Assembly (NCBI GenBank): GCA_964486505.1
Contig: CAZAMC010000001.1
Location: 26,748-90,747 of the forward strand
Source: an uncultured Gammaproteobacteria bacterium
GTDB taxonomy: Bacteria > Patescibacteriota > Patescibacteriia > PEXW01
DNA: 64,000 nt
Reading direction: 5' to 3'
The translations under genes were made by a program, and so were the position numbers. Positions within the stretch are counted from its first letter, which is position 1. Each line of letters starts with the position of its first letter. Positions 1 through 64,000 of the stretch are shown here, in pieces. A model generated the notes under the pieces. The model saw nothing but the letters and a program-made list of their open reading frames with translations, was not told the DNA's origin and searched no databases.

Positions 1-336
1 GATGACGCCGAATTGGGCGTGCTCTATCGGAATGCTTTCGCCTACGTCTTCCCGAGTTTGTACGAAGGTTTTGGCCTGCCCCCACTCGAAGCAATGGCGC
101 AGGGCACGCCGGTGATTTCTTCAGACGCGGCGTGTATGCCAGAAGTGCTTGGCACTGCGGCGTTGTATTTTACGCCGAAGAGTGTTCGGAGTTTTACCGA
201 CGCCCTTCAGCAGCTAGCGAACGATCCAGGAGTCCGGCCGCGCTTAATTGCGGCTGGCCACCAACAAGTGGCGCAGTACTCATGGCAGGACTTGGCGACC
301 GCAACACTCCAGGTGTACCATGCCAACGCACGATAA
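1..336 (+). CDS. Glycosyltransferase family 4 (GT1 fold), C-terminal fragment; the gene starts upstream of the window
   Basis: Motif [21 protein letters not shown] matches the GT4 E-x7-E sugar-donor binding region. The frame is open to the window edge. Confidence 0.7.
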
Positions 337-342
337 CCTTGT

Positions 343-2574
343 ATGAGCACCCGACGAACTGGCGATATTCCCGATGAAAACATCCTCGACCTGCGCGCTC
401 AGCCGCAGGAAGACCCCCATGGGCTAAAACCAAAGCGGGGGAAGAAGCAACACGTGGATTTCCTCTCGCTGGTAGAAGAAGGTGAAGAGCGAGTAACCGA
501 AAAAGTTCACAGCTTTTTTCGGCGTCGGGAGAAGCCACAATCAACAGTTGCACCAGTTGAAGTACCGACCATTGTTGAAACGGCGGCACCGCCGCCCTCA
601 CCGCGCTCCGCATCTCTACCAAATCGAAAGGTGCCCTTTGGGGCGGCGATTCGTTTTGCCGTTTTACTCCTCCTCCTGACGGCGGGGGTTGTTGGTGCCC
701 GCACGCTCGGTAATGTGCAACGTGCGAAGGCTGACGTTTTAGGAACGTCGGCCGAAGCCTTGCAACGCGTCTTGGCTGCTGGCACTGCCGCGCAGGATTT
801 GCAGTTCAACACTTCTGCCGATGAGCTGCAGGCAGCGCAGCAAGCATTCGCTACTGCTGAACAGCAACTCCTGGATGTGGCTGGGTCGCTTTCCAGCCTG
901 CCCGGCGCAGGCAAAGTTCGCCGCGCGCAAGCGTTGCTGGAAGCCGGGCAAGTGGTCACGCAAGCAGCGGCCAAACTGGCGCATGGCGCTCAGGCTTTGG
1001 CCGACGAAGGTGACGGTCTGCCCCTGCTGCGTATCGTCGAGCAATTCCGCACAAGCCTTGCTCCGGCAGCGGTTGACTTGGCTCGTGCAGCAGAGCTCCT
1101 GCAGGAAGTCCAACCAGCGGATATTCCAGAGACGTACCGCGATGCCTTTACAGCTATGCAAGCGCAACTGCCTAGCTTGGAGCAGCAGTTCCGACGGTTG
1201 GAACGGGTGGGCAGTTTCTTGGAGCAGTTTTTAGCCGTTGATGGCACGCCGAAGCGCTACCTCTTCCTTTTTCAGAATTCCAACGAACTGCGGCCTACCG
1301 GTGGCTTCCTTGGGAGCATGGCGGTTGTGGATGTTTCCGGCGGCGCCATTGCGAAAGTAGAGATCCCCTCAGGCGGCATCTACGACATTGCGGGTCAAAC
1401 CGGCTTGCGCTACGTGGCGCCCGAACCCATGCAGCTGGTGCAAGCGAACTGGAACCTGCAGGATGCAAACTGGTTTCCAGATTTTCCCACCTCCGCCCAG
1501 AAGGTGCTGGCATTCTACGAGAGTGCGGGCGAGCCGTCCGTTGATGGCGTAGTTGCATTTACGCCCGCGGTTTTGGAATCGTTTTTGCGGCTCACCGGAC
1601 CGGTTGAAGTGCCCGAGGTCGGGGAGACGTTCACTGCCGAGACCTTTACTACGAAGTTACAAATCCTCATAAAAGAAGCAGAGAAGAAGGATTACACGAA
1701 ACCCAAGCTGGTGCTGGGGTACTTAGCGCCAAAGATTCTTTCGCGGGCGCTTAGCCTAGAGCGCGCGCAGCTCTGGGAGATGTTGGGGAAGTTGCAGGAG
1801 CATTTGGTTAGCCGTGACATTCAGCTGTACTTCACCGATGCCCAGGCACAGGCCACAGTAGCTGACTTGGGGTGGACGGGCGCCCTGCAGACATCGCCGC
1901 GCGATTTCCTCCACGTGAATCGGACCAACCTGGGCGGCGGTAAAACTGATGGGGCCATTGAAGAAGTTGATAGTCATGAGGTGAGCATTGCTCCCGATGG
2001 AACGGTTACCGCCACGCTCACGATAATTCGTAAACACAATGGCCTTGTCGGCGATAAGTTTACCGGGGATCGGAATGTGAGCTACCTGCGTGCGTACGTC
2101 CCGCAGGGGAGTGAGCTCTTGAGTGCGTCGGGATTTGAGCGGATTGACCCCAAGCGGTTTCGGGCGCCCTCGCCCGACCGCGTGCCCGATCCTGATCTTG
2201 TGGCGCTGGACGCGGGCGCAATCGTTGATGCCACATCGGGGACGCGCGTGAGTCAGGAAGGGGGGCGTACCGTGTTTGGGAACTGGATGGGTGTGGGCCC
2301 GGGTGAAGTAGCAAAGGCAACAATCACGTACCGTTTACCTTTCACGCTGAAGGTGGGAGGGCTGCTAGATCGGTCGGATTCGTACAGCCTGTTAGTGCAA
2401 ATGCAGCCTGGAACGCGCGTCAACTTCTCATCCAAACTTTTCTTCCCTCAGGGTTGGGTAACGTCGTGGACAGGAAGCACGGCGCAGGTGTTCACCCAGG
2501 AGTCCGCCGGCACCTACCGCATGAGCGCAGTGCTGGATCGGGATGCGTACTACGGGATGGTGCTAAAAAAGTAA
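343..2574 (+). CDS. DUF4012-like membrane-anchored protein (single N-terminal TM, large extracytoplasmic domain)
   Basis: 743-aa ORF with an N-terminal hydrophobic segment (FAVLLLLLTAGVVGA). Central motif FLFQNSNELRPTGGFLGSMAVVDVSGG matches the DUF4012 signature recalled from surface-polysaccharide loci. Confidence 0.55.
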   Translation: MSTRRTGDIPDENILDLRAQPQEDPHGLKPKRGKKQHVDFLSLVEEGEERVTEKVHSFFRRREKPQSTVAPVEVPTIVETAAPPPSPRSASLPNRKVPFGAAIRFAVLLLLLTAGVVGARTLGNVQRAKADVLGTSAEALQRVLAAGTAAQDLQFNTSADELQAAQQAFATAEQQLLDVAGSLSSLPGAGKVRRAQALLEAGQVVTQAAAKLAHGAQALADEGDGLPLLRIVEQFRTSLAPAAVDLARAAELLQEVQPADIPETYRDAFTAMQAQLPSLEQQFRRLERVGSFLEQFLAVDGTPKRYLFLFQNSNELRPTGGFLGSMAVVDVSGGAIAKVEIPSGGIYDIAGQTGLRYVAPEPMQLVQANWNLQDANWFPDFPTSAQKVLAFYESAGEPSVDGVVAFTPAVLESFLRLTGPVEVPEVGETFTAETFTTKLQILIKEAEKKDYTKPKLVLGYLAPKILSRALSLERAQLWEMLGKLQEHLVSRDIQLYFTDAQAQATVADLGWTGALQTSPRDFLHVNRTNLGGGKTDGAIEEVDSHEVSIAPDGTVTATLTIIRKHNGLVGDKFTGDRNVSYLRAYVPQGSELLSASGFERIDPKRFRAPSPDRVPDPDLVALDAGAIVDATSGTRVSQEGGRTVFGNWMGVGPGEVAKATITYRLPFTLKVGGLLDRSDSYSLLVQMQPGTRVNFSSKLFFPQGWVTSWTGSTAQVFTQESAGTYRMSAVLDRDAYYGMVLKK

Positions 2575-2697
2575 CGTCATTGCGACCCCCATGAGGTCGT
2601 TGTTCAGAAACCACGAAAGAGCCAGCATAGCCAGCATTTAATAGCGTCAGTAAATGGCTCAGTTGAGCCATTTTGGCTTACCTTAGCCATATTTAGT

Positions 2698-2726
2698 CTT
2701 GACACAGTATGCACAGGCGTGTATAC
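2698..2726 (+). promoter_or_regulatory. Consensus sigma70-type promoter (TTGACA-17 nt-TATACT)
   Basis: Direct read: ttgaca cagtatgcacaggcgtg tatact. No convincing long ORF lies downstream; the repeats and small ORFs follow. Confidence 0.5.
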
Positions 2727-2915
2727 TGCTCCGTTACGTTGAAAATCTAGCATTTCCCCTAGTAGTCCAGTTTGCCGAAAGAGAGAGCGGCCAGCCGGAC
2801 AAGCCCAATGTTGCTATTGGGCGTATCCCAGGTGCTCTCTCGCAGAGGACCTGCGTTTTGTGTGCAGCGATATGGAGGGGGTTGTGCTTACGAAAGTAAG
2901 CGCAAGCGAGATGTG

Positions 2916-3020
2916 AGGGAGCGGTATCGCGTGGGGTTTACTCCACAAAGACACTTAACCTTCGTTGGGGTGCGGGCTTCGGTCCAAAGCACCCTACGTC
3001 TCACCTCCAGATCGTTACGC
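2916..3020. repeat. Copy A of a ~100-nt direct repeat (shared 38-nt identical core ggagcggtatcgcgtggggtttactccacaaagacact)
   Basis: Aligned by eye to copy B at 3075-3185, roughly 85 percent identity. Both end with tcacctccagat. Confidence 0.6.
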
Positions 3021-3074
3021 GCAATCGCCCATGCAATTTGACAATTCTTTCTATCAACTTGGAGGCGAATTTTT

Positions 3075-3185
3075 CGATGGAGCGGTATCGCGTGGGGTTT
3101 ACTCCACAAAGACACTCAACCGTCACTCGGGCGTGGGCTTCGGTCCAAAACGCCTTTCACTCACCTCCAGATTGATGGAAGGAAC
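3075..3185. repeat. Copy B of the ~100-nt direct repeat
   Basis: See copy A. Spacing between copies is about 60 nt. The reading frames differ between copies, which argues against a protein-coding repeat. Confidence 0.6.
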
Positions 3186-3208
3186 ATGATTTTATTCTCG
3201 GAGGATGT

Positions 3209-3415
3209 ATGGCAGTTGTTGAGTTCTTACGGCGTAGTCTGCGGTATCTCTATGGGGCACTGCTTCTTATGACCATTCCGGATGAATGGTTTCACGCAGA
3301 GATGGTAGTGCAGGGGATATCCCAACCGAGTATCTGGCGTTCGCGTCAGGATTACATGGGTGGAGCACTACTCTACCGCGCATCGTTTACAAGGGCGTTG
3401 CATTACTTTCAGTAA
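3209..3415 (+). CDS. Hypothetical small protein (68 aa)
   Basis: Strong RBS ggagga 5 nt upstream of ATG. No recognisable domain. Confidence 0.2.
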   Translation: MAVVEFLRRSLRYLYGALLLMTIPDEWFHAEMVVQGISQPSIWRSRQDYMGGALLYRASFTRALHYFQ

Positions 3416-3717
3416 TCGCTACCCCAGTTGACCTTTGGGCAAGAGAGTTGGATGAAACCTTCTCTCTTTCTCATCCCGAACGATCTTCATCGAAGGTCAC
3501 TCGAGATGAGCAACATTTCCCTCTTCGATATGGAGGGGTTTGGGTACTGGTGGTGCTAGCATTGCGGCGGGTTTCACTCGCCAAAAACGTTTGGCCCATC
3601 ACCGCGCATCGCAGCTTCGGCTGCAAAGGTGCGCACATGTCCAGGGGTTTCCCCTGGCTCTCTTGCCCACGCCTCCAGATCGAAGAAGGAAAACAAGAAT
3701 CTCAAAGCGAGGTAGAT

Positions 3718-3972
3718 ATGCAGATCATAAGACTGTTTCGTGCGGTAAAGACGACTGTCCGATGGCAATACGAAGAGTACCAGCATCGCAAAAGGCAGCG
3801 AAAAGCGTGGCAAGATACCATCCGCACAATCGACCAGTATATGGCCGAAGCGCGGGAAAAACGCTTCCGGTATTCAGAAGCCGGTCTGACCAAGGCGGTC
3901 CTTCGCATGCACAGGTTTGAATTGAGGTTGGTGTTCGCGAAGGAAATCTGCGTGGCGATGTTGAGTCGCTAA
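3718..3972 (+). CDS. Hypothetical small basic protein (84 aa)
   Basis: RBS gaggt 4 nt upstream of ATG. Helical, Lys/Arg-rich sequence, no recognisable domain. Confidence 0.2.
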   Translation: MQIIRLFRAVKTTVRWQYEEYQHRKRQRKAWQDTIRTIDQYMAEAREKRFRYSEAGLTKAVLRMHRFELRLVFAKEICVAMLSR

Positions 3973-4002
3973 GCAATTACCAAATCCAGTTAAGGGAGGA
4001 AA

Positions 4003-4125
4003 GATGATAGCATTGTTCATTTCAGCAAGCGTGGTACTGGCCATCGTCATTCTATACTCGGTGGTGTACTACCGGGTGATAACTGCGGTCAGTTCGTGCG
4101 TTGCTAAGTTCGCCCCGTTGCGCTA
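4003..4125 (+). CDS. Hypothetical 40-aa hydrophobic peptide (MIALFISASVVLAIVILYSVVYYRVITAVSSCVAKFAPLR)
   Basis: RBS agggagg 5-6 nt upstream of ATG. Single predicted TM helix. Not in the ORF track because it is under 60 aa. Confidence 0.3.
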
Positions 4126-4347
4126 AGCGGGAAGAGGTAAGCAGGAGCCTTTGTTCTTATCCTGCACTTCCCTCAAACGGTTTCACGACGAAGCCGGGTG
4201 AGGGAAGTAAAAAAATTACGGCTGGTGTGGCGAGGGGCCACCGGATGATAGCCCGGAGCGAAGGAACGCTCGGCACGCAAGTGCACAGGGATCGAAACCC
4301 TTCCAGCCTACAAAATGTTCCAGCGGACTCCCTGCCGCTGGTTTACC

Positions 4348-4387
4348 GAGAAGGGCAGCCAATAGTGTTGCTCCGGCTGCCCTTCTC
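4348..4387 (+). promoter_or_regulatory. Perfect 13-bp stem / 14-nt loop hairpin followed by T-rich tract (candidate terminator/attenuator arm)
   Basis: gagaagggcagcc-aatagtgttgctcc-ggctgcccttctc, then tttctc. Its 3' side overlaps the 5' arm of the downstream leader hairpin, so the two structures are mutually exclusive. Confidence 0.4.
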
Positions 4388-4431
4388 TTTCTCCCCCAAG
4401 CGTTGAAATACTTCGACGGGTGGGGGAGAAG
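4383..4431 (+). promoter_or_regulatory. Leader hairpin element copy 1 (ttctccccc...gcgttgaaatacttcgacgggt...gggggagaa), ~35 nt upstream of the ATG of the 4465 gene
   Basis: Outer stem is ttctccc/gggagaa, with an inner 7-bp stem cgttgaa/ttcgacg. The core is 30/31 identical to copy 2 at 4949-4979. Confidence 0.5.
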
Positions 4432-4464
4432 ATAAGAAAAAGTGAACATAAAAGGAGGCAGTGT

Positions 4465-4893
4465 ATGCGGAAGTTTTTGCTGGACGTGCTGATAATTTTC
4501 GCATTTATCGAAGTCTATCTGTTGTTCGTGGTGGCCTCCATTGACATACTGCCCTTTGCGTATGTCAGTGGCGTGACCTTCTCCGGGTATGTGTGGGCAA
4601 GTTTATTCATCGTTGTGACAATTACGGTCCTACGGTGGGCTCGTAAGAAGCTCGCCGTACGTGACGATGAGTATTTCTTGAAGCTCAAGTACCATTCGGA
4701 AACGTGCAGCGTGGCAATTTTTGTCTTGCTTGCCTGGGAAACCGGCAAAGCTTGGTACATCTGCGGATTGCCCGTGGTCCTCCAGTGCCTATGGGGGATC
4801 ATTACATGTGTCGTGGTCACAGCGTTTGTTGGAATAGTGGTCAGGAGCCATCTCAAACAGAGATACCAGCGCATCCTTTCGGCGCAGCGATAA
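4465..4893 (+). CDS. Small polytopic membrane protein (about 4 TM), hypothetical
   Basis: RBS aaggagg 7 nt upstream of ATG 4465. Hydrophobic segments LLDVLIIFAFIEVYLLFVVA, VWASLFIVVTITVL, VAIFVLLAW and LWGIITCVVVTAFVGIVV. Confidence 0.55.
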   Translation: MRKFLLDVLIIFAFIEVYLLFVVASIDILPFAYVSGVTFSGYVWASLFIVVTITVLRWARKKLAVRDDEYFLKLKYHSETCSVAIFVLLAWETGKAWYICGLPVVLQCLWGIITCVVVTAFVGIVVRSHLKQRYQRILSAQR

Positions 4894-4936
4894 AAAGATT
4901 CTTTGGAAAAGTGGCGAGTTGCACCTGCAGCTCGTC

Positions 4937-4979
4937 CTTCTCCCTCACGCGTTGAAACACTTCGACGGGTGGGGGAGAA
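4937..4979 (+). promoter_or_regulatory. Leader hairpin element copy 2, ~32 nt upstream of the ATG of the 5011 gene
   Basis: ccttctccctcacgcgttgaaacacttcgacgggtgggggagaa has the same nested hairpin as copy 1. Confidence 0.5.
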
Positions 4980-5010
4980 ACACAACAGAACCCACTATCA
5001 AGGAGGATAC

Positions 5011-5433
5011 ATGCAAGGATACCGGCATGTTTTCGAAGGATCACTCTTCATGCTTGGGTGCTTCACTGGGGTGACCTGTGTCATCCTGCTCATGAACCCC
5101 AGTGTGGACGCGCTGCAATTCGTGTGGCAGTACGGCCGTTTCCCGTTTGGCATTGTCATCGCTGCTCTCTACCTAGGAGCGCGAGGTATAGCCTGTACAC
5201 GGACGGAGTTTATCTCGTACAGTCGGGTTGTACTCTTCGTCATCGGGGGGCTGTTCACACTCTTCGGTGTGATTAGCACCGTGGGGAACCTCGTCGGCGA
5301 CGGTACCCAGGATCAAACACTGAATACAGCGTCGGTACTCGCGGTCGGAGCAGCAATGCTTACTGTCAGCTGGTTAACCCGGCGCATTGCCGGCACTTCC
5401 TGCTGGCCACAGGTAAAATCAATGCTCTCGTAG
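5011..5433 (+). CDS. Small polytopic membrane protein (about 4 TM), hypothetical
   Basis: RBS aggagga 5 nt upstream of ATG 5011. Hydrophobic helices throughout. Confidence 0.55.
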   Translation: MQGYRHVFEGSLFMLGCFTGVTCVILLMNPSVDALQFVWQYGRFPFGIVIAALYLGARGIACTRTEFISYSRVVLFVIGGLFTLFGVISTVGNLVGDGTQDQTLNTASVLAVGAAMLTVSWLTRRIAGTSCWPQVKSMLS

Positions 5434-5728
5434 GTCATTGAGGAAGGTGAGTGACATAGGATTGTCGCTCGCCTCTCTCCCAGAGTCCCGCAGTGCGGGA
5501 TTGCGGGAGGGGCTTGCAACCGTAAGGCACGGGCCTATACTCGAGGCGCCTCCTCTGCCCCCGCCCACCGGATACCTTCCTACGATCTCAGGTTTGAAGA
5601 AATCCACTAGGACTCTCTCCCTGCTGGATAGACGTGAACCCGGGTATTAGTCGCACGGTATCGGTGGGCAAGGACAGAGGGGAAAGAGAGAGCGAAAGCA
5701 CCACGCTTGATAAAAGCGTGGTTTTTTC
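5434..5728 (+). ncRNA. Candidate structured leader/cis-regulatory RNA or sRNA ending in an intrinsic terminator immediately upstream of murJ
   Basis: No credible ORF in the region. GC-rich paired segments include ctcccagagtcccgcagtgcgggattgcgggagg. It ends in the terminator at 5700-5728. Confidence 0.3.
5700..5728 (+). terminator. Rho-independent terminator (9-bp stem accacgctt / aagcgtggt, loop gataa, then TTTTTT)
   Basis: Direct read. It lies 18 nt before the murJ ATG (5746) and inside the TTG-started ORF of the track, so it forces the later start. Confidence 0.6.
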
Positions 5729-5745
5729 GTATTCTGCATCCACCT

Positions 5746-7371
5746 ATGTGGACGAAACTCTGGACAAAACTCTCCACCACTATCCTTGGCGGAGCCATCG
5801 TTATTGGCTTTACGGGCATCATTAGCCGGTTCCTGGGGTTGCTCCGTGACCGGCTTCTGGCCAGTGAGTTTGGCGGTAGCGGTGCGCTCGACCCGTACTT
5901 CGCTGCATTTAAGCTACCCGACTTCATCTTTAACGTCCTCGTCCTGGGGGCGCTTTCGTCTTCGTTCATTCCAGTTTTTGTTCAGTACCTGAAGAAAGAA
6001 GAAGGTGGCCTCACACGAGATAGCGAAGCGTGGCGCATTGCGAACTCTGTGCTCAATCTCTTGCTCATCGTTCTCATTGGACTCGGCATTCTCTTCTTCG
6101 CTTTTGCCAACCAGCTCGTCCCCCTCATCGCCCCGGGCTTTTCCGGAGAGCAATTGGAAACGACAATCCACCTAAGCCGTATCATGTTGGTGGCAATTAT
6201 TTTCTTTGGCGCGAGCAATATTGTTTCGGCAATCCTTAACTCCTTCAAGCGCTTCTTCGCGTTCGCGCTAGCGCCGGTTCTCTACAACCTCGGCATCATC
6301 TTGGGCATTGTGGTCTTTGTCCCGAAGTGGGGGCTTGTCGGGCTTGCTTACGGTGTGGTTGTGGGCGCCTTTGCGCACCTGGTCATACAGCTACCAGGCG
6401 TCTTCCGAGTGGGCTTTCGGTACCAACGCATTCTGGATCTGAAGCACGCGGGCGTGAGGCAAATTGGCAAGCTCATGTTACCGCGAACATTTGGTTTGGC
6501 GGTTAATCAAATTGACCAGCTGGTGAGCACCATCATTGCCTCGGGCCTTGCTGCTGGGAGCCTGACGCAATTCAACTTTGCGAATAACCTCCAGAATTTT
6601 CCAATTAATGTGTTTGGCGTTTCTCTGGCCATTGCGGTGTTCCCAGCATTTTCCGAAGCGTATGCGGCAAAAGATATGCAGGCTTTTGTCGTACACTTTT
6701 CTCGAACCGTTCGCCGCTTGTTGGTTGTCATGATCCCGGCCTCGATCCTGCTTCTCATTCTGCGGGCGCAGATTGTGCGGGTGGTCGTGGGCGCACAGGC
6801 TTTTGACTGGGACGCCACCTACCAGACAGCCCAAGTGCTGGGCTACTTCACTCTTTCCATTTTTGCTCAGGCGCTCATTCCCATCCTGGCACGGTCGTTC
6901 TACGCTCTGCACGATACGGCAACTCCGGTGAAGGTTGGCATTGTGGCTGTTGCGGTTGACATTGCCGCCGCCCTCAGCCTGGCGCCGCGGTATGGGGTCA
7001 TTGGTCTAGCGCTCGCTTTTTCCATTTCCAGTTTGGTAAACATGCTGAGCCTCTACATTATTCTTCGGCGCCGCATAGGGGACTTGGACGATGCACGCAT
7101 TTCTCGCACGACCCTAAAAATTGTGCTTGCCTCGTTGGTGGCAGGCGGGGTGGCGTGGTTGGTACTGCGCTTTGCCGCGCTCGGTGTTGATATGCGCTCG
7201 CTCGTTGGCATCTTCTTGCAAGGTTTCGTTGCGGGGTGTGCCGGAATTTTTGCCTTCCTCGTTGCGGCCTCGATCTTGCGGGTTGAAGAGGTGCAAGTTC
7301 TGCATAGCTGGTGGAGACGGGTCGTGGCATTCCTTCGCAATGGCTCGCGTAACGGGACCGTTCAGCCATGA
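5746..7371 (+). CDS. murJ: Lipid II flippase MurJ (MviN)
   Basis: FAAFKLPDFIFNVLVLGALSSSFIPVF is the MurJ N-terminal signature. The protein has about 14 TM segments, and the C-terminal region is also typical. Start is placed at the first ATG after the terminator. Confidence 0.85.
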   Translation: MWTKLWTKLSTTILGGAIVIGFTGIISRFLGLLRDRLLASEFGGSGALDPYFAAFKLPDFIFNVLVLGALSSSFIPVFVQYLKKEEGGLTRDSEAWRIANSVLNLLLIVLIGLGILFFAFANQLVPLIAPGFSGEQLETTIHLSRIMLVAIIFFGASNIVSAILNSFKRFFAFALAPVLYNLGIILGIVVFVPKWGLVGLAYGVVVGAFAHLVIQLPGVFRVGFRYQRILDLKHAGVRQIGKLMLPRTFGLAVNQIDQLVSTIIASGLAAGSLTQFNFANNLQNFPINVFGVSLAIAVFPAFSEAYAAKDMQAFVVHFSRTVRRLLVVMIPASILLLILRAQIVRVVVGAQAFDWDATYQTAQVLGYFTLSIFAQALIPILARSFYALHDTATPVKVGIVAVAVDIAAALSLAPRYGVIGLALAFSISSLVNMLSLYIILRRRIGDLDDARISRTTLKIVLASLVAGGVAWLVLRFAALGVDMRSLVGIFLQGFVAGCAGIFAFLVAASILRVEEVQVLHSWWRRVVAFLRNGSRNGTVQP

Positions 7372-9224
7372 GTAGTGCCATCCGAAATTTTTGCATCATT
7401 GCCCACATCGACCACGGGAAGTCAACGTTGGCTGATCGGCTGCTTGAAGTTACGGGTACGGTTTCCAAGCGGGAAATGCGCAGCCAACTTTTGGATCAAA
7501 TGGACATTGAGCGGGAGCGAGGCATAACCATAAAATTAGCACCAGTCCGGATGGCGTATACGTCCGCCGGGCGCGCCTTTGAGCTCAACCTCATTGATAC
7601 CCCCGGGCATGTAGACTTCACGTACGAAGTCTCACGCTCACTTGCTGCCGTTGAAGGGGCAGTGCTTCTGGTGGATGCCACCCAGGGCGTTGAAGCGCAG
7701 ACCTTAGCCAACCTCTACCTCGCTGTTGAGCAAGGGCTCACCATTATCCCCGCTATCAATAAGATTGACCTTCCGAACGCCCGCGTTGAGGAAACTGCCC
7801 ATGAAATTGTAAAAATTTTGGGTTGCCAGCGCGAGGACATCCTGCTGGTGTCTGGGAAAACTGGTGTGGGCGTGCCCGAACTTCTCGAGCGGGTGGTGCG
7901 GGATGTGCCGCCGCCCACCGGGGATTCTGCAGCCGCCTTACAAGCGTTGGTTTTTGATTCGACGTTTGATGACTACCGGGGAGTAATAAGTTACGTGCGG
8001 GTGGTGCAAGGGCACATCCAGCGGGGTACCAATGTGCAGTTCATGGGGAGTAAAGTGCACAACATTGCATTAGAAGTTGGAACGTTTCAGCCCAAGCTCA
8101 CACCCGCAGACAGCATTCAGGCTGGAGAAATTGGCTACGTGGTAACCGGGGTAAAGAGTGTAGCCGATGCCCGCGTGGGCGACACGATGACCGACGAGAA
8201 GCGCCCAGCCGACGCACCATTGCCCGGCTACCGGGAAGTGCGGTCAATGGTGTACGCCAGTTTATTTACCAAAGAGGGCGATGACTACCCGCTCCTGCGC
8301 GAAGGTCTGGCCAAGCTAAAGTTGAATGATGCCGCCCTCAGCTTTGAGCCCGAACACTCGCAAGCGCTCGGCCATGGTTTCCGTTGTGGATTCTTGGGCC
8401 TGCTGCACGTAGACATTGTGCAGGAACGTTTGAAACGAGAGTACAACCTGGATCTCATTGTGACTGTACCGTCTGTGGCGTACCGTGTGCACCTCAATCC
8501 TGCCGGCCAGCACGCTCGCCAGCGCTTAGTGAAGCAATTGGGTTACGAAGCCGCAGACCAATTGGGCGTCGTGACCGTCACCAGCCCGCTGGATCTACCG
8601 GAGTCTTCCCACGTGGAGCGCATAGAAGAACCGTGGGCGAATGTCGACATTGTAACGCCCGCTACGACCATTGGACCGCTTCTCGCCCTCATCGTGGAGA
8701 AGCGCGGTGAACACACGAGCACGGAGTACTTGGATGAGGCGCGTGTGGTCATCCATGGTCGTGTGCCGCTCGCTGGTATTCTCGTGGATTTCTATGATAG
8801 ATTGAAGAGTGCATCCAGTGGTTACGCCTCGTTGAACTACGAAATTCTTGGAACCAAACCGGCAGATGTGGTGCGGTTGGATATCCTCGTAGCGGGCGAG
8901 CGCGTCGATGCCTTGGCCAACATGGTGTACCAGGATGAAGCGCAACGGGCCGGGCGTCAGATTGTTGAGTACTTGAAGACCATTCTGCCGCGCCAGATGT
9001 TTGAAGTGAAGATCCAAGCGGCGCTGGGGGCTAAGGTCATCGCCTCGGCGACGCTGCCCGCAATGCGTAAAGACGTTACGGCAAAGCTCTACGGCGGCGA
9101 CGTAACCCGCAAACGGAAGCTCTTAGAAAAGCAGAAAAAGGGCAAGCGCCGGATGCGCGCCATGGGAAAAGTTGATATCCCGCAGGAGGCGTTCTTCGCG
9201 GTTCTGCGTCGCGATCGTCCTTAG
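7368..9224 (+). CDS. lepA: Elongation factor 4 (LepA), translational GTPase
   Basis: Contains the G1 motif IRNFCIIAHIDHGKSTL, the G3 motif DTPGHVDF and the LepA-specific C-terminal domain. ATGA overlap with the murJ stop. Confidence 0.95.
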   Translation: MSSAIRNFCIIAHIDHGKSTLADRLLEVTGTVSKREMRSQLLDQMDIERERGITIKLAPVRMAYTSAGRAFELNLIDTPGHVDFTYEVSRSLAAVEGAVLLVDATQGVEAQTLANLYLAVEQGLTIIPAINKIDLPNARVEETAHEIVKILGCQREDILLVSGKTGVGVPELLERVVRDVPPPTGDSAAALQALVFDSTFDDYRGVISYVRVVQGHIQRGTNVQFMGSKVHNIALEVGTFQPKLTPADSIQAGEIGYVVTGVKSVADARVGDTMTDEKRPADAPLPGYREVRSMVYASLFTKEGDDYPLLREGLAKLKLNDAALSFEPEHSQALGHGFRCGFLGLLHVDIVQERLKREYNLDLIVTVPSVAYRVHLNPAGQHARQRLVKQLGYEAADQLGVVTVTSPLDLPESSHVERIEEPWANVDIVTPATTIGPLLALIVEKRGEHTSTEYLDEARVVIHGRVPLAGILVDFYDRLKSASSGYASLNYEILGTKPADVVRLDILVAGERVDALANMVYQDEAQRAGRQIVEYLKTILPRQMFEVKIQAALGAKVIASATLPAMRKDVTAKLYGGDVTRKRKLLEKQKKGKRRMRAMGKVDIPQEAFFAVLRRDRP

Positions 9225-9334
9225 GTGCCCACTCCGAAGCCGAAGAGGGGTAGCAGGGTGAAGAACACCATGCTCAGCGTGCCGATGATAGCAACGATGA
9301 TCCACAGCGCTCTAACAATTCGTTTCCGTTTCAT
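9221..9334 (-). CDS. Hypothetical 37-aa hydrophobic peptide (MKRKRIVRALWIIVAIIGTLSMVFFTLLPLFGFGVGT)
   Basis: Own translation of the minus strand. Its stop overlaps the lepA stop, and its ATG abuts the ATG of the 9335 gene (catatg). Confidence 0.2.
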   Translation of the reverse strand: MKRKRIVRALWIIVAIIGTLSMVFFTLLPLFGFGVGT

Positions 9335-9952
9335 ATGTTTGAGCAACGGCTACTAGAAAACGTGAAGGAAGGGGAAGAGGTTGTCGCACTTGTGCGCCGA
9401 ACGCCTCTCGTTTCTTTGGGCGCGAATCTGGTAACAGTGGTTCTCATTATAGCACCGTTTTTCTTCCTCTACCCTCTCCTTAAGTTGGGGCCAGGCGGCG
9501 TGATAATCATTACGTTGAGCCTGCTCGTTGGGGTCATCCTGGGTATTCGGACGCTGTGGGTGCAGCAACTCAACGCCTTCATCCTCACTGAACAGCGCAT
9601 AATTGACGTGGACCAGCGGGGCTTCTTCCATCGGGTGGTATCCGAGACCACGTATGATAAAGTTCAGGATGTGAGCTACGTGGTGAAGGGTATTGTGCCA
9701 ACGATGCTGCGGTTTGGCACGGTGTTGGTACAGACGGCTGGGTCTAGCGCAAACTTGGAGTTGCAAGGAGTGCGCCAACCCCAGCGCGTGCAAGACCTTA
9801 TCCTCCGTCTCCAGCGGGAAACTTCTAGCCGTTCGTCCACGGATCAGCTTTCTGCTGACGAACTCTTAGCCATGATCCAGCGCATTAAGGCGGGGATAGG
9901 GGAGGAACAATTTCGCCGTCTCGTTGCAAACCGACCGCGGAAGCAGGTATGA
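9335..9952 (+). CDS. Bacterial PH-domain (bPH_2/DUF304-like) membrane protein
   Basis: Two N-terminal TM helices are followed by a PH-like domain. Confidence 0.5.
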   Translation: MFEQRLLENVKEGEEVVALVRRTPLVSLGANLVTVVLIIAPFFFLYPLLKLGPGGVIIITLSLLVGVILGIRTLWVQQLNAFILTEQRIIDVDQRGFFHRVVSETTYDKVQDVSYVVKGIVPTMLRFGTVLVQTAGSSANLELQGVRQPQRVQDLILRLQRETSSRSSTDQLSADELLAMIQRIKAGIGEEQFRRLVANRPRKQV

Positions 9953-10584
9953 CGCGCGTGGAACCCCCCGTACAGGCCCAGGCAGCGCCACGATCGCATT
10001 TCCACCTGCCTGTTCCGCGATTTACCATAAAACGGTTTGTTGGTCTAGTTTTTTTAGTTGCAGTTTTTTGGGCGGGCATGCAAGTAGCGCGGACTGGGCT
10101 TGTTCGTTTGCCATTTTTTACAAACGTTTTTTACACTGCACCCGAGCCGCGAGCAACAGCCGCTGGTCTTGAGCCAGGGAATGTAGAAGAGCAGCTCCGA
10201 GCAGCGGCCCGTGGGACAGTCACACTTTCTAACAGGACACTTTCGGACTTGGCGCAGGTCGGCGCTGATCGGTTGCACCTAGGGATTGCCAACGTGCATG
10301 TCGTCGGCGGCACTGATGTTCCACTGGAGCTATCCTTCATCATTCCTCAGCGGAACAATGCGATCGTCCGGATTGATTTGGCACCGGAGGTCGTTGATGG
10401 GGATCTTCATTTCCGCAGTGCCCGCACGAGGATAGGGACAGTAGATGTCCCGACGTGGCTCATTGGTGAGCCCACGCGACTCCTGCTCACTGCCCAGTTG
10501 CAGCCTCTTCTTCGGATCGCTCCCCCTATTGGAACAGCAAGGGTTGTCGAGCGGGGTCTATCCCTCACCTTCACATCTCCATGA
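9949..10584 (+). CDS. Hypothetical protein with N-terminal TM anchor
   Basis: ATGA overlap with the upstream gene. Hydrophobic segment FVGLVFLVAVFWAGMQVA. No recognisable domain. Confidence 0.45.
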   Translation: MTRVEPPVQAQAAPRSHFHLPVPRFTIKRFVGLVFLVAVFWAGMQVARTGLVRLPFFTNVFYTAPEPRATAAGLEPGNVEEQLRAAARGTVTLSNRTLSDLAQVGADRLHLGIANVHVVGGTDVPLELSFIIPQRNNAIVRIDLAPEVVDGDLHFRSARTRIGTVDVPTWLIGEPTRLLLTAQLQPLLRIAPPIGTARVVERGLSLTFTSP

Positions 10585-11342
10585 TTCTCTTCCTTCGATC
10601 CCTGCCCGTCATTTTGGGGTTCGTCGTGCTAGCGGGTTTAAGCTTTGCTACCCGCTCAGCCGAGCTCTTTTGGTACGCCTCGGGCGCGACGTTCCTCTGC
10701 ACTCTGGCAGGCATGTGGCTCATCTTGCGTCGGACCCTGCGGGCGCGTGAAGCTGTGGTAACCCTAACTTTTCCCGCCCTCACGTTACTGACCGCTATTG
10801 GCGTTCTGCTTTTTTCTGAGCTGAATACCTTTCGGTACCTTTTGGCATTGGCTCTTGCCGCAGTGTTCTGGATTTTTTGTGAGCAAGCTTTCTACTTTGC
10901 GTACCAGCCATCCCGGTACCAGCCGAATGCGCTTGTGAACTTGAATTCCCTGCTGTGCATTGTGAGTACATTTTTTGCTAGCGTGGCGGTCTTTGACATG
11001 CAGCTTTTTGCAAGTTTACCGTTGTGGGGGGCCATCGTGGCCTTTAGCGCATTCATGTTGGTGTGCACGTTCGCCCTCCTGTATGTCCTCAGCGTACCCG
11101 CACTGTCTCGCTGGACGTGGGGCACTGTGGTGTTCCTTGCCATCGTGGCGTGCTTTGGGGTGTTGGCGTGGTTACCGGCGCTTCCGGTAGTGAAAGCAGC
11201 TGTTCTTACGTTGCCTTTCGCCTATGCGGTTGTGAAAATTCGTGAAGATATTGCGGGCACCCCTTTACCGAGTCGCTGGACTTTCATCGTGGCCAGTCTC
11301 GTGCTACTCTTGCTTCTAGCTACCACTCGTTGGTTCGTTTGA
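10581..11342 (+). CDS. Hypothetical polytopic membrane protein (about 7 TM)
   Basis: ATGA overlap. Continuous hydrophobic helices. No recognisable domain. Confidence 0.5.
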   Translation: MILFLRSLPVILGFVVLAGLSFATRSAELFWYASGATFLCTLAGMWLILRRTLRAREAVVTLTFPALTLLTAIGVLLFSELNTFRYLLALALAAVFWIFCEQAFYFAYQPSRYQPNALVNLNSLLCIVSTFFASVAVFDMQLFASLPLWGAIVAFSAFMLVCTFALLYVLSVPALSRWTWGTVVFLAIVACFGVLAWLPALPVVKAAVLTLPFAYAVVKIREDIAGTPLPSRWTFIVASLVLLLLLATTRWFV

Positions 11343-11349
11343 GGACATC

Positions 11350-12594
11350 ATGAAAGCGAAGATCGTTCCAACATCACCAAAAGAGCGACTTCCAGCAGAC
11401 CGTTCTGCTGATGTTGAAGCATTTATGCGGGAGTCCACCGAAATTGCCAAACCCACCGTGGTGCGATTTCCAGTGGGGTTTCTCATGCTCGTGGTAGTGC
11501 TCAGTCTCTTCGCGGGGCTTGTTGGTACGGCCGTCTTTTCGTATGGGAAAGAGTCGTGGCCCTGGCTGGCGCAGTGGTTTGGTTCGGCGAGTTCCGATTC
11601 AACAGTTATTCGAACTTCCCCAAAAAGCGACGCTACGGTTGTGAACAACGCCGATGTGGTTCGTGAAGTTGGGCAGTCCGTGGTGAGCATCTTCGTGCGA
11701 CGTACTCCAGCGAAGGGCCCAGAAACGCTTAACCAGATGTACGTCCCCGAAGATTTTCGAGGGGCGGGAGTTATTGTCACCGAAGATGGCATTGGCGTTA
11801 CCACCCGTCGCACCATTCCAGATTTAGCAAAGGAAGTCGCCGTGGTTACCAGTGATCGCACGGTGTACTTAACAAAAGATTTTTCTGTGGATCCAGCCTC
11901 CGATCTGGTCTACTTTCGAGTTAGCGGTAAGGGTTTCCCGGTTGTAGATTTTGCCGACGGTGCATCGCTCCTGGTTACCCAGCGAGCGGTGACGGTTAGT
12001 CTGGATCCAACCACGTTAGCATACGTAGCGGCGACGGCGGACATTACGGCAACACATACTTTCCGAGTTTCATCCCGGTCGGATTTGCTGCGCAGCACTG
12101 AGCGCCTTTCACATCTCCTACGCCTTTCTCGATCAACGAGCGTACCCGCAGAACCCGTGTTTACCACCGAGGGAAAGCTCGTTGGTTTACAAACTGGGAC
12201 GAATGGCGATGTCCTGCCCATAGATGTTGTGGCCAGCGGCTTGCAGCGGCTCCAGCGTGATGGCGGAGTATCGCGGAATACTCTGGGGCTTCGCTACGTC
12301 GACCTACCCGTAGTGAAGGGGTTGCTCCTCACGCCCTTGGATGTCGGCTCACGGGGGGCTTTGATAACCGGCGACGCTGGAATAGCGGCGGTGACTCCTG
12401 ACAGCCCCGCGGATCGAGCCGGCGTGGAGGCCGGTGATGTGGTTTTGCGGGTTGATGATCGGGCAATAGGGGAGAATCCGTCATTCGCCCAGGTCGTACA
12501 GTCTTTGCCCGCGCGCTCATCCATTACTCTCACCGTTCTCCGGGATGGGGAAGAGAAGCGCCTTCCGGTAACCCTAGAAACCTTGACGCCATGA
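11350..12594 (+). CDS. HtrA/DegP-like trypsin-fold protein with C-terminal PDZ domain, with His and Ser of the catalytic triad apparently substituted (candidate pseudoprotease)
   Basis: The HtrA scaffold is recognisable:
- GAGVIVTEDGIGVTTRRTI corresponds to GSGFII..DGYILTNNHVV, with Arg in place of the catalytic His.
- DLVYFRV corresponds to DLAVLKI; the Asp is kept.
- No GNSGGP motif precedes TEGKLVGLQTG.
- A PDZ domain follows (GDVVLRVDDRAI...ITLTVLRDGEEK).
The N-terminus has a TM anchor. Confidence 0.55.
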   Translation: MKAKIVPTSPKERLPADRSADVEAFMRESTEIAKPTVVRFPVGFLMLVVVLSLFAGLVGTAVFSYGKESWPWLAQWFGSASSDSTVIRTSPKSDATVVNNADVVREVGQSVVSIFVRRTPAKGPETLNQMYVPEDFRGAGVIVTEDGIGVTTRRTIPDLAKEVAVVTSDRTVYLTKDFSVDPASDLVYFRVSGKGFPVVDFADGASLLVTQRAVTVSLDPTTLAYVAATADITATHTFRVSSRSDLLRSTERLSHLLRLSRSTSVPAEPVFTTEGKLVGLQTGTNGDVLPIDVVASGLQRLQRDGGVSRNTLGLRYVDLPVVKGLLLTPLDVGSRGALITGDAGIAAVTPDSPADRAGVEAGDVVLRVDDRAIGENPSFAQVVQSLPARSSITLTVLRDGEEKRLPVTLETLTP

Positions 12595-14729
12595 CGTGGC
12601 GGACGTGGGTGAGTCTGGTGTGCGCAACGAGTGTGCTTTGGAGCGTTGTACCAGCTCGGGCTTTGGCCGGCGAAGCGCCTTTTTCAGTGGTTGTGGAGTA
12701 TGCTGATGGTCATTTAGAAACAGTTCAGGAGTATGCGGCGAACGCCAGCGCGGCGCTTGAGCAGGCACAGCAACGCACGCAGGGTGTGCATGTGGAGCTT
12801 GACGTTGCCTACCACCTCGCCCTGGTTCCCAACGATCCGCTTTTTGCCGCCCAGGTACAGTTGGAGCAAATAGGTGCGCCTGCTGCGTGGGACACGCGCA
12901 CAGATGCAGGCGAGGTCATTGTGGCCGTCCTTGATTCGGGGGTTGATACCAGTAACCCCGAGTTGGCGAGTAACCTTTGGGTGAATCCCCGGGAGATTGC
13001 AGGCAATGGCGTAGACGATGACAGCAATGGGTATACGGACGACGTGAATGGCTGGAACTTCGTAGAGGATAGTGCTGACCCTCGGCCGCAGATTACCGAA
13101 GGAGCCACCGCCGCCGGCCTTCACCATGGCACTGTGGTTGCGGGTATCATAGGCGCTGAAGGCAACAATGGGGTGGGCGTTGTCGGTGTAACCTGGAATG
13201 TCCAAATTCTCCCCGTACGTGTGCTCGATAGCACTGGCTCGGGTACGACCGTGACGGTAGCGGAAGGTATTCGGTATGCCACCGCCGTGGGCGCTGATGT
13301 TATTAATCTTAGCTTTGTTGGTTCAGGAGTTAGTCCTACGTTGGCAAACGCGATTAGCGCTGCTCAAGCCGCGGGGGTGGTTATTGTGGCTGCTGCCGGG
13401 AATGAAAATTTGGATGTCGATACCACACCACAGTATCCCGTTTGTTACAGCGGCGTCATTGGGGTGGGCTCCGTAAACGCGAGTGACGTAAAGTCGAGTT
13501 TCTCAAATTATGGTTCCTGCGTAGACATCGTTGCACCAGGTGAGAATGTCACCAGTACTCTGCTCTATGCGCCTGCCTCTGGGCACACCAGCCCTACCGG
13601 TGGTGGCTGGTATGGGACATCTGTTGCCTCGCCTTTTGTCAGTGGAGCTGCGGCCCTCATCCGAGCGAGTATGCCAAACGCGTCGGTTGAGAATGTTGAG
13701 CAGATCCTCAAGAGTCATGCGGTATCAATTGCCGGTAGTAATCCTGGATTCGGCGATGACTTAGGGGCAGGCCGGCTGAGCGTGAGCACGCTGGTTGCCG
13801 ATGCAACAGTCGTCGCGGCGAATCGGGTGAGCATTTTGACCATTCCTCGCGCAGGGGATAGCCCTCGCGTCCGTGAGTACAGTGATGCCGGTAAGGTGCT
13901 GCAGCAATTTTACGGTGCACCCCAGAAGTTACAAAACGGGGCAATGGTTCGGAGTGGGGATGTCAATGGTGATGGGAGCGCAGAAGTGGTAACCGCTACG
14001 TTGCAGGGTAGTGATGCGCGCGTCCGTACCTACTCACGCACGGGGCAGCAGTTGAAGTCGTTCCTCGTGTTCCCGTCAACGTATCGCGGGGGCGTCTCAC
14101 TCGCGGTTGGTGACGTGACAGGTGATGGCGCGGCCGAGATTGTTGTGGGTACGCAACTCGGCTCCTCACAGATTCGGGTGTTTTCTGGGGACGGGGCACT
14201 GCTCGGCCAGTTTTTCGCTTTCACGAAGCAGTATCGCGGCGGCGTATCTTTGGCGGTGGGCGATCTCAATGCCGACGGGGTGAATGAAGTACTCGTCGCC
14301 AAGCGCGCTGGAGAAGCACGGATTTCGGCATACACGTTTGCTGGGAAGTTGACCCGTTCTTTCTTGGCGTTTCCCCGCACGTACCGAAGTGGCGTTACGG
14401 TAGCTGTTGGGGATGTAACCGGGGACGGGCAGCCTGACGTGGTAGTTGGAGCAGTCCAGGGTTCACCAACTGTGCGCGTACTCTCCGCTAGCGGAGTGCT
14501 CATTCGGAATTACTCTGCGTACGATCGCGCCCAAACCGGCGGAGTGAGTGTAGCCGTTGGGGATGTTGACGGCGACGGCATTGCTGAAATTCTCACCGGC
14601 ACGGGACCCGGGGCAAAACCCGAAGTGCGCGTGTGGCGTAAGGCTGGGCAGCAACGGTCGCTATTGTTTAACGCGTACACCTCTGTATCTCGAACGGGCA
14701 TTGACGTTAGCGTACTCGCCAGCATATGA
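12591..14729 (+). CDS. Secreted subtilisin-like serine peptidase (S8) with C-terminal FG-GAP/integrin-alpha-like repeat region
   Basis: Signal peptide present. Catalytic motifs: VAVLDSGVD (Asp), HGTVVAGIIGA (His) and GTSVASPFVSGAAALI (Ser). Seven or more repeats of GDV(T/N/D)GDGxxEhVVG with YRGGVS(L/V)AVGD spacing. Confidence 0.85.
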   Translation: MTWRTWVSLVCATSVLWSVVPARALAGEAPFSVVVEYADGHLETVQEYAANASAALEQAQQRTQGVHVELDVAYHLALVPNDPLFAAQVQLEQIGAPAAWDTRTDAGEVIVAVLDSGVDTSNPELASNLWVNPREIAGNGVDDDSNGYTDDVNGWNFVEDSADPRPQITEGATAAGLHHGTVVAGIIGAEGNNGVGVVGVTWNVQILPVRVLDSTGSGTTVTVAEGIRYATAVGADVINLSFVGSGVSPTLANAISAAQAAGVVIVAAAGNENLDVDTTPQYPVCYSGVIGVGSVNASDVKSSFSNYGSCVDIVAPGENVTSTLLYAPASGHTSPTGGGWYGTSVASPFVSGAAALIRASMPNASVENVEQILKSHAVSIAGSNPGFGDDLGAGRLSVSTLVADATVVAANRVSILTIPRAGDSPRVREYSDAGKVLQQFYGAPQKLQNGAMVRSGDVNGDGSAEVVTATLQGSDARVRTYSRTGQQLKSFLVFPSTYRGGVSLAVGDVTGDGAAEIVVGTQLGSSQIRVFSGDGALLGQFFAFTKQYRGGVSLAVGDLNADGVNEVLVAKRAGEARISAYTFAGKLTRSFLAFPRTYRSGVTVAVGDVTGDGQPDVVVGAVQGSPTVRVLSASGVLIRNYSAYDRAQTGGVSVAVGDVDGDGIAEILTGTGPGAKPEVRVWRKAGQQRSLLFNAYTSVSRTGIDVSVLASI

Positions 14730-15136
14730 AGATGCCCTTTGCGCAGAATCCGATGTTCCGTCAGTTCGGCCGCTTCCTGATCATTGGATTCATGAATACC
14801 GGGCTGGACTGGATTGTGTTCTTTGCGCTGACCTCGTGGGTGGGCTGGTTTGGGCAGCATCTGTTGGTAGCGAATGCAATTGCATTTGGCGTTGGTTTTA
14901 CGAATAGCTTTATTTTCAATCGGCGCTGGACGTTCCGGTCAGGCGATCCACGGGTGGCCCGCCAGCTCATTATTTTCCTCCTCATCAATCTTGCCGGTTT
15001 GGGGATAAGCCAGACAATTTTGGCCACAGTGTACGCCTTTACGACGTCACGTCTACTTAGTAAGACCGCCGCAGTTGGACTGACGATGTTCTGGAATTTT
15101 TTTGCCGGCCGCGCCTTTGCTTTTCGGTCGTCGTGA
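14726..15136 (+). CDS. GtrA-family membrane protein (polysaccharide synthesis/translocation accessory)
   Basis: 136 aa with 4 TM segments. FLIIGFMNTGLDWIVFF...FIFNRRWTFRS is the GtrA signature. Confidence 0.7.
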   Translation: MKMPFAQNPMFRQFGRFLIIGFMNTGLDWIVFFALTSWVGWFGQHLLVANAIAFGVGFTNSFIFNRRWTFRSGDPRVARQLIIFLLINLAGLGISQTILATVYAFTTSRLLSKTAAVGLTMFWNFFAGRAFAFRSS

Positions 15137-15172
15137 CCTTGCGTAACTGGCTAGAAAGTGGTAGAGTGTGAG

Positions 15173-15193
15173 CACCCGTAGTGGGTGTTTTTT
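15173..15193 (+). terminator. Weak intrinsic terminator (caccc-gtagt-gggtg then TTTTTT) after gtrA
   Basis: Direct read. The stem is short. Confidence 0.3.
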
Positions 15194-15202
15194 CGACGAA
15201 CC

Positions 15203-15928
15203 ATGCAACTTTCTATAGTCATTCCGGCATACAACGAGGCCGCGTACATTCGCAAGAAGTTAGACCAGTACCTCGCGGTTTTTGGCGAGGCGGCAGAATT
15301 CATTGTGGTGCCTAATGGCTGCACAGATGAAACCCCGCATATTGCTGCGGCATATGCGAAGCAGTACTCGAATGTTCGGGTTACCGTCATTGCTGAATCA
15401 GTTGGAAAGGCGCGGGCCGTCCGGGAAGGTTGGCGTGTAGCCCAGGGGGAGTGGGTAGCGTTCCTAGACGCTGATGAATCCACAAGCGCCGAAGAATTCC
15501 AGCGCCTCTTCGCCGCCCGTCGCGATGCCGACGGAGTTATCGCTTCTCGGTGGGCACCGGGGGCGCGTGTGGAAAACCGTTCTCCACTTCGCAAGGTTGC
15601 GAGTTACGTGTTTGCCGGCATTGTGAAGCTGCTGTTTTGGATGCCCTACCGCGATACGCAGTGTGGGGCCAAGATATTTCGGCAGAAGCTGGTGCAGCGT
15701 ATCCTCCCGCACACCCGCGTTGATAATATCGCCTTTGATGTTGAACTCCTTCTCCTCTGTCGCCGGGCGGGCGCGCGGATAGTTGAATACCCAACGCACT
15801 GGGTTGATCGTTCCGATTCTGTAATTATTGGTTCTTTTGGCAAGCTCTTGCGTAGCAGTCTCTCTATGCTCTGGACACTCTTCATCCTCCGTCTTCGCTT
15901 TCTCCCTTTCATCGCCCCACGTGTATGA
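15203..15928 (+). CDS. Glycosyltransferase family 2 (polyprenyl-phosphate sugar synthase-like)
   Basis: LSIVIPAYNEAAYI and FLDADES (DxD). The C-terminus is hydrophobic. Confidence 0.8.
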   Translation: MQLSIVIPAYNEAAYIRKKLDQYLAVFGEAAEFIVVPNGCTDETPHIAAAYAKQYSNVRVTVIAESVGKARAVREGWRVAQGEWVAFLDADESTSAEEFQRLFAARRDADGVIASRWAPGARVENRSPLRKVASYVFAGIVKLLFWMPYRDTQCGAKIFRQKLVQRILPHTRVDNIAFDVELLLLCRRAGARIVEYPTHWVDRSDSVIIGSFGKLLRSSLSMLWTLFILRLRFLPFIAPRV

Positions 15929-16944
15929 CTCAACGTCGCCCAATTTTTGATAAGAAAAATGTCATTGTGGCTGGCGGTGCCGGTTTCTTAGGCTCGCACC
16001 TGTGTGATGAGCTCATTAAGAGTGCCAAGGTCATTTGTGTGGACAACTTTAGTACCAGCAGTATCGAAAATATTAACCACCTGCTACAAAATCCGGACTT
16101 TAAATTCATTAAGCACGATCTCACTGAGCCCCTCGACCTCGAAAAGTTTCCCGAACTGCACCCTTTTAAAGTTGCATTTCAAGGCGTGCAAGAAATCTAC
16201 AATTTTGCCTGCCCAACGTCGCCCAAAGAGTATACGCGCGTGCCCATCGAGACCCTCCTGGCCAATGCTTTTGCTTCCCGCCATCTCCTCGATCTTGCGG
16301 TGAAGTACGACGCGAAGTACCTCCTGGCGTCGTCTTCGGCCGTGTACGGCGAGCCTGTTGACTCGCAACCGTTCCGGGAGCAGTACTGGGGCTTTGTTGA
16401 TCCGGTTGGACCGCGGAGCTGCTACAACGAGGGCAAGCGCTTTTCTGAAAGTTTGACGCTCACGTACCGCGAGCAGAGGAAAATTGACGCCAAAGTACTT
16501 CGCATTTTCAATACTTACGGCCCTCGGATGCGGTTGACCGATGGCCGGCTCATCCCGGATCTGGTGAAGAGTGCCTTAGCTGGGGAGCCCTTGCAGATTT
16601 ACGGGCGCCCCGACGCGACCAGTACGTTCTGCTACGTATCCGATCTCGTGGATGGCATTGTGAAGATGATGAAGTCAAGTGACGGCGGGCCAATCAACCT
16701 TGGCAGCGCAGAGCCTGTGCTGCTGGTGACCGTTGCCGAAAAAATACTTTCGCTCACGCAATCAACGAGCCCGATCGAACACCTGGACGCCCATCCATTT
16801 GCGAGTCGCCAAGGGGTGCCCGATATTCGTCAAGCCAAGGACAAGCTAGGTTGGTTTCCCACAATACCCTTGGAGGATGGCCTGTTGGAAACTATAGAGG
16901 CAATGAAAGCGAGCCGAGTGCTAACCTACGAGCAAACGACATGA
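15925..16944 (+). CDS. UDP-glucuronate decarboxylase / UDP-xylose synthase-like SDR (NAD-dependent epimerase/dehydratase family)
   Basis: GGAGFLGSHLCDEL...VICVDNFSTSS...CYNEGKRFSESL resembles the UXS/ArnA-decarboxylase signatures (YDEGKR). Confidence 0.65.
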   Translation: MTQRRPIFDKKNVIVAGGAGFLGSHLCDELIKSAKVICVDNFSTSSIENINHLLQNPDFKFIKHDLTEPLDLEKFPELHPFKVAFQGVQEIYNFACPTSPKEYTRVPIETLLANAFASRHLLDLAVKYDAKYLLASSSAVYGEPVDSQPFREQYWGFVDPVGPRSCYNEGKRFSESLTLTYREQRKIDAKVLRIFNTYGPRMRLTDGRLIPDLVKSALAGEPLQIYGRPDATSTFCYVSDLVDGIVKMMKSSDGGPINLGSAEPVLLVTVAEKILSLTQSTSPIEHLDAHPFASRQGVPDIRQAKDKLGWFPTIPLEDGLLETIEAMKASRVLTYEQTT

Positions 16945-17873
16945 ACCTGCGCATTCTTGTTACTGGTGGGGCGGGATTCATTGGGTCACACCTCGTGGAT
17001 GCGCTTGTGGCACGCGGAGAAAGCGTCCTAGTCTTGGACGATCTTTCGTCCGGCAAACGGGAGTACGTGAACGAACAAGCCCAGTTCGAGCAGGTGGATA
17101 TTCGCACGTCGGCTGCTCAGGACGCGATACGGAATTTTAAACCCGAATTCATTTTCCACCTTGCAGCACAGAAGAGTGTCCCGGACTCGTTGAAGCAACC
17201 TCGGAAGGACGCCGATATAAACCTCGTGGGGTTATGCAATATTTTAGAAGCCCTGCCGGGTTTAGGGCTGAAAAAATTTATTTTTTCTTCAACGGGCGGT
17301 GCCATGTATGGCGATCATGCCCGTCTTCCTGCGACTGAAGAACAGGAAGCACAACCCTCGTCACCGTACGGCTTGGCAAAGTTTGCCTCGGAACGGTACC
17401 TGCAACTCTGGGGCGGTTTGCACAAGTTTCCGGTAACCGTTTTACGACCCGCTAATGTGTACGGGCCGCGTCAGGACCCATACGGTGAGGCGGGGGTCAT
17501 TGCCATTTTTTGCAAACGGGCTGTTGCCGGGCAGCCCATGCGAGTTTTTGGCACCGGTACGCACACGCGTGATTACGTATACGTTTCTGACATTGTGGCC
17601 GCATTCCTTGCCGCTCTGGACCTGGACGCAGCGGGAACGTTCAATCTTGGAACAGGCCAGGAGACTTCGGTGCAGGACATCATTGCAGCCCTTGAGCAGG
17701 AGACGAAGCAGACGTATCCAATCGACCGGCAGCCAGAGGTTGTGGGCGAGATGGAGCGAAGCGCACTCGACGCGAGCGTTGCTCGTCAGGCCCTTCACTG
17801 GCGGCCGAGCGTTGCGCTCGGTGAGGGCATCCGCCAGACGTACTCGTGGTTTTCGTCACATCCTAACGTGTAA
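16941..17873 (+). CDS. NAD-dependent nucleotide-sugar epimerase (GalE/UDP-glucose 4-epimerase family)
   Basis: ILVTGGAGFIGSHLVDAL, then YGLAKFASERY (YxxxK). ATGA overlap with the upstream gene. Confidence 0.75.
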   Translation: MNLRILVTGGAGFIGSHLVDALVARGESVLVLDDLSSGKREYVNEQAQFEQVDIRTSAAQDAIRNFKPEFIFHLAAQKSVPDSLKQPRKDADINLVGLCNILEALPGLGLKKFIFSSTGGAMYGDHARLPATEEQEAQPSSPYGLAKFASERYLQLWGGLHKFPVTVLRPANVYGPRQDPYGEAGVIAIFCKRAVAGQPMRVFGTGTHTRDYVYVSDIVAAFLAALDLDAAGTFNLGTGQETSVQDIIAALEQETKQTYPIDRQPEVVGEMERSALDASVARQALHWRPSVALGEGIRQTYSWFSSHPNV

Positions 17874-17878
17874 CCCCT

Positions 17879-19171
17879 ATGGCAAAGCGAAAAGGGAAAA
17901 AGGCAGCGGTGGCGATAGTGGGCTTGGGGTATGTTGGCCTGCCCCTTGCTGCTTTGGCTGTTGAAAAGGGTTACCGCGTGTACGGCATTGCCCGCAGCCG
18001 TCAGAAAGTGAATATGCTCAACCGGGGCGTGAGTACGCTGCCGGATGAACCTTCTATTGCGCCAACAATTGCAAAGAAGCAGATTATCGCTTCCACGACC
18101 TACGATGCCATCCGCAAGTCAGACGTGGTCGTCGTGTGCGTTCCAACACCCGTTGACCATCAGTACAATCCTGACTTGGGACCGGTGATTTCCGCATCGA
18201 AGAATATCCTCAAGAACCTCCGGAAAGGCCAGCTCATTATCATTGAGTCCACTATCAATCCGGGAGTGTGTGAAGAAGTGGTATTGCCTATCCTGGAGTC
18301 TACGGGGAAAAAAGTGGGGAAAGACTTTGAGCTCGCACACTGCCCGGAGCGCATTGATCCCGGGAATGCCAAGTGGAACGTCCGGAACATTCCCCGGTGC
18401 GTTGGCGGCGTAACGCCGCGGGGCGCGCAGCAAGCAGCAAAATTTTACCGCTCGCTCCTCGACGGGGAGGTGCGGGTTATGAAATCTATTAAGGAAGCCG
18501 AAGCAACGAAGATTATTGAAAATACTTTTCGGGATATTAATATTGCCTATGTGAATGAGCTAGCGAAGTCGTTCGATGTCTTGGGGATTGATGTGTACGA
18601 TGTCATCCAAGGCGCTGCCACAAAGCCATTTGCGTTCATGGCGCACTACCCATCGGTGGGGGTTGGTGGTCACTGTATCGCCGTAGACCCGTACTACCTC
18701 ATTGAGCGAGCTCGGAAGGCGGGGTTCGACCACAAGTTCCTCAAGCTGGCGCGGGAAATTAACAACAGCATGCCCGCGTATACGGTGGGAAAATTACAAA
18801 TTGCCTTGAATGAGCTCGGCAAGTCTCTCAAAGGTACGCACGTTGGCGTTCTGGGCCTTTCCTATAAAGCAAATGTGGGTGATATTCGCGAAAGCCCAAG
18901 TTTGAAAGTTATTGAGCTATTGCAGCAACTGGGAGCCAAGGTGCATGTCTACGATCCATACTTTCCTGACCGTTCGACCGAGAAAGACATCGAGAGGTTC
19001 CTGCATAGCGTTGAGGCGGCTGTGCTTGCTACGAATCACAAGCCGTTTTTGGCCGTGACGCCTGCCCAGTATAGGAAGGCTAAAGTTCGCGTCGTCATTG
19101 ATGGCAAGAACGCTCTCGACAAAGTCGCGCTGCAGAAAGCGGGGATTATCTACAAGGGGATTGGCAGATGA
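17879..19171 (+). CDS. Nucleotide-sugar dehydrogenase (UDP-glucose/GDP-mannose dehydrogenase family; likely UDP-glucose 6-dehydrogenase or UDP-ManNAc dehydrogenase)
   Basis: VAIVGLGYVGLPLA Rossmann motif and catalytic Cys in GGHCIAVDPYY. Confidence 0.8.
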   Translation: MAKRKGKKAAVAIVGLGYVGLPLAALAVEKGYRVYGIARSRQKVNMLNRGVSTLPDEPSIAPTIAKKQIIASTTYDAIRKSDVVVVCVPTPVDHQYNPDLGPVISASKNILKNLRKGQLIIIESTINPGVCEEVVLPILESTGKKVGKDFELAHCPERIDPGNAKWNVRNIPRCVGGVTPRGAQQAAKFYRSLLDGEVRVMKSIKEAEATKIIENTFRDINIAYVNELAKSFDVLGIDVYDVIQGAATKPFAFMAHYPSVGVGGHCIAVDPYYLIERARKAGFDHKFLKLAREINNSMPAYTVGKLQIALNELGKSLKGTHVGVLGLSYKANVGDIRESPSLKVIELLQQLGAKVHVYDPYFPDRSTEKDIERFLHSVEAAVLATNHKPFLAVTPAQYRKAKVRVVIDGKNALDKVALQKAGIIYKGIGR

Positions 19172-19842
19172 AGGTATTTGTTGTCATACCAGCATTCAAC
19201 GAAGAACGGGTTATAGATCAAGTGCTTCGGGATTTGCAGTCCACCGGATACCGCGTGGTGGTCGTTGATGATGCATCTGATGATGCCACGGTGCGCATTG
19301 CGTCGAAGTATACTCCAGACGTTCTTGAGCACTTAATTAACCGTGGCCAAGGGGCGGCGTTGAAAACGGGTATAACCTATGCCCTTGCCGAAGGCGCCGA
19401 GATTATCGTTACCTATGACGCTGATGGCCAGCATCGCGTAGAAGATATCACTGCGCTCGTACGACCGATTGAAGCCGGCGAGTGCGAAGTTACGCTGGGG
19501 TCGCGGTACCTTACGGAACTCTCAACGCAGCGCGTGCCTTTTACGCGCAAGGTACTTCATCGTTTAGCTGTTGCGTATACCAATCTGACCACGGGTCTTC
19601 ACTTAACGGATACACACAATGGTCTGCGAGCATTCACTGCCACAGCCGCTCAGCGTATTCAGTTCCAGCAGGATCGCATGGCGCATGCCTCCGAAATTCT
19701 TGATGAAATTGCTCGGAAGCACATTGCTTTTAAAGAAGTACCAGTAAATGTGTACTACACTGAGTACTCATTAGCGAAAGGGCAGCACGTGGGAGATTTT
19801 GTGAAGATTCTATTCAAGATATTCATTAATAAGTTGAAGTAG
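19168..19842 (+). CDS. Glycosyltransferase family 2 (ArnC/DPM1-like polyprenyl-phosphate glycosyltransferase)
   Basis: MKVFVVIPAFNEERVI, VVVVDDASDD and YDADGQH. Confidence 0.8.
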   Translation: MKVFVVIPAFNEERVIDQVLRDLQSTGYRVVVVDDASDDATVRIASKYTPDVLEHLINRGQGAALKTGITYALAEGAEIIVTYDADGQHRVEDITALVRPIEAGECEVTLGSRYLTELSTQRVPFTRKVLHRLAVAYTNLTTGLHLTDTHNGLRAFTATAAQRIQFQQDRMAHASEILDEIARKHIAFKEVPVNVYYTEYSLAKGQHVGDFVKILFKIFINKLK

Positions 19843-19843
19843 T

Positions 19844-20170
19844 ATGGTTATTAAGATTCTCATAACCATCTTCGTTGCCTTTGCCGTTTCACGTGTCTAC
19901 CTCCGCTACCGTGATAAAAGTTTTGGCCTCTTCGCTCTAGTCTTTTGGTCACTCATCTGGGGGGTTGTGCTTTTTTTCGCCTGGCTACCCCGGTCAAGCG
20001 ATACAATTGCCCGCATCCTAGGGGTGGGCCGTGGTGTGGAGGCGTTGCTCGCAATTGCGGTGGTAGGGCTTTTCTACGCAGTTTTTCGACTATACGTGAA
20101 GCTTGAGTGGGTTGAGCATGAAATAACTACGTTCGTGCGCAAGATTGCCCTTCAGAAGAAGAACAAGTGA
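19844..20170 (+). CDS. DUF2304-like small membrane protein (commonly paired with ArnC-like GT2)
   Basis: 108 aa with 3 TM segments. Sits directly downstream of a GT2 gene, the arrangement recalled for DUF2304. Confidence 0.45.
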   Translation: MVIKILITIFVAFAVSRVYLRYRDKSFGLFALVFWSLIWGVVLFFAWLPRSSDTIARILGVGRGVEALLAIAVVGLFYAVFRLYVKLEWVEHEITTFVRKIALQKKNK

Positions 20171-21339
20171 TCGGTGAATTATTTTTATACGTTGGGGGAG
20201 GCTTGCTGGTCTGGCTTTACGTTGGATACCCCGTTGTGACCTTTACGTTTGCACGATTCCGAAAGCCCACGAGTCGTACGCCACTTTCTAGGCCCTCAGT
20301 TGCCGTACTCATCATTGCGTATAATGAGAAGGCGGTTATTGCGAAGAAGTTACAGAATACCCTCGCCCTTCACTACGCACCTGGGAAAAAACACATTGTT
20401 GTTGTCGACAGCGGCTCAACCGATGGTATGCGAGAAGAAGTGGAGAAGTTTACGAAAGATGGTGTGCAGTACCTCAATCAGGAGCAGCGTGAGGGCAAGG
20501 CCTCGGCAATTCACTTTGGGGCGCAGCGGGTCTCCACGGACCTTATTCTCTCAACCGATGCAAATGCGTACTTTGCGCCGGATGCCTTGGAACACATGGT
20601 TTCGTATTTTGCCGATCCAACAATTGGCGGCGTGACAGCTGCAATGCGCCAAGCTGCGACTACGGGCCAAGCGGCAGAAGCCGAAAGTGAGCGGTACTGG
20701 AAGTACGAGCGGTACATACGCAGTGCAGAAGCGCGCCTTGCATCGGTGTGTAACTTGAGTGGCGAAGCAGCGCTTTTTCGACGGGAAACCTTGTCCTCTC
20801 GGGAGCTTTCCTCTTGGTACCCCGCGGGAACGGCAGATGACCTTTCACTTAGCGTGGCGTTGGTGCGCGCCGGGTTTCGGCTCGCCTACGCGGTAGATGC
20901 CGATGTGTGGGAAGTGGCACCCGCAACGTACCATGACTACTTCAAGCAGAAAGTGCGCATTGTCGTGCAAACCATTGCTACAGTTTTTGCTTCTTTGCCA
21001 ACGCTCCTGCTCAAACCGAGTGGGTACAGTTACTGGGTTTTCCCAAATCGGAAAGTACTGCCCCTGCTTTCACCACTGGGTTTTCTTTTCATGCTCTTCG
21101 GGGTTGCAAGTGTAGCGTGGCCGTTTGCGCTGGTCCTTTTGGGCCTCTACGGTGTTTTGCTCACTTCTCGACTCCTTCATTCTTCCAAAGGGGTCATTCG
21201 GGCGGGAGCTCAGGCCGCCGCCCTCTTTGGGCTGCTCAATGTGGCGGTAGTGCTTGGGTGGATTCAATTTTTTAGCGGGAAGAGGTATACAGTGTGGGAT
21301 CAGGCGGCGAGCACGCGTTCACAAGGGGCCGTTAGGTAA
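20167..21339 (+). CDS. Membrane-bound glycosyltransferase family 2 (processive/synthase-like GT2 with flanking TM segments)
   Basis: GTG start. N-terminal TM, VAVLIIAYNEKAVI and VVDSGSTDG. C-terminal TM helices. Confidence 0.7.
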   Translation: MIGELFLYVGGGLLVWLYVGYPVVTFTFARFRKPTSRTPLSRPSVAVLIIAYNEKAVIAKKLQNTLALHYAPGKKHIVVVDSGSTDGMREEVEKFTKDGVQYLNQEQREGKASAIHFGAQRVSTDLILSTDANAYFAPDALEHMVSYFADPTIGGVTAAMRQAATTGQAAEAESERYWKYERYIRSAEARLASVCNLSGEAALFRRETLSSRELSSWYPAGTADDLSLSVALVRAGFRLAYAVDADVWEVAPATYHDYFKQKVRIVVQTIATVFASLPTLLLKPSGYSYWVFPNRKVLPLLSPLGFLFMLFGVASVAWPFALVLLGLYGVLLTSRLLHSSKGVIRAGAQAAALFGLLNVAVVLGWIQFFSGKRYTVWDQAASTRSQGAVR

Positions 21340-21347
21340 ACCGTCAC

Positions 21348-22940
21348 ATGGGAAGCACGAACCGCATACAGAATTTTCTCCCGCTCCTGATTGTAGCGGC
21401 ATTGGCGCTGGCGGGGGCGACGATTATTGGCGTGTACGTGTACCAAGTGCACGGCGCCGGGTTTTTTGGTTGGGATGCACCATACTACATTGCTAAAACC
21501 AAGACTCTCGTTGAGGAGGGGTTGCCTGCACTCATTCGCACGCACGGTGGTCTGCGGATTGGTTATACGCTTTTTAGTGGTGCGGTGGCCATCGCTACCC
21601 CGCTTTCGTATATTGAAATCGAACGGTATGTACCGTACTTCTTCATCGCGCTCATTGCATTTTCCAGCGGATGGCTAGTGCTGCAAATGTTCCGGAAGAC
21701 TATCCTTGCTGCTATTGCCGTGGTTGTATCGTGCTCGTACTTTGGTCTCACCGACCTTGCGCTACGAAACAATTCCGATAACCTCTTCGCCTTTGCGCTG
21801 CTCGGGATTCTTGTCAATATCTTTGCGGCGTATTTTCTTGAACGCATTTCAGCGCGCGTAACCTTGGGGCTGTCTGCGCTCGTGCTCGGCATCATTGGCA
21901 TTACCCATCTTGAGACCTACGCCCTCGCGGGGATTCTGTATGTCTTCATGCTGGCCATTTTTGGCATTTCTATGCGAACCCAGTGGCGGGCGTGGTTACG
22001 GCTGATGGCGCCGTTGCTCGCGGCAGGTGGGCTAGCGACAGCAGTTGTGTTCATTCTTTGGGGTCCACGACTTTTTCAAGTAACAGATGCTGTATCGGTG
22101 CATGCGGGGAGTACGACGGTGGGCCAGGTCGCGGGCACCTACCAGCTGCCCATTTCCCCAGGCACGATTTTTTCCTCTATTGATCAGCCATACGCGTTGG
22201 TCTGGGCGGTACCATTGCTCATCGCCGCGGGCATAGCCGTGGGTCGCCGTCTGCGCCAGGCAGACCGGTTGGGCATCTTAGTATCCGCTTGGGCGTTAGC
22301 ATTTGTGGCCGCCTATGTGATTTTTTGGATTGCGCGCTTTGACTACAACTTCTTTATCCGGATTGTTTCGCTCCTTCCCATTGGGGTTTTCGTCGCTATC
22401 GGCGTGGCGGCCGCACGCTCTAGGGGGATAGTTGTGCAACTCGCCTTGCTCGCAATTACCATTGTGGGTTTCACCTCTTCGCTTGCCCAGCACATTCGGG
22501 CGTCAAAATCGTATGCACCTGAGGGACTGGTTGAGCAAATTCAGGGAGTCACGCGGTTTGCGAATACCCATTGGTCTCCTACCGATCCAATATTCATTTC
22601 TTCTACGACGACGAAGCATGATACTGGCGAATTCGCTACGTATACCATGTGGCAAAATTGGATCGCTGCTTCGATTCCGGAAAATTTTTCACACCCACTT
22701 ATTCTGCATTTCGGTAAGCCAACGGACCTAGAAAAATGCAAACCCTCTCAACCGGCCCAGGCCACGCAAACCGAGTATTTTGGTGTCAGCGAACAATCGG
22801 TGGCTACGATTTGCGATACCTACGGCACCCCCAAGCAGTACTTTGTTCTTCGCTCAATTAGCAAGGGGTACTACGATCAACTAAAACCAGCAGGCGAAGT
22901 AGTGGCGCCTGGCGTGCTACTCGTTGCGGCTACTCCCTAG
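21348..22940 (+). CDS. Large polytopic membrane protein (candidate Wzy-like polymerase or GT-C glycosyltransferase)
   Basis: 530 aa with about 12 TM segments. No conserved motif recognised. Confidence 0.45.
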   Translation: MGSTNRIQNFLPLLIVAALALAGATIIGVYVYQVHGAGFFGWDAPYYIAKTKTLVEEGLPALIRTHGGLRIGYTLFSGAVAIATPLSYIEIERYVPYFFIALIAFSSGWLVLQMFRKTILAAIAVVVSCSYFGLTDLALRNNSDNLFAFALLGILVNIFAAYFLERISARVTLGLSALVLGIIGITHLETYALAGILYVFMLAIFGISMRTQWRAWLRLMAPLLAAGGLATAVVFILWGPRLFQVTDAVSVHAGSTTVGQVAGTYQLPISPGTIFSSIDQPYALVWAVPLLIAAGIAVGRRLRQADRLGILVSAWALAFVAAYVIFWIARFDYNFFIRIVSLLPIGVFVAIGVAAARSRGIVVQLALLAITIVGFTSSLAQHIRASKSYAPEGLVEQIQGVTRFANTHWSPTDPIFISSTTTKHDTGEFATYTMWQNWIAASIPENFSHPLILHFGKPTDLEKCKPSQPAQATQTEYFGVSEQSVATICDTYGTPKQYFVLRSISKGYYDQLKPAGEVVAPGVLLVAATP

Positions 22941-23851
22941 GCAGTTCGGCGTCCGTACCGCTTCTGTAAACCATCCCGCACAGCGCCGTAGATGGTTTTG
23001 GCATTGGCGGAGCGATTGCGACGAAGTGACAAGTACAGGTAGCCCACAATGTTCCGGGGAGCGTAGACCACCATGAAGTAGAGCAGAAATGTGCTACTGG
23101 ACAGTGATGACCGTGCAAAGAGCAGCTTGTTGCGGAGCATGTAGTACAGGTAGGTTGCAGAAAGGTACTTCGTAGTGGCAGCAACTCGGTGCCGGGCAAC
23201 TGCTTTGGGGGCGTAGTCAAGTTTCCAACCGGCGCGCTGAGCACGGCGGCAGAGGTCAGTTTCCTCAAAGTAGGCAAAGTAGTGCTCGTCAAAGTAGCCA
23301 ACCTGTTGGCAAACAGTGTGGCGGATGAGTAGGCAACACCCCGAGATGTAGCCAAGTGATTGGCGGACTTGTGCTGCCGGAAGCAGCGTTTTTTTGGTGC
23401 GATTCCGGCCGATTAGCCGGAAGTTGTCGCGCCAGAGTTTTGCATATCCACCTGCTTGGCAGTAGACCCGGTCACTCTGGTCCACGTACACTGTGGCCCC
23501 AACAATGCCAACCTGGCTGTCTGCATGGAGGGCCTCCACGAGTTTGGTGATGGCATCGGGAGCTACGGCCGCGTCATTGTTGAGCAGGAGGTAGTATTCG
23601 GGGGTAGGGAAGTGATTAGACTGCATGCCATCATTGCATCCGCCAGCAAACCCGCGGTTCTCTGGGTTTGCAAGTACCTGGACGGTGGGGAAGGTTTCGG
23701 CTAGACGTTGGGCCTCGTTGTGCTCAGATCCATTGTCGACAATAACAATATCTACGCCGGGGTAGTCGCTCTTCTGTAGGGACTCGATACAGCGGACAGT
23801 GTCGGCAAAGCCGTTCCAGTTAAGGACAACAGCTCTAACGCGCCCGGGCAT
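22937..23851 (-). CDS. Glycosyltransferase family 2 (rhamnosyl/galactosyl-transferase-like)
   Basis: RAVVLNWNGFADTVRCIESL and DIVIVDNGS. Confidence 0.8.
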   Translation of the reverse strand: MPGRVRAVVLNWNGFADTVRCIESLQKSDYPGVDIVIVDNGSEHNEAQRLAETFPTVQVLANPENRGFAGGCNDGMQSNHFPTPEYYLLLNNDAAVAPDAITKLVEALHADSQVGIVGATVYVDQSDRVYCQAGGYAKLWRDNFRLIGRNRTKKTLLPAAQVRQSLGYISGCCLLIRHTVCQQVGYFDEHYFAYFEETDLCRRAQRAGWKLDYAPKAVARHRVAATTKYLSATYLYYMLRNKLLFARSSLSSSTFLLYFMVVYAPRNIVGYLYLSLRRNRSANAKTIYGAVRDGLQKRYGRRTA

Positions 23852-24833
23852 AGCGATGGGTTATGAAGGCGAGTTCAGTAATCCAGAGTGTACATGCGTA
23901 CCACGTGAGGAGTGTGAACGCTTCGTGGGCAGAAAGCGCGTAGTGTTTACTAGCGTAGATTGTGGCAACTATGCCGCAGCCAAAAATTCCGGCCAGCATC
24001 CAGCCTCCTGCGGCTAAGTTCAGGAACGCCACTATTACCGTGGCCAGAATTGCAAGAGGCGCGTAAGCAAAGAAGCGGTAGGGGAGAACTTCGTGCCCGT
24101 ACTGGCCAAGTTCAGGTGTGCCCCGGTGCTTACGCCAGAGAAGTGCTCGGCCAATTCCTTGTCGCCAGTAGCGGGTGAGCATCAAGCGCAGCGAAGTCAG
24201 GTCATTACGCAAACCAAGGTCGTGGAGGATCATTGGCGCCGGCAGCTTAAGGAAAGTAAATCCAGACCGCCGTACGAGCATGCCAAAATCTACTTCATCT
24301 TCGGCCGGAAGTTTTGGATCAAAATTTACGCCGTGGGCGATGACCGCCTGACGAATGAGGCCCGTGCCCGCGTTGTGCAACACGGCAGTGGCCTTCTTTG
24401 CTCCAGCCCGCAGGCCCAGTGAGAGAACGTAGTTGAAGAAAGAATTCAGGGGGTGTTGTTCAATAGTCGCACCGCCAATGACCCCAACGTGGTGGTTTTC
24501 AGTTTTGGAAAATTCACCTATAGCAGTGGTGAGCCACTGTGGGTGAAGAAGCGAGTCGGCAGCAACGTATTGGAGGTAGTCACCCGACGCAGCGGCTATG
24601 CCTGCGGCCAGTCCAGCAGCGGCAGACGGGGGCTGCGTGGACGAGGATACAACGCGGGCTCCGTGCTGTTTAGCAATTTCCTTGGTCTGGTCAGTAGAGC
24701 CAGTATCGCAAACTACGACCTCCACTTGCTGTTGGGGATAGTTTGCACGTTGGATTGAGGCAAGACACGCGGGGAGGTGAGCTTCCTCGTTTAAGGTTGG
24801 AATAACGATGCTTATTTTTGGGTACGAGGTCAT
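23835..24833 (-). CDS. Glycosyltransferase family 2 with C-terminal TM region
   Basis: ISIVIPTLNEEAHL and VVVCDTGSTD. C-terminal hydrophobic helices. Confidence 0.8.
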   Translation of the reverse strand: MTSYPKISIVIPTLNEEAHLPACLASIQRANYPQQQVEVVVCDTGSTDQTKEIAKQHGARVVSSSTQPPSAAAGLAAGIAAASGDYLQYVAADSLLHPQWLTTAIGEFSKTENHHVGVIGGATIEQHPLNSFFNYVLSLGLRAGAKKATAVLHNAGTGLIRQAVIAHGVNFDPKLPAEDEVDFGMLVRRSGFTFLKLPAPMILHDLGLRNDLTSLRLMLTRYWRQGIGRALLWRKHRGTPELGQYGHEVLPYRFFAYAPLAILATVIVAFLNLAAGGWMLAGIFGCGIVATIYASKHYALSAHEAFTLLTWYACTLWITELAFITHRYARAR

Positions 24834-26065
24834 GCAACCTCATCCTGCTCAGCGTACCCATACGCTTCACGGACTAGCGGATTGGTCTGAACCGCCTTGA
24901 AAGTCCGTGACCGGGCAAAGTACCCGGAAGTAATCCGCTTTGTAAGGTCGGCAAATACCAGATCGCTCGGACTCGTTTTCATGGGGTTCAGGGTGTAGCG
25001 GTCCCAGTCTTTTTTAAGACGCAGCGCCTTTAGAGCATTCTCGTACACATCTTCATTACTCAGAATTGTTGCGCCCGCAAAGATTGTCTCTGGTCGCTCG
25101 GTTGAGAGCCTGGTGATGAGCGCGGGCACGCCGAGAATCATTGCTTCTTCCTGCACAGTGCCACTATCAGATACGATGAGCTTCGCTTCCTTTTCTAGTT
25201 TTAAAAATTCAAAAAATCCAAGCGGTGCAACGGTCCGAATTTTTGACTTCCGGATTTTTGACCACAAGCCAAAACGTTTCAAATTTGCGCTCACCCGCGG
25301 CATAACCGGCCAGATGATTGGCATTTTGCGAGAAAGCTTTACAAAGCCCATGACCTTATTTGTCAGCGATATGCGATCGTCGGTATTTTCTTCACGGTGT
25401 AACGTGACCGCACAGTAACTCTTTGGCTTAAGTTGCAGCTCCTGGAGAATCTTCGTCTTGTCAGCTTTGGGGAGGAATTGTTCGACCGCATCGTAGATGA
25501 TGTTCCCAATAACCACAATTCTATCTGACGAAACCCCCTCTTGGAGGAGATTCTCACGGTGCCTAGGCATGTAGGCGTACAGGAGATCAGACATGTGGTC
25601 AATGAGGATACGGCACTTTTCTTCGGGCATTCGCCAATCAAACGACCGACCACCAGCCTCGAGGTGGATGACGGGTACCTTTGCTCGCGCAGCGATGAAG
25701 GACGACGTGACGCTATTGGTATCGCCAAGGTACATGACGGCGTCCGGTTTATACTTCTGGAGCATTTCTTCCATGCGCTCGAAGAGGAGTGACGTTTGGT
25801 ACGCATGGGTTGTAGGGCCGCCTCGTTCTTTGAGGGTTTTGCCGATGCCCAAGTTGAAATCCGGCTTGCGGATCCCCAGTTCTCGGTAAAACACCTCGTC
25901 CAATTCTTTGCTGTAGTGCTGGCCAGTATGCATGAAGAGGTGCTCGTACTTAAATTCTTTTTGGCCCCGGTCTAGGAGTTTTATGAGTTTATACATCCGA
26001 ATGAGATCGGGTCGGATGCCCAGGAGCGTGATGAGACGGAAGGGTTTTTTTGGCATGGCCTGCAT
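24830..26065 (-). CDS. wecB: UDP-N-acetylglucosamine 2-epimerase (non-hydrolysing), WecB family
   Basis: Matches to E. coli WecB: GIRPDLIRMY corresponds to GTRPEAIKM, and VIHLEAGGRSFDWRMPEE corresponds to VGHVEAGLRTGD..PEE. The ORF extends to 26254 but the N-terminal extension looks non-native, so start is set at MQAMPKK. Confidence 0.75.
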   Translation of the reverse strand: MQAMPKKPFRLITLLGIRPDLIRMYKLIKLLDRGQKEFKYEHLFMHTGQHYSKELDEVFYRELGIRKPDFNLGIGKTLKERGGPTTHAYQTSLLFERMEEMLQKYKPDAVMYLGDTNSVTSSFIAARAKVPVIHLEAGGRSFDWRMPEEKCRILIDHMSDLLYAYMPRHRENLLQEGVSSDRIVVIGNIIYDAVEQFLPKADKTKILQELQLKPKSYCAVTLHREENTDDRISLTNKVMGFVKLSRKMPIIWPVMPRVSANLKRFGLWSKIRKSKIRTVAPLGFFEFLKLEKEAKLIVSDSGTVQEEAMILGVPALITRLSTERPETIFAGATILSNEDVYENALKALRLKKDWDRYTLNPMKTSPSDLVFADLTKRITSGYFARSRTFKAVQTNPLVREAYGYAEQDEVA

Positions 26066-26142
26066 TGACAAGACGAGAGGGCGGTGGTAGCGTGCACCGA
26101 TTAGAGAATACCAGAATAACGCGAAAAAACAAGGAGAAATAG

Positions 26143-26736
26143 ATGAGTAGTGAGCGTTTGTTAGGTCCTGACTCGCCCTTTGATATCGACGTAACGTGGC
26201 GCGGTGATCCTCGACATCCAGATGAGATTTGCGTAGCCACGCGATACGCGACATTCACCAGTAGGGTGGAGCAGTCCGTGCATGGTCAGCCTGAGCAGTG
26301 GAATGTGCTTGAGACGCGTCCGGCTTTTGAAGTTGGGTTTCTCAAGCTCATCCAGTACGTTCCGTACATCTTGCTCATGCGCAAACGCCGGAAGGCCACG
26401 GATGCTCCGCGAACGAAAGCGCCGGGTGGCTACCTGTGGCGCGCGATTGCCGAAGCGGCACCGGAGAAGATTTTGGCCGATACGGGCGTGACGTTTGACT
26501 TTTCAACCACCCGCAGACTCCCGAACGTCATCGGGCACGCGGAAATCCAAACCCCCATTGAACTGTACTACACGTTTCAATGGGAACGTACGCAGGATCC
26601 TCGTGAGGGCGTTGAAGTTCTCGAAGTGCCGCTGAGCGAAGCCATTGAAATGGCGAGTCGAGGAGAAATTGAAAATGACAGCTCGTTTTCCCTCCTCATG
26701 TGGCTGTGGTACCTGCACACGAACCGTCAGTTATAA
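26143..26736 (+). CDS. Hypothetical protein, NUDIX-fold-like with degenerate Nudix box
   Basis: The C-terminus LSEAIEMASRGEIENDSSFSLLMWLW resembles the NudF C-terminal region. No clean GX5EX7REUXEEXGU box. Confidence 0.3.
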   Translation: MSSERLLGPDSPFDIDVTWRGDPRHPDEICVATRYATFTSRVEQSVHGQPEQWNVLETRPAFEVGFLKLIQYVPYILLMRKRRKATDAPRTKAPGGYLWRAIAEAAPEKILADTGVTFDFSTTRRLPNVIGHAEIQTPIELYYTFQWERTQDPREGVEVLEVPLSEAIEMASRGEIENDSSFSLLMWLWYLHTNRQL

Positions 26737-26794
26737 ACACCAAAAAGGCGAGGCTCACAAGAGTCCTCGCCTTTTCCACGTTTGCAAAGATTCT

Positions 26795-27682
26795 TTACAG
26801 GTCAGCAAGCATGTCTTGGAATGTCGGTACTTGAAGTTTGGGACAAAGATCTTTTACCGTCCCTAAACGACGATCTACAGGTGCCGGGGTAGCCTCTTCA
26901 ATAGTGACGTTCACGTTGTACTTCTGCTTGAAGGCCTGGACCATATCGTACTTCGATACGTCGTTGCTGAAGACGTGGTAAAGACCATTCGTTGGCCACT
27001 GGTTTCGGTTGGTAATAATTGTATGGCAGATCTTGCCGAACTGCTTGGTCGTAATACCGTTCCAGAAGTGGTTGGTAAAGCCTTTAATGGTTTTGCCATC
27101 TTGCTGTTTAAACCATTCGATGAGCGACACGTTGCTGTGCAACTCGGGACCAATGATGGACGTCCGGAGCACCAGACTGCGGTCGGCGGGCTCACCAAGG
27201 GCTTTGGACAGGCCGTAGAGGTCATTTGGTGACTTGGGTGATGCCTCGGTGTAGGGCGCGCCTTCTAGGCCGCTGTATGCGCAGTCTGTTGTAATTTGGA
27301 TGAGCTTTGGGCCGTAGTGCGCGGCGAGGATATGGGGGAAGGCTCCGTTGATGAACAACGTCATGGCCGGGTCTTTGGTGCTGTACGGTTTAATGACACC
27401 GACGGCGTTCACCACCCCGTCAACCTCGCCAACTTCTTTAGTCAGCGCTGCAAACTTTGGGCTCTGGTGGAGTTTACTAAAGCCCTCGAGGTAATCCTGG
27501 TAAAGTTCGGCAACGTCAAACCGAACAAAGCGGTGTTTGCTAACACTGCCGTAGGCATCATCGAGAAGCTTAAGTTTCTCTTCGTCACGCGAGAGCAAGA
27601 TGAGCTCATGTTGAGTACTCAGCACACCGTAGACAGCACTACCTAACATTCCGGTGGGGCCGAAGAGGGCAATGCGGGCCAT
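26795..27682 (-). CDS. NAD(P)-dependent sugar reductase/epimerase, RmlD-like SDR
   Basis: IALFGPTGMLGSAV and YGLSKALGE (YxxxK). Confidence 0.6.
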   Translation of the reverse strand: MARIALFGPTGMLGSAVYGVLSTQHELILLSRDEEKLKLLDDAYGSVSKHRFVRFDVAELYQDYLEGFSKLHQSPKFAALTKEVGEVDGVVNAVGVIKPYSTKDPAMTLFINGAFPHILAAHYGPKLIQITTDCAYSGLEGAPYTEASPKSPNDLYGLSKALGEPADRSLVLRTSIIGPELHSNVSLIEWFKQQDGKTIKGFTNHFWNGITTKQFGKICHTIITNRNQWPTNGLYHVFSNDVSKYDMVQAFKQKYNVNVTIEEATPAPVDRRLGTVKDLCPKLQVPTFQDMLADL

Positions 27683-27684
27683 AC

Positions 27685-28212
27685 TTAGGCTATTTTTTTA
27701 ACGGCGAAAGTGTTGCCGTCAATTTCTGTGGTTTCTACGTCGTACCCTTGGGCCTTGAACTCATCCTGAGAGACCAAGCACTTGTGCGCCTGGTGTGGGT
27801 TGTCATCCATGCCCCAAGCGTGGGCGACGTGCTCTTCATTGGAGTGGAAGTGTTTCGGCGTGTACGCGATAACTGCTTTACGGGCAATACGTTCCATCTC
27901 ACGCAAAAGTTTCATTGCTGCATCTTTCTCAAGGTGCTCCAGCAAGTCAGTACACAAAACCACGTCGTAACTCTTGTCAACAAATACGGATGTTTGCGTA
28001 ACATCGAGTCGAATAGTTGCGTATCGTTGTTTCACGATGTTGAGGTAGCGCTCGTCAATGTCCACGCCAACAATGTTTTTGCACTTTATGTTGCCTTCAT
28101 TTCCAGGGGTGCCAATGAAGTCGGTTGTGGCTTGCATAATGCCGCAACCAATATCAAGTACAGTATCATTCTTCCCGACATGCCGTTGGATTTTTTTGCC
28201 AAGCCAATTCAT
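27685..28212 (-). CDS. Class I SAM-dependent methyltransferase
   Basis: Motif I VLDIGCGIMQ. Acidic post-I motif VLCTDLLEHL. Confidence 0.7.
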   Translation of the reverse strand: MNWLGKKIQRHVGKNDTVLDIGCGIMQATTDFIGTPGNEGNIKCKNIVGVDIDERYLNIVKQRYATIRLDVTQTSVFVDKSYDVVLCTDLLEHLEKDAAMKLLREMERIARKAVIAYTPKHFHSNEEHVAHAWGMDDNPHQAHKCLVSQDEFKAQGYDVETTEIDGNTFAVKKIA

Positions 28213-28215
28213 AGG

Positions 28216-28668
28216 TTAGCGTCCTTTTACCGCCCACACATCGCCGAACTTGTACGGGTCCATACGTTTGTCGTCGTTAATGGACTCCTCAAAGCTGGCT
28301 GTGGATCCACATATGAGGATTGTATTGGGTTCAAGGGAAACCCAGCCATTTGCAAAGCCTGGTGGAACGACAATCACTTGCGGTTTGCGGCTAGAGCTGA
28401 TGAACGTGAACTTTTCGTCGGGATTCTTGGGGTCGAGGGCTACAAACTTTGCCGAGCCGTTGCAAATAGTGAAGATTTTCCACTCGCGTTCATGGAAGTG
28501 GAAGCCGCGCACAACACCCGCGCCGTAGTTGTACACGTAGTAGACCCGCTTCACCTTGAGGTCGGGCGCGTAGGGGAGTTTGTCGGTTTCTTGGAGCCAC
28601 GGTACAAAGGTGCCGCGGTCATCGGAAGAAACTTTCGATTCGTAGATAAATGGTTTTGTGTAGTCCAT
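28216..28668 (-). CDS. FdtA/WxcM-like cupin (dTDP-4-oxo-6-deoxy-hexose 3,4-ketoisomerase family)
   Basis: KRVYYVYNYGAGVVRGFHFHEREWKIFTICNGSAKFVALD aligns to the FdtA core KRVYYIFD...RGFHAHKKLEQVLVCLNGSCRVIL. Confidence 0.6.
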   Translation of the reverse strand: MDYTKPFIYESKVSSDDRGTFVPWLQETDKLPYAPDLKVKRVYYVYNYGAGVVRGFHFHEREWKIFTICNGSAKFVALDPKNPDEKFTFISSSRKPQVIVVPPGFANGWVSLEPNTILICGSTASFEESINDDKRMDPYKFGDVWAVKGR

Positions 28669-28672
28669 AGGT

Positions 28673-29668
28673 CTAAGCTTCTTGGTTGCGGTGAAAACTG
28701 GCGTAGTGGTCAACAATCGCGAGCATGCGCTTCTCATTGCTGTAGAACTCGTGTTCCAGGTCCACGACGCGATTTGCGTTGACGAGCTCCTTCACTTGCT
28801 GAATGCCGTGCAGGATTGTTCGTGCCGTGGTCGTTGGCAAAAGACCCGCAGCGCGCGCTTTCTTTGTATCGGCGTTGTAGTTGCGATTGTCTTGGAATTT
28901 TACGGGTGTGGTTTCAATGTTGCATCCCGTTTCCTGTTGAATTTGCTTCGCCAAGTCAATAATCGTAATGTTTTGGGTTGCTAAGTTATGGATTCCGGTT
29001 TGTTCCTTATTCAGGGCATCGACAATGAATTCACCAATGTCGTTCACGTGGATGAAGGGCCGCCACTGAGCACCGCCAAAGACCTTGAGGCTGCCTTTCT
29101 TGATGGCGTTCATGGTCATGTAGTTCACGGCCAGGTCCATGCGGATGCGTGAGTAGGTGTCGGATATGCCAAAGGCTGTTCCCAGCCGGAAAATGAGGGC
29201 ATTCTTATCTTTCAAGAAACTTTCGGCCGCGAGTTTCGTCTTGGCGTACACCGAGAGGGGATTTGTGGCCGAATCTTCAGTTACTGGCTTATCGTTTGCC
29301 CCGTACACCGAACAGGTTGAAAGAAAAATAATCCGGCCGTCAAAGTTTTTGGAAAGCCATTCCACCGCGTCTTGGTTGATTTGTTTGGTGAGTTCCGGAT
29401 TAATGGCGCAGGCACCGTCGCCTACCAGTGCCGCTAACCAAATAACGTGCGTGTATGACGAGAGGACTCGCTTGAGTTTCTCGCCATCGCGAACATCCCC
29501 GTATATGAAGTCCACGGGCTTAAGGTAGTGATTTTCGTAGGTGAGGTTGTCGTATACAGAAAAAGGAATGCCCTTGGCAAGGAGGGCCTCTGTTGTACCG
29601 CCACCGATGTAACCCGCACCGCCAACCACGAGGACTTTCATACTCATAGGATAGTAAAACAAAGCCAA
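28673..29668 (-). CDS. NAD-dependent epimerase/dehydratase (GalE-like SDR)
   Basis: MKVLVVGGAGYIGGGT. Catalytic YAKTKLAAE (YxxxK). Exact start uncertain (M1, M8 or M10). Confidence 0.7.
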   Translation of the reverse strand: MALFYYPMSMKVLVVGGAGYIGGGTTEALLAKGIPFSVYDNLTYENHYLKPVDFIYGDVRDGEKLKRVLSSYTHVIWLAALVGDGACAINPELTKQINQDAVEWLSKNFDGRIIFLSTCSVYGANDKPVTEDSATNPLSVYAKTKLAAESFLKDKNALIFRLGTAFGISDTYSRIRMDLAVNYMTMNAIKKGSLKVFGGAQWRPFIHVNDIGEFIVDALNKEQTGIHNLATQNITIIDLAKQIQQETGCNIETTPVKFQDNRNYNADTKKARAAGLLPTTTARTILHGIQQVKELVNANRVVDLEHEFYSNEKRMLAIVDHYASFHRNQEA

Positions 29669-29684
29669 CGGCGAAGCGTGGGAA

Positions 29685-30923
29685 TCATACCAAGTTGAGG
29701 ATTTTCGTCAATTTCTGAGCATTCTTGCGGGCGTCGTGGTTTTCCTGGAAGCTGCGCAGTGCATTCGTAATGTACTCTTGTCCTTTTGCGGGATTGCGCA
29801 AAAAAGTTCGGATTGCTTCCGCGAGTGTGCGTGGGTCATTTTGGTCAACGACCAAGCCCAGGTTGTGCTGCCGGGCGTAGGCGCAAACAAAAGCGTAGTT
29901 AGGGGCGTGGATGAGCATGGGCCTGCCCGAAGCTAAGTAATCTGTAAATTTGCCGGGTGTGGCGGTAGCAATGATCTCCGGTGCCTGCGTATTCCAGGCC
30001 AGGGGCAGGAAGAGGAGTGTGGCAGCCGACTGGATAGCTGGCATCTCGGCTTGGCTAGCGGCCCCTAGCCAAATATTTTTCTTGCCCGCCACCGCTTGGC
30101 GTATAGCGACTGTGGGGGTGGGGCTGTAGAGCTTTAGTTGAACGGGAATATCCTGCAGGTACTCCAAAGCGTGAATGAGATTGAGTACCGATTGTTCCTG
30201 TGCCCAGTACACGTTACCGGTAAAGGTAATAGTGAATGGTGGCTTCGGGTCGTACTGTGGTTGGGCTGTAAATAGCTCTGGAAAAGTTGCGTTGTGCACA
30301 ACGGCAGTGACAATTTTTGTGCCGTACCGTTGGTGGTAGAGTTGTTCAGTGCCTTCGTTAGTAAGGACAACGTACTTGGCATGGGTAAAAAGCCGACGTT
30401 CGATGAGTTTTGCTAGTAGGTTGTCGGAAAAGGAAAAATTGTTCCCGCGGTAGAGGTCAAAGAGGTAGAGCACGTACGGCCGGCCGGTAAAAAAGCTCGT
30501 AATCCCCGCTGCAATGAGCGCCGGTCCGTGGTCTGATATGCCCAAAATTATTGAGCACCTATCTCGCCGGACAATGCGGATAGCTTTTCGGGCCATGAGA
30601 AAGATTTTAATCGGAGTGGCAAAGTACGCCACCAGCGTGCGGATGCCAAACGGATATCGTGTTCCTGGGTTTGCGTCTGTGGGAACGGCGCCGCTTGGTT
30701 GCCAAGGGCCCGGGGGCAGTGGCTTGTCGAAGTACTCGTACTGCCCGGCGAGTGCGCTTCCTGACGTAAGGCCGGGAGTGTGCGTGGCCTGGTAGCTGGT
30801 GAGAATGCTGTAGCTATTGTTTGGAAATTGCGAAAAGAGGTTGTACATATTCTGAGGGCCGCCGACCATTGGCGGCGCCCAGCTTGTGACAACGAGAACT
30901 CGCTGGTGATCAGGCGTACTCAC
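29685..30923 (-). CDS. Glycosyltransferase, GT-B fold (family 1/4-like), divergent
   Basis: 412 aa. The C-terminal region PGKFTDYLASGRPMLIHAPNYAFV resembles the GT4 donor-binding segment. The N-terminus is unusual. Confidence 0.5.
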   Translation of the reverse strand: MSTPDHQRVLVVTSWAPPMVGGPQNMYNLFSQFPNNSYSILTSYQATHTPGLTSGSALAGQYEYFDKPLPPGPWQPSGAVPTDANPGTRYPFGIRTLVAYFATPIKIFLMARKAIRIVRRDRCSIILGISDHGPALIAAGITSFFTGRPYVLYLFDLYRGNNFSFSDNLLAKLIERRLFTHAKYVVLTNEGTEQLYHQRYGTKIVTAVVHNATFPELFTAQPQYDPKPPFTITFTGNVYWAQEQSVLNLIHALEYLQDIPVQLKLYSPTPTVAIRQAVAGKKNIWLGAASQAEMPAIQSAATLLFLPLAWNTQAPEIIATATPGKFTDYLASGRPMLIHAPNYAFVCAYARQHNLGLVVDQNDPRTLAEAIRTFLRNPAKGQEYITNALRSFQENHDARKNAQKLTKILNLV

Positions 30924-32106
30924 GGTACATTTGGGTTAGCGTACGGGTATGGTTCTCCCAGGAAAGAGTGCGCGCGGTTTCTTGGCCCGCCTGCACAAGT
31001 GCCCGCCGACGGTCTGGTGATTGGGCAAGCTCGGTCACCGCAGAGTCTAGGGCCTTTTGGTCATCAGGTTGGATGACGATAGCATCGGTGCCTGGTCGCA
31101 GGTATTCCACCAGGCCAATGCCGCTCGTGCATACTACGGCACAACCGTAGGTCATGGCTTCCAGGCAGGCCATGGAGAAACTTTCAAGTACGCTTGGATG
31201 TACAAGAATGTCTGCATTTCGGTAGAGCTCGATCATGTCTTGGGATGAAGCTGTTCCGTAGAAGGTTACCCACTGCGCCACGTGAAGCTCTCGCGTAAGT
31301 TGTCGAAGTTCTTTGGCCTGTGCGCCTTCGCCGACGATCGTTAGCGTGGCAGGAAGTTTACGTGCAGTGCGCAGGTGCGCCAGTGTACGAATAGACATGG
31401 CAAAGCGTTTTTCGGGAGCCAGAAAGCCAACAGAAAGAAGGTGGATGTCTGCTGAGGGTTTGTGCGTTGGTGCCGCTGGATCCGGGAGGGAGGTTGGCGA
31501 AATACCGTTGGGTAACGATTGGAAGTTCTGGCGCACACCGTGGTCTGTGTAGGAATTCGCCGCAAGCTTTGAAACCGAAAAGCATTTATGCATACCATTG
31601 ATATTCGCAATTGCACTTTCTACTACGGCGGCGCCAAAGTTGTTTCTGTGGTTCTCGTACACACCGTGCAGCGTGAAGAGCGAGGGTATGCCAAGGGCTG
31701 TGGCGATGGGGGCGGCCTCATCGCCCACATATACTTCGTGGCCGTGGACGAGTGAAAATGCTTCAGTGGCATGAAGTCGTCTCGCCATTGCGAGCAATCG
31801 GCGTGCATTGCGCTGTTTGTTGAGCGTAAATTCTGTATGCTTACTTATGATGTGTAGGGCTTCAAGCCCAACGATCCACCACGGGTATGTCGGCAAAGAG
31901 TAAATGGTGATACCACCTTCTTTGCGGACTCTGGGTTGGTGTAGCTGCAAGCGCTTGGTGTACCAGATAAAGTGTGTCGTGAGAACTGTAATCTCAAATT
32001 CTGCAGCAATACGCTCCAGGGGCTTCTGCACAAAATTTCCTAGGTACTTGTTCGCCGCGGTCGGGTAGAGTTCAGTGATGATGAGTAGTCGTTGACGTTT
32101 AGGCAT
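30910..32106 (-). CDS. Glycosyltransferase family 4
   Basis: VHPSVLESFSMACLEAMTYGCAVVCT is the E-x7-E motif region. Start placed at MPKRQRLLIITELYP to avoid a long overlap with the Wzx gene. Confidence 0.75.
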   Translation of the reverse strand: MPKRQRLLIITELYPTAANKYLGNFVQKPLERIAAEFEITVLTTHFIWYTKRLQLHQPRVRKEGGITIYSLPTYPWWIVGLEALHIISKHTEFTLNKQRNARRLLAMARRLHATEAFSLVHGHEVYVGDEAAPIATALGIPSLFTLHGVYENHRNNFGAAVVESAIANINGMHKCFSVSKLAANSYTDHGVRQNFQSLPNGISPTSLPDPAAPTHKPSADIHLLSVGFLAPEKRFAMSIRTLAHLRTARKLPATLTIVGEGAQAKELRQLTRELHVAQWVTFYGTASSQDMIELYRNADILVHPSVLESFSMACLEAMTYGCAVVCTSGIGLVEYLRPGTDAIVIQPDDQKALDSAVTELAQSPDRRRALVQAGQETARTLSWENHTRTLTQMYREYA

Positions 32107-33454
32107 TGGATGTTTGCTGGTCTTGGAGCTTCCGGAGTGTATAGAAAATTCGGATAAAACCCACCAGGTTGACAAGAACAATAGTTACTGTGGTTACACC
32201 CACGGCACCCATGTTCCCGTAGCGGGGGATAAAAATAAGGTTGCCAATGATGTGTAGAAAAAGCTGAACAACGGTTACGATCGCTAAGAATTTTTCCTGC
32301 TGCATGACGAGCAAGAAGTTGACAACTGGATTTAGCAGCAAACTCACAACAAAGCCCCCAAGCATTAAGGCCAGCACTGGCATGGAAGCGTCGAATTTAT
32401 TTTGAAATACCAGGTGGACAAGCGGCCGAATGGCAAAAAATGTTGGGATGGTGGCAATGGTAAGGAGGGTAGATACTCGGCTGACCGTTTTTATGGCGTT
32501 GCGAAAGTCCTCGTACTTCTGCAACTGTGACATCTTCGGGAGGAGAATGGTGTTCACCGTGCTCAGCACGAGGAGGTAGGCAGTGTAAATTGAATTCGCA
32601 AATGAGTAGAGCGCAACTTCTTTCAGTGAGACGTACGACGTGAGCATGAACACATCGAGTTTGAGAAAAATAAAGGTAGCGGTGGTCATGACCACCACCC
32701 ACTTGCTATACCGCAGAATGGCGCGGAGGGTTTCTTTCGGGATTGGTTTTCGGGGAATGCGCGCTAAGTTTGACGTGAAGTAGAAGATCACGCTGGCAAT
32801 AAAAATGCACAACATGAGGCCCAGAGTGAAGGTGACGTACCCTTTGGCTGTGAGTACGTTAAGGGCTTTCAGAGCGAATACGCCGGCAGTCCCGAGTGCT
32901 GCCTGAGCAATCGTAATGACGGCATAGAGCCGGAAGCGCTGCTGGGCTTGAAAAATGGTTTGGTAAAACGAGGTGAGTAAGGTAAGAGCAACCCCTGCCC
33001 CAGCAAGCTGGATGTAGGGGATGAGTTCAGGCTTGTTGAAAAAGAGATCATTTACCTGAGCTGCAAAAAAACCAAGCACCAAGAGGGCAGTCGCCGCGAG
33101 AATGAGCTGTATCCGGAGGACGGAACGGAGAATCCCCTTCGCTACTCCGGGGTCACTGGCTAAGAACTGGCTGACAAATCGGACGGTCACGGTATTCATG
33201 CCGCCGAGGATGATACCCGACGCCAGGGTGACCACATTGTTGTAGATTGCCAATGTGCCTAACGCGCTGTAGTCCAGGACCCGCTGGATGACCAAGACCC
33301 CAACCAGGCTTACAACGGTGCCAACAACGTTTGCAATAAAGACGGTAGAAGTATCCCGAAACGCTTTCGTTTGGAAGAAAGAAAAGTACGTTCGCAAGTG
33401 GTGGCGAATGCCAGTTGGGGGATGTACAGCCTGGTTTTGCGATTCCAAAGGCAT
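32099..33454 (-). CDS. Polysaccharide/oligosaccharide flippase, MOP superfamily (Wzx-like)
   Basis: About 12-14 TM helices with Wzx-like architecture. Start chosen at MPLESQ so as not to overlap the divergent gene at 33535. Confidence 0.6.
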   Translation of the reverse strand: MPLESQNQAVHPPTGIRHHLRTYFSFFQTKAFRDTSTVFIANVVGTVVSLVGVLVIQRVLDYSALGTLAIYNNVVTLASGIILGGMNTVTVRFVSQFLASDPGVAKGILRSVLRIQLILAATALLVLGFFAAQVNDLFFNKPELIPYIQLAGAGVALTLLTSFYQTIFQAQQRFRLYAVITIAQAALGTAGVFALKALNVLTAKGYVTFTLGLMLCIFIASVIFYFTSNLARIPRKPIPKETLRAILRYSKWVVVMTTATFIFLKLDVFMLTSYVSLKEVALYSFANSIYTAYLLVLSTVNTILLPKMSQLQKYEDFRNAIKTVSRVSTLLTIATIPTFFAIRPLVHLVFQNKFDASMPVLALMLGGFVVSLLLNPVVNFLLVMQQEKFLAIVTVVQLFLHIIGNLIFIPRYGNMGAVGVTTVTIVLVNLVGFIRIFYTLRKLQDQQTSNA

Positions 33455-33534
33455 AGGTATTCGGTGTTCAATACTGTACCATAAAGCTGTAAATTTCCTA
33501 CTTTTCTTGAGGGTATAAGTATGGTAACCTTTGG

Positions 33535-35466
33535 ATGATTTTAGCGCGTATGGACATGCTACAACGGTTGAAACCCGCAGCCTTCGGAATACTCCGTGCA
33601 CACTGGCGCAGGACGGCAGCAGTGTTCACTGCTGTTGCTTTAGTGAGTGCAAGTACCTCGTACGTTCTTCTTGTTGTCGTTGAGCGGATAATTCCGGGCG
33701 CCGTGAGCCGGTATGTCGCCTTGCCCACACTCGGGTACATTGTGGTGGCCTTCTTTATCCTCACCTACGTCTTTGCGCTACCCGGGCCTACCACAAGTGT
33801 CGTAGCAGGGAGAACACTCCGGCGACAGGTAGTTGCCAGCGTAATTGCGGTGACAGCATTCGTGATATTTCTGCTTGTCCTTGGGAGCGGCTTGGTTGGG
33901 TGGCTGTGTGCAGTTCTGGCCGCTGCGCTTGCATTGGCCCTCAGTCTTCAAGATGGCTCATTCCTCCCTTCGTTGCAGGTTCCTGGCCAGTCGCGGACTG
34001 CTCAACTTTTCTCTCAGTGCCTAGGGGCGGTGCCCGTCGTTGGCTTCCTCATTTTCTTAGGGTGGGTCGCCAATGAAAATTTGGCGTTTACCGGGGTACA
34101 CAGAATAGAAATTGCTAATCCCATTCACGCACCCCGCTCGGTGCAGTTTAATCCGGCGTACGAATTGGGCATGCTGCGTGATGGAAGCACTACCGTAACA
34201 AGACCATTTCGGGACCGCATAGATTTTTCGGCCACCCTGCCCCGAGGTTTTGACACGGTAGAACTTTCTCTTGCGTACCAATCGGATGCTTCCACCACTA
34301 TTTCCCTTCAGGCAGGGGGGTCCTTGAACCATGGTGAGCAAAACGTAACTTTCCGGCATCCCCAGCTTGTGCCCGGAGATCGTAAAGTTTTACTAGAAGG
34401 CGATGATGGTCGAGTGTACGTGCCCAATGATTTTCCAAGCAGTCCAGAAGACTTTTGGCGTACAACCTTCTCACACGAAAAAACCATTGGCATTGGCCCT
34501 CGGCCCGCCAACCTCATTGTACTCCCTTCCACATTTGCTGATTACCAAAAGTTCCAGAATGTACCTATAGAAGTCCGCGGAAGTTTTTCGATTACGGCCC
34601 TCCTGGGGCCGAAGAGCAGCTCGCTGACTTTCGTAAAGAGGGACCTCAACTACTCCGCGGGTGACGATACCTTGTCCCTTACGCTCCTTGGTCCGAATAA
34701 CTTTAGTTTAACGCAGTCCATTGGAGATAGTGATAGGGCCAAAGCTGGAGACTTTGCCGCAAACGAGGAAGAAATTTCGGTGTCTTTACCTGCTTTGCCG
34801 ACCGGAATTTACGTGATGAAGTTTTCTGCGAACAACGTTGATAGTGTTGTTCATCACGTGCGGTATTATGGGGGCGAGCCCCAGCTCAGCGGGGACATTT
34901 TTTTCGCCGATTCGCAAGATCAAGTCTCCCTCTACACCCAATGTTCGTCAGTGATTTTTGAAGCCGTGAAGCAGTCTGGCACGCAATCGGTTACCGTGGG
35001 GGGAAAAGTTGTTAGCGTTGCTACACCAAAGCAGCCAGTGAAGCACGCCCTGTCCGCGGGTACGCCGAGTATTGTCATTGCTCATGGGGGGATTGCCGTA
35101 CGGTCAAAGTGCGGGTTTCAATTGCAACCTGAACTTGCGTGGCGATTGAAGTACGACGAATTCCTGAAGAACTTTAAAGTCGTATCATCACCGCTGGCGG
35201 CAAATCTTGTGGCTTCCCCAGTTATTCTGGATAGTTTTAAGCTGCCCGCAACGAAAGGCGAAGCGTTAGTGGCCTCGGTGACGTTTGATACGAAAGAGTT
35301 GGTAATACGTAATCGGACAATCAACTTTACGATTAGCGCCCCAAATGCTTCCACGAAAGATGGACATTACCTACACGTGAAGTCCATAACCATCACTGCT
35401 CGGCGAGCTCCTTTTCAACTTTCGGATATTGCAAAAGCAGTACAACAGTTTGGAGCATCGAAATGA
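33535..35466 (+). CDS. Hypothetical large membrane protein (N-terminal TM bundle, about 450-aa extracytoplasmic domain)
   Basis: 4-5 N-terminal TM helices, then a soluble, beta-rich-looking domain. No motif recognised. Confidence 0.45.
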   Translation: MILARMDMLQRLKPAAFGILRAHWRRTAAVFTAVALVSASTSYVLLVVVERIIPGAVSRYVALPTLGYIVVAFFILTYVFALPGPTTSVVAGRTLRRQVVASVIAVTAFVIFLLVLGSGLVGWLCAVLAAALALALSLQDGSFLPSLQVPGQSRTAQLFSQCLGAVPVVGFLIFLGWVANENLAFTGVHRIEIANPIHAPRSVQFNPAYELGMLRDGSTTVTRPFRDRIDFSATLPRGFDTVELSLAYQSDASTTISLQAGGSLNHGEQNVTFRHPQLVPGDRKVLLEGDDGRVYVPNDFPSSPEDFWRTTFSHEKTIGIGPRPANLIVLPSTFADYQKFQNVPIEVRGSFSITALLGPKSSSLTFVKRDLNYSAGDDTLSLTLLGPNNFSLTQSIGDSDRAKAGDFAANEEEISVSLPALPTGIYVMKFSANNVDSVVHHVRYYGGEPQLSGDIFFADSQDQVSLYTQCSSVIFEAVKQSGTQSVTVGGKVVSVATPKQPVKHALSAGTPSIVIAHGGIAVRSKCGFQLQPELAWRLKYDEFLKNFKVVSSPLAANLVASPVILDSFKLPATKGEALVASVTFDTKELVIRNRTINFTISAPNASTKDGHYLHVKSITITARRAPFQLSDIAKAVQQFGASK

Positions 35467-35499
35467 AAATTCCTCCTGGGTGCACAGGAGGAATTATTT

Positions 35500-36582
35500 C
35501 TAGAGAGCAAGTTTTTGAGCGATAAATTCTGCTGCCGCGAGAGCCGCAGTGAACCCTGGGGATTCGTAGCCGAAGACGTGCAGGGCACGATCATGCAAGT
35601 GGAAGACAAAGTCTCCACTGGCAGATTTTGTTCGAATGCCAGCCGGTCCTAGCGCGAGTTGAACGTCGTGGACGCCTGGCCAGAACGGTGCCACCCGATC
35701 CCGGAAGAATTCCAGGGCTGCACGGGGGACGCTATCTCCATAGTCATCCGGGTGTTGCACAGCAACCGTGTTTGGCCCTAGCAGGAGCCGGCCATCAACG
35801 GTTGGCGTAATGTGGACACCCAGCCCGCCCTCGCCTGGCCGGGGTGTGGGGTACACCAGGGAGTGAAAGCGTCCTTGGTTTCCGCCAACAACTTCGGCGT
35901 ACTCGCCTCGCACGTAGTGCACAGGGTGATGCACCCCGCACCATCGAGCTACAGCTTGCGCGTGCGTTCCGGCCGCGTTAATGAGCAGGTCCGCGCGTAC
36001 GGCACCGTGCGGGGTTTGCAGTTCCCATACCGAAGAAGTTCGCGTTACGGCGGTGACAGGCGCTGAAAAAGTGAAGGTTGCACCAGCAGCGCGGGCGTCA
36101 TTGAAGATTTCCGCCACGTACTGTTCTCGATCAACAATGGCAACGTCATCTGCAACGATGCCAACGAGCCCTCGAACGTGCGGCTCGCGTTGGCGTATCT
36201 GCCAGGGTGATAAAACATCGAGGTGGATGCCTAGTCGCTTGCCCTGCCGAAGAATTCTGAGGAATTCTGGCGCTTGTTGAAATGCCGAAAGCCCATCACG
36301 CCAGGTGCCGGTGATGAGCATGCCGCTTTGCTTTACCGCAATGCGTTTTTGCCTGCAGAAGTCTAGGGCGTACTGGTGACCGCGCTGGGCCAGGGCAGCT
36401 TTGAGTGAGCCAGGTTTCAGGTGCATGCCCGCATGCAGCACGCCGCTGTTGTGCTTGCTGGTTACTAGGCCGGGGCCGGCTTGTTCTTCGAGTACGGTGA
36501 CGTTGTGTATGGGGTAGCGTTGACGCACGTGGCGGGCAATAGCACACCCGAGTACGCCAGCACCAATGATGACAATGTGCAT
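35500..36582 (-). CDS. FAD-dependent oxidoreductase, L-2-hydroxyglutarate oxidase (LhgO)-like
   Basis: MHIVIIGAGVLGCAIA (GxGxxG). HNSGVLHAGMHLKPGSLKA closely matches E. coli LhgO HNSGVIHAGVYYTPGSLKA. Confidence 0.7.
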   Translation of the reverse strand: MHIVIIGAGVLGCAIARHVRQRYPIHNVTVLEEQAGPGLVTSKHNSGVLHAGMHLKPGSLKAALAQRGHQYALDFCRQKRIAVKQSGMLITGTWRDGLSAFQQAPEFLRILRQGKRLGIHLDVLSPWQIRQREPHVRGLVGIVADDVAIVDREQYVAEIFNDARAAGATFTFSAPVTAVTRTSSVWELQTPHGAVRADLLINAAGTHAQAVARWCGVHHPVHYVRGEYAEVVGGNQGRFHSLVYPTPRPGEGGLGVHITPTVDGRLLLGPNTVAVQHPDDYGDSVPRAALEFFRDRVAPFWPGVHDVQLALGPAGIRTKSASGDFVFHLHDRALHVFGYESPGFTAALAAAEFIAQKLAL

Positions 36583-36663
36583 TGTGTCTCCTTGCTTTTC
36601 GTATGTTTTCCTCGTACCCTATCAGTAGTTCACACCCCCGTCAACGATTTAACGCACGCACGT

Positions 36664-37092
36664 ATGTCTGTCACCCTTGCGCACGCAGAACCGGCGAAAA
36701 AAGTTACTACCTACACCGCTGACCGCACTGAAAATGGTTTTCTCGTAGAGCTTTATAAAGACGGCGATAAAACCGTTGCCTACCTTACGGCAGCGCAGCC
36801 CGGAGCTTTTAAGGGGTACCACCTCCACCGCGTTCGCGCCGCCCGGTACGTGTGCATCCGCGGCAAGATGCGAATCATTCTGTATAAGGACAAGCAGCGC
36901 GAAGAGCATATCCTTGATGCGTCGCAGCCTAGCCGGCTGTTTATCCCGCCCCAGGTGGCAACCGGTTTAGAGAACATCGGCGATGAAGAGGCCTGGCTTA
37001 TTAACTACCCTGACCCGGCGTACGACCCGTCTTTGAAGGACGAGCAAGTTGAGTACACGCAAGCAGAGCTCGAGCAGGGGATAGTGAAGTAG
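36664..37092 (+). CDS. FdtA/WxcM-like cupin (sugar 3,4-ketoisomerase family), second paralogue
   Basis: NGFLVELY...KGYHLHRVRAARYVCIRGKMRIIL aligns with the FdtA core RGFHAHKKLEQVLVCLNGSCRVIL. Confidence 0.55.
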   Translation: MSVTLAHAEPAKKVTTYTADRTENGFLVELYKDGDKTVAYLTAAQPGAFKGYHLHRVRAARYVCIRGKMRIILYKDKQREEHILDASQPSRLFIPPQVATGLENIGDEEAWLINYPDPAYDPSLKDEQVEYTQAELEQGIVK

Positions 37093-37093
37093 C

Positions 37094-37558
37094 ATGCGCA
37101 AGATTGACACTGAACTTCTGGAAGGCCTCACGCACGAGGCCGCTGCACTGCCGCGAAAAAGAAAGAACTTCAATTTCCATCAGCCACAGGATGCGGCCCA
37201 GCGCTTTCTAAACGCCATGGAGCCGGGGACGTACGTGCGGCCACACCGGCACCTGGATCCAGATAAGTGCGAAACCACGGTGGTGCTGCGGGGAAAGATT
37301 GGGTTTATTATTTTTGGGGATGACGGCGCGGTTGTAGATACATTCCTCGCTCAGACTGGCGGGCCAGTGTTTGGCGTTGATCTGGCGCCAGCTGATTGGC
37401 ATACCTTGGTGGTCTTGGAACCTGGCTCCGTGATCCTGGAGTGCAAGCCCGGACCCTACGTGCCCGCTACAGACAAGGACTTTGCTGCCTGGGCACCGCA
37501 AGAGGGAACCCCAGAGGCAGTTACTCAGGTTGCGGCCTGGGAAAAACTTTTTCACTAG
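37094..37558 (+). CDS. WbuC-family cupin-fold metalloprotein
   Basis: RKRKNFNFHQPQDAAQRFLNAMEPGTYVRPHRH matches the WbuC family N-terminal signature as recalled. Confidence 0.55.
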   Translation: MRKIDTELLEGLTHEAAALPRKRKNFNFHQPQDAAQRFLNAMEPGTYVRPHRHLDPDKCETTVVLRGKIGFIIFGDDGAVVDTFLAQTGGPVFGVDLAPADWHTLVVLEPGSVILECKPGPYVPATDKDFAAWAPQEGTPEAVTQVAAWEKLFH

Positions 37559-37563
37559 CGACT

Positions 37564-38112
37564 ATGCAAAACCGCTGGCGCCGCTTGAGCCGAACGAAGA
37601 AGTACCAGAACCCTTGGATACACGTGGTTGAGGATAACGTCATTCGACCGGATAAGAAGCGCGGTATTTACGGTTTTCTTGTTCTCCGTGCCTCGGTGGG
37701 GGTCTTGGCAATTGATAGCCGCAACCGCGTTGCCTTGGTAGAAGAGTATCGGTATCCCCTTAAGGTCACTACTTTTGAATTACCACGCGGCCTATCGGAA
37801 CGGGGAGAGACCCCATTGCACGCAGCAAAACGCGAAGCCCAGGAGGAAGCCGGCATTTCCGGTGGACGCTGGCAGGCGATGGGCGTGCTGAATCCGGGCC
37901 CCGGTTTCACGAATGAATTCCTTCACTTGTACGTTGTCCGCGGTTTCCGGGTTGGGGAAACACACCCCGAAGGTGTAGAGGTGCAGCGGGTGCACTGGGT
38001 GCCTTTCCCGACGTTGCGGCAGTGGATTCATAAAGGCAAATGTAACGACGCCATGACCCTTGCCGCCGTGGCCCGGTACGATACACTTGCAAAGAAGCAG
38101 AAAGCAGGGTAA
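37564..38112 (+). CDS. NUDIX hydrolase (ADP-ribose/nucleotide-sugar pyrophosphatase-like)
   Basis: Nudix box RGLSERGETPLHAAKREAQEEAGI (GX5EX7REUXEEXGU). Confidence 0.7.
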   Translation: MQNRWRRLSRTKKYQNPWIHVVEDNVIRPDKKRGIYGFLVLRASVGVLAIDSRNRVALVEEYRYPLKVTTFELPRGLSERGETPLHAAKREAQEEAGISGGRWQAMGVLNPGPGFTNEFLHLYVVRGFRVGETHPEGVEVQRVHWVPFPTLRQWIHKGKCNDAMTLAAVARYDTLAKKQKAG

Positions 38113-38121
38113 CCCATTCCT

Positions 38122-39135
38122 ATGAAGCTATTTATTACAGGTGGCGCAGGGTTCATTGGTTCTAACTTCATTCACTACATCTTACGGGAACACCCGGAAG
38201 ACACGGTTGTAAATTTTGACAAGCTCACCTATGCCGGGAATTTAGCGAACCTAAAAGATGTAGAAAATGATCCGCGCTATTCTTTTGTACGAGGTGACAT
38301 TGCGGAAGTAGAAGAAGTGCGCAAGGCTCTGCCCGCCGATAGTGATGCCATTATCAACTTTGCCGCTGATTCGCACGTCGACCGCTCGATTCTAGACCCC
38401 GAAGCCTTTTTGCGGACGGACATCTTTGGCACGCGGGTGCTTTTAGAAGTTGCCAAAGAGCGCAAGCTTGAACGCTACGTGCAAATTTCTACCGACGAAG
38501 TGTACGGCGATATCGAACCCGGACAGTTTTCTAAGGAATCCGATCGGCTCCACCCCTCCAGCCCGTACTCGGCGTCGAAAGCCGCTGGAGATCTCATGGT
38601 TCTTGCTTACGTTCGGACCTACGGTGTGCCTGCGCTCATAACGCGATGTACGAATAATTACGGCCCAAATCAGTACCCCGAGAAGTTTATTCCCCTCGCC
38701 GTCACAAATCTCATCGAAGGAAAAGCTGTTCCGGTATACGGCGACGGTCAGCAAGTTCGCGACTGGTTACACGTCGATGACCATTGCCGGGGGATAGACC
38801 TCGCCCTGCGAAAGGGACGGGTAGGTGAGATTTACAACTTCGGCGCCAATCAGAATCCGGAATGGCCCAACCTTACCATCCTGGAAGCAATCTTGAAGCA
38901 GCTGGGCAAGGGCGAGGACCTGAAGACTTTTGTTAAGGATCGGGAGGGCCATGATCGCCGTTACGCTGTTGACACGACCAAAGCAACGCACGAGTTAGGC
39001 TGGAAACCAACCCGGTCATTGGCAGAAGGTCTGCAGCAAACCGTGCAGTGGTATGTTGATCGTCCGGAGTGGTGGCAGCCGTTGAAGAGCGGTGAGTACA
39101 TGGAGTACTACAAGAAGCAGTATAACCACCGCTAG
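38122..39135 (+). CDS. rfbB: dTDP-glucose 4,6-dehydratase
   Basis: MKLFITGGAGFIGSNF, YSASKAAGDLMV (YxxxK) and typical RmlB length of 337 aa. Confidence 0.9.
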   Translation: MKLFITGGAGFIGSNFIHYILREHPEDTVVNFDKLTYAGNLANLKDVENDPRYSFVRGDIAEVEEVRKALPADSDAIINFAADSHVDRSILDPEAFLRTDIFGTRVLLEVAKERKLERYVQISTDEVYGDIEPGQFSKESDRLHPSSPYSASKAAGDLMVLAYVRTYGVPALITRCTNNYGPNQYPEKFIPLAVTNLIEGKAVPVYGDGQQVRDWLHVDDHCRGIDLALRKGRVGEIYNFGANQNPEWPNLTILEAILKQLGKGEDLKTFVKDREGHDRRYAVDTTKATHELGWKPTRSLAEGLQQTVQWYVDRPEWWQPLKSGEYMEYYKKQYNHR

Positions 39136-39136
39136 C

Positions 39137-39985
39137 ATGCAGAAAGTCGTCGTCACCGGCGCACAGGGAATGCTCGGGCAGGAAGTTGTTCGAGTATTTT
39201 CAGCAGACCCACTGTGGCAAGTTGTGGGCTGGGACTTCGAGAACTTGGATATTACCGATGCGAAGAGCGTAGAGGACAAACTGACAGCGGCTGAGGCCCA
39301 ACTGGTCATCAATTGCGCCGCGTACAACAACGTTGATAAAGCTGAAGAGGAGCCCAGCAAGGCACAGCTGCTTAATGCAACGGCGGTGTCGAACCTGGCC
39401 CAGACCTGCACGGCCATTGGCGCCACGCTTGTGCACTTTTCTACGGATTACGTTTTCGACGGTACACGGCGCGAGGGGTACAAGGAAGATGACGTGCCAA
39501 ATCCGCAGAGTGCCTACGCCCGCTCTAAAGCGGCCGGTGAACTCGCGGCCGCACAGACGCCCAAGTACTACGTTATTCGGCTTTCCCGCCTCTTTGGAAA
39601 GCCCGCGGCGTCGGTAAATGCCAAGAAGAGCTTCGTCGACACCATGCTGGCGCTTGCCCAAACTCGACCCAGCCTGGAAGTGGTGGATGCAGAGTATTCC
39701 AGCCCAACCTATGCTCCGGATTTAGCCCAAGCGACGTACGATGTTGTTCGGTTGCAAGCACCGTACGGTATGTACCACCGGACAAATGCTGGTGCTTGCA
39801 CGTGGCACGCCTTTGCCATTGAAGTATTCCGTCTCGCGAAACAGTCCGTAAGCGTTACCCCCGTTGGGCCCGAGCGGTACCCACGGCCGGCGGTACGGCC
39901 CGCGTACTCGCAGCTCATCACCACAAAGCTCCCGGCTTTGCGACCGTGGCAGGAAGCTTTGGCGGAGTACTTGAACGTTCAGTAG
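39137..39985 (+). CDS. rfbD: dTDP-4-dehydrorhamnose reductase
   Basis: MQKVVVTGAQGMLGQEV, YARSKAAGE and about 280 aa, the typical RmlD architecture. Confidence 0.85.
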   Translation: MQKVVVTGAQGMLGQEVVRVFSADPLWQVVGWDFENLDITDAKSVEDKLTAAEAQLVINCAAYNNVDKAEEEPSKAQLLNATAVSNLAQTCTAIGATLVHFSTDYVFDGTRREGYKEDDVPNPQSAYARSKAAGELAAAQTPKYYVIRLSRLFGKPAASVNAKKSFVDTMLALAQTRPSLEVVDAEYSSPTYAPDLAQATYDVVRLQAPYGMYHRTNAGACTWHAFAIEVFRLAKQSVSVTPVGPERYPRPAVRPAYSQLITTKLPALRPWQEALAEYLNVQ

Positions 39986-39993
39986 GCACGTAC

Positions 39994-41985
39994 ATGTTTG
40001 TGGACTGGCATACGAAGCTTACTCCCCGCTGGCAGTGGGCCGTTTTTTGCATCGTTGTCCTGGGGGCACTTTTCTTTCTCCACCATGATGGTTTGCAGGC
40101 AAATTTTTTGGCGGATGACTACGACTGGCTCCGGATTGCTCGGGAAGACAGCACCAACGGTTGGTTGAGCACATTTACCCACTCACACGGGGGGAATTTT
40201 TACCGCCCGGTCGTTGCCCTGGGCTTCCATTTCGACTATGCAATGTGGCAGTACAATCCTTTGGGCTTCCACCTGCACCAGCTGGTTCTTCAGCTGCTGC
40301 TCATCTTCGGGGTAACGCTGCTCGTTCGACGAGTGACACGATCACCGTGGCTCGGCTTTGCTACCGGCGCCCTTTTCGCTGTCCACCCGGCCCAGCACGA
40401 AGTGGTAACGTGGTTAGCTGGCCGGCCCGATCTTTACGCTGCTATGTTCAGTGTCTGGGCACTCGTCGCTTTTTCCACCTGGCTTGAGCAAAAAAAGTGG
40501 CACTGGCTCGTAGTCAGCGCCGTGGCCGGCCTTTTGGGGATGCTGAGTAAGGAAACGGCATTTGTTCTGCCCGCCCTTGCTGGGTTACTCGCTGCGCCTG
40601 GACTTCGGCACCATACGCTAACCTGGAAGCGCGCGAGTGTGGGGGTTGCGCTTTTCGTCGTGCTCTTGAGCAGTGTACTCATTGCCAGGGGCAACGTGCT
40701 CACCAGTGCAATTGGGGGGTACCTGGTCGGGGGTGAACAATCGGGAACAAACTTTACCCTCGAGAACATTAATCGCCCGTTTACCTCACCGTTTAAGTTC
40801 GTGAACTGGGATTACGCATTGGAGCGCTATGGGGACGCCGGCATCGTTGGCTTGCTGGCTCGAGCCTACAATCATTTGGAAAAAGGTTGGGCTCTCTGGG
40901 GCACTCTGTTGCTCGTCGTTTTGGTTGCCTTGTGGTGGCGTCGGCGGAAGACTGCAGCCGCCTCACTACTTATCGGTGGTTTGCTTTGGTCGAGCATTGC
41001 CTTCATTCCGGTATACGGCTTGAGCGGTGATATTCGTTCTTCGCTCATGGGTACGCGGCTACTTTTCTTTGCGTCGATCGGGTACGTGGCTGCGCTGGTT
41101 GGTGCTCTGGGGCTGTTGGATTTTCAGGGACGTTTGTGGCCCACCCTGCGGGTTGTCGCTGTAGGCATTATTTTTGTGTGCGCAGCAGTTCTCTGGCGAA
41201 TAAATGTTGCACCGTGGCGTGTGGCCAGCGATCGTGTGGGCCAGGTGCGGGAGGCATTTGCTCAGCAACTTCCAGACGTACAGTCTGCTCAGGCGCAAGC
41301 CCTATTCTTCCGTCGTCTGCCAGGCTTGTACTTTGGCGCGTACGAGTACTTTGGACCGCGGAGTGTAAGTGAAATGGTGCGGTCTGTCGTTGGCGGAGCA
41401 CAACCCGCCGGGTACCTGGTCGGGAGTCGGGCTTTTGCAGATTCACCCTACTGTGCGTCACCGGTACCGGCCAGCAGCCTGCAGGTACTATCCTGGGACG
41501 CTACGGTAAAACAGTTTGCGCTTGCACCCGTTGCTGCTGTCCAGGAGGGGGTATCAAAAGTGTGGGATTTTCAATTGGGGTCCATGCCAGCGGGTTGGGT
41601 GGCATCAAGCCTTTCCATTGCGAGCACAGAAGGCGGTGTGCAATTTACGCCCGTTGAGCATGGGCAGTACATTGAGTCGCCGTCGCTAGAGGCTTTTACG
41701 GGTTCAGCGTACCGCACGCTCATCGTTCGCTTCCGACTGGTTGGTGAAGGGGACTTTGGCCGCCGCCGCTTCCGTGTAGATTGGCGCCAGAATGGTTCAT
41801 ACAGCCCTGGGCAGTACATCCGGCATGCGTACGACGCGTCTGACGGAAGTTACAGCGTGCGGATTCCGCTCTGCCAGTACTTGCCGTGGGCACTGAGCGA
41901 TGGGGTAGACCAGCTGCGTATACTCCCGGCTACGTCTGGCGCATTTGTTGTGGAGCAGGTTATCCTGTCTCCAGATGCACCCTAA
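39994..41985 (+). CDS. Large polytopic membrane protein, GT-C-like (candidate glycosyltransferase; DD motif in first loop)
   Basis: About 11 N-terminal TM helices, a LADDYDWLR loop motif and a roughly 250-aa C-terminal extracytoplasmic domain. Confidence 0.45.
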   Translation: MFVDWHTKLTPRWQWAVFCIVVLGALFFLHHDGLQANFLADDYDWLRIAREDSTNGWLSTFTHSHGGNFYRPVVALGFHFDYAMWQYNPLGFHLHQLVLQLLLIFGVTLLVRRVTRSPWLGFATGALFAVHPAQHEVVTWLAGRPDLYAAMFSVWALVAFSTWLEQKKWHWLVVSAVAGLLGMLSKETAFVLPALAGLLAAPGLRHHTLTWKRASVGVALFVVLLSSVLIARGNVLTSAIGGYLVGGEQSGTNFTLENINRPFTSPFKFVNWDYALERYGDAGIVGLLARAYNHLEKGWALWGTLLLVVLVALWWRRRKTAAASLLIGGLLWSSIAFIPVYGLSGDIRSSLMGTRLLFFASIGYVAALVGALGLLDFQGRLWPTLRVVAVGIIFVCAAVLWRINVAPWRVASDRVGQVREAFAQQLPDVQSAQAQALFFRRLPGLYFGAYEYFGPRSVSEMVRSVVGGAQPAGYLVGSRAFADSPYCASPVPASSLQVLSWDATVKQFALAPVAAVQEGVSKVWDFQLGSMPAGWVASSLSIASTEGGVQFTPVEHGQYIESPSLEAFTGSAYRTLIVRFRLVGEGDFGRRRFRVDWRQNGSYSPGQYIRHAYDASDGSYSVRIPLCQYLPWALSDGVDQLRILPATSGAFVVEQVILSPDAP

Positions 41986-43555
41986 CCTCCAAAACCTGCA
42001 GAAGTACCGTTGGCCAGCTCTTGCCTGGCTCTTGCTTGTTGCGTTGTACAGCATTATCGCTGTGCATGTGGCCGATTGGCCCGTGTTTAGTTCTCCTGAC
42101 GAAACAGCAAATTTTGCCTTTGCCACGCAGTTTACCGAGGATAGTCAGCTTGGCATTGCCACACCACTTCCATCGGGCGGCCCGCGCAGTGTCGTCAACC
42201 AAGGGCATACGCTCGTTCCCACTAGCTTTGCATTCTTTCCGGCGTTCCTGGGTACGGTAGGCAGCATTGCGGGTAACCTGGGGATGCTCTTGCTCGGGCC
42301 AATCCTTGCCGCGTCCGCGGTGCTGTGTTTGTGGGCGATGGCCAAAATCATCCTGCAGCACCGCATTTCAGCGCTCTGGGTTGGAGTGCTTTTCGCCACC
42401 ACACCAACGTACTGGTTCTACGCGAGTCGGAGTTTTTGGCAGAACGGCATCTTTGTGAGCCTTCTGGTTATTGCGGTGTGGTTGGGCATGCAGGCGGCAA
42501 AGCGACGGTGGTGGCTCGTTGCAGCCCTCAGTGGGCTCGTGGCTGGGGTCGCAGTTGCAATTCGCCCTAGCGAGCTGGTTTGGCTCGTGCCCGCCGTACT
42601 CGCAGGGGTGCTGCTGCTATGGCGAAGCATTTGGTGGCGCTACCTTGTTGTGGGGTGCGTAGCTGCGCTTTTGCCAATCCTCAGTCTTCTGAGCTTGCAA
42701 AAGGTGACGTACGGCGACCCCCTCGCCACCGGCTACCGGCAGGAAAGCATTCTTGAACCTACCCAAGCAAGTCCCGGGCAGTCGCAATTCCGCCAGTGGA
42801 AGAATGTGCTCTTTCCATTTGGAACGTCATTGAGCACAGCTATTGACCGGGTAGCCGCAAACGGGGTACCGCCCCTTTCGTACCTCGTGATTCCCGGGCT
42901 TGTGGGTTTGCTCTACCTCCTTGCTTGGCCGCGGACTCCAAGGGGGATCCGGCGTATGTTCCTGAGCGCTGTTGTCGGCGCCGTTGTCCTGATCGTGCTT
43001 TATGGGAACTACCGCTTTGTCGAATTTCCGGTAAGCCGGGTGCCCACTCTTGGTTCATCGTACTTGCGGTACTGGCTACCGTTCGTGCCGCTCCTGGGGC
43101 TTGGCGTTGGTGCCCTGTTGAATGTTCTTTTCCGACGGGGAGCAATAGCGAAACGTCTGGGCTGGATACTGGGGGCAGGAATTTTTTTGATCAACCTCAC
43201 CCTTATTTGCACGGCGGATATCGGTCTAGCAGACACCCTGCCACGTTTTACCCAATGGCAAGAGCACTCACAATGGGTTGTGCAGCAGACTTCTGCTGAT
43301 GCAGTGGTTGTGGCCGGAAGCAGTGACAAGCTCATTTTCCCTCGACGACAGGTTATTGGGTACGATGGGACCCTCCCCCCAATCACCTTTAGCTTCTCAA
43401 GCTTGGCAAAGGTTGCGCCAACCTACCTCCTGTTGCCAGCAGCAACTGATTTGGAGCAGCTCCAGGGTCGTTACCCCGATGTGCAGATTGGAGAGGCCAA
43501 AACCGGCCCCCAGGGAATTTTCCTCGTTCGGTGGGAAACGGTGCCGGAAATTTAG
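41975..43555 (+). CDS. Polytopic membrane protein, ArnT/PMT-like GT-C glycosyltransferase family (GT39/GT83-like)
   Basis: Many TM helices. The first loop SSPDETANFAF resembles the GT-C DE motif. Start uncertain (41945 or 41975). Confidence 0.45.
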   Translation: MHPNLQNLQKYRWPALAWLLLVALYSIIAVHVADWPVFSSPDETANFAFATQFTEDSQLGIATPLPSGGPRSVVNQGHTLVPTSFAFFPAFLGTVGSIAGNLGMLLLGPILAASAVLCLWAMAKIILQHRISALWVGVLFATTPTYWFYASRSFWQNGIFVSLLVIAVWLGMQAAKRRWWLVAALSGLVAGVAVAIRPSELVWLVPAVLAGVLLLWRSIWWRYLVVGCVAALLPILSLLSLQKVTYGDPLATGYRQESILEPTQASPGQSQFRQWKNVLFPFGTSLSTAIDRVAANGVPPLSYLVIPGLVGLLYLLAWPRTPRGIRRMFLSAVVGAVVLIVLYGNYRFVEFPVSRVPTLGSSYLRYWLPFVPLLGLGVGALLNVLFRRGAIAKRLGWILGAGIFLINLTLICTADIGLADTLPRFTQWQEHSQWVVQQTSADAVVVAGSSDKLIFPRRQVIGYDGTLPPITFSFSSLAKVAPTYLLLPAATDLEQLQGRYPDVQIGEAKTGPQGIFLVRWETVPEI

Positions 43556-44541
43556 AAAAGCTGGACTTCAACCCAGCGCCGTAGGTCGCCGTCTCGCACG
43601 AGCGCCTGGAATGTTCCGGGCGTGTCCGTTACGGCAACCGCAGTAACGTTGGCTTCAACTAGCGTGGTCACCTGGCCATTCGCTGCGTTGCGAATGGTAA
43701 TGTCTGTGTTGCGGATAGTCGCCGTTACCTGCCGGCCGAGGTGGATAACCTGCACAATGGGTTCGTACCAGCGGGAGAAGAGCTCTGGCTCATCGGTTCC
43801 ATTCGGCAGCAGCCACGCCGTGTCTGTACTGGTGAGGAACCAGCCACTCCCGTCAGGAATGTGCTGCACAGAGGTGAACTGCACATCTTCGCCAACTCGA
43901 TCGCGGATGCTCTTGGTTACGCCGGCCATTTCAACGGGGGCGCTGAGCCGAACGCCCGTACGATTGAGATAGGCGAGACGCTCATCATCATTGGTGCGTA
44001 CTTCCAGAACTTGGCCATCGTCTGACCAGAGAAGCTTTTGTGCGCTTGCAACCGTGGCCGCGTGCTGCGTACCCGTCGGTGCCGCAATGACAACCTGGTC
44101 CTGGTTAATCCAGGCGAGTGCATTGCCGGTCGGTGCCAAGCGGGCACTTGGGGGTATCCCAGTCCGGAGCGTGGTAGTGGGATTCTCTCGAATAAGCTGG
44201 ATGTCATCCAAAAAAACAGTTTCCCCTGGCCGAACATCTGCTCCGAGCACTTGCGTTCCATATCCAGGCGCGCCCACAAGGACGGTATGGTCGCCCGGTA
44301 GAACCCCGCGAGCAGTTACCGGGAGCGACGTCGTGCGGATATTCTGGCTATCAAGGCTAAGGTGAATGCGCTTGGGGAAGCCCGCTAAGGAAATGACCCC
44401 GGTTAGGCTTACCCGACGGTGCTTCATATCAACCCTGTACCCACGGCCGTAGGCAATGGTTAAGGGCGCAATTACCAGGAAGAGTAGGGCAAAAGTGAGT
44501 GCAATACCTCGTCGAACGTGGAGTTCCATAACCCAAAGCAT
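43552..44541 (-). CDS. Hypothetical membrane-anchored protein with PEGA-like domain
   Basis: N-terminal TM. LPGDHTVLVGAPGYGTQ resembles the PEGA motif. Confidence 0.4.
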   Translation of the reverse strand: MLWVMELHVRRGIALTFALLFLVIAPLTIAYGRGYRVDMKHRRVSLTGVISLAGFPKRIHLSLDSQNIRTTSLPVTARGVLPGDHTVLVGAPGYGTQVLGADVRPGETVFLDDIQLIRENPTTTLRTGIPPSARLAPTGNALAWINQDQVVIAAPTGTQHAATVASAQKLLWSDDGQVLEVRTNDDERLAYLNRTGVRLSAPVEMAGVTKSIRDRVGEDVQFTSVQHIPDGSGWFLTSTDTAWLLPNGTDEPELFSRWYEPIVQVIHLGRQVTATIRNTDITIRNAANGQVTTLVEANVTAVAVTDTPGTFQALVRDGDLRRWVEVQLF

Positions 44542-44601
44542 ACCGCACGCCCTCCCAGATGACTAGGCCGGATAGCGTGAATCCTGTATACTTGGTTTCG
44601 T

Positions 44602-45891
44602 ATGGAACGTTTCCGTATCACCGGAGGAACACCGCTCTCGGGTCGAACTCGCGTTGCAGGCGCGAAGAATGCCGCGACCAAGCTCATGGTCGCGTCGTTG
44701 TTAACTAATGAGCCGTGTCGCCTTGAGAATTGCCCAAATTTAGGGGACACACAAATCACGAGTGAGCTGCTAGAGCGGGTTGGTGCGGCAGTCGAGTGGG
44801 AAGGCTCCAATGTGCACATCCACACCCCGACCCTCACAACCACGGTTGTGCACCCACTCTCCAGGAAGAATCGCATCCCCATTTTGGCGCTGGCGCCGCT
44901 CATTCATCGTGGTCAGCACGCGCAAGTGCCCATTCTTGGGGGTGACAAAATCGGGCCCCGACCCGTGAATTTGCATCTGGATGCTTTGCGGGCAATGGGT
45001 GCGAAAGTGACCGAAACGAACGAGGCATACATTGCGGAAGCACAGCGACTTCGCGGCGCCGATATTCACTTGCCTTTCCCCAGCGTTGGCGCCACAGAGA
45101 CAATCCTCTTTGCGGCGGTCCTCGCGGAAGGGCGTACTCGGGTAACCAACGTTGCCATTGAGCCAGAAGTTCTTGAGCTCATAATGTTCCTACAGAATAT
45201 GGGGGCGCTGATTCACCTGGGCGCGGATCGTCGTTTAGAAGTTGAGGGGGTTCGCAAGCTGCACGGCGCGCGGCATCGAGTTGGTTTTGATCGCAATGAA
45301 GTAGTGTCTTTTGCGGCGGCGGCTATTGGTACGGGCGGAGATGTCTTCATCGAGGGCGCCGAACAGCAGCACATGATTACTTTCTTGAATGTCGTTCGAC
45401 GTTTGGGGGCAGCTTTTGAAGTGCAGCCAGACGGCATACGCTTCTGGCGACCCGGCGAGTTGCATGCCCTGGATTTGTGGACCGACACGCATCCCGGATT
45501 CATGACCGATTGGCAACAGCCCACCCTTACCCTCCTCACGCAAGCTCAGGGTACGTCGCACATTCATGAAACGATTTATGAGGATCGCTTTGGGTACACC
45601 CGTGACCTTGTACGCATGGGCGCCCAGGTGAGCGTTTCCGATGTTTGTGGGCAAGACCAATGCCGATTTGCTGAACGGCATGCCCAACACTATGCAGAAA
45701 TAAGCGGCCCAACGCCATTGCAGGCGGCCGACTTGGTTATTCCGGACATCCGCGCTGGCATGGCCCAGGTGGTGGCGGCGCTGTTGGCGAAAGGGACAAG
45801 CACGTTAGAGGGTATTGAGCATCTCGACCGCGGATACGTGAAGCTTGAAGACCGCCTCCGGCAGCTCGGCGCTGATATTTCTCGCATATGA
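44602..45891 (+). CDS. murA: UDP-N-acetylglucosamine 1-carboxyvinyltransferase
   Basis: FRITGGTPLSGRTRVAGAKNAATKLMVASLL matches the MurA N-terminus. 429 aa. Confidence 0.9.
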   Translation: MERFRITGGTPLSGRTRVAGAKNAATKLMVASLLTNEPCRLENCPNLGDTQITSELLERVGAAVEWEGSNVHIHTPTLTTTVVHPLSRKNRIPILALAPLIHRGQHAQVPILGGDKIGPRPVNLHLDALRAMGAKVTETNEAYIAEAQRLRGADIHLPFPSVGATETILFAAVLAEGRTRVTNVAIEPEVLELIMFLQNMGALIHLGADRRLEVEGVRKLHGARHRVGFDRNEVVSFAAAAIGTGGDVFIEGAEQQHMITFLNVVRRLGAAFEVQPDGIRFWRPGELHALDLWTDTHPGFMTDWQQPTLTLLTQAQGTSHIHETIYEDRFGYTRDLVRMGAQVSVSDVCGQDQCRFAERHAQHYAEISGPTPLQAADLVIPDIRAGMAQVVAALLAKGTSTLEGIEHLDRGYVKLEDRLRQLGADISRI

Positions 45892-47099
45892 ACGGTGACC
45901 AACCTTCCCGACCACCTCGAATTCCACTGGCAACGCTGCCCGTAACCTTTGCAATTTTGCTGTGTGTGGGGTTCATCGCTGGGTACTGGGTAGCCAATCG
46001 AGAGCAGGGCCTTACCAACCCCTTGGATGCCTTTCGAACTTCTGCGAACCTCGTGCCAAGCGCCGAGTCGGTTTTGGATTCGACCCTTGAACACATTCGC
46101 TCAGACTACGTTCGGCAGCCAATTGACCAGCAAGAGCTCTTCTACGGGGCTATGAACGGGTTAGTACGAAGTCTGGGTGATCCGTACTCAAATTTCCTCA
46201 CCCCTACGGCGGCAAAGCAATTTCGGGATGATTTGGATTTGAGCATCGAAGGTATTGGCGCCGAAATAGGGTATAAGGAAAAGCGCCCAGCAATCATTGC
46301 GCCGTTGCCTGATTCACCCGCGAAGAAAGCCGACTTACGCGCGGGGGACTACCTGCTTACAGTTAATGATGAAGACGTTACGAGTCTAAGCATTGATGAA
46401 GTCGTTCGTCGCATCCGGGGAGAAGCAGGCACCAAGGTTACCTTGCTTATCGAACGGGACGGCAAGCAGCAAACGGTTACCGTCACGCGCGCGCGCATTA
46501 CCATCTCCAGTGTTACGAATGAAAAGTTAGAAGGGAATATCGCGCACATTTCATTGGTGAGTTTCAATGATGATACGTTAGCGCGTTTGGATGCGATCAT
46601 TCGAGAACTTCTTCTCGATCTGCCCAACGGCATTGTGCTTGATGTGCGGAACAATCCCGGTGGTTTACTTGATGTTGCAGTGGAAGTCGCTGGGGAATTT
46701 ATGGGTAAGCAGCTTGTGGTCCGAGAGGTGAATGCGCGGGGTGAGGTTACAACTGATTCGGCTACGCGGGAGGCACGTCTGCCTCGTGTCCCACTAGTCA
46801 TTCTTGTGAATGAAGGAAGCGCTTCCGCTGCCGAAATACTCGCTGGCGCCCTGCAAGATGCGCAGCGCGCGACCATTGTGGGGGAGAAGACCTTTGGGAA
46901 AGGGAGCGTGCAAACGCTGCAGGACCTGCCCGATGGCTCTCAACTCAAGCTCACCGTTGCGACCTGGCAAACGCCAAAGGGCCGCTCTATCGATGGCACT
47001 GGCATCACTCCGGATGTTATCGTTGAGTTCAACGCGGACGTCTCGACGGATGTCCAGCTCGATAAGGCGGTGGAAATTGTAAAATCTTTAAAGCCATGA
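45888..47099 (+). CDS. Carboxy-terminal processing peptidase (S41, CtpA/Prc family) with PDZ domain
   Basis: PDZ domain (GDYLLTVNDEDV) and the S41 motif VILVNEGSASAAEILAGALQD. N-terminal TM. Confidence 0.85.
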   Translation: MNGDQPSRPPRIPLATLPVTFAILLCVGFIAGYWVANREQGLTNPLDAFRTSANLVPSAESVLDSTLEHIRSDYVRQPIDQQELFYGAMNGLVRSLGDPYSNFLTPTAAKQFRDDLDLSIEGIGAEIGYKEKRPAIIAPLPDSPAKKADLRAGDYLLTVNDEDVTSLSIDEVVRRIRGEAGTKVTLLIERDGKQQTVTVTRARITISSVTNEKLEGNIAHISLVSFNDDTLARLDAIIRELLLDLPNGIVLDVRNNPGGLLDVAVEVAGEFMGKQLVVREVNARGEVTTDSATREARLPRVPLVILVNEGSASAAEILAGALQDAQRATIVGEKTFGKGSVQTLQDLPDGSQLKLTVATWQTPKGRSIDGTGITPDVIVEFNADVSTDVQLDKAVEIVKSLKP

Positions 47100-47527
47100 A
47101 AGTAGTTTTTCTCAAATCACTGCCACCCTACAAAGTTGGGCAAGTCGCCTCGGTTGCCGATGGGTACGCCCAGAACTTTCTTTTCCCACGTAAACTGGCC
47201 CAGCCGGCAACGCAGAAAGCCTTGCAAGCGGCGCATGATCAGCAGCGCGCGGATGCAGCGGGAGTAGCGGAAAAAAATAAAGCAAATGCGCAGCTCCGAG
47301 AGGCTCTCAGCGGCGTTACTATTCGGCTCACTGCTCCCACGGCACCTAGCGGCACCCTGTACGCCGCGATTACTGCTCAGGCGGTCCGGCAGGCGGTGGC
47401 AAAGCAGTTACATGCCCCCGTCCCAGAACAGGTTGGTGAAGATATGGAGAATATTAAGTCAGCCGGTCAACATCGGGTAACCTGGAACCTTGACGGACAT
47501 CTCGTAACCTTTACAGTAGAAGTATGA
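47096..47527 (+). CDS. rplI: 50S ribosomal protein L9
   Basis: MKVVFLKSLPPYKVGQVASVADGYAQNFLFPRKLA is the L9 N-domain. Confidence 0.85.
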   Translation: MKVVFLKSLPPYKVGQVASVADGYAQNFLFPRKLAQPATQKALQAAHDQQRADAAGVAEKNKANAQLREALSGVTIRLTAPTAPSGTLYAAITAQAVRQAVAKQLHAPVPEQVGEDMENIKSAGQHRVTWNLDGHLVTFTVEV

Positions 47528-49176
47528 CGGCTCGCCGCACTCGGTACATTTTCGTTACAGGTGGAGTTTGTTCAGGCTTGGGGAAAGGCATTGCGGCCGC
47601 ATCCATTGGCGCGCTTTTGAAGGCCGCAAAATTTTCGGTTTTTTCCATTAAGTTTGACCCCTACCTCAACGTTGATCCGGGCACCATGAATCCGTACCAG
47701 CACGGGGAAGTGTTTGTGCTTCGGGACGGTACAGAAACCGATTTGGACCTGGGCCACTACGAGCGCTTTTTGGATGTTGAATTAACGAAGTCCTCCTCGG
47801 TATCCACGGGCCAGCTCTACCAACGGGTCATTGCCCAGGAACGGGCGGGTCGGTACCTGGGGAAAACTATTCAGATAATCCCGCACATTACCGAGGCACT
47901 GAAGCAGGCTATTCGAGAGGTGACAGAGGCGCAGAAGCCGGATGTCCTGATTATGGAAATTGGCGGTACGGTGGGGGACATTGAGGGCGAGCCTTTCCTC
48001 GAGGCAGCGCGGCAAATGCGTCATGAGTTTGGTAACCACGTCTTGTTTGTGCATGTAGGGCTGTTGCCGTACCTCAAAACTACTAAAGAGCTTAAGACGA
48101 AGCCCGTGCAGGCTTCGGTGCGAGAGTTACAGCGTGCCGGTATTCACCCAGACGTCATTATCGCCCGAGCAGATGAGACCATACGGAAAGACCATCTGGA
48201 GAAGCTGAGTCTTTTCTGTGGCGTGCCTTTGCACGCGGTTATTCCTGCCAAAACTTCCCGGAGCATCTACGACGTGCCTCTGGACATGGAAAAGCACGGG
48301 ATTACTAAGACCGTGCTCACCGCCTTAGATTTGGATAACCGACGCCCCCAGCTCACACCCTGGCGTGAACTTGTGCGACGATCACGAAATGGGAAGCCAA
48401 CCCTGAGCATTGTGCTCGTTGGGAAGTACGTTGAACACGGTGATGCCTACTTATCGGTCGTCGAGGCCCTGCGAGCCGCAGCCTACGCCAATGGAGCTAA
48501 ACTGACGCTTTCGTGGGTGGATGCTGAGAAGCTGGAAGAGCGTGACCGCCGATCTTGGGACACGCTACGGCAAGCAGATGGGATTGTCGTGCCCGGTGGG
48601 TTCGGCGCCCGTGGTGTAGAAGGAAAAGTCTCGGCCGTGCGGTATGCCCGTGAAGAGCAAGTCCCGTACTTTGGACTTTGCCTGGGTATGCAGATTGCAA
48701 CAATTGATTTTGCCCGCCATGTAGCGGGTCTGAAAGATGCAACGAGCACCGAGTTTCAACCAGATGCAAAGACGCCGGTTATTCACATTATGCCGGAGCA
48801 GGAAAAGAAATTGCTTTCGCAAGACTACGGCGCAACAATGCGCTTAGGCGACTGGTTGTGCGCCTTAACCCCGGGGAGCTTGAGTGCCCGGGCCTACGGT
48901 GAGACCCAAGTGCGTGAGCGTCACCGTCATCGGTATGAGTTTAATAACGAGTACCGTGAAACGCTTGAAAAAGCAGGTCTCCGGATTGCGGGGACGTCAA
49001 CAGACGGGAAACTTGTAGAAATTATTGAATTGAAAGATCACCCGTGGTTTGTGGGCGTGCAGTTCCATCCGGAGTTCACCTCCCGCCCCTTGCGGCCCCA
49101 GCCATTATTCCGAGATTTCATTGCGGCTGCAAAGAAACGAAAAATTGGCCGCAGCAGCGGGAAAGGGGAACGCTAG
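47524..49176 (+). CDS. pyrG: CTP synthase
   Basis: YIFVTGGVCSGLGKGI, the glutamine amidotransferase Cys in GLCLGMQ and HPEF. Confidence 0.95.
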   Translation: MTARRTRYIFVTGGVCSGLGKGIAAASIGALLKAAKFSVFSIKFDPYLNVDPGTMNPYQHGEVFVLRDGTETDLDLGHYERFLDVELTKSSSVSTGQLYQRVIAQERAGRYLGKTIQIIPHITEALKQAIREVTEAQKPDVLIMEIGGTVGDIEGEPFLEAARQMRHEFGNHVLFVHVGLLPYLKTTKELKTKPVQASVRELQRAGIHPDVIIARADETIRKDHLEKLSLFCGVPLHAVIPAKTSRSIYDVPLDMEKHGITKTVLTALDLDNRRPQLTPWRELVRRSRNGKPTLSIVLVGKYVEHGDAYLSVVEALRAAAYANGAKLTLSWVDAEKLEERDRRSWDTLRQADGIVVPGGFGARGVEGKVSAVRYAREEQVPYFGLCLGMQIATIDFARHVAGLKDATSTEFQPDAKTPVIHIMPEQEKKLLSQDYGATMRLGDWLCALTPGSLSARAYGETQVRERHRHRYEFNNEYRETLEKAGLRIAGTSTDGKLVEIIELKDHPWFVGVQFHPEFTSRPLRPQPLFRDFIAAAKKRKIGRSSGKGER

Positions 49177-49184
49177 GCCTCTTG

Positions 49185-49457
49185 TTAGACGACGTCGACG
49201 AAGCGGCTCTGGCGCAGTGAGCCGTCGAAACGGCGGACTTTGCGTACCCGGAAGCTGACCTTGCCTTTCAGAAGGGCGTAGAGGGTATCGTCCCCCCCAC
49301 GGCGGACGTTTTTGCCTGCTCGAATAGCCGTACCGCGCTGTCGGACGAGGATGGAGCCGGGCCGCACTACTTCACCGGCATACGCCTTTATTCCTAGGCG
49401 CTTCGATTGGGAATCTCGGCCTAGACTAGTTGTGCCTACCCCTTTTACGTGGGCCAT
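49185..49457 (-). CDS. rpmA: 50S ribosomal protein L27
   Basis: [24 protein letters not shown] matches the L27 N-terminus MAHKKGGGS..GRDS.SKRLG.K. Confidence 0.85.
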
Positions 49458-49524
49458 ACATCGCAAAAACCAAGTTAGAGTGCATGTACTCTACCGCGCC
49501 GGTCACTTGGCGTCAAGGTGGGCG

Positions 49525-49818
49525 TTAGAATGGATTTTCAGCTGCTGCCCGCTCGCTTTGCTTCTCCTCAAACTTCTTGCTGACGGTTTCAAAGTCCTTC
49601 ACATTCAGTTTCTCCTGCTTCTGCGTAATCCGTTCTTCGGGGACGGTGTTCACTATGTACGGCGTGTAGATTTTCGTATAGCCAAACCAACCGAGCCCGG
49701 CGAGCCCAATAACGCCAATGATGGCGCAGGTAATGCCCGCAATGAGAGGCACAGCGCTCATATTCAGCTGCAGGTGGCGCTTTTTACCTCGGAGTTTTTT
49801 TAGGAATGCTAGTGCCAT
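49525..49818 (-). CDS. Small membrane protein in the pilus operon (hypothetical; position compatible with PilP-like)
   Basis: A single TM (VPLIAGITCAIIGVIGLAGLGWFG) followed by a charged tail. Translationally coupled to the upstream pilO-like gene. Confidence 0.35.
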   Translation of the reverse strand: MALAFLKKLRGKKRHLQLNMSAVPLIAGITCAIIGVIGLAGLGWFGYTKIYTPYIVNTVPEERITQKQEKLNVKDFETVSKKFEEKQSERAAAENPF

Positions 49819-50354
49819 GGGATTGTGCCCGCTAGAGTGAGGGTTGCGCTTTCCTCGCTTGCCCGTTGGAGGGAGAAGGTGTTGACGAGCATGTACGCTG
49901 GTTGAATTTCAATATCCCGCAAGAAGGCCAGAACATTCTCGGTGCTGCCGGTAATGTTTAAGGAAAAATCCCGTTCTTCAACCGTGAATACGCCCGGTCG
50001 GGTGGTTGGGTTTCGGAGAGGCTCTACGGGACTAAAGTCCTCTTCCAAATTGTGCTTTGCGGCAAGCTGCTCAAAGTACTCAACCAGCTTTAGGGCTTCG
50101 GTTCGGCTTGCGAAAGCGACATCAAGTTTTGCAGCTTTGCTTTGAATCTCGGCCACTTGTTTTTGCAATGTGGAGATGTTCTGCGCTTCTCGGCGATTGA
50201 GCTCCACAGTAAGGAGGGCATCTTCGATTGTTGCCGCGTTGCTACTGAGCTTGCCACCAAAGAAAATGAGAATGAGCCATACGAAAGCTCCAGTGACAAC
50301 GACACCGGCACCAACCCAGACCCAGAGAAGCGCTTTGGGGGAAAGGGTGCGCAT
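49809..50354 (-). CDS. pilO: Type IV pilus assembly protein PilO-like
   Basis: N-terminal TM, a coiled-coil region, then an alpha/beta domain. Position after pilN. Confidence 0.5.
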   Translation of the reverse strand: MRTLSPKALLWVWVGAGVVVTGAFVWLILIFFGGKLSSNAATIEDALLTVELNRREAQNISTLQKQVAEIQSKAAKLDVAFASRTEALKLVEYFEQLAAKHNLEEDFSPVEPLRNPTTRPGVFTVEERDFSLNITGSTENVLAFLRDIEIQPAYMLVNTFSLQRASEESATLTLAGTIPWH

Positions 50355-50355
50355 A

Positions 50356-50895
50356 CTACAAAGTGAATACTGCTTTCATAGTAACGTTGAAGTCAAGGTT
50401 GGTCCGCTTCGTCATGAGCGGGAACACGACATTTGAGAAGTAGTCGCTCTCTTCTAGGGTTTTTTCGTACGCGGTGTAGGCTTCGCGGGTCGAGGCTATG
50501 CCACTCACCGTGCACGTGCCGTTCTTCACTGAGCAGCTTACAGTGCGGAGGGAGATAGTGCTTGGCGTTATACTTGCCAGGTGCTGGATGATGGGGGTCC
50601 AGAATACGAATCGTTTTTGGACGTCCATGAGTGATCGGACTTGGCTGTTGACCCGTTGGGTAGTTTCCGCAATCGAACCCTGGGACTGCGCGTTGAGGAG
50701 CAGGGTAGACTGCGCTGCTTCTTGCTCAACTGCGCTGGCGCGGCTTTTTAGTTGGGCTAGGCCAATGCCTGCAATTGCGGTGCCAACGAGCGCAGTGAGT
50801 GCGAGGGTGAGTACAACGCCGCGAACAGCAGCCAGCAGCACATGCTCGCGTAAGGTCTGCTGCATCTGGGGGGAGGTGAGATTCAGTAGCATCAT
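50356..50895 (-). CDS. pilN: Type IV pilus assembly protein PilN-like
   Basis: Short cytoplasmic N-terminus, a TM segment, then a periplasmic coiled coil. Directly follows pilM. Confidence 0.55.
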   Translation of the reverse strand: MMLLNLTSPQMQQTLREHVLLAAVRGVVLTLALTALVGTAIAGIGLAQLKSRASAVEQEAAQSTLLLNAQSQGSIAETTQRVNSQVRSLMDVQKRFVFWTPIIQHLASITPSTISLRTVSCSVKNGTCTVSGIASTREAYTAYEKTLEESDYFSNVVFPLMTKRTNLDFNVTMKAVFTL

Positions 50896-51971
50896 AGGTC
50901 TTTTGGTGCGGTCAGCGGCAATCGTTGAGCGCCTCGGAGAGCAAGACCTAGGGCAGTCAGGTAAGAGGCGCCTACGGACTTTACTTCTTTCGTGGGGGTG
51001 GAGATATTTTCGGGCCAGCTCCCAACCTGGACAGGGAGCGACAAGGTAGATTGCATGAGGGGGCTGAGGGCGATGAGTTGTGAGCCGCCGCCCACCAGGG
51101 TAATGTCCTGGACCTTTGCTTCCTTCGGTGCATGTTCTTCGTAGTAGCTAATGACTTCGAGCATGCGCTGGAAGAGCGGCCGAAACTCCGTTTCGAGAAT
51201 GCTCCGGACCGCGCCCTTGCCCCGTTTGGGGTCAAGGCCACAAATACGCTTTGCCTGTTCGGCTTCGTCGGCCGTTAATCCGAGCTTGGTTTGGAGGAGC
51301 GCGGTAAGCCCATTCCCCGAGAGAGGCATTGTGGATGCGTACGCTACCAGGTCGCCTTCCGTAATGATTATGCCTGTGCGAGTTGCACCCAGATCGATAA
51401 TCATGTGTCCGCCGGCTGCTTGGCGGGTATTGAGCACGACGCGGCTGAGCGCGGCGGATTCAGGTTCAAACACAATGGGGATAATCCCTGCTGCTTGGAA
51501 GGCAGCGATGTACCCTTCCACCAGTAACTGGGGGGCAACGCTCACTATAACTCGTGCCAGCTTATCGTTGGGTTGGGGCTGGGTAACGTACTGCCAGTCG
51601 ACGTAGGCCTCGTCGAGCTTCATAGGAATGTTTTGGACCAGACCTTGCTGGAGGGACGCCGAGAAAGGCGTGTCAGCGATGAGCGGAACGTCAATAATCT
51701 TTGTAAAAGTTTTTCGTTCGGGCAAGCAAATGATTGCCGCCCGAGAACTTGGATGACGGTGGTGAGGCTTGCTAATGAGGTCCTTTAGGACCGTTACCAT
51801 GGCTTGCTGGTCACGAACCTCGCCTTCCACAATGGTTTTATCGGGGAGCGGACGTGCACTTATTGAACGCAGCGAAAAACCTTTTCCGCGCGGCACGAGC
51901 TGCACCATGCGAACGACCTGGTCGCTCACATCGATGCCCATGGCATTACTGTAGGGGCGAAGCATGCTCAT
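50892..51971 (-). CDS. pilM: Type IV pilus assembly protein PilM (actin-like ATPase fold)
   Basis: MGIDVSDQVVRMVQL start. About 350 aa with ASKHA-like glycine motifs (DLGATRTGIII). Confidence 0.8.
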   Translation of the reverse strand: MSMLRPYSNAMGIDVSDQVVRMVQLVPRGKGFSLRSISARPLPDKTIVEGEVRDQQAMVTVLKDLISKPHHRHPSSRAAIICLPERKTFTKIIDVPLIADTPFSASLQQGLVQNIPMKLDEAYVDWQYVTQPQPNDKLARVIVSVAPQLLVEGYIAAFQAAGIIPIVFEPESAALSRVVLNTRQAAGGHMIIDLGATRTGIIITEGDLVAYASTMPLSGNGLTALLQTKLGLTADEAEQAKRICGLDPKRGKGAVRSILETEFRPLFQRMLEVISYYEEHAPKEAKVQDITLVGGGSQLIALSPLMQSTLSLPVQVGSWPENISTPTKEVKSVGASYLTALGLALRGAQRLPLTAPKDL

Positions 51972-51972
51972 G

Positions 51973-53190
51973 CTAGTTGATTTGGTCGGTTAACGAGTAA
52001 ATTGGCAGAATGACAGCGACCACGATGCCAGCAACGCCGCCGCCGAGGAGCAAGATGAGGATAGGTTCCAGAATAGAAGTTAGGTTCGCCATGATTTGGT
52101 CCACTTCTTCTTCGTAAAACTTGGCGATTTCTTCGCTTATTGTATCAAGAGTACCGCTCTCTTCGCCAACGGCAACCATTTGCGATACTACTGGGGGGTA
52201 GAGCTTTGGGCTGGTCATGAGCACCTTGGCAACGCTGGAACCCTTCTTGAGTTCTTCTGCCGTGCGCTCTAGCGACTGTCGGAAAACGACATTCCCAATT
52301 GTTCGAGAAATAATTTGGAACGTCTGTACAATTGGAATATCTGTCTTTAAGAGTGAACTTAAGTTTCGAGTGAAGCGTGCAAGGTTTATCTTCTTTAAAA
52401 TGGGACCAATAATTGGTAAGCGAAGAAGAAATTTATGCCAAAGTAATCGGCCTTTTGGAGTGTGGATCCACCACCGGAAAAGGAAAATAAGCCCAATTGT
52501 TCCGGGGATGATAAACGCGATGTAGTGGCGCAAGAAGTCTGAGAGAGCAATGAGAATTCGCGTTGGCAGGGGCAGGGTGCCGCCTGACTGGGTGAATATT
52601 TCTAAAAGTTTCGGGACCACCGCAACCATCATGACAAAGCCCAGGACAATCATAGCCACCACAACAATCGTCGGGTAGGTTAAGGCGCCCCGCACCTTCG
52701 CGACCAGCTGGTGGTCTTTCTTTAGCTGCACCGTGAGGCGCAAGAGCACCTCATCGAGTTTTCCCGATACTTCGCCTGCGGCCACCATGTTGACGAAGAG
52801 TTCGGGGAAGACCTTTGGGTGCTTGGCCAAGGAAGACGAAAGGGTTTCCCCGCCTTCAACGTCATGGGCAAGCTCTTGGATGATTCCCCGAAAACCCTTA
52901 TGTTCGGTTTGCTGGGTAAGGACGTCGAGGGCATGACCCAGGGAAAAACCCGTCCGGACCATGACCTGCAGGTTCTGTAGAAAAACAATTTTCTGCATGA
53001 CCGGCACCCCGCCAAAACTGATGTTCAGTGAGAACTTCTTTTTCTGCTGGACTGTCGTTGGGCGGCTACTCACGAGCGTAAGACCCCGCACCCGCAGCAA
53101 AGAAGCGAGAAAGTGTTCGTCTTTCGCGTCCTGTGCACCGTGGATGGTTGCGCCCTGCAGGTTACGGGCGACGTAGGAGTAGACGGGCAT
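51973..53190 (-). CDS. pilC: Type IV pilus inner-membrane platform protein PilC (GspF family)
   Basis: Two T2SS-F repeats, each followed by TM helices. 405 aa. Confidence 0.85.
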   Translation of the reverse strand: MPVYSYVARNLQGATIHGAQDAKDEHFLASLLRVRGLTLVSSRPTTVQQKKKFSLNISFGGVPVMQKIVFLQNLQVMVRTGFSLGHALDVLTQQTEHKGFRGIIQELAHDVEGGETLSSSLAKHPKVFPELFVNMVAAGEVSGKLDEVLLRLTVQLKKDHQLVAKVRGALTYPTIVVVAMIVLGFVMMVAVVPKLLEIFTQSGGTLPLPTRILIALSDFLRHYIAFIIPGTIGLIFLFRWWIHTPKGRLLWHKFLLRLPIIGPILKKINLARFTRNLSSLLKTDIPIVQTFQIISRTIGNVVFRQSLERTAEELKKGSSVAKVLMTSPKLYPPVVSQMVAVGEESGTLDTISEEIAKFYEEEVDQIMANLTSILEPILILLLGGGVAGIVVAVILPIYSLTDQIN

Positions 53191-53192
53191 GG

Positions 53193-54920
53193 TTACTCTT
53201 TAGTAACGCGGAGTACTTCTTCGATCGTCGTTATGCCGTACTTGGCCTTAATGAATCCGTCTTCGGCCATAGTGAGCATGCCCTGCTTCGCGGCGGCTCG
53301 CCGCAGGTCCTCGGTTGTCCCTTTATTCAATATGAGGTCAGCAATGTCGTGCGAAACCTCCATAATTTCGTAGATGCCAATACGGCCCTTGTAGCCTTCG
53401 TGGTTGCACTGCTTGCACCCCTTACCGCGGTAGAAGAGTAAGGACTCGATTGGCGCAGTTTCCGACATAATCGCCCCTTCACGGGCAAGCGTCTTCATGA
53501 TGAACTGGACGTCAAACTGCTTGTTGAGGTCTTCGACAGCTGCTTTGGAGAGCGTGTAACTTTGGATACAGTGAAGGCAAATTTTTCGGACCAGACGCTG
53601 GGCCATGAGAATGTTTGTGGTGGATGCGATCAGGAACGAGGGTACGCCCATTTCTCCAAGGCGGGGGAGCGCGGTAACGGCGTCATTGGTGTGCAACGTA
53701 GAAAGCACCAGGTGCCCAGTCATGGCCGCGTTCGCGGCAATTTCCGCAGTCTCGTTGTCACGGATTTCTCCAACCATAATGATGTTCGGGTCTTGGCGTA
53801 AAAGGGAGCGCAAGCCACCGGCAAAAGTAAAGCCGATTTTCGGGTTCACCTGGCTTTGGTTAACCCGGGGCATGCGGTACTCAATTGGGTCTTCCACGGT
53901 TGAAATATTAACCTCGGGTTTATTGAGGATGTTGAGTACCGTGTAGAGGGTTGTGGTTTTCCCTGAACCGGTTGGCCCAGTGACCAAGATGATTCCGTGG
54001 GGCTTCTTAATATTGCGCTTGAGCATTTCTAAGGGCTTTGGCTGCAAGCCAAGTTGCTCCAGGGAGAGTACCTGCGCGGACTCATTGAGCAAACGGAGGA
54101 CCGCTTTTTCACCGTCGTACACCGGCAGGATGGAAACCCGGAAAGCGACTTTGTAGTCTTTTGTGGTTATGGTAAAGCGGCCATCTTGCGGGAGTCGGTG
54201 TTCGTCTATTTTGAGGTTTGAGAGAATTTTAATACGGGCAATGATCCCCGATTGCGTAGTTTTCGGAAGGGTCATGACCTGCTTCAACCGGCCATCAATG
54301 CGATACCGGACGACGAGGTCGGCCTCCTGCGGTTCGATGTGGATGTCTGAGGCGCTTTCGAATATCGCATACTCCAACATACTGTCGACGATGCGGATAA
54401 TTGGCACATCCTCAGCAAGTTCAGTGAGCTTCTTCCCACCCTCAGCGTCGGTATCGACTGGCTCCCTCGCGATTTCCTTGAAGGTAGCGGATAAACCTTT
54501 GTGGAACTGTGACAGCGCATTCTTAATGCTTGACGGGGTGGTAATGGCAATGTCGGCTTGGAGGCCCGTTTTTTTCTTAATGAACTCAATGGTCTGGAGG
54601 TCACGGGGGTCCAATGTGGCGAGCTTTATGCGCTTAGGGTCCATGTCGTAGGCCACGACTTGGTGGACTTGTACCAGCGGTTCGGGGACGGCTTCCAGCA
54701 CGTCTTTACGAATGGTGACTTGGCGCAAGTCTATGAACGGCAGCTTGTAGTACGACGCTATGGTTTCGTACAATACGTTCTCAGACAAAATGTTATGGTC
54801 AACAAGGTACCGGTCTAAATCAAGGTTGGCTTTTTCTGCAGCCGAAACCGCCCCCGAAAGATCTGCTTCGGGGAGGACATTGGCATTGGTGAGGATTTTT
54901 GCCAGGGTCGCCGACTTCAT
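53193..54920 (-). CDS. pilB: Type IV pilus assembly ATPase PilB (GspE family) with N-terminal GSPII_E_N domain
   Basis: Walker A GPTGSGKTT, tetracysteine CLHC...CKQC and the N-terminal MshEN-like domain. Confidence 0.9.
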   Translation of the reverse strand: MKSATLAKILTNANVLPEADLSGAVSAAEKANLDLDRYLVDHNILSENVLYETIASYYKLPFIDLRQVTIRKDVLEAVPEPLVQVHQVVAYDMDPKRIKLATLDPRDLQTIEFIKKKTGLQADIAITTPSSIKNALSQFHKGLSATFKEIAREPVDTDAEGGKKLTELAEDVPIIRIVDSMLEYAIFESASDIHIEPQEADLVVRYRIDGRLKQVMTLPKTTQSGIIARIKILSNLKIDEHRLPQDGRFTITTKDYKVAFRVSILPVYDGEKAVLRLLNESAQVLSLEQLGLQPKPLEMLKRNIKKPHGIILVTGPTGSGKTTTLYTVLNILNKPEVNISTVEDPIEYRMPRVNQSQVNPKIGFTFAGGLRSLLRQDPNIIMVGEIRDNETAEIAANAAMTGHLVLSTLHTNDAVTALPRLGEMGVPSFLIASTTNILMAQRLVRKICLHCIQSYTLSKAAVEDLNKQFDVQFIMKTLAREGAIMSETAPIESLLFYRGKGCKQCNHEGYKGRIGIYEIMEVSHDIADLILNKGTTEDLRRAAAKQGMLTMAEDGFIKAKYGITTIEEVLRVTKE

Positions 54921-54977
54921 GATCGCGCGTTTCCTGTGAGCATGGTAGTTACATTATGCTAAAAAAAGCTCGTAGCG

Positions 54978-56834
54978 TCAATGAGCAGGTCTAGGCGCTC
55001 GGCCGTCGCGGAAGTCGAAGACATTAATGGACCCGCCGATTCGGGCATCGGGCTCGTACGCATTGAGCCACCAGTATGCTCCGTCCTGCGAAAGCTGGCT
55101 GGTAATGCTAATGGCAACGACGCAGTTTACGTCGGCGGGGGAATGGGGATCTGCAGCTGTGGGCAAGTAGCGGTAGTCAATGCCGTAGTACGTAAGGTCA
55201 GCTTGGCCAAAATAGCTCATGCACACGAAGGGGATGTTCCGCTCGCGCAGGTAGTGTGCAAGCCGTTTGAGGTCTTGGCCCCAATCAATGTTCGAATCCA
55301 CGAGGTAGCGAGAACCTTGCGAAGAACCCCCGGCAAACTCTGAGAAGTACGACGTGTAGGCCGGGTAGGCGAGCGCACTCGTAAGAATGTAGATCAGCAC
55401 AATGCCCCCCAGCACGATGCGGAGGAAACGCTTTGTATGGCTAAATGCATTTGTGAGGAATGTGCCAATGCCCACGAAAAACGCTGCGTACACCGGGAAG
55501 ATGTGGCGAATGCCAAGGTTCAGGCTGCTGGACATGCTCCAGAATAAGTACGCAATCGCTGCACCCATGATCAGGCTGTAGCCAGTCGCAAACTTTTGCT
55601 GTTTAACCAGGCGTGCGTACAGAAAGCCGGCAAAGGCCAGGAGACTCATCACCAACGTAGCGGCGGGCAGTTTGACAAAGAGTGCAAAGGGGAAGTACCA
55701 CCACCAGCCAAAGTTCGAGTACATGCCATTGAGGTAGGCGAGGTGGCCCCAGTACTCGTGGTTGACCACGAGGGCGAAGCCTTTGAGGTACGACCATGCG
55801 GGTACAGGGGTGTGTAGAACGAGGGTTTGCACTGTCCGGCCCAGACGGGTAGTGGGATCAGTCAGGCGAATGACCCGCTGGACAGCTGACGGCTGCTGCT
55901 CGATGCGATCTTGGGTGACGACACGCTCGCGTTCAGCGAGAAGGGCGGCTACCCACGGGTCATCGTTGCCCGTGCGAACTTGCCCAAAGTAGCAGACCAT
56001 CGCCGTAACAATTGTTCCAACTATGCTCACGAGGAGAATGGTTGCTGATTTGCGCAGTCCCACTCGGAAATTTCGTGATTGCCTAACAAAGAAGATGAAC
56101 GTTGCGCAGACGGCGATGATGAGTAAGAAGGCGGCAGAGAATTTGGCCATTTGGGCCAGACCGAATACTAGGGCAAAGATGAGTAACCGTTTGCGGGTCC
56201 AGTTTTCGAAGAGCCTCACTAAAAGGTAGAGGGTTGCGGCGTACCCAAGGGTCACGCCGACGTCAGTAGTGATGTAGCGTCCGTGGGCTAGGAAATTTGG
56301 ATCGAGAGCATACCACCCAAGGGTAAAAAGCCCACCCACGTCACCCGCGAGTTTCCGACCCCAGAGGTACAGCATGAGCCCCAGTCCTGCACCAAGCGCC
56401 ACCATGGCCAGCCTGCCCAGGAAGAGGAGCTGATCAGCATTATTCCCGCTGTGGTAAAGGAAATCGCGGGCAAATGCCCACTGGTTGCCTTCTTGCCACG
56501 ATGGTGCATCCAGCGGAATCGTTGGTCGAGCCAGGAGGACTGGTACCGCCGCAAGCAGCTTGATGAGTGGCGGGTGCTCCTCGTTGAGGCGGAAATCTCG
56601 GGTTACCCAGTAACTTACACCGGAAGCGAGGTGGACACCTTCGTCTACGGTCTGGACTTCCTCCCGCATCGAGGTAATCTGGAGTGTAGCCATGACCCCT
56701 ATAAGCACACCAACAATAACTCGGCGTACCCAAGGCCGAAGGTGGATCCACCGGGCAGTTGCGCCGCTTTGGAAATCGTCAGAACGCTGGCCTGCCATTG
56801 GGTCAGGTATTGGATTAGCGCTTGCGTGGGGCAT
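54978..56834 (-). CDS. Large polytopic membrane protein, GT-C-like (PMT/ArnT-like candidate glycosyltransferase)
   Basis: 618 aa with about 12 TM helices. The first loop carries a DEG motif (VQTVDEGVHLASG). Confidence 0.45.
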   Translation of the reverse strand: MPHASANPIPDPMAGQRSDDFQSGATARWIHLRPWVRRVIVGVLIGVMATLQITSMREEVQTVDEGVHLASGVSYWVTRDFRLNEEHPPLIKLLAAVPVLLARPTIPLDAPSWQEGNQWAFARDFLYHSGNNADQLLFLGRLAMVALGAGLGLMLYLWGRKLAGDVGGLFTLGWYALDPNFLAHGRYITTDVGVTLGYAATLYLLVRLFENWTRKRLLIFALVFGLAQMAKFSAAFLLIIAVCATFIFFVRQSRNFRVGLRKSATILLVSIVGTIVTAMVCYFGQVRTGNDDPWVAALLAERERVVTQDRIEQQPSAVQRVIRLTDPTTRLGRTVQTLVLHTPVPAWSYLKGFALVVNHEYWGHLAYLNGMYSNFGWWWYFPFALFVKLPAATLVMSLLAFAGFLYARLVKQQKFATGYSLIMGAAIAYLFWSMSSSLNLGIRHIFPVYAAFFVGIGTFLTNAFSHTKRFLRIVLGGIVLIYILTSALAYPAYTSYFSEFAGGSSQGSRYLVDSNIDWGQDLKRLAHYLRERNIPFVCMSYFGQADLTYYGIDYRYLPTAADPHSPADVNCVVAISITSQLSQDGAYWWLNAYEPDARIGGSINVFDFRDGRAPRPAH

Positions 56835-56854
56835 AGTGATCAGCGGCTATCCGC

Positions 56855-57105
56855 CAGGAACAGAGAATATCGTCACTCATTATAGCATTCCGTTTGGCAT
56901 TGATGGCATTGGCTCCTGGTGGCAAGTCTGGCTGGTGCCGGGCATTGCCACCGTCATGACAATCCTTTGCATTATTGGTATGCTGCCTGTCCTGCGTCGT
57001 CGTCAACCCAAGACCATTGGCCTCCTGCACAGCGCCGCGGTGTTCTGTAATTTCGGTATCGCTTGGGGGCTCTTCCTCCTGCGTATCCAGCAAGTGCCCG
57101 TATGA
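56855..57105 (+). CDS. Small membrane protein, DUF1648-like (hypothetical; GTG start)
   Basis: IVTHYSIPFGIDGIGS resembles the DUF1648 P..H....G..D motif. Two TM helices. Confidence 0.25.
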
Positions 57106-58151
57106 TTGATGAAGTTCCGGTTATCCGCATTTTTTTTCTCGCCACCTTCGCGTTCATTGCGGCGATGCTCTTTACGCCATTGTGGGCGGGTTTTCTGTAC
57201 CGCTACCAGCTGGGCAAGAAAATTCGCGCCGCTGCCGACGCGCCAATCTTTGCGAAATTCCACGAGAAGAAGTCTGGGACACCCACAATGGGTGGTGTCA
57301 TCATTTGGTTAACTGCCGCTGTCATAGCGCTGTTGTTCTTCATCATTCGGCAAATTGTACCGAGCGGCTTTTGGCATGAGTTGAATTTCCTTACTCGTCA
57401 GCAGACATGGCTGCCTATTGGGGCCCTTGTGGCGTCGGCGGTGGTTGGTTTGGTTGACGACTACTTCAATGTCCGGGGGTGGGGGCCCAAGGGCGGCGGA
57501 TTGCAGGTTCGGCACAAACTGCTCATCTACACCGTTATTGCCGTCGTGGGAGCGTGGTGGTTCTTCTCAAAACTTGGGTTTAGTACCATGCACGTTCCCT
57601 TCCTGGGGAATTTTGAAATTGGCTTGTGGTATATCCCGCTTTTCATCATCGTCATTGTTTCGACGGCGTTTTCAGTAAATGAGATCGACGGCCTTGATGG
57701 TCTGGCCGGGGGTACGCTCCTTGCTGCTTTCGTGGCGTTTGGCGCCATCGCTTTTGCGCAAGGACGGTATGAACTCGCTACCTTCTGCGCCGTCATTGCC
57801 GGTGGCCTGCTCGCGTTCCTGTGGTTCAACATCCCGCCCGCCCGGTTCTTCATGGGGGACACCGGGGCCATGTCTTTAGGCGTTACCTTAGGCATAGTAG
57901 CCATGCTCACGAATACCGCTCTCCTCCTGCCAATTATTGGGCTGCTGTTTGTTTTGGAGTCGGGGAGCGTCATTGTACAGCTCACCTCGAAGCGTTTGCG
58001 TGGGAAAAAGGTATTCCTCTCCGCGCCCCTGCACCACCACTTGGAAGCAATTGGTTGGCCGGAGTCAAAAATTGTCATGCGCTTCTGGGTCATCGCCGCG
58101 GTCATGGCCGTCATTGGCGTGGTCCTCTACCTCATCGACCGGACGCTCTAA
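57102..58151 (+). CDS. mraY: Phospho-N-acetylmuramoyl-pentapeptide transferase
   Basis: KKSGTPTMGG, a DD motif (VDDYFNV) and about 10 TM helices. Confidence 0.9.
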   Translation: MIDEVPVIRIFFLATFAFIAAMLFTPLWAGFLYRYQLGKKIRAAADAPIFAKFHEKKSGTPTMGGVIIWLTAAVIALLFFIIRQIVPSGFWHELNFLTRQQTWLPIGALVASAVVGLVDDYFNVRGWGPKGGGLQVRHKLLIYTVIAVVGAWWFFSKLGFSTMHVPFLGNFEIGLWYIPLFIIVIVSTAFSVNEIDGLDGLAGGTLLAAFVAFGAIAFAQGRYELATFCAVIAGGLLAFLWFNIPPARFFMGDTGAMSLGVTLGIVAMLTNTALLLPIIGLLFVLESGSVIVQLTSKRLRGKKVFLSAPLHHHLEAIGWPESKIVMRFWVIAAVMAVIGVVLYLIDRTL

Positions 58152-58193
58152 TAGTTTTTCGACCTTGACGAATGCCCATGGTATGCTGGATGC

Positions 58194-60281
58194 ATGCAGG
58201 TTTTTCAGTCAGCGATTCTGCGTACACTGCCAGGAATTACACACGGGACGGCGCCAAAATCAGCGCAGCCGCTCACTTTTTCCGGTCACACCCGGCAGAG
58301 TGTTCGGCGCTCGCGCGCGCATTTTGCGAAACAGCTTCATGTTAACGTTCATCACCTTACCTTAGGGCGGCAGGTGCATGGTACAAAGGTGCGGATTGTT
58401 GACGACGAGCAGTGTGGTGCAGGCGCCCTTGACCCGGCTACGTACCTTCCGCGCACTGACGGTCTGCTTACCCAGCGACCGGGAATCGCTTTGGGAATCT
58501 TTACCGCTGACTGCGTACCGGTGCTTTTGGCGGATCCCCGTACGGGTTGGATTGGTGCGCTCCATGTGGGTTGGCGGGGTGCTGTGAACGGGATCGCGGC
58601 CGTGGCCTTGGCGGCACTGCAGAAGCACGGTGTACGCATGCAGGATGTCCGGGTGTGGCTGGGTCCAGCAATCTGCGGTGATTGTTATTCGGGCCACGAT
58701 CGGCAGCGCACGCAAAAGTTAGCCCGCGCTTTTGGCGGTCACGGTGTAGGGCGCCATGCAGGGCATGTGCACGTCGATCTTCGACAGGGGTTGCACTGGC
58801 AGCTTCGTCGCTCTGGCATTCTCACCCGGCATATCGAAATTTCTCCGGTTTGCACTTTTGAGGAACGGCGACTCCCTTCCCACCGCCGAGAAGGGCACGG
58901 TCACGCAAATACCTTGACCGTCATCTCACGTGCTTCATTGCCGGGTGATGTTCGAGGTTTACGGGTAGCAGTCCTTGGTCTGGGCGTACAGGGTGGGGGA
59001 GAAGCCAGTGTCCGGGCAGCGGCGCTCGGGCACGCGCAGTCAGTTTTGGCTCTTGATGAAAAGCCAGCGGCGGTTTTCAAGGACGTCAGGCGGCGGCTGA
59101 GAGCGCTGAACATCGCGTATGCGTTTGGGCCCACGGTTCGTACGGCGTCGGCGAAAGTTGATTGGGTGGTGAAGAACCCTGGCGTACCGCTCACTCATCC
59201 CTACCTCAAGCGGGCCCGGCAGGCAGGAGCAAGTCTGGTAACCGATATTGGCTGGTTTCGCGCGTTGCACGACAACCCGGTCATTGCGGTGACGGGTACC
59301 AAGGGGAAGTCTACTGTCGTTTCGTGGCTAGCGCATGTGCTCCGGGGGGTTCACCGGCGCGTAGAACTGGCGGGAAATGTTCGGCGGTCCCCATTGGACA
59401 TTCAGAAATTGCAGCCTGAGACGCCGGTGATTCTCGAGTTATCATCATTCCAACTCGAAGCACTGGAAGTTCCCCTGGCGGCAAAACTCGCGATTGTTAC
59501 TAATCTCTACCCCGACCATTTGAATCGACACCGGTCTATGCGGACGTATGCGCGGGTGAAGTCCAGGTTGTCGGCCGGGCAGGATCGGCACAGCACACTC
59601 ATCCTGCCACTGGATAGTGAGTGGCCACAGTTTGGAAATATTCAATCTCCGGCGAAACGATTTTTTTCGAGCCTCGTATCCCAGCCAAAGTCAGATGCCT
59701 ACATCCGTAATGGGTGGATTGTGCTCCACGGTCGGCGCCTTGTGCAAACTCGCACACTCCGCATTCAGGATGTGGGTTCGCTCCGTAATGCGGTTACCGT
59801 TGCTCTTGCGGCTGCTGCTTGGGGCGTGCCCCGAAGGGTCATTACGAAGCGGCTCTGCACCTTCACGGGGGTGCCGGAACGTTTCCAGGTCATACGCAGG
59901 TATAGGGGGCGGACCTTTATCAACAATACAACCGCGACGAACCCAATCTCAGCAGCCTTTGGCATGCAGAGCGTGGCCGGCTCGTTCATACTCATTGCGG
60001 GGGGCGCTGACAAGGGCTTACCACTTGGCCCTATGTTGCATGCAGCAAAGCGTTCTCGGTGTGTGGTGCTCTTACCTGGTTCAGCGACCAAATTACTCAA
60101 GAAGCGCTTAGAGTGTCCCACGGTGGCTGCAACTTCCATGCGTGAAGCTGTGCGAGTAGCCTGGAAGCAGTCTCAAACCGGAGATACTATTCTGCTTTCG
60201 CCAGGCGCTGCGAGTTTTGGCATATTTACGAATGAATTTGATCGGGGCGCGCAGTTCACCACTGCAGTCCGCGCATTATGA
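58194..60281 (+). CDS. murD: Fusion protein: N-terminal YfiH/PgeF (DUF152, peptidoglycan-editing factor / purine nucleoside phosphorylase family) domain plus C-terminal UDP-N-acetylmuramoylalanine--D-glutamate ligase MurD
   Basis: - **PgeF part, residues 1-~240:** FTADCVPVLLAD...GALHVGWRG is the PgeF/YfiH signature, followed by a His/Cys-containing C-terminal region.
- **MurD part, residues ~245-695:** VAVLGLGVQGG, the P-loop AVTGTKGKSTV and the C-terminal ligase domain.
A single uninterrupted frame. Confidence 0.8.
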   Translation: MQVFQSAILRTLPGITHGTAPKSAQPLTFSGHTRQSVRRSRAHFAKQLHVNVHHLTLGRQVHGTKVRIVDDEQCGAGALDPATYLPRTDGLLTQRPGIALGIFTADCVPVLLADPRTGWIGALHVGWRGAVNGIAAVALAALQKHGVRMQDVRVWLGPAICGDCYSGHDRQRTQKLARAFGGHGVGRHAGHVHVDLRQGLHWQLRRSGILTRHIEISPVCTFEERRLPSHRREGHGHANTLTVISRASLPGDVRGLRVAVLGLGVQGGGEASVRAAALGHAQSVLALDEKPAAVFKDVRRRLRALNIAYAFGPTVRTASAKVDWVVKNPGVPLTHPYLKRARQAGASLVTDIGWFRALHDNPVIAVTGTKGKSTVVSWLAHVLRGVHRRVELAGNVRRSPLDIQKLQPETPVILELSSFQLEALEVPLAAKLAIVTNLYPDHLNRHRSMRTYARVKSRLSAGQDRHSTLILPLDSEWPQFGNIQSPAKRFFSSLVSQPKSDAYIRNGWIVLHGRRLVQTRTLRIQDVGSLRNAVTVALAAAAWGVPRRVITKRLCTFTGVPERFQVIRRYRGRTFINNTTATNPISAAFGMQSVAGSFILIAGGADKGLPLGPMLHAAKRSRCVVLLPGSATKLLKKRLECPTVAATSMREAVRVAWKQSQTGDTILLSPGAASFGIFTNEFDRGAQFTTAVRAL

Positions 60282-61375
60282 CCACCCTTCGTCAACCCGA
60301 CTCCCTTTTCCTGGCGCTCATCGTTCTCCTGTGCGTATTTGGCATTATTATTTTTTCTTCCGCCAGCAGCGTTGTCTCATTCCAGTCTCTGGGTGACCCA
60401 AATGCGCTGTTGAAGAAACAGGCAATTGCCTTGGTCCTCGGCCTATTGCTCATGGTGGTTACCATGCGACTAGATTTGCGTTTGCTGGAGAAATTCGCCA
60501 CACCCCTCTTTGTTTTTTCCGTTGCCCTCATGCTCCTGCCGTTTGTTCCCGGTTTGGGGCCTGAACTGCTGGGTGCTAAGCGCTGGGTAGTCCTCGGCGG
60601 TTTTTTCTTCCAACCTTCGGAACTGGTAAAGCTCACCATCGTTGTCTTTCTCGGTCGGTGGCTTACGGGCTTGCGCATCGACCGTGCGGAGCCGCGAGAA
60701 ACCCTTTTCCCCCTCCTGGGCATTCTTGGAACAGTTGTCCTCATCTTGGTCCTTCAGCCTGACTTAGGCACCGCGATTGTCATCATGGCGGTGAGCATAA
60801 TCTTGTACTTTGTGGTGGGGGCGCCAGTGAAGCACTTTGCATGGATCGCCGCCATTACCGCGATTGGGCTGGCGTTACTCATCCAGGTAGCTCCGTACCG
60901 CGCTGCTCGACTCACCGTTTTCCTCAATCCAAGTGACGACACCCAGGGCTCTGCGTACCACATTAACCAGTCGCTCCTCGCTATTGGTTCGGGTGGCCTT
61001 TTTGGGCGGGGTCTCGGGCACTCTATTCAGAAGTTCAACTACCTGCCCGAAGCAGAAGGGGATTCTATTTTTGCCATCGCCGCAGAGGAACTCGGTTTCT
61101 TCCTGAGCGCGGGCCTCATTGCCCTTTACGTGGCAGTGGTTTGGCGAGGTGTCCATCTAGCCCGACGGGCGTCAGACAGCTACGTGAAACTCGTCATTAC
61201 TGGCATCGTGTGCTGGTTTGGGATGCAGGCTTTTATAAATATTGGAGCACTCACGTCAGTTTTGCCGCTTACCGGTGAACCTTTGCCATTCATTTCCAAC
61301 GGCGGGTCATCACTGGTCATTTCATTAGTCGCGGCAGGTATCCTCTTGAATTACTCACGGACTATTCGCGTATGA
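60278..61375 (+). CDS. ftsW: Peptidoglycan glycosyltransferase FtsW (SEDS family)
   Basis: 365 aa with 10 TM helices and SEDS motifs (GAKRWV, PSELVK and GGSSL near the C-terminus). Confidence 0.85.
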   Translation: MTTLRQPDSLFLALIVLLCVFGIIIFSSASSVVSFQSLGDPNALLKKQAIALVLGLLLMVVTMRLDLRLLEKFATPLFVFSVALMLLPFVPGLGPELLGAKRWVVLGGFFFQPSELVKLTIVVFLGRWLTGLRIDRAEPRETLFPLLGILGTVVLILVLQPDLGTAIVIMAVSIILYFVVGAPVKHFAWIAAITAIGLALLIQVAPYRAARLTVFLNPSDDTQGSAYHINQSLLAIGSGGLFGRGLGHSIQKFNYLPEAEGDSIFAIAAEELGFFLSAGLIALYVAVVWRGVHLARRASDSYVKLVITGIVCWFGMQAFINIGALTSVLPLTGEPLPFISNGGSSLVISLVAAGILLNYSRTIRV

Positions 61376-62424
61376 GCACTATTCTTTTGGTTGGGGGCGG
61401 GACGCTGGGATCGGTGAACCCATTGCTCGCTGTAGCCAGCGCACTCAAACGGGCAAAACCAGGAACGGTAGTGCATTTTTGGGGTTCACGGCGGGGGCTG
61501 GAGCGGCAGGTTGTGGGGGACGCCGGGATTCCATTCTCTGCAATTCCAGCTGGAAAGTTGCGACGGTACTTTTCACTTCGGACTCTTGTTGATGTTCCGG
61601 TCATTGCTTGGGCAACCCTTCTTGCCTGGACTCGGCTTCGCCGCCTGCACCCGGCTTTGGTTGTTTCGGCTGGAAGTTATGTTGCCGTGCCAGTGGCCTG
61701 GGCAGCGCGGGCGTTGCGCATCCCCGTCCTCTTGTACCAGCAAGACGCGACGCTCGGCCTTGCCAACCGGCTTATCGCCGGGGTTTCCCGGATCCGTACC
61801 GCCACAACGGAGCAGGCCGCGCATTTGCTCAAGCCTCCAGTTACGGTCGTTGGCTTTGCACTCCGAGCCGACCTCTATACCGGAGATCGTGATCGTGCGG
61901 CCGCCGCGTACGGCCTCGATGTACGTCGTCCAGCACTCCTAGTTATTGGCGGGAGTTCCGGCGCGCTAGGCATGAACCAGAAGTTTGGCGAAGCACTGCC
62001 GTTCCTCCACCCCGACCTTCAAGTTGTGCACATCACGGGGACTGGGAAGGAAATTCAGTTTCAGCGGAAGGGTTACGTGCAAATCCCTTTCACGAATGCG
62101 GCATTGCCAGACCTCTACGCCTTGGCCACGGTAGTGGTAAGCCGTGCGGGGAGTAATGTCCTGGCCGAATTGGTGGCGCTCCGAAAACCATTAGTCATCA
62201 TTCCTTTGCCCCACTCTCACCAAGTGCAGAATGCTGTCGTCTTTGAAGAGCGGGGTATTCCTGTGCGTGATCAAAACGCGGTGAGTGGTCAGTCATTGGC
62301 CTCTGACCTCAATGCACTATGCTTTGATCCGCAACAGCTTCAGAAGTTGAGCCAAGCCGTGTCATCCTTGTGGGATACTGATGGGGCCCACACACTGGTA
62401 GCGCTCATGAGCCCATACTTATGA
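61372..62424 (+). CDS. murG: UDP-N-acetylglucosamine--N-acetylmuramyl-(pentapeptide) pyrophosphoryl-undecaprenol N-acetylglucosamine transferase
   Basis: LLVGGGTLGSVNPLLAV matches the MurG N-terminus. 350 aa. Confidence 0.9.
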   Translation: MSTILLVGGGTLGSVNPLLAVASALKRAKPGTVVHFWGSRRGLERQVVGDAGIPFSAIPAGKLRRYFSLRTLVDVPVIAWATLLAWTRLRRLHPALVVSAGSYVAVPVAWAARALRIPVLLYQQDATLGLANRLIAGVSRIRTATTEQAAHLLKPPVTVVGFALRADLYTGDRDRAAAAYGLDVRRPALLVIGGSSGALGMNQKFGEALPFLHPDLQVVHITGTGKEIQFQRKGYVQIPFTNAALPDLYALATVVVSRAGSNVLAELVALRKPLVIIPLPHSHQVQNAVVFEERGIPVRDQNAVSGQSLASDLNALCFDPQQLQKLSQAVSSLWDTDGAHTLVALMSPYL

Positions 62425-63791
62425 ACCTCCACACCGCAAAGCATGTTCACTTCATAGGGATTGGAGGAATTGGCGTTTCTGCTATAGCCAAATGGTCTAT
62501 TGAGCGGGGGCTCGTGGTCTCGGGCAGTGATTTAACGGAATCACCTTCGGCAATGTGGCTTCGCCAACATGGTGCGCAGGTGCGGATTGGGCCTCACCAG
62601 GCTAGCGCTATACCAGAGTTGTGTGACCTCGTCGTTTGCTCTGTGGCGATACGGGCAAATAACCCCGAACGTCTCGAGGCCGAAAAACGCCGGATACCGG
62701 TTCTGCCCTACCCTGAAGCGCTGGCACAACTCTTCGAGCGGCACGTTGGCATTGCAGTGGCGGGTTCACATGGAAAGTCTACGACGACCGCTCTTCTCGG
62801 CTCGATTCTCACCGCTGCGCAACGTGACCCAACAGTTATTGTTGGAACGCGGGTGCGGGATTTTGGTGATACCAATGAGCGAATTGGCAAGGGCCAGGAG
62901 GTGCTCGTTGAAGCTGATGAGTACAACCAAGCGATTCTCTTCGTACAGCCGGAACACGCGGTTGTATTGAATGTCGACCATGAGCACGTTGATGTGTACC
63001 CCACGCTCGAAAAGCTGCAGAGCGCGTTTGGCCGATTTGTGGCTAGTGTTCCCTCAACGGGGAGTGTCACCCTTTGGGCACAGGATCCCAGTGTTGAGTT
63101 ACTACGAAAACGGGCACAAGGTACAGTCAAAACCTTTGGTTTTCAAGATGCTGACCTGGTTGCTGGAGAGGTCATTGCGTCCGCGGCTGGCACGTCTTTT
63201 ACCGTGCGGGGTCTTTACCGGGGAACCGTACAGACGAAGCTTTTTGGTGAACACAACGTTCGCAACATCCTCGCGGCAATGTGCGTGAGTCATAGCCTTG
63301 GTATTCCTTTTGATACCATTGTTCAGGCGGTGCAAGAATTTCCCGGTACCTGGCGACGGTTTGAAAACCGTGGCACCTGGCAGGGCGCCACGATTATTGA
63401 TGACTACGCGCACCACCCCACAGAACTTCGAGCAACCCTTGCGGCGGCTCGTCAGGCTTTCCCGGGCAAGCGAATAGTTTGTGTGTTCCAGCCGCACTTG
63501 CATAGCCGCACAAAAGCGTTTCTTAAAAATTTTGTGAAGGAGCTAGCGGTTGCTGATCGAGTTATCGTGGTGGAAGTGTACGACGTTGTCGGGCGTGAAG
63601 ATGGGGAACGAGTTTCGAGCCAGGAGATTGTTACCGCTCTTGGCGAGCAGGCCTCATATGCGGCAAAAGTTTTTGACGCCGTTGAAATACTACAAGCCGA
63701 AGTATCGTCATCCGACGTGGTGCTCACGGTTGGGGCGGGTGACATTACGCACTTTACCGAAATTGCCCGACATGAAAACCCTCCTCAGTGA
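62421..63791 (+). CDS. murC: UDP-N-acetylmuramate--L-alanine ligase
   Basis: VHFIGIGGIGVSAIA, the P-loop GSHGKSTTT and DDYAHHP. Confidence 0.9.
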   Translation: MNLHTAKHVHFIGIGGIGVSAIAKWSIERGLVVSGSDLTESPSAMWLRQHGAQVRIGPHQASAIPELCDLVVCSVAIRANNPERLEAEKRRIPVLPYPEALAQLFERHVGIAVAGSHGKSTTTALLGSILTAAQRDPTVIVGTRVRDFGDTNERIGKGQEVLVEADEYNQAILFVQPEHAVVLNVDHEHVDVYPTLEKLQSAFGRFVASVPSTGSVTLWAQDPSVELLRKRAQGTVKTFGFQDADLVAGEVIASAAGTSFTVRGLYRGTVQTKLFGEHNVRNILAAMCVSHSLGIPFDTIVQAVQEFPGTWRRFENRGTWQGATIIDDYAHHPTELRATLAAARQAFPGKRIVCVFQPHLHSRTKAFLKNFVKELAVADRVIVVEVYDVVGREDGERVSSQEIVTALGEQASYAAKVFDAVEILQAEVSSSDVVLTVGAGDITHFTEIARHENPPQ

Positions 63792-64000
63792 GGTGAGGAG
63801 GGTTCTATAGGAATGTACGTGAAGAGGGTTTGCTTGTACTGCACAGCATCGCCGTAGTGAATGTGCTGACGCACAATTCGCAGACGAACCGGCGCCACAA
63901 TTGGTTCCTTGATGCTGCCCATGAGGAATGAGACAACACCGAGAACGGTTCCAGCTTCAACGACACGGCCGACGTAGGTTGTAACATCACCTTCGGGCGC
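63785..64000 (-). CDS. Partial CDS (C-terminal 71 codons), hypothetical; weak resemblance to the C-terminal segment of M23/LytM-type peptidase domains
   Basis: Own translation of the minus strand gives an open frame from the window edge, ...APEGDVTTYVGRVVEAGTVLGVVSFLMGSIKEPIVAPVRLRIVRQHIHYGDAVQYKQTLFTYIPIEPSSPH*. Its stop overlaps the murC stop. Confidence 0.3.
   Translation of the reverse strand, partial: APEGDVTTYVGRVVEAGTVLGVVSFLMGSIKEPIVAPVRLRIVRQHIHYGDAVQYKQTLFTYIPIEPSSPH

What the first reader, a model, noticed from the sequence alone, without database searches (positions are those of the whole stretch)
58194..60281. PgeF (YfiH/DUF152) domain fused in-frame to MurD inside the mraY-murD-ftsW-murG-murC cluster
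The first ~240 residues carry the signature of the YfiH/PgeF family (FTADCVPVLL..D...G..HVGWRG). The remainder is an unambiguous MurD, with Rossmann GLGxxG and the P-loop TGTKGKST.

PgeF is established as a peptidoglycan-editing enzyme that removes wrongly incorporated amino acids at position 1 of the stem peptide, that is, MurC errors. A covalent fusion to the next ligase in the pathway, located between mraY and ftsW, would physically couple proofreading to stem-peptide elongation. I do not recall this fusion being described.

It is one continuous 695-codon frame, not two adjacent genes.
Basis: partly seen in the sequence, partly recalled or inferred. Interest (0 to 1): 0.75.

Follow-up and report, generated by a model that had tools for sequence, protein, structure and literature searches.

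The report
Peptidoglycan proofreading enzyme fused to MurD
In one lineage of tiny-genome (Patescibacteria) bacteria, the enzyme that removes a wrongly added first amino acid from cell-wall precursors is joined in one protein to the enzyme that adds the second amino acid, an arrangement I found described in no searchable paper and which suggests a way to test whether error-checking and chain extension are coupled.

Summary
Window 58194-60281 (+) is one 695-codon ORF between mraY and ftsW-murG-murC. Residues 31-245 pass the Pfam DUF152 and NCBIfam PgeF cut-offs; residues 257-693 pass the MurD equivalog cut-off.

It is not an assembly artefact. Twenty further protein clusters (43-61% identity, 696-707 aa) from independent metagenomes carry the same fusion with a fixed-length junction and the same gene order. 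An exhaustive profile search of 1.84 billion representatives found six fusion-type representatives, so it is rare.

All residues shown experimentally to be needed for E. coli PgeF editing (H71, D89, D106, C107, H124, plus Q69) and the MurD catalytic set are conserved. One difference stands out: the arginine that clamps the substrate's free carboxylate (E. coli R235) is Asn/His in all 21 core fusions, but Arg in 31 of 33 stand-alone PgeFs.

AlphaFold2 predicts a rigid body (pLDDT 96.7, pTM 0.92).

The most likely reading is a bifunctional editing amidase plus ligase acting on the same MurC product. Catalytic activity and kinetic coupling are inferred, not shown.

Searchable papers do not describe the fusion; public records name the proteins only as MurD.

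Verdict: real, a new variant of a known kind, moderately interesting.

The parts
58194..60281 (+). pgeF::murD fusion gene, 695 codons plus stop
   Evidence: ORF list; Pfam and NCBIfam hits for both halves; 20 full-length homologous clusters.
58194..58931 (+). PgeF/YfiH (DUF152, Cu-oxidase_4) amidase domain, aa 1-246
   Evidence: PF02578 185.7 bits; TIGR00726 143.6 bits. Closest solved sequences are Geobacillus YlmD 1t8h/6t0y (E 7e-26). The fold matches 6dzd/1t8h/6t1b/7fbg with target-normalised TM-score 0.81-0.84.
58371..58379 (+). Q60-V-H62, equivalent to E. coli YfiH Gln69 (specificity determinant) and His71
   Evidence: Alignments A2 and pgef.aln; invariant in the 21 fusions; roles from PMC8844914.
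58458..58460 (+). D89, equivalent to E. coli Asp89 of the Cys-His-Asp triad
   Evidence: conserved in 20 of 21 fusions; required for editing (PMC12280929).
58509..58514 (+). D106-C107, with C107 the catalytic nucleophile (TADC motif)
   Evidence: Read directly from the sequence; invariant; C107 and D106 are essential for editing in E. coli.
58563..58577 (+). H124-V-G-W127-R128: catalytic His plus the UDP-diphosphate contacts
   Evidence: roles from PMC8844914.
58884..58886 (+). R231, equivalent to E. coli Arg228 (uracil/ribose/diphosphate contact)
   Evidence: invariant in the family.
58908..58910 (+). N239, at the position of E. coli Arg235 (salt bridge to the substrate's free carboxylate), not conserved here
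   Evidence: Asn in 20 and His in 1 of the 21 core fusions, against Arg in 31 of 33 closest stand-alone PgeFs. Role of R235 from PMC8844914.
58932..58961 (+). Connector between the two enzymes, aa 247-256; fixed length, no disordered linker
   Evidence: One 1-residue indel in 21 sequences and 58% mean identity over aa 236-262; pLDDT 97-98 over aa 241-260.
58962..60278 (+). [quoted passage not shown]
   Evidence: TIGR01087 323.6 bits against a 211.95 cut-off; PDB MurD sequences at E 1e-44 to 1e-35; target-normalised TM-score 0.86-0.89 to ligand-bound MurD structures.
58977..59000 (+). GLGVQGGG, glycine-rich loop of the MurD N-terminal (UDP-binding) domain
   Evidence: Sequence; aligned to E. 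coli GLGLTG.
59292..59315 (+). TGTKGKST, the ATP-binding P-loop (K372, S373, T374)
   Evidence: translation; invariant; aligned to E. coli G114-K115-S116-T117.
59559..59561 (+). K456, equivalent to E. coli MurD Lys198 (the carbamoylated lysine; role from my own knowledge of MurD structures)
   Evidence: invariant.
57102..58151 (+). mraY, upstream neighbour (the ORF is listed from TTG 57063; the likely start is ATG 57102)
   Evidence: PF00953 and MraY_sig1; start inferred from comparison with L081 mraY.
60278..61375 (+). ftsW, whose start overlaps the fusion's stop codon (ATGA)
   Evidence: PF01098 325 bits; coordinates.
61372..62424 (+). murG
   Evidence: PF03033 and PF04101.
62421..63791 (+). 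murC, the ligase whose errors PgeF corrects
   Evidence: Mur_ligase, Mur_ligase_M and Mur_ligase_C domains.

Best explanation
The ORF is a genuine, conserved bifunctional gene of a Patescibacteria (CPR) lineage that includes or adjoins Candidatus Kerfeldbacteria.

The N-terminal 246 residues are a PgeF/YfiH-type Cys-His-Asp amidase. The C-terminal 439 residues are a complete MurD. Both enzymes take the same metabolite, the MurC product UDP-MurNAc-amino acid.

Most likely the PgeF half hydrolyses mis-ligated UDP-MurNAc-L-Ser/Gly back to UDP-MurNAc, while the MurD half adds D-Glu to UDP-MurNAc-L-Ala. In E. coli, PgeF works about 900- to 3000-fold less well once D-Glu has been added, so editing has to happen before MurD commits the precursor. 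Putting the two activities in one rigid polypeptide fixes their ratio at 1:1, guarantees co-expression within the mraY-ftsW-murG-murC operon, and places the check next to the commitment step.

Shown here: domain identity, intact catalytic residues in both halves, equal purifying selection on both halves and on the junction, recurrence, conserved synteny, a single origin for the core family, and a confident compact predicted structure.

Inferred: that the amidase is active on UDP-MurNAc-Ser/Gly, and that the fusion changes the kinetics (proximity or partitioning) rather than only the expression.
For: Identity of the two halves:
- The curated family cut-offs that assign the two halves (Pfam DUF152, NCBIfam PgeF and MurD) are passed.
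- The folds match solved PgeF/YlmD and MurD structures.

Catalytic residues:
- Residues required for editing in E. coli (H71, D89, D106, C107, H124; PMC12280929), the specificity residue Q69 and the UDP contacts W127/R128/R228 (PMC8844914) map to H62, D89, D106, C107, H124, Q60, W127, R/K128 and R231. These are invariant or nearly so in 21 fusion proteins.
- The MurD catalytic and substrate residues K372, S373, T374, N395, E415, H442, K456, R563, T582, K607 and S674 are conserved.

Recurrence and selection:
- Twenty further full-length clusters at 43-61% identity come from independent metagenomes.
- Synteny is the same in relatives at 45-49% identity and in the deeper fusions P0125 and P0126.
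- The PgeF half (51% mean pairwise identity) is as conserved as the MurD half (53%), and the connector has a fixed length.
- The MurD halves of the core family form one clade with 100% bootstrap support.

Structure and biochemical context:
- AlphaFold2 gives pLDDT 96.7 and pTM 0.92, with no low-confidence linker.
- E. coli activities are UMS 274,084 against UMSE 89, and UMA 23,451 against UMAE 27 nmol/min/mg, so editing precedes MurD.
- The window holds no second pgeF or murD.
Against: - The arginine that forms a salt bridge with the substrate's free carboxylate (E. coli R235) is Asn or His in all 21 core fusions. R235A costs E. coli YfiH about 9-fold in activity, so substrate handling may differ.
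- The PgeF equivalog score is only just above its cut-off (143.6 against 141.15).
- No biochemical data exist for any member.
- In E. coli no PgeF-MurD interaction was detected, so physical coupling is not a general requirement of editing.
- One lineage nested inside the family (P0022) has lost the PgeF domain, so the fusion is dispensable.
- A MurG-MurB fusion occurs in a related genome, which suggests a general tendency towards gene fusion in these small genomes.
- I could not inspect model coordinates, so the relative position of the two active sites is unknown.
Confidence: 0.6

Rival explanations
1. Fusion of convenience. Both halves are active enzymes with their ordinary functions. The covalent link has no kinetic consequence and arose by neutral gene fusion or genome streamlining, serving at most co-expression.
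For: - Other peptidoglycan-gene fusions occur in the same group of organisms: MurG-MurB in L091, alpha/beta-hydrolase-MurD and GrpB-MurD.
- NCBIfam already curates bifunctional MurE/MurF, MurC/Ddl and MurF/Alr proteins.
- E. coli PgeF and MurD do not detectably interact.
- A nested lineage lost the domain.
Against: - The connector has a fixed length and is conserved, and it is predicted with pLDDT 97-98 within a model of pTM 0.92. That fits a selected, rigid interface better than a passive tether.
- pgeF is not found next to murD in any of 80 diverse MurD loci, so this is not a trivial read-through of commonly adjacent genes.
- The substrate-clamp arginine changed specifically in the fused family.
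Confidence: 0.25
2. The N-terminal domain has changed job. It might act on a different substrate (for example UDP-MurNAc-dipeptide or another MurNAc amide), or carry out the weak purine-nucleoside phosphorylase chemistry of the family. It might also serve as a UDP-MurNAc-binding module that feeds or regulates MurD.
For: - The R235 carboxylate clamp is lost in all core members.
- The position equivalent to the MurNAc-stacking Tyr227 is variable.
- The equivalog score is borderline.
- The DUF152 family has several reported activities, and the mBio authors propose sensor roles for members with a displaced arginine.
Against: - The full catalytic set needed for editing, but dispensable for PNP activity, is invariant across the family. 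This argues for a retained Cys-dependent amidase.
- The specificity residue Gln and the UDP contacts are kept.
- R235A YfiH is still active.
- A conserved His or Lys two residues upstream of N239 could replace the arginine.
Confidence: 0.13
3. Assembly or gene-calling artefact: an indel merged two adjacent genes in this contig.
For: One cluster member (P0123, 441 aa) is a MurD-only gene call.
Against: - That member lies in an error-rich contig in which mraY, ftsW, murG and murC are also fragmented, and the PgeF part is there too, broken by frameshifts.
- At least 24 independent full-length fusions from different samples and assemblers share the in-frame, conserved junction.
Confidence: 0.01

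Closest known systems
Stand-alone PgeF/YfiH (E. coli) and YlmD (Geobacillus, Bacillus): peptidoglycan editing factor, DUF152/PF02578, TIGR00726
   Same: Same fold (target-normalised TM-score 0.81-0.84). Same catalytic Cys-His-Asp plus His/Asp set, Gln specificity residue and UDP contacts. Passes the family cut-offs.
   Different: Covalently fused to MurD instead of being a 230-280 aa single-domain protein. The carboxylate-clamp Arg235 is replaced by Asn. The gene lies between mraY and ftsW, not near rluD/clpB (E. coli) or in ftsZ-ylmD-ylmE-sepF-divIVA (PMC5943314).
Canonical MurD (TIGR01087) in the dcw cluster
   Same: Three-domain Mur ligase with P-loop, catalytic His/Glu/Lys and D-Glu-binding Thr/Lys/Ser conserved. 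Its position between mraY and ftsW is the same as in E. coli.
   Different: Carries a 246-residue N-terminal amidase domain. E. coli K319 and F422 are Thr and Glu here; the same holds in P0022 (unfused) and P0027 (alpha/beta-hydrolase-MurD), which lack the PgeF domain, so this is a lineage trait.
Known bifunctional Mur enzymes (MurE/MurF NF008896, MurC/Ddl NF011171, MurF/alanine racemase NF008897)
   Same: Fusion of two enzymes of the cytoplasmic peptidoglycan-precursor pathway into one polypeptide.
   Different: Those join two synthetic steps, or a step and its substrate supplier. This one joins a hydrolytic proofreading enzyme to a synthetic step. No PgeF/MurD bifunctional model appeared among the NCBIfam hits.
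Cis-editing domains of aminoacyl-tRNA synthetases (for example AlaRS editing of Ser/Gly), an analogy drawn by the PgeF authors
   Same: A hydrolytic domain that removes Ser or Gly mistakenly used in place of Ala, carried on the same polypeptide as a ligase of the pathway.
   Different: Here the editor is fused to the next enzyme (MurD), not to the error-making one (MurC). There is no homology. Substrate shuttling between the sites is not shown.
LACC1/FAMIN, the vertebrate multi-domain DUF152 protein
   Same: The other known case where DUF152 is one domain of a larger protein.
   Different: In LACC1, DUF152 is the C-terminal domain, it lacks editing activity (abstract), and its Gln and Arg determinants are changed or displaced. 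The partner domain is unrelated to Mur ligases.

Membership tests
PgeF / YfiH / DUF152 (PF02578, TIGR00726) | Sequence score above the curated family cut-offs | tested here: met
   PF02578 185.7 bits against 22.9. TIGR00726 143.6 against 141.15, a narrow margin. The deeper fusions P0125 and P0143 score 144.5 and 141.7.
PgeF / YfiH / DUF152 (PF02578, TIGR00726) | Conserved H-C-H triad plus D89 and D106, each required for editing in E. coli (PMC12280929) | tested here: met
   H62, C107, H124, D89 and D106 are present. All are invariant in the 21 fusions except D89, which is conserved in 20 of 21; requirement.
PgeF / YfiH / DUF152 (PF02578, TIGR00726) | Specificity-determinant Gln (E. coli Q69) and UDP-MurNAc contacts (W127, R128, R228) | tested here: met
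   Q60, W127, R/K128 and R231 are conserved; roles. The Tyr227 position is variable (H/A/F/R/V).
PgeF / YfiH / DUF152 (PF02578, TIGR00726) | [quoted passage not shown] | tested here: not met
   Asn in 20 and His in 1 of the 21 core fusions, against Arg in 31 of 33 stand-alone PgeFs; P0125 keeps Arg. R235A retains about 11% activity in E. coli, so this is a substrate-binding feature rather than a catalytic one.
PgeF / YfiH / DUF152 (PF02578, TIGR00726) | DUF152 fold | tested here: met
   The AlphaFold2 model (pLDDT 96.7) superposes on 6dzd, 1t8h, 6t1b, 6t0y and 7fbg with target-normalised TM-score 0.81-0.84 and rmsd 1.9-3.4 A.
PgeF / YfiH / DUF152 (PF02578, TIGR00726) | Selective hydrolysis of UDP-MurNAc-L-Ser/Gly over UDP-MurNAc-L-Ala | not testable with these tools
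   Requires an enzyme assay.
MurD (TIGR01087) | Equivalog score above the cut-off, over the full model length | tested here: met
   323.6 bits against 211.95, model positions 1-440 of 441.
MurD (TIGR01087) | ATP P-loop, catalytic Glu/His, carbamoylated Lys and D-Glu-binding Thr/Lys/Ser (E. coli K115, S116, T117, N138, E157, H183, K198, T321, K348, S415; residue roles from my own knowledge of the E. coli MurD structures) | tested here: met
   K372, S373, T374, N395, E415, H442, K456, T582, K607 and S674 are conserved. E. coli K319 and F422 are not conserved, and the same holds in P0022 and P0027, which lack the PgeF domain.
MurD (TIGR01087) | Three-domain Mur-ligase fold | tested here: met
   Target-normalised TM-score 0.86-0.89 to ligand-bound MurD (1uag, 2jff, 4uag, 8dp2) and 0.59 to open apo forms.
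MurD (TIGR01087) | Position in the dcw cluster between mraY and ftsW | tested here: met
   same order in E. coli and in relatives.
MurD (TIGR01087) | ATP-dependent addition of D-Glu to UDP-MurNAc-L-Ala | not testable with these tools
   Requires an enzyme assay.

The most novel reading that the evidence does not exclude
The fused PgeF domain works as a true cis-editing site of MurD, comparable to the editing domains of aminoacyl-tRNA synthetases. In this reading the precursor bound by the UDP-binding N-domain of MurD is sampled by the adjoining amidase pocket without being released. The family-wide replacement of the carboxylate-clamp arginine reflects this altered, MurD-dependent way of presenting the position-1 carboxylate. 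As a corollary, the unrelated alpha/beta-hydrolase domain found at the same position in sister lineages (P0027, P0387) would be a non-homologous replacement doing the same job.
Probability: 0.12. Interest if true: 0.8.

Novelty: new variant of a known kind. Interest (0 to 1): 0.55.

Why it matters
PgeF was established as the proofreader of MurC errors only recently (2017-2025), and its family still carries competing annotations (laccase, purine nucleoside phosphorylase).

A conserved natural fusion to MurD is independent genomic ("Rosetta stone") support that the bacterial role of this fold lies at the UDP-MurNAc-monopeptide step.

The fusion also gives a concrete system for a question the PgeF authors raised but could not answer in E. 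coli: does editing act in physical conjunction with the neighbouring ligases?

The rigid predicted architecture and the family-specific loss of the carboxylate clamp are directly testable by enzymology and structure determination.

On the practical side, public records name these proteins only "MurD", so the editing function is invisible in annotation-based metabolic reconstructions of Patescibacteria.

Tried and rejected
- **Genome scan:** None of the 80 loci kept carries the fusion, so it gave no taxonomy for the clade. The loci later served as a negative control for pgeF-murD adjacency.
- **Exact look-up of P0001:** not on record, so the source record and organism name of the window remain unknown.
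- **PgeF-only search:** searching with the PgeF half alone did not return the fusion family, not even the identical protein. It therefore says nothing about other PgeF architectures and was used only to collect stand-alone PgeFs.
- **The 441-aa 'split' cluster member P0123:** considered as a natural fission and rejected, because the whole locus is riddled with frameshifts.
- **AFDB fold search:** the library was unavailable, so UniProt entries with the same architecture could not be listed.
- **Pre-fusion state:** a stand-alone pgeF next to murD was not found in 80 diverse loci.
- **Rfam scan of the window:** nothing found.
- **Alpha/beta-hydrolase of P0027:** sequence characterisation gave only generic esterase-type matches, so the 'analogous editor' idea stays speculative.
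- **First Biopython bootstrap run:** timed out and was replaced by a faster script.
Full report
**Observation.**
- Window 58194-60281 (+) is a single 695-codon ORF.
- Pfam places Cu-oxidase_4/DUF152 at aa 31-237 (185.7 bits) and the three Mur-ligase domains at aa 258-670; of these, MurD-like_N (22.2 bits) is below its 27-bit gathering score.
- NCBIfam places the MurD equivalog at aa 257-693 (323.6 bits, cut-off 211.95). It places the PgeF equivalog at aa 33-245 (143.6 bits, cut-off 141.15).
- The gene lies between mraY and ftsW-murG-murC. Its stop codon overlaps the ftsW start.
- The window holds no second pgeF or murD.

**Not an artefact.**
- A search of about 5.8 billion proteins returned the identical protein plus 20 further clusters. 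These are 43-61% identical, 696-707 aa long, cover 100% of the query, and all carry PF02578 plus Mur-ligase domains. They come from NCBI, JGI, ENA and Logan assemblies.
- In their alignment the junction (...NTLTVIxRxAxPxDLRGKRVxVFGLGxQGGGE...) is in frame and conserved. It has a single one-residue indel.
- The only MurD-only member of one of these clusters (P0123) sits in a contig where mraY, ftsW, murG and murC are also broken. The PgeF part is present there but frameshifted.

**Distribution and history.**
- Source names are 'Patescibacteria group bacterium' or 'bacterium'. All are annotated simply as MurD.
- Relatives at 45-49% identity share the neighbourhood pilM/N/C/B - PMT_2 glycosyltransferase | small membrane ORF - mraY - fusion - ftsW - murG - murC - murB - HPF - secA.
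- A profile search that read every one of 1.84 billion 50%-identity representatives found six full-length fusion-type hits. Three represent the core family. The other three are the more divergent P0125, P0126 and P0143. By comparison, 13,599 representatives reached E <= 1e-30.
- All three divergent proteins contain PF02578 plus Mur-ligase domains. P0125 and P0143 were also scanned against NCBIfam and pass the PgeF and MurD cut-offs.
- P0125 and P0126 share the core synteny. P0143 has a Glu/Asp-racemase gene upstream and falls outside the CPR MurDs in the tree, so it may be an independent fusion.
- Fusions whose MurD half is very divergent could fall below the top-150 list, so the count is a lower bound.
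- In a neighbour-joining tree of MurD halves (60 sequences, 448 columns, 100 bootstraps) the 21 core fusions form one clade with 100% support.
- The unfused 473-aa MurD of Ca. Kerfeldbacteria CG08 (P0022) is nested inside that clade with P0015 and P0021, also at 100% support.
- P0022 has the same synteny. Its first ~27 residues resemble the N-terminus of the fusions ('MLFNM.VF..KK') and a remnant of the PgeF C-terminus ('RNLTS'), and they run straight into the junction motif 'YDLRGKKVAIFGLG'. This looks like a secondary in-frame deletion of the PgeF domain. The peptide evidence alone is weak; the tree carries the argument.
- None of 80 diverse MurD loci has a stand-alone pgeF within 10 kb.
- The known genomic link of stand-alone PgeF/YlmD to the division cluster is at the ftsZ-ylmD-ylmE-sepF-divIVA end. 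I saw that arrangement for P0331, and it is described for Streptomyces (PMC5943314).

**Is each half competent?**
- The literature defines what editing needs. PgeF cleaves UDP-MurNAc-L-Ser/Gly but spares L-Ala at low enzyme concentration. H71, D89, D106, C107 and H124 are each required for editing but dispensable for the weak PNP activity (PMC12280929).
- Q69 hydrogen-bonds the Ser hydroxyl. W127, R128 and R228 hold the UDP moiety. R235 forms a salt bridge with the free carboxylate (PMC8844914).
- Aligned to E. coli YfiH fetched from MG1655, the window protein has Q60, H62, D89, D106, C107, H124, W127, R128 and R231. These are invariant or nearly so in the family.
- The exception is R235. It is Asn in 20 and His in 1 of the 21 core fusions. 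It is Arg in 31 of 33 of the closest stand-alone PgeFs and in the deep fusion P0125.
- R235A lowers E. coli activity on UDP-MurNAc-L-Ser from 274,084 to 31,495 nmol/min/mg. An Arg-less domain can therefore still work. A conserved His or Lys two residues upstream might compensate (inference).
- The MurD half keeps the P-loop, N395, E415, H442, K456, R563, T582, K607 and S674.
- The PgeF half is as conserved as the MurD half (51% against 53% mean pairwise identity). This argues against a decaying domain.

**Structure.**
- With a 109-sequence alignment, AlphaFold2 gives mean pLDDT 96.7 and pTM 0.92. Confidence is 97-98 across residues 241-260, and there is no disordered linker.
- Such a pTM for a 695-residue protein implies a confidently placed PgeF domain relative to MurD. 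I could not see coordinates or PAE, so whether the two active sites face each other is untested.
- Foldseek against the PDB matches the C-terminal part best to ligand-bound, closed MurD (target-normalised TM-score 0.86-0.89). It matches the N-terminal part to YfiH/YlmD/PgeF structures (0.81-0.84).
- No solved chain spans both halves (query-normalised TM-score at most 0.57).
- By sequence, position 239 (the R235 equivalent) is only about 23 residues upstream of the glycine-rich loop of the MurD UDP-binding domain. Proximity of the two substrate sites is therefore plausible, but it is inferred.

**Mechanism.**
- Both enzymes use the MurC product. In E. coli, PgeF activity falls about 900- to 3000-fold once D-Glu has been added (23,451 to 27 for L-Ala; 274,084 to 89 for L-Ser). 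The MurD step therefore effectively locks in the first residue.
- Free PgeF also hydrolyses the correct L-Ala precursor at about one-twelfth of the Ser rate. It loses discrimination when in excess. The PgeF:MurD ratio therefore matters.
- A fusion fixes that ratio at 1:1, ensures co-expression in the operon, and places the check beside the commitment step.
- I consider this the best explanation (confidence 0.6). Catalysis and coupling remain inferred.
- Rivals:
  - a neutral or streamlining fusion with no kinetic effect (0.25), supported by other fusions nearby such as MurG-MurB in L091;
  - a changed function of the N-terminal domain (0.13);
  - an assembly artefact (0.01).

**Comparison with what is known, and novelty.**
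- Full-text searches for PgeF with MurD, YfiH with fusion, DUF152 with Mur ligase, and CPR with MurD and fused found no description of this architecture.
- The 2025 PNAS paper explicitly tested for PgeF-MurC/MurD association in E. coli and saw none.
- NCBIfam has models for bifunctional MurE/MurF, MurC/Ddl and MurF/Alr, but none for PgeF/MurD appeared.
- The components and the genre (Mur-enzyme fusions) are known. Joining a hydrolytic proofreader to the next synthetic enzyme, with a family-specific change in the substrate clamp, is a new variant of a known kind.
- InterPro/UniProt architecture tables could not be consulted, so prior database-level awareness cannot be excluded.

**Verdict.** Interest is moderate (0.55). 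It is a clean natural experiment that supports the editing role of PgeF and makes the coupling question testable, but it is not a categorically new system.

Noticed in passing
L087 8001-10142 (P0027, Ca. Kerfeldbacteria GCA_016214565.1); also P0387: An unrelated alpha/beta serine hydrolase domain (Hydrolase_4/S33, S15, S9; GHSLGG nucleophile elbow) is fused to the N-terminus of MurD at the same position and in the same synteny as the PgeF domain. It recurs in a second cluster at 61% identity. The closest solved relatives are cinnamoyl/chlorogenic esterases, so its function is unknown. It could be a non-homologous replacement of the editor, but that is speculation.
   Followed up: partly
L089 8001-9422 (P0022, Ca. 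Kerfeldbacteria CG08, GCA_002774575.1): This unfused 473-aa MurD is nested within the fusion clade (100% bootstrap). Its N-terminus looks like the start of the fusion proteins joined directly to the junction motif, which suggests a secondary in-frame deletion of the PgeF domain.
   Followed up: partly
L091 11175-13041 (genome of P0125, GCA_016204645.1): The gene downstream of ftsW encodes MurG (both GT28 domains) fused to MurB (FAD_binding_4, start of MurB_C) and runs off the contig end. This is another peptidoglycan-enzyme fusion in a related genome.
   Followed up: partly
L092 2-3664 (P0143): A divergent PgeF-MurD fusion has a different context: an Asp/Glu racemase (the likely D-Glu supplier MurI) lies directly upstream and ftsW downstream. 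Its MurD half falls outside the CPR group in the tree, so it may be an independent fusion event.
   Followed up: partly
P0200 (600 aa), P0177 (855 aa), P0154 (1330 aa), P0231 (887 aa): Other MurD fusions surfaced in the exhaustive search: GrpB-MurD, MurD with a lactonase-like beta-propeller, and two long proteins with several matched stretches to the fusion profile.
   Followed up: no
window 56692-57105 (+): A small (~120-137 aa) hydrophobic ORF directly upstream of mraY is conserved in all relatives (35-44% identity; one relative has a weak DUF2127 hit). It overlaps the likely mraY start at 57102 by 4 nt. It occupies the position that murF has upstream of mraY in E. coli.
   Followed up: partly
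window 39946-41985, 41945-43555, 54978-56834: Three large PMT_2-type (dolichyl-phosphate-mannose-like) membrane glycosyltransferase genes lie in one 64-kb window. One of them is conserved divergently upstream of the mraY operon in all relatives.
   Followed up: no
window 49809-54920 (-): A type IV pilus/T2SS-like block is conserved next to the cell-wall operon across the whole clade. pilB (PilB-like ATPase, 53193-54920) and pilC (51973-53190) were identified by eye and by synteny with the relatives. The three ORFs at 49809-51971 lie where the relatives have pilM/pilN-like genes and were not scanned.
   Followed up: no
window 5707-7371 (+); 12591-14729 (+): A MurJ lipid II flippase gene, and a 712-aa S8 subtilase with FG-GAP repeats. 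No Rfam family (including tRNA) reaches threshold anywhere in the 64 kb.
   Followed up: no
L096 3204-3959 (P0272): A stand-alone PgeF homologue also lacks the R235 arginine ('TSNL' in place of 'TGRM'). It sits next to a phosphoglucosamine/phosphoglucomutase-type gene (PGM_PMM I-III).
   Followed up: no
Public annotation of P0004, P0007, P0014, P0015: NCBI and JGI name these 696-704 aa proteins only 'UDP-N-acetylmuramoyl-L-alanine--D-glutamate ligase'. The PgeF half is not reflected in any product name.
   Followed up: yes
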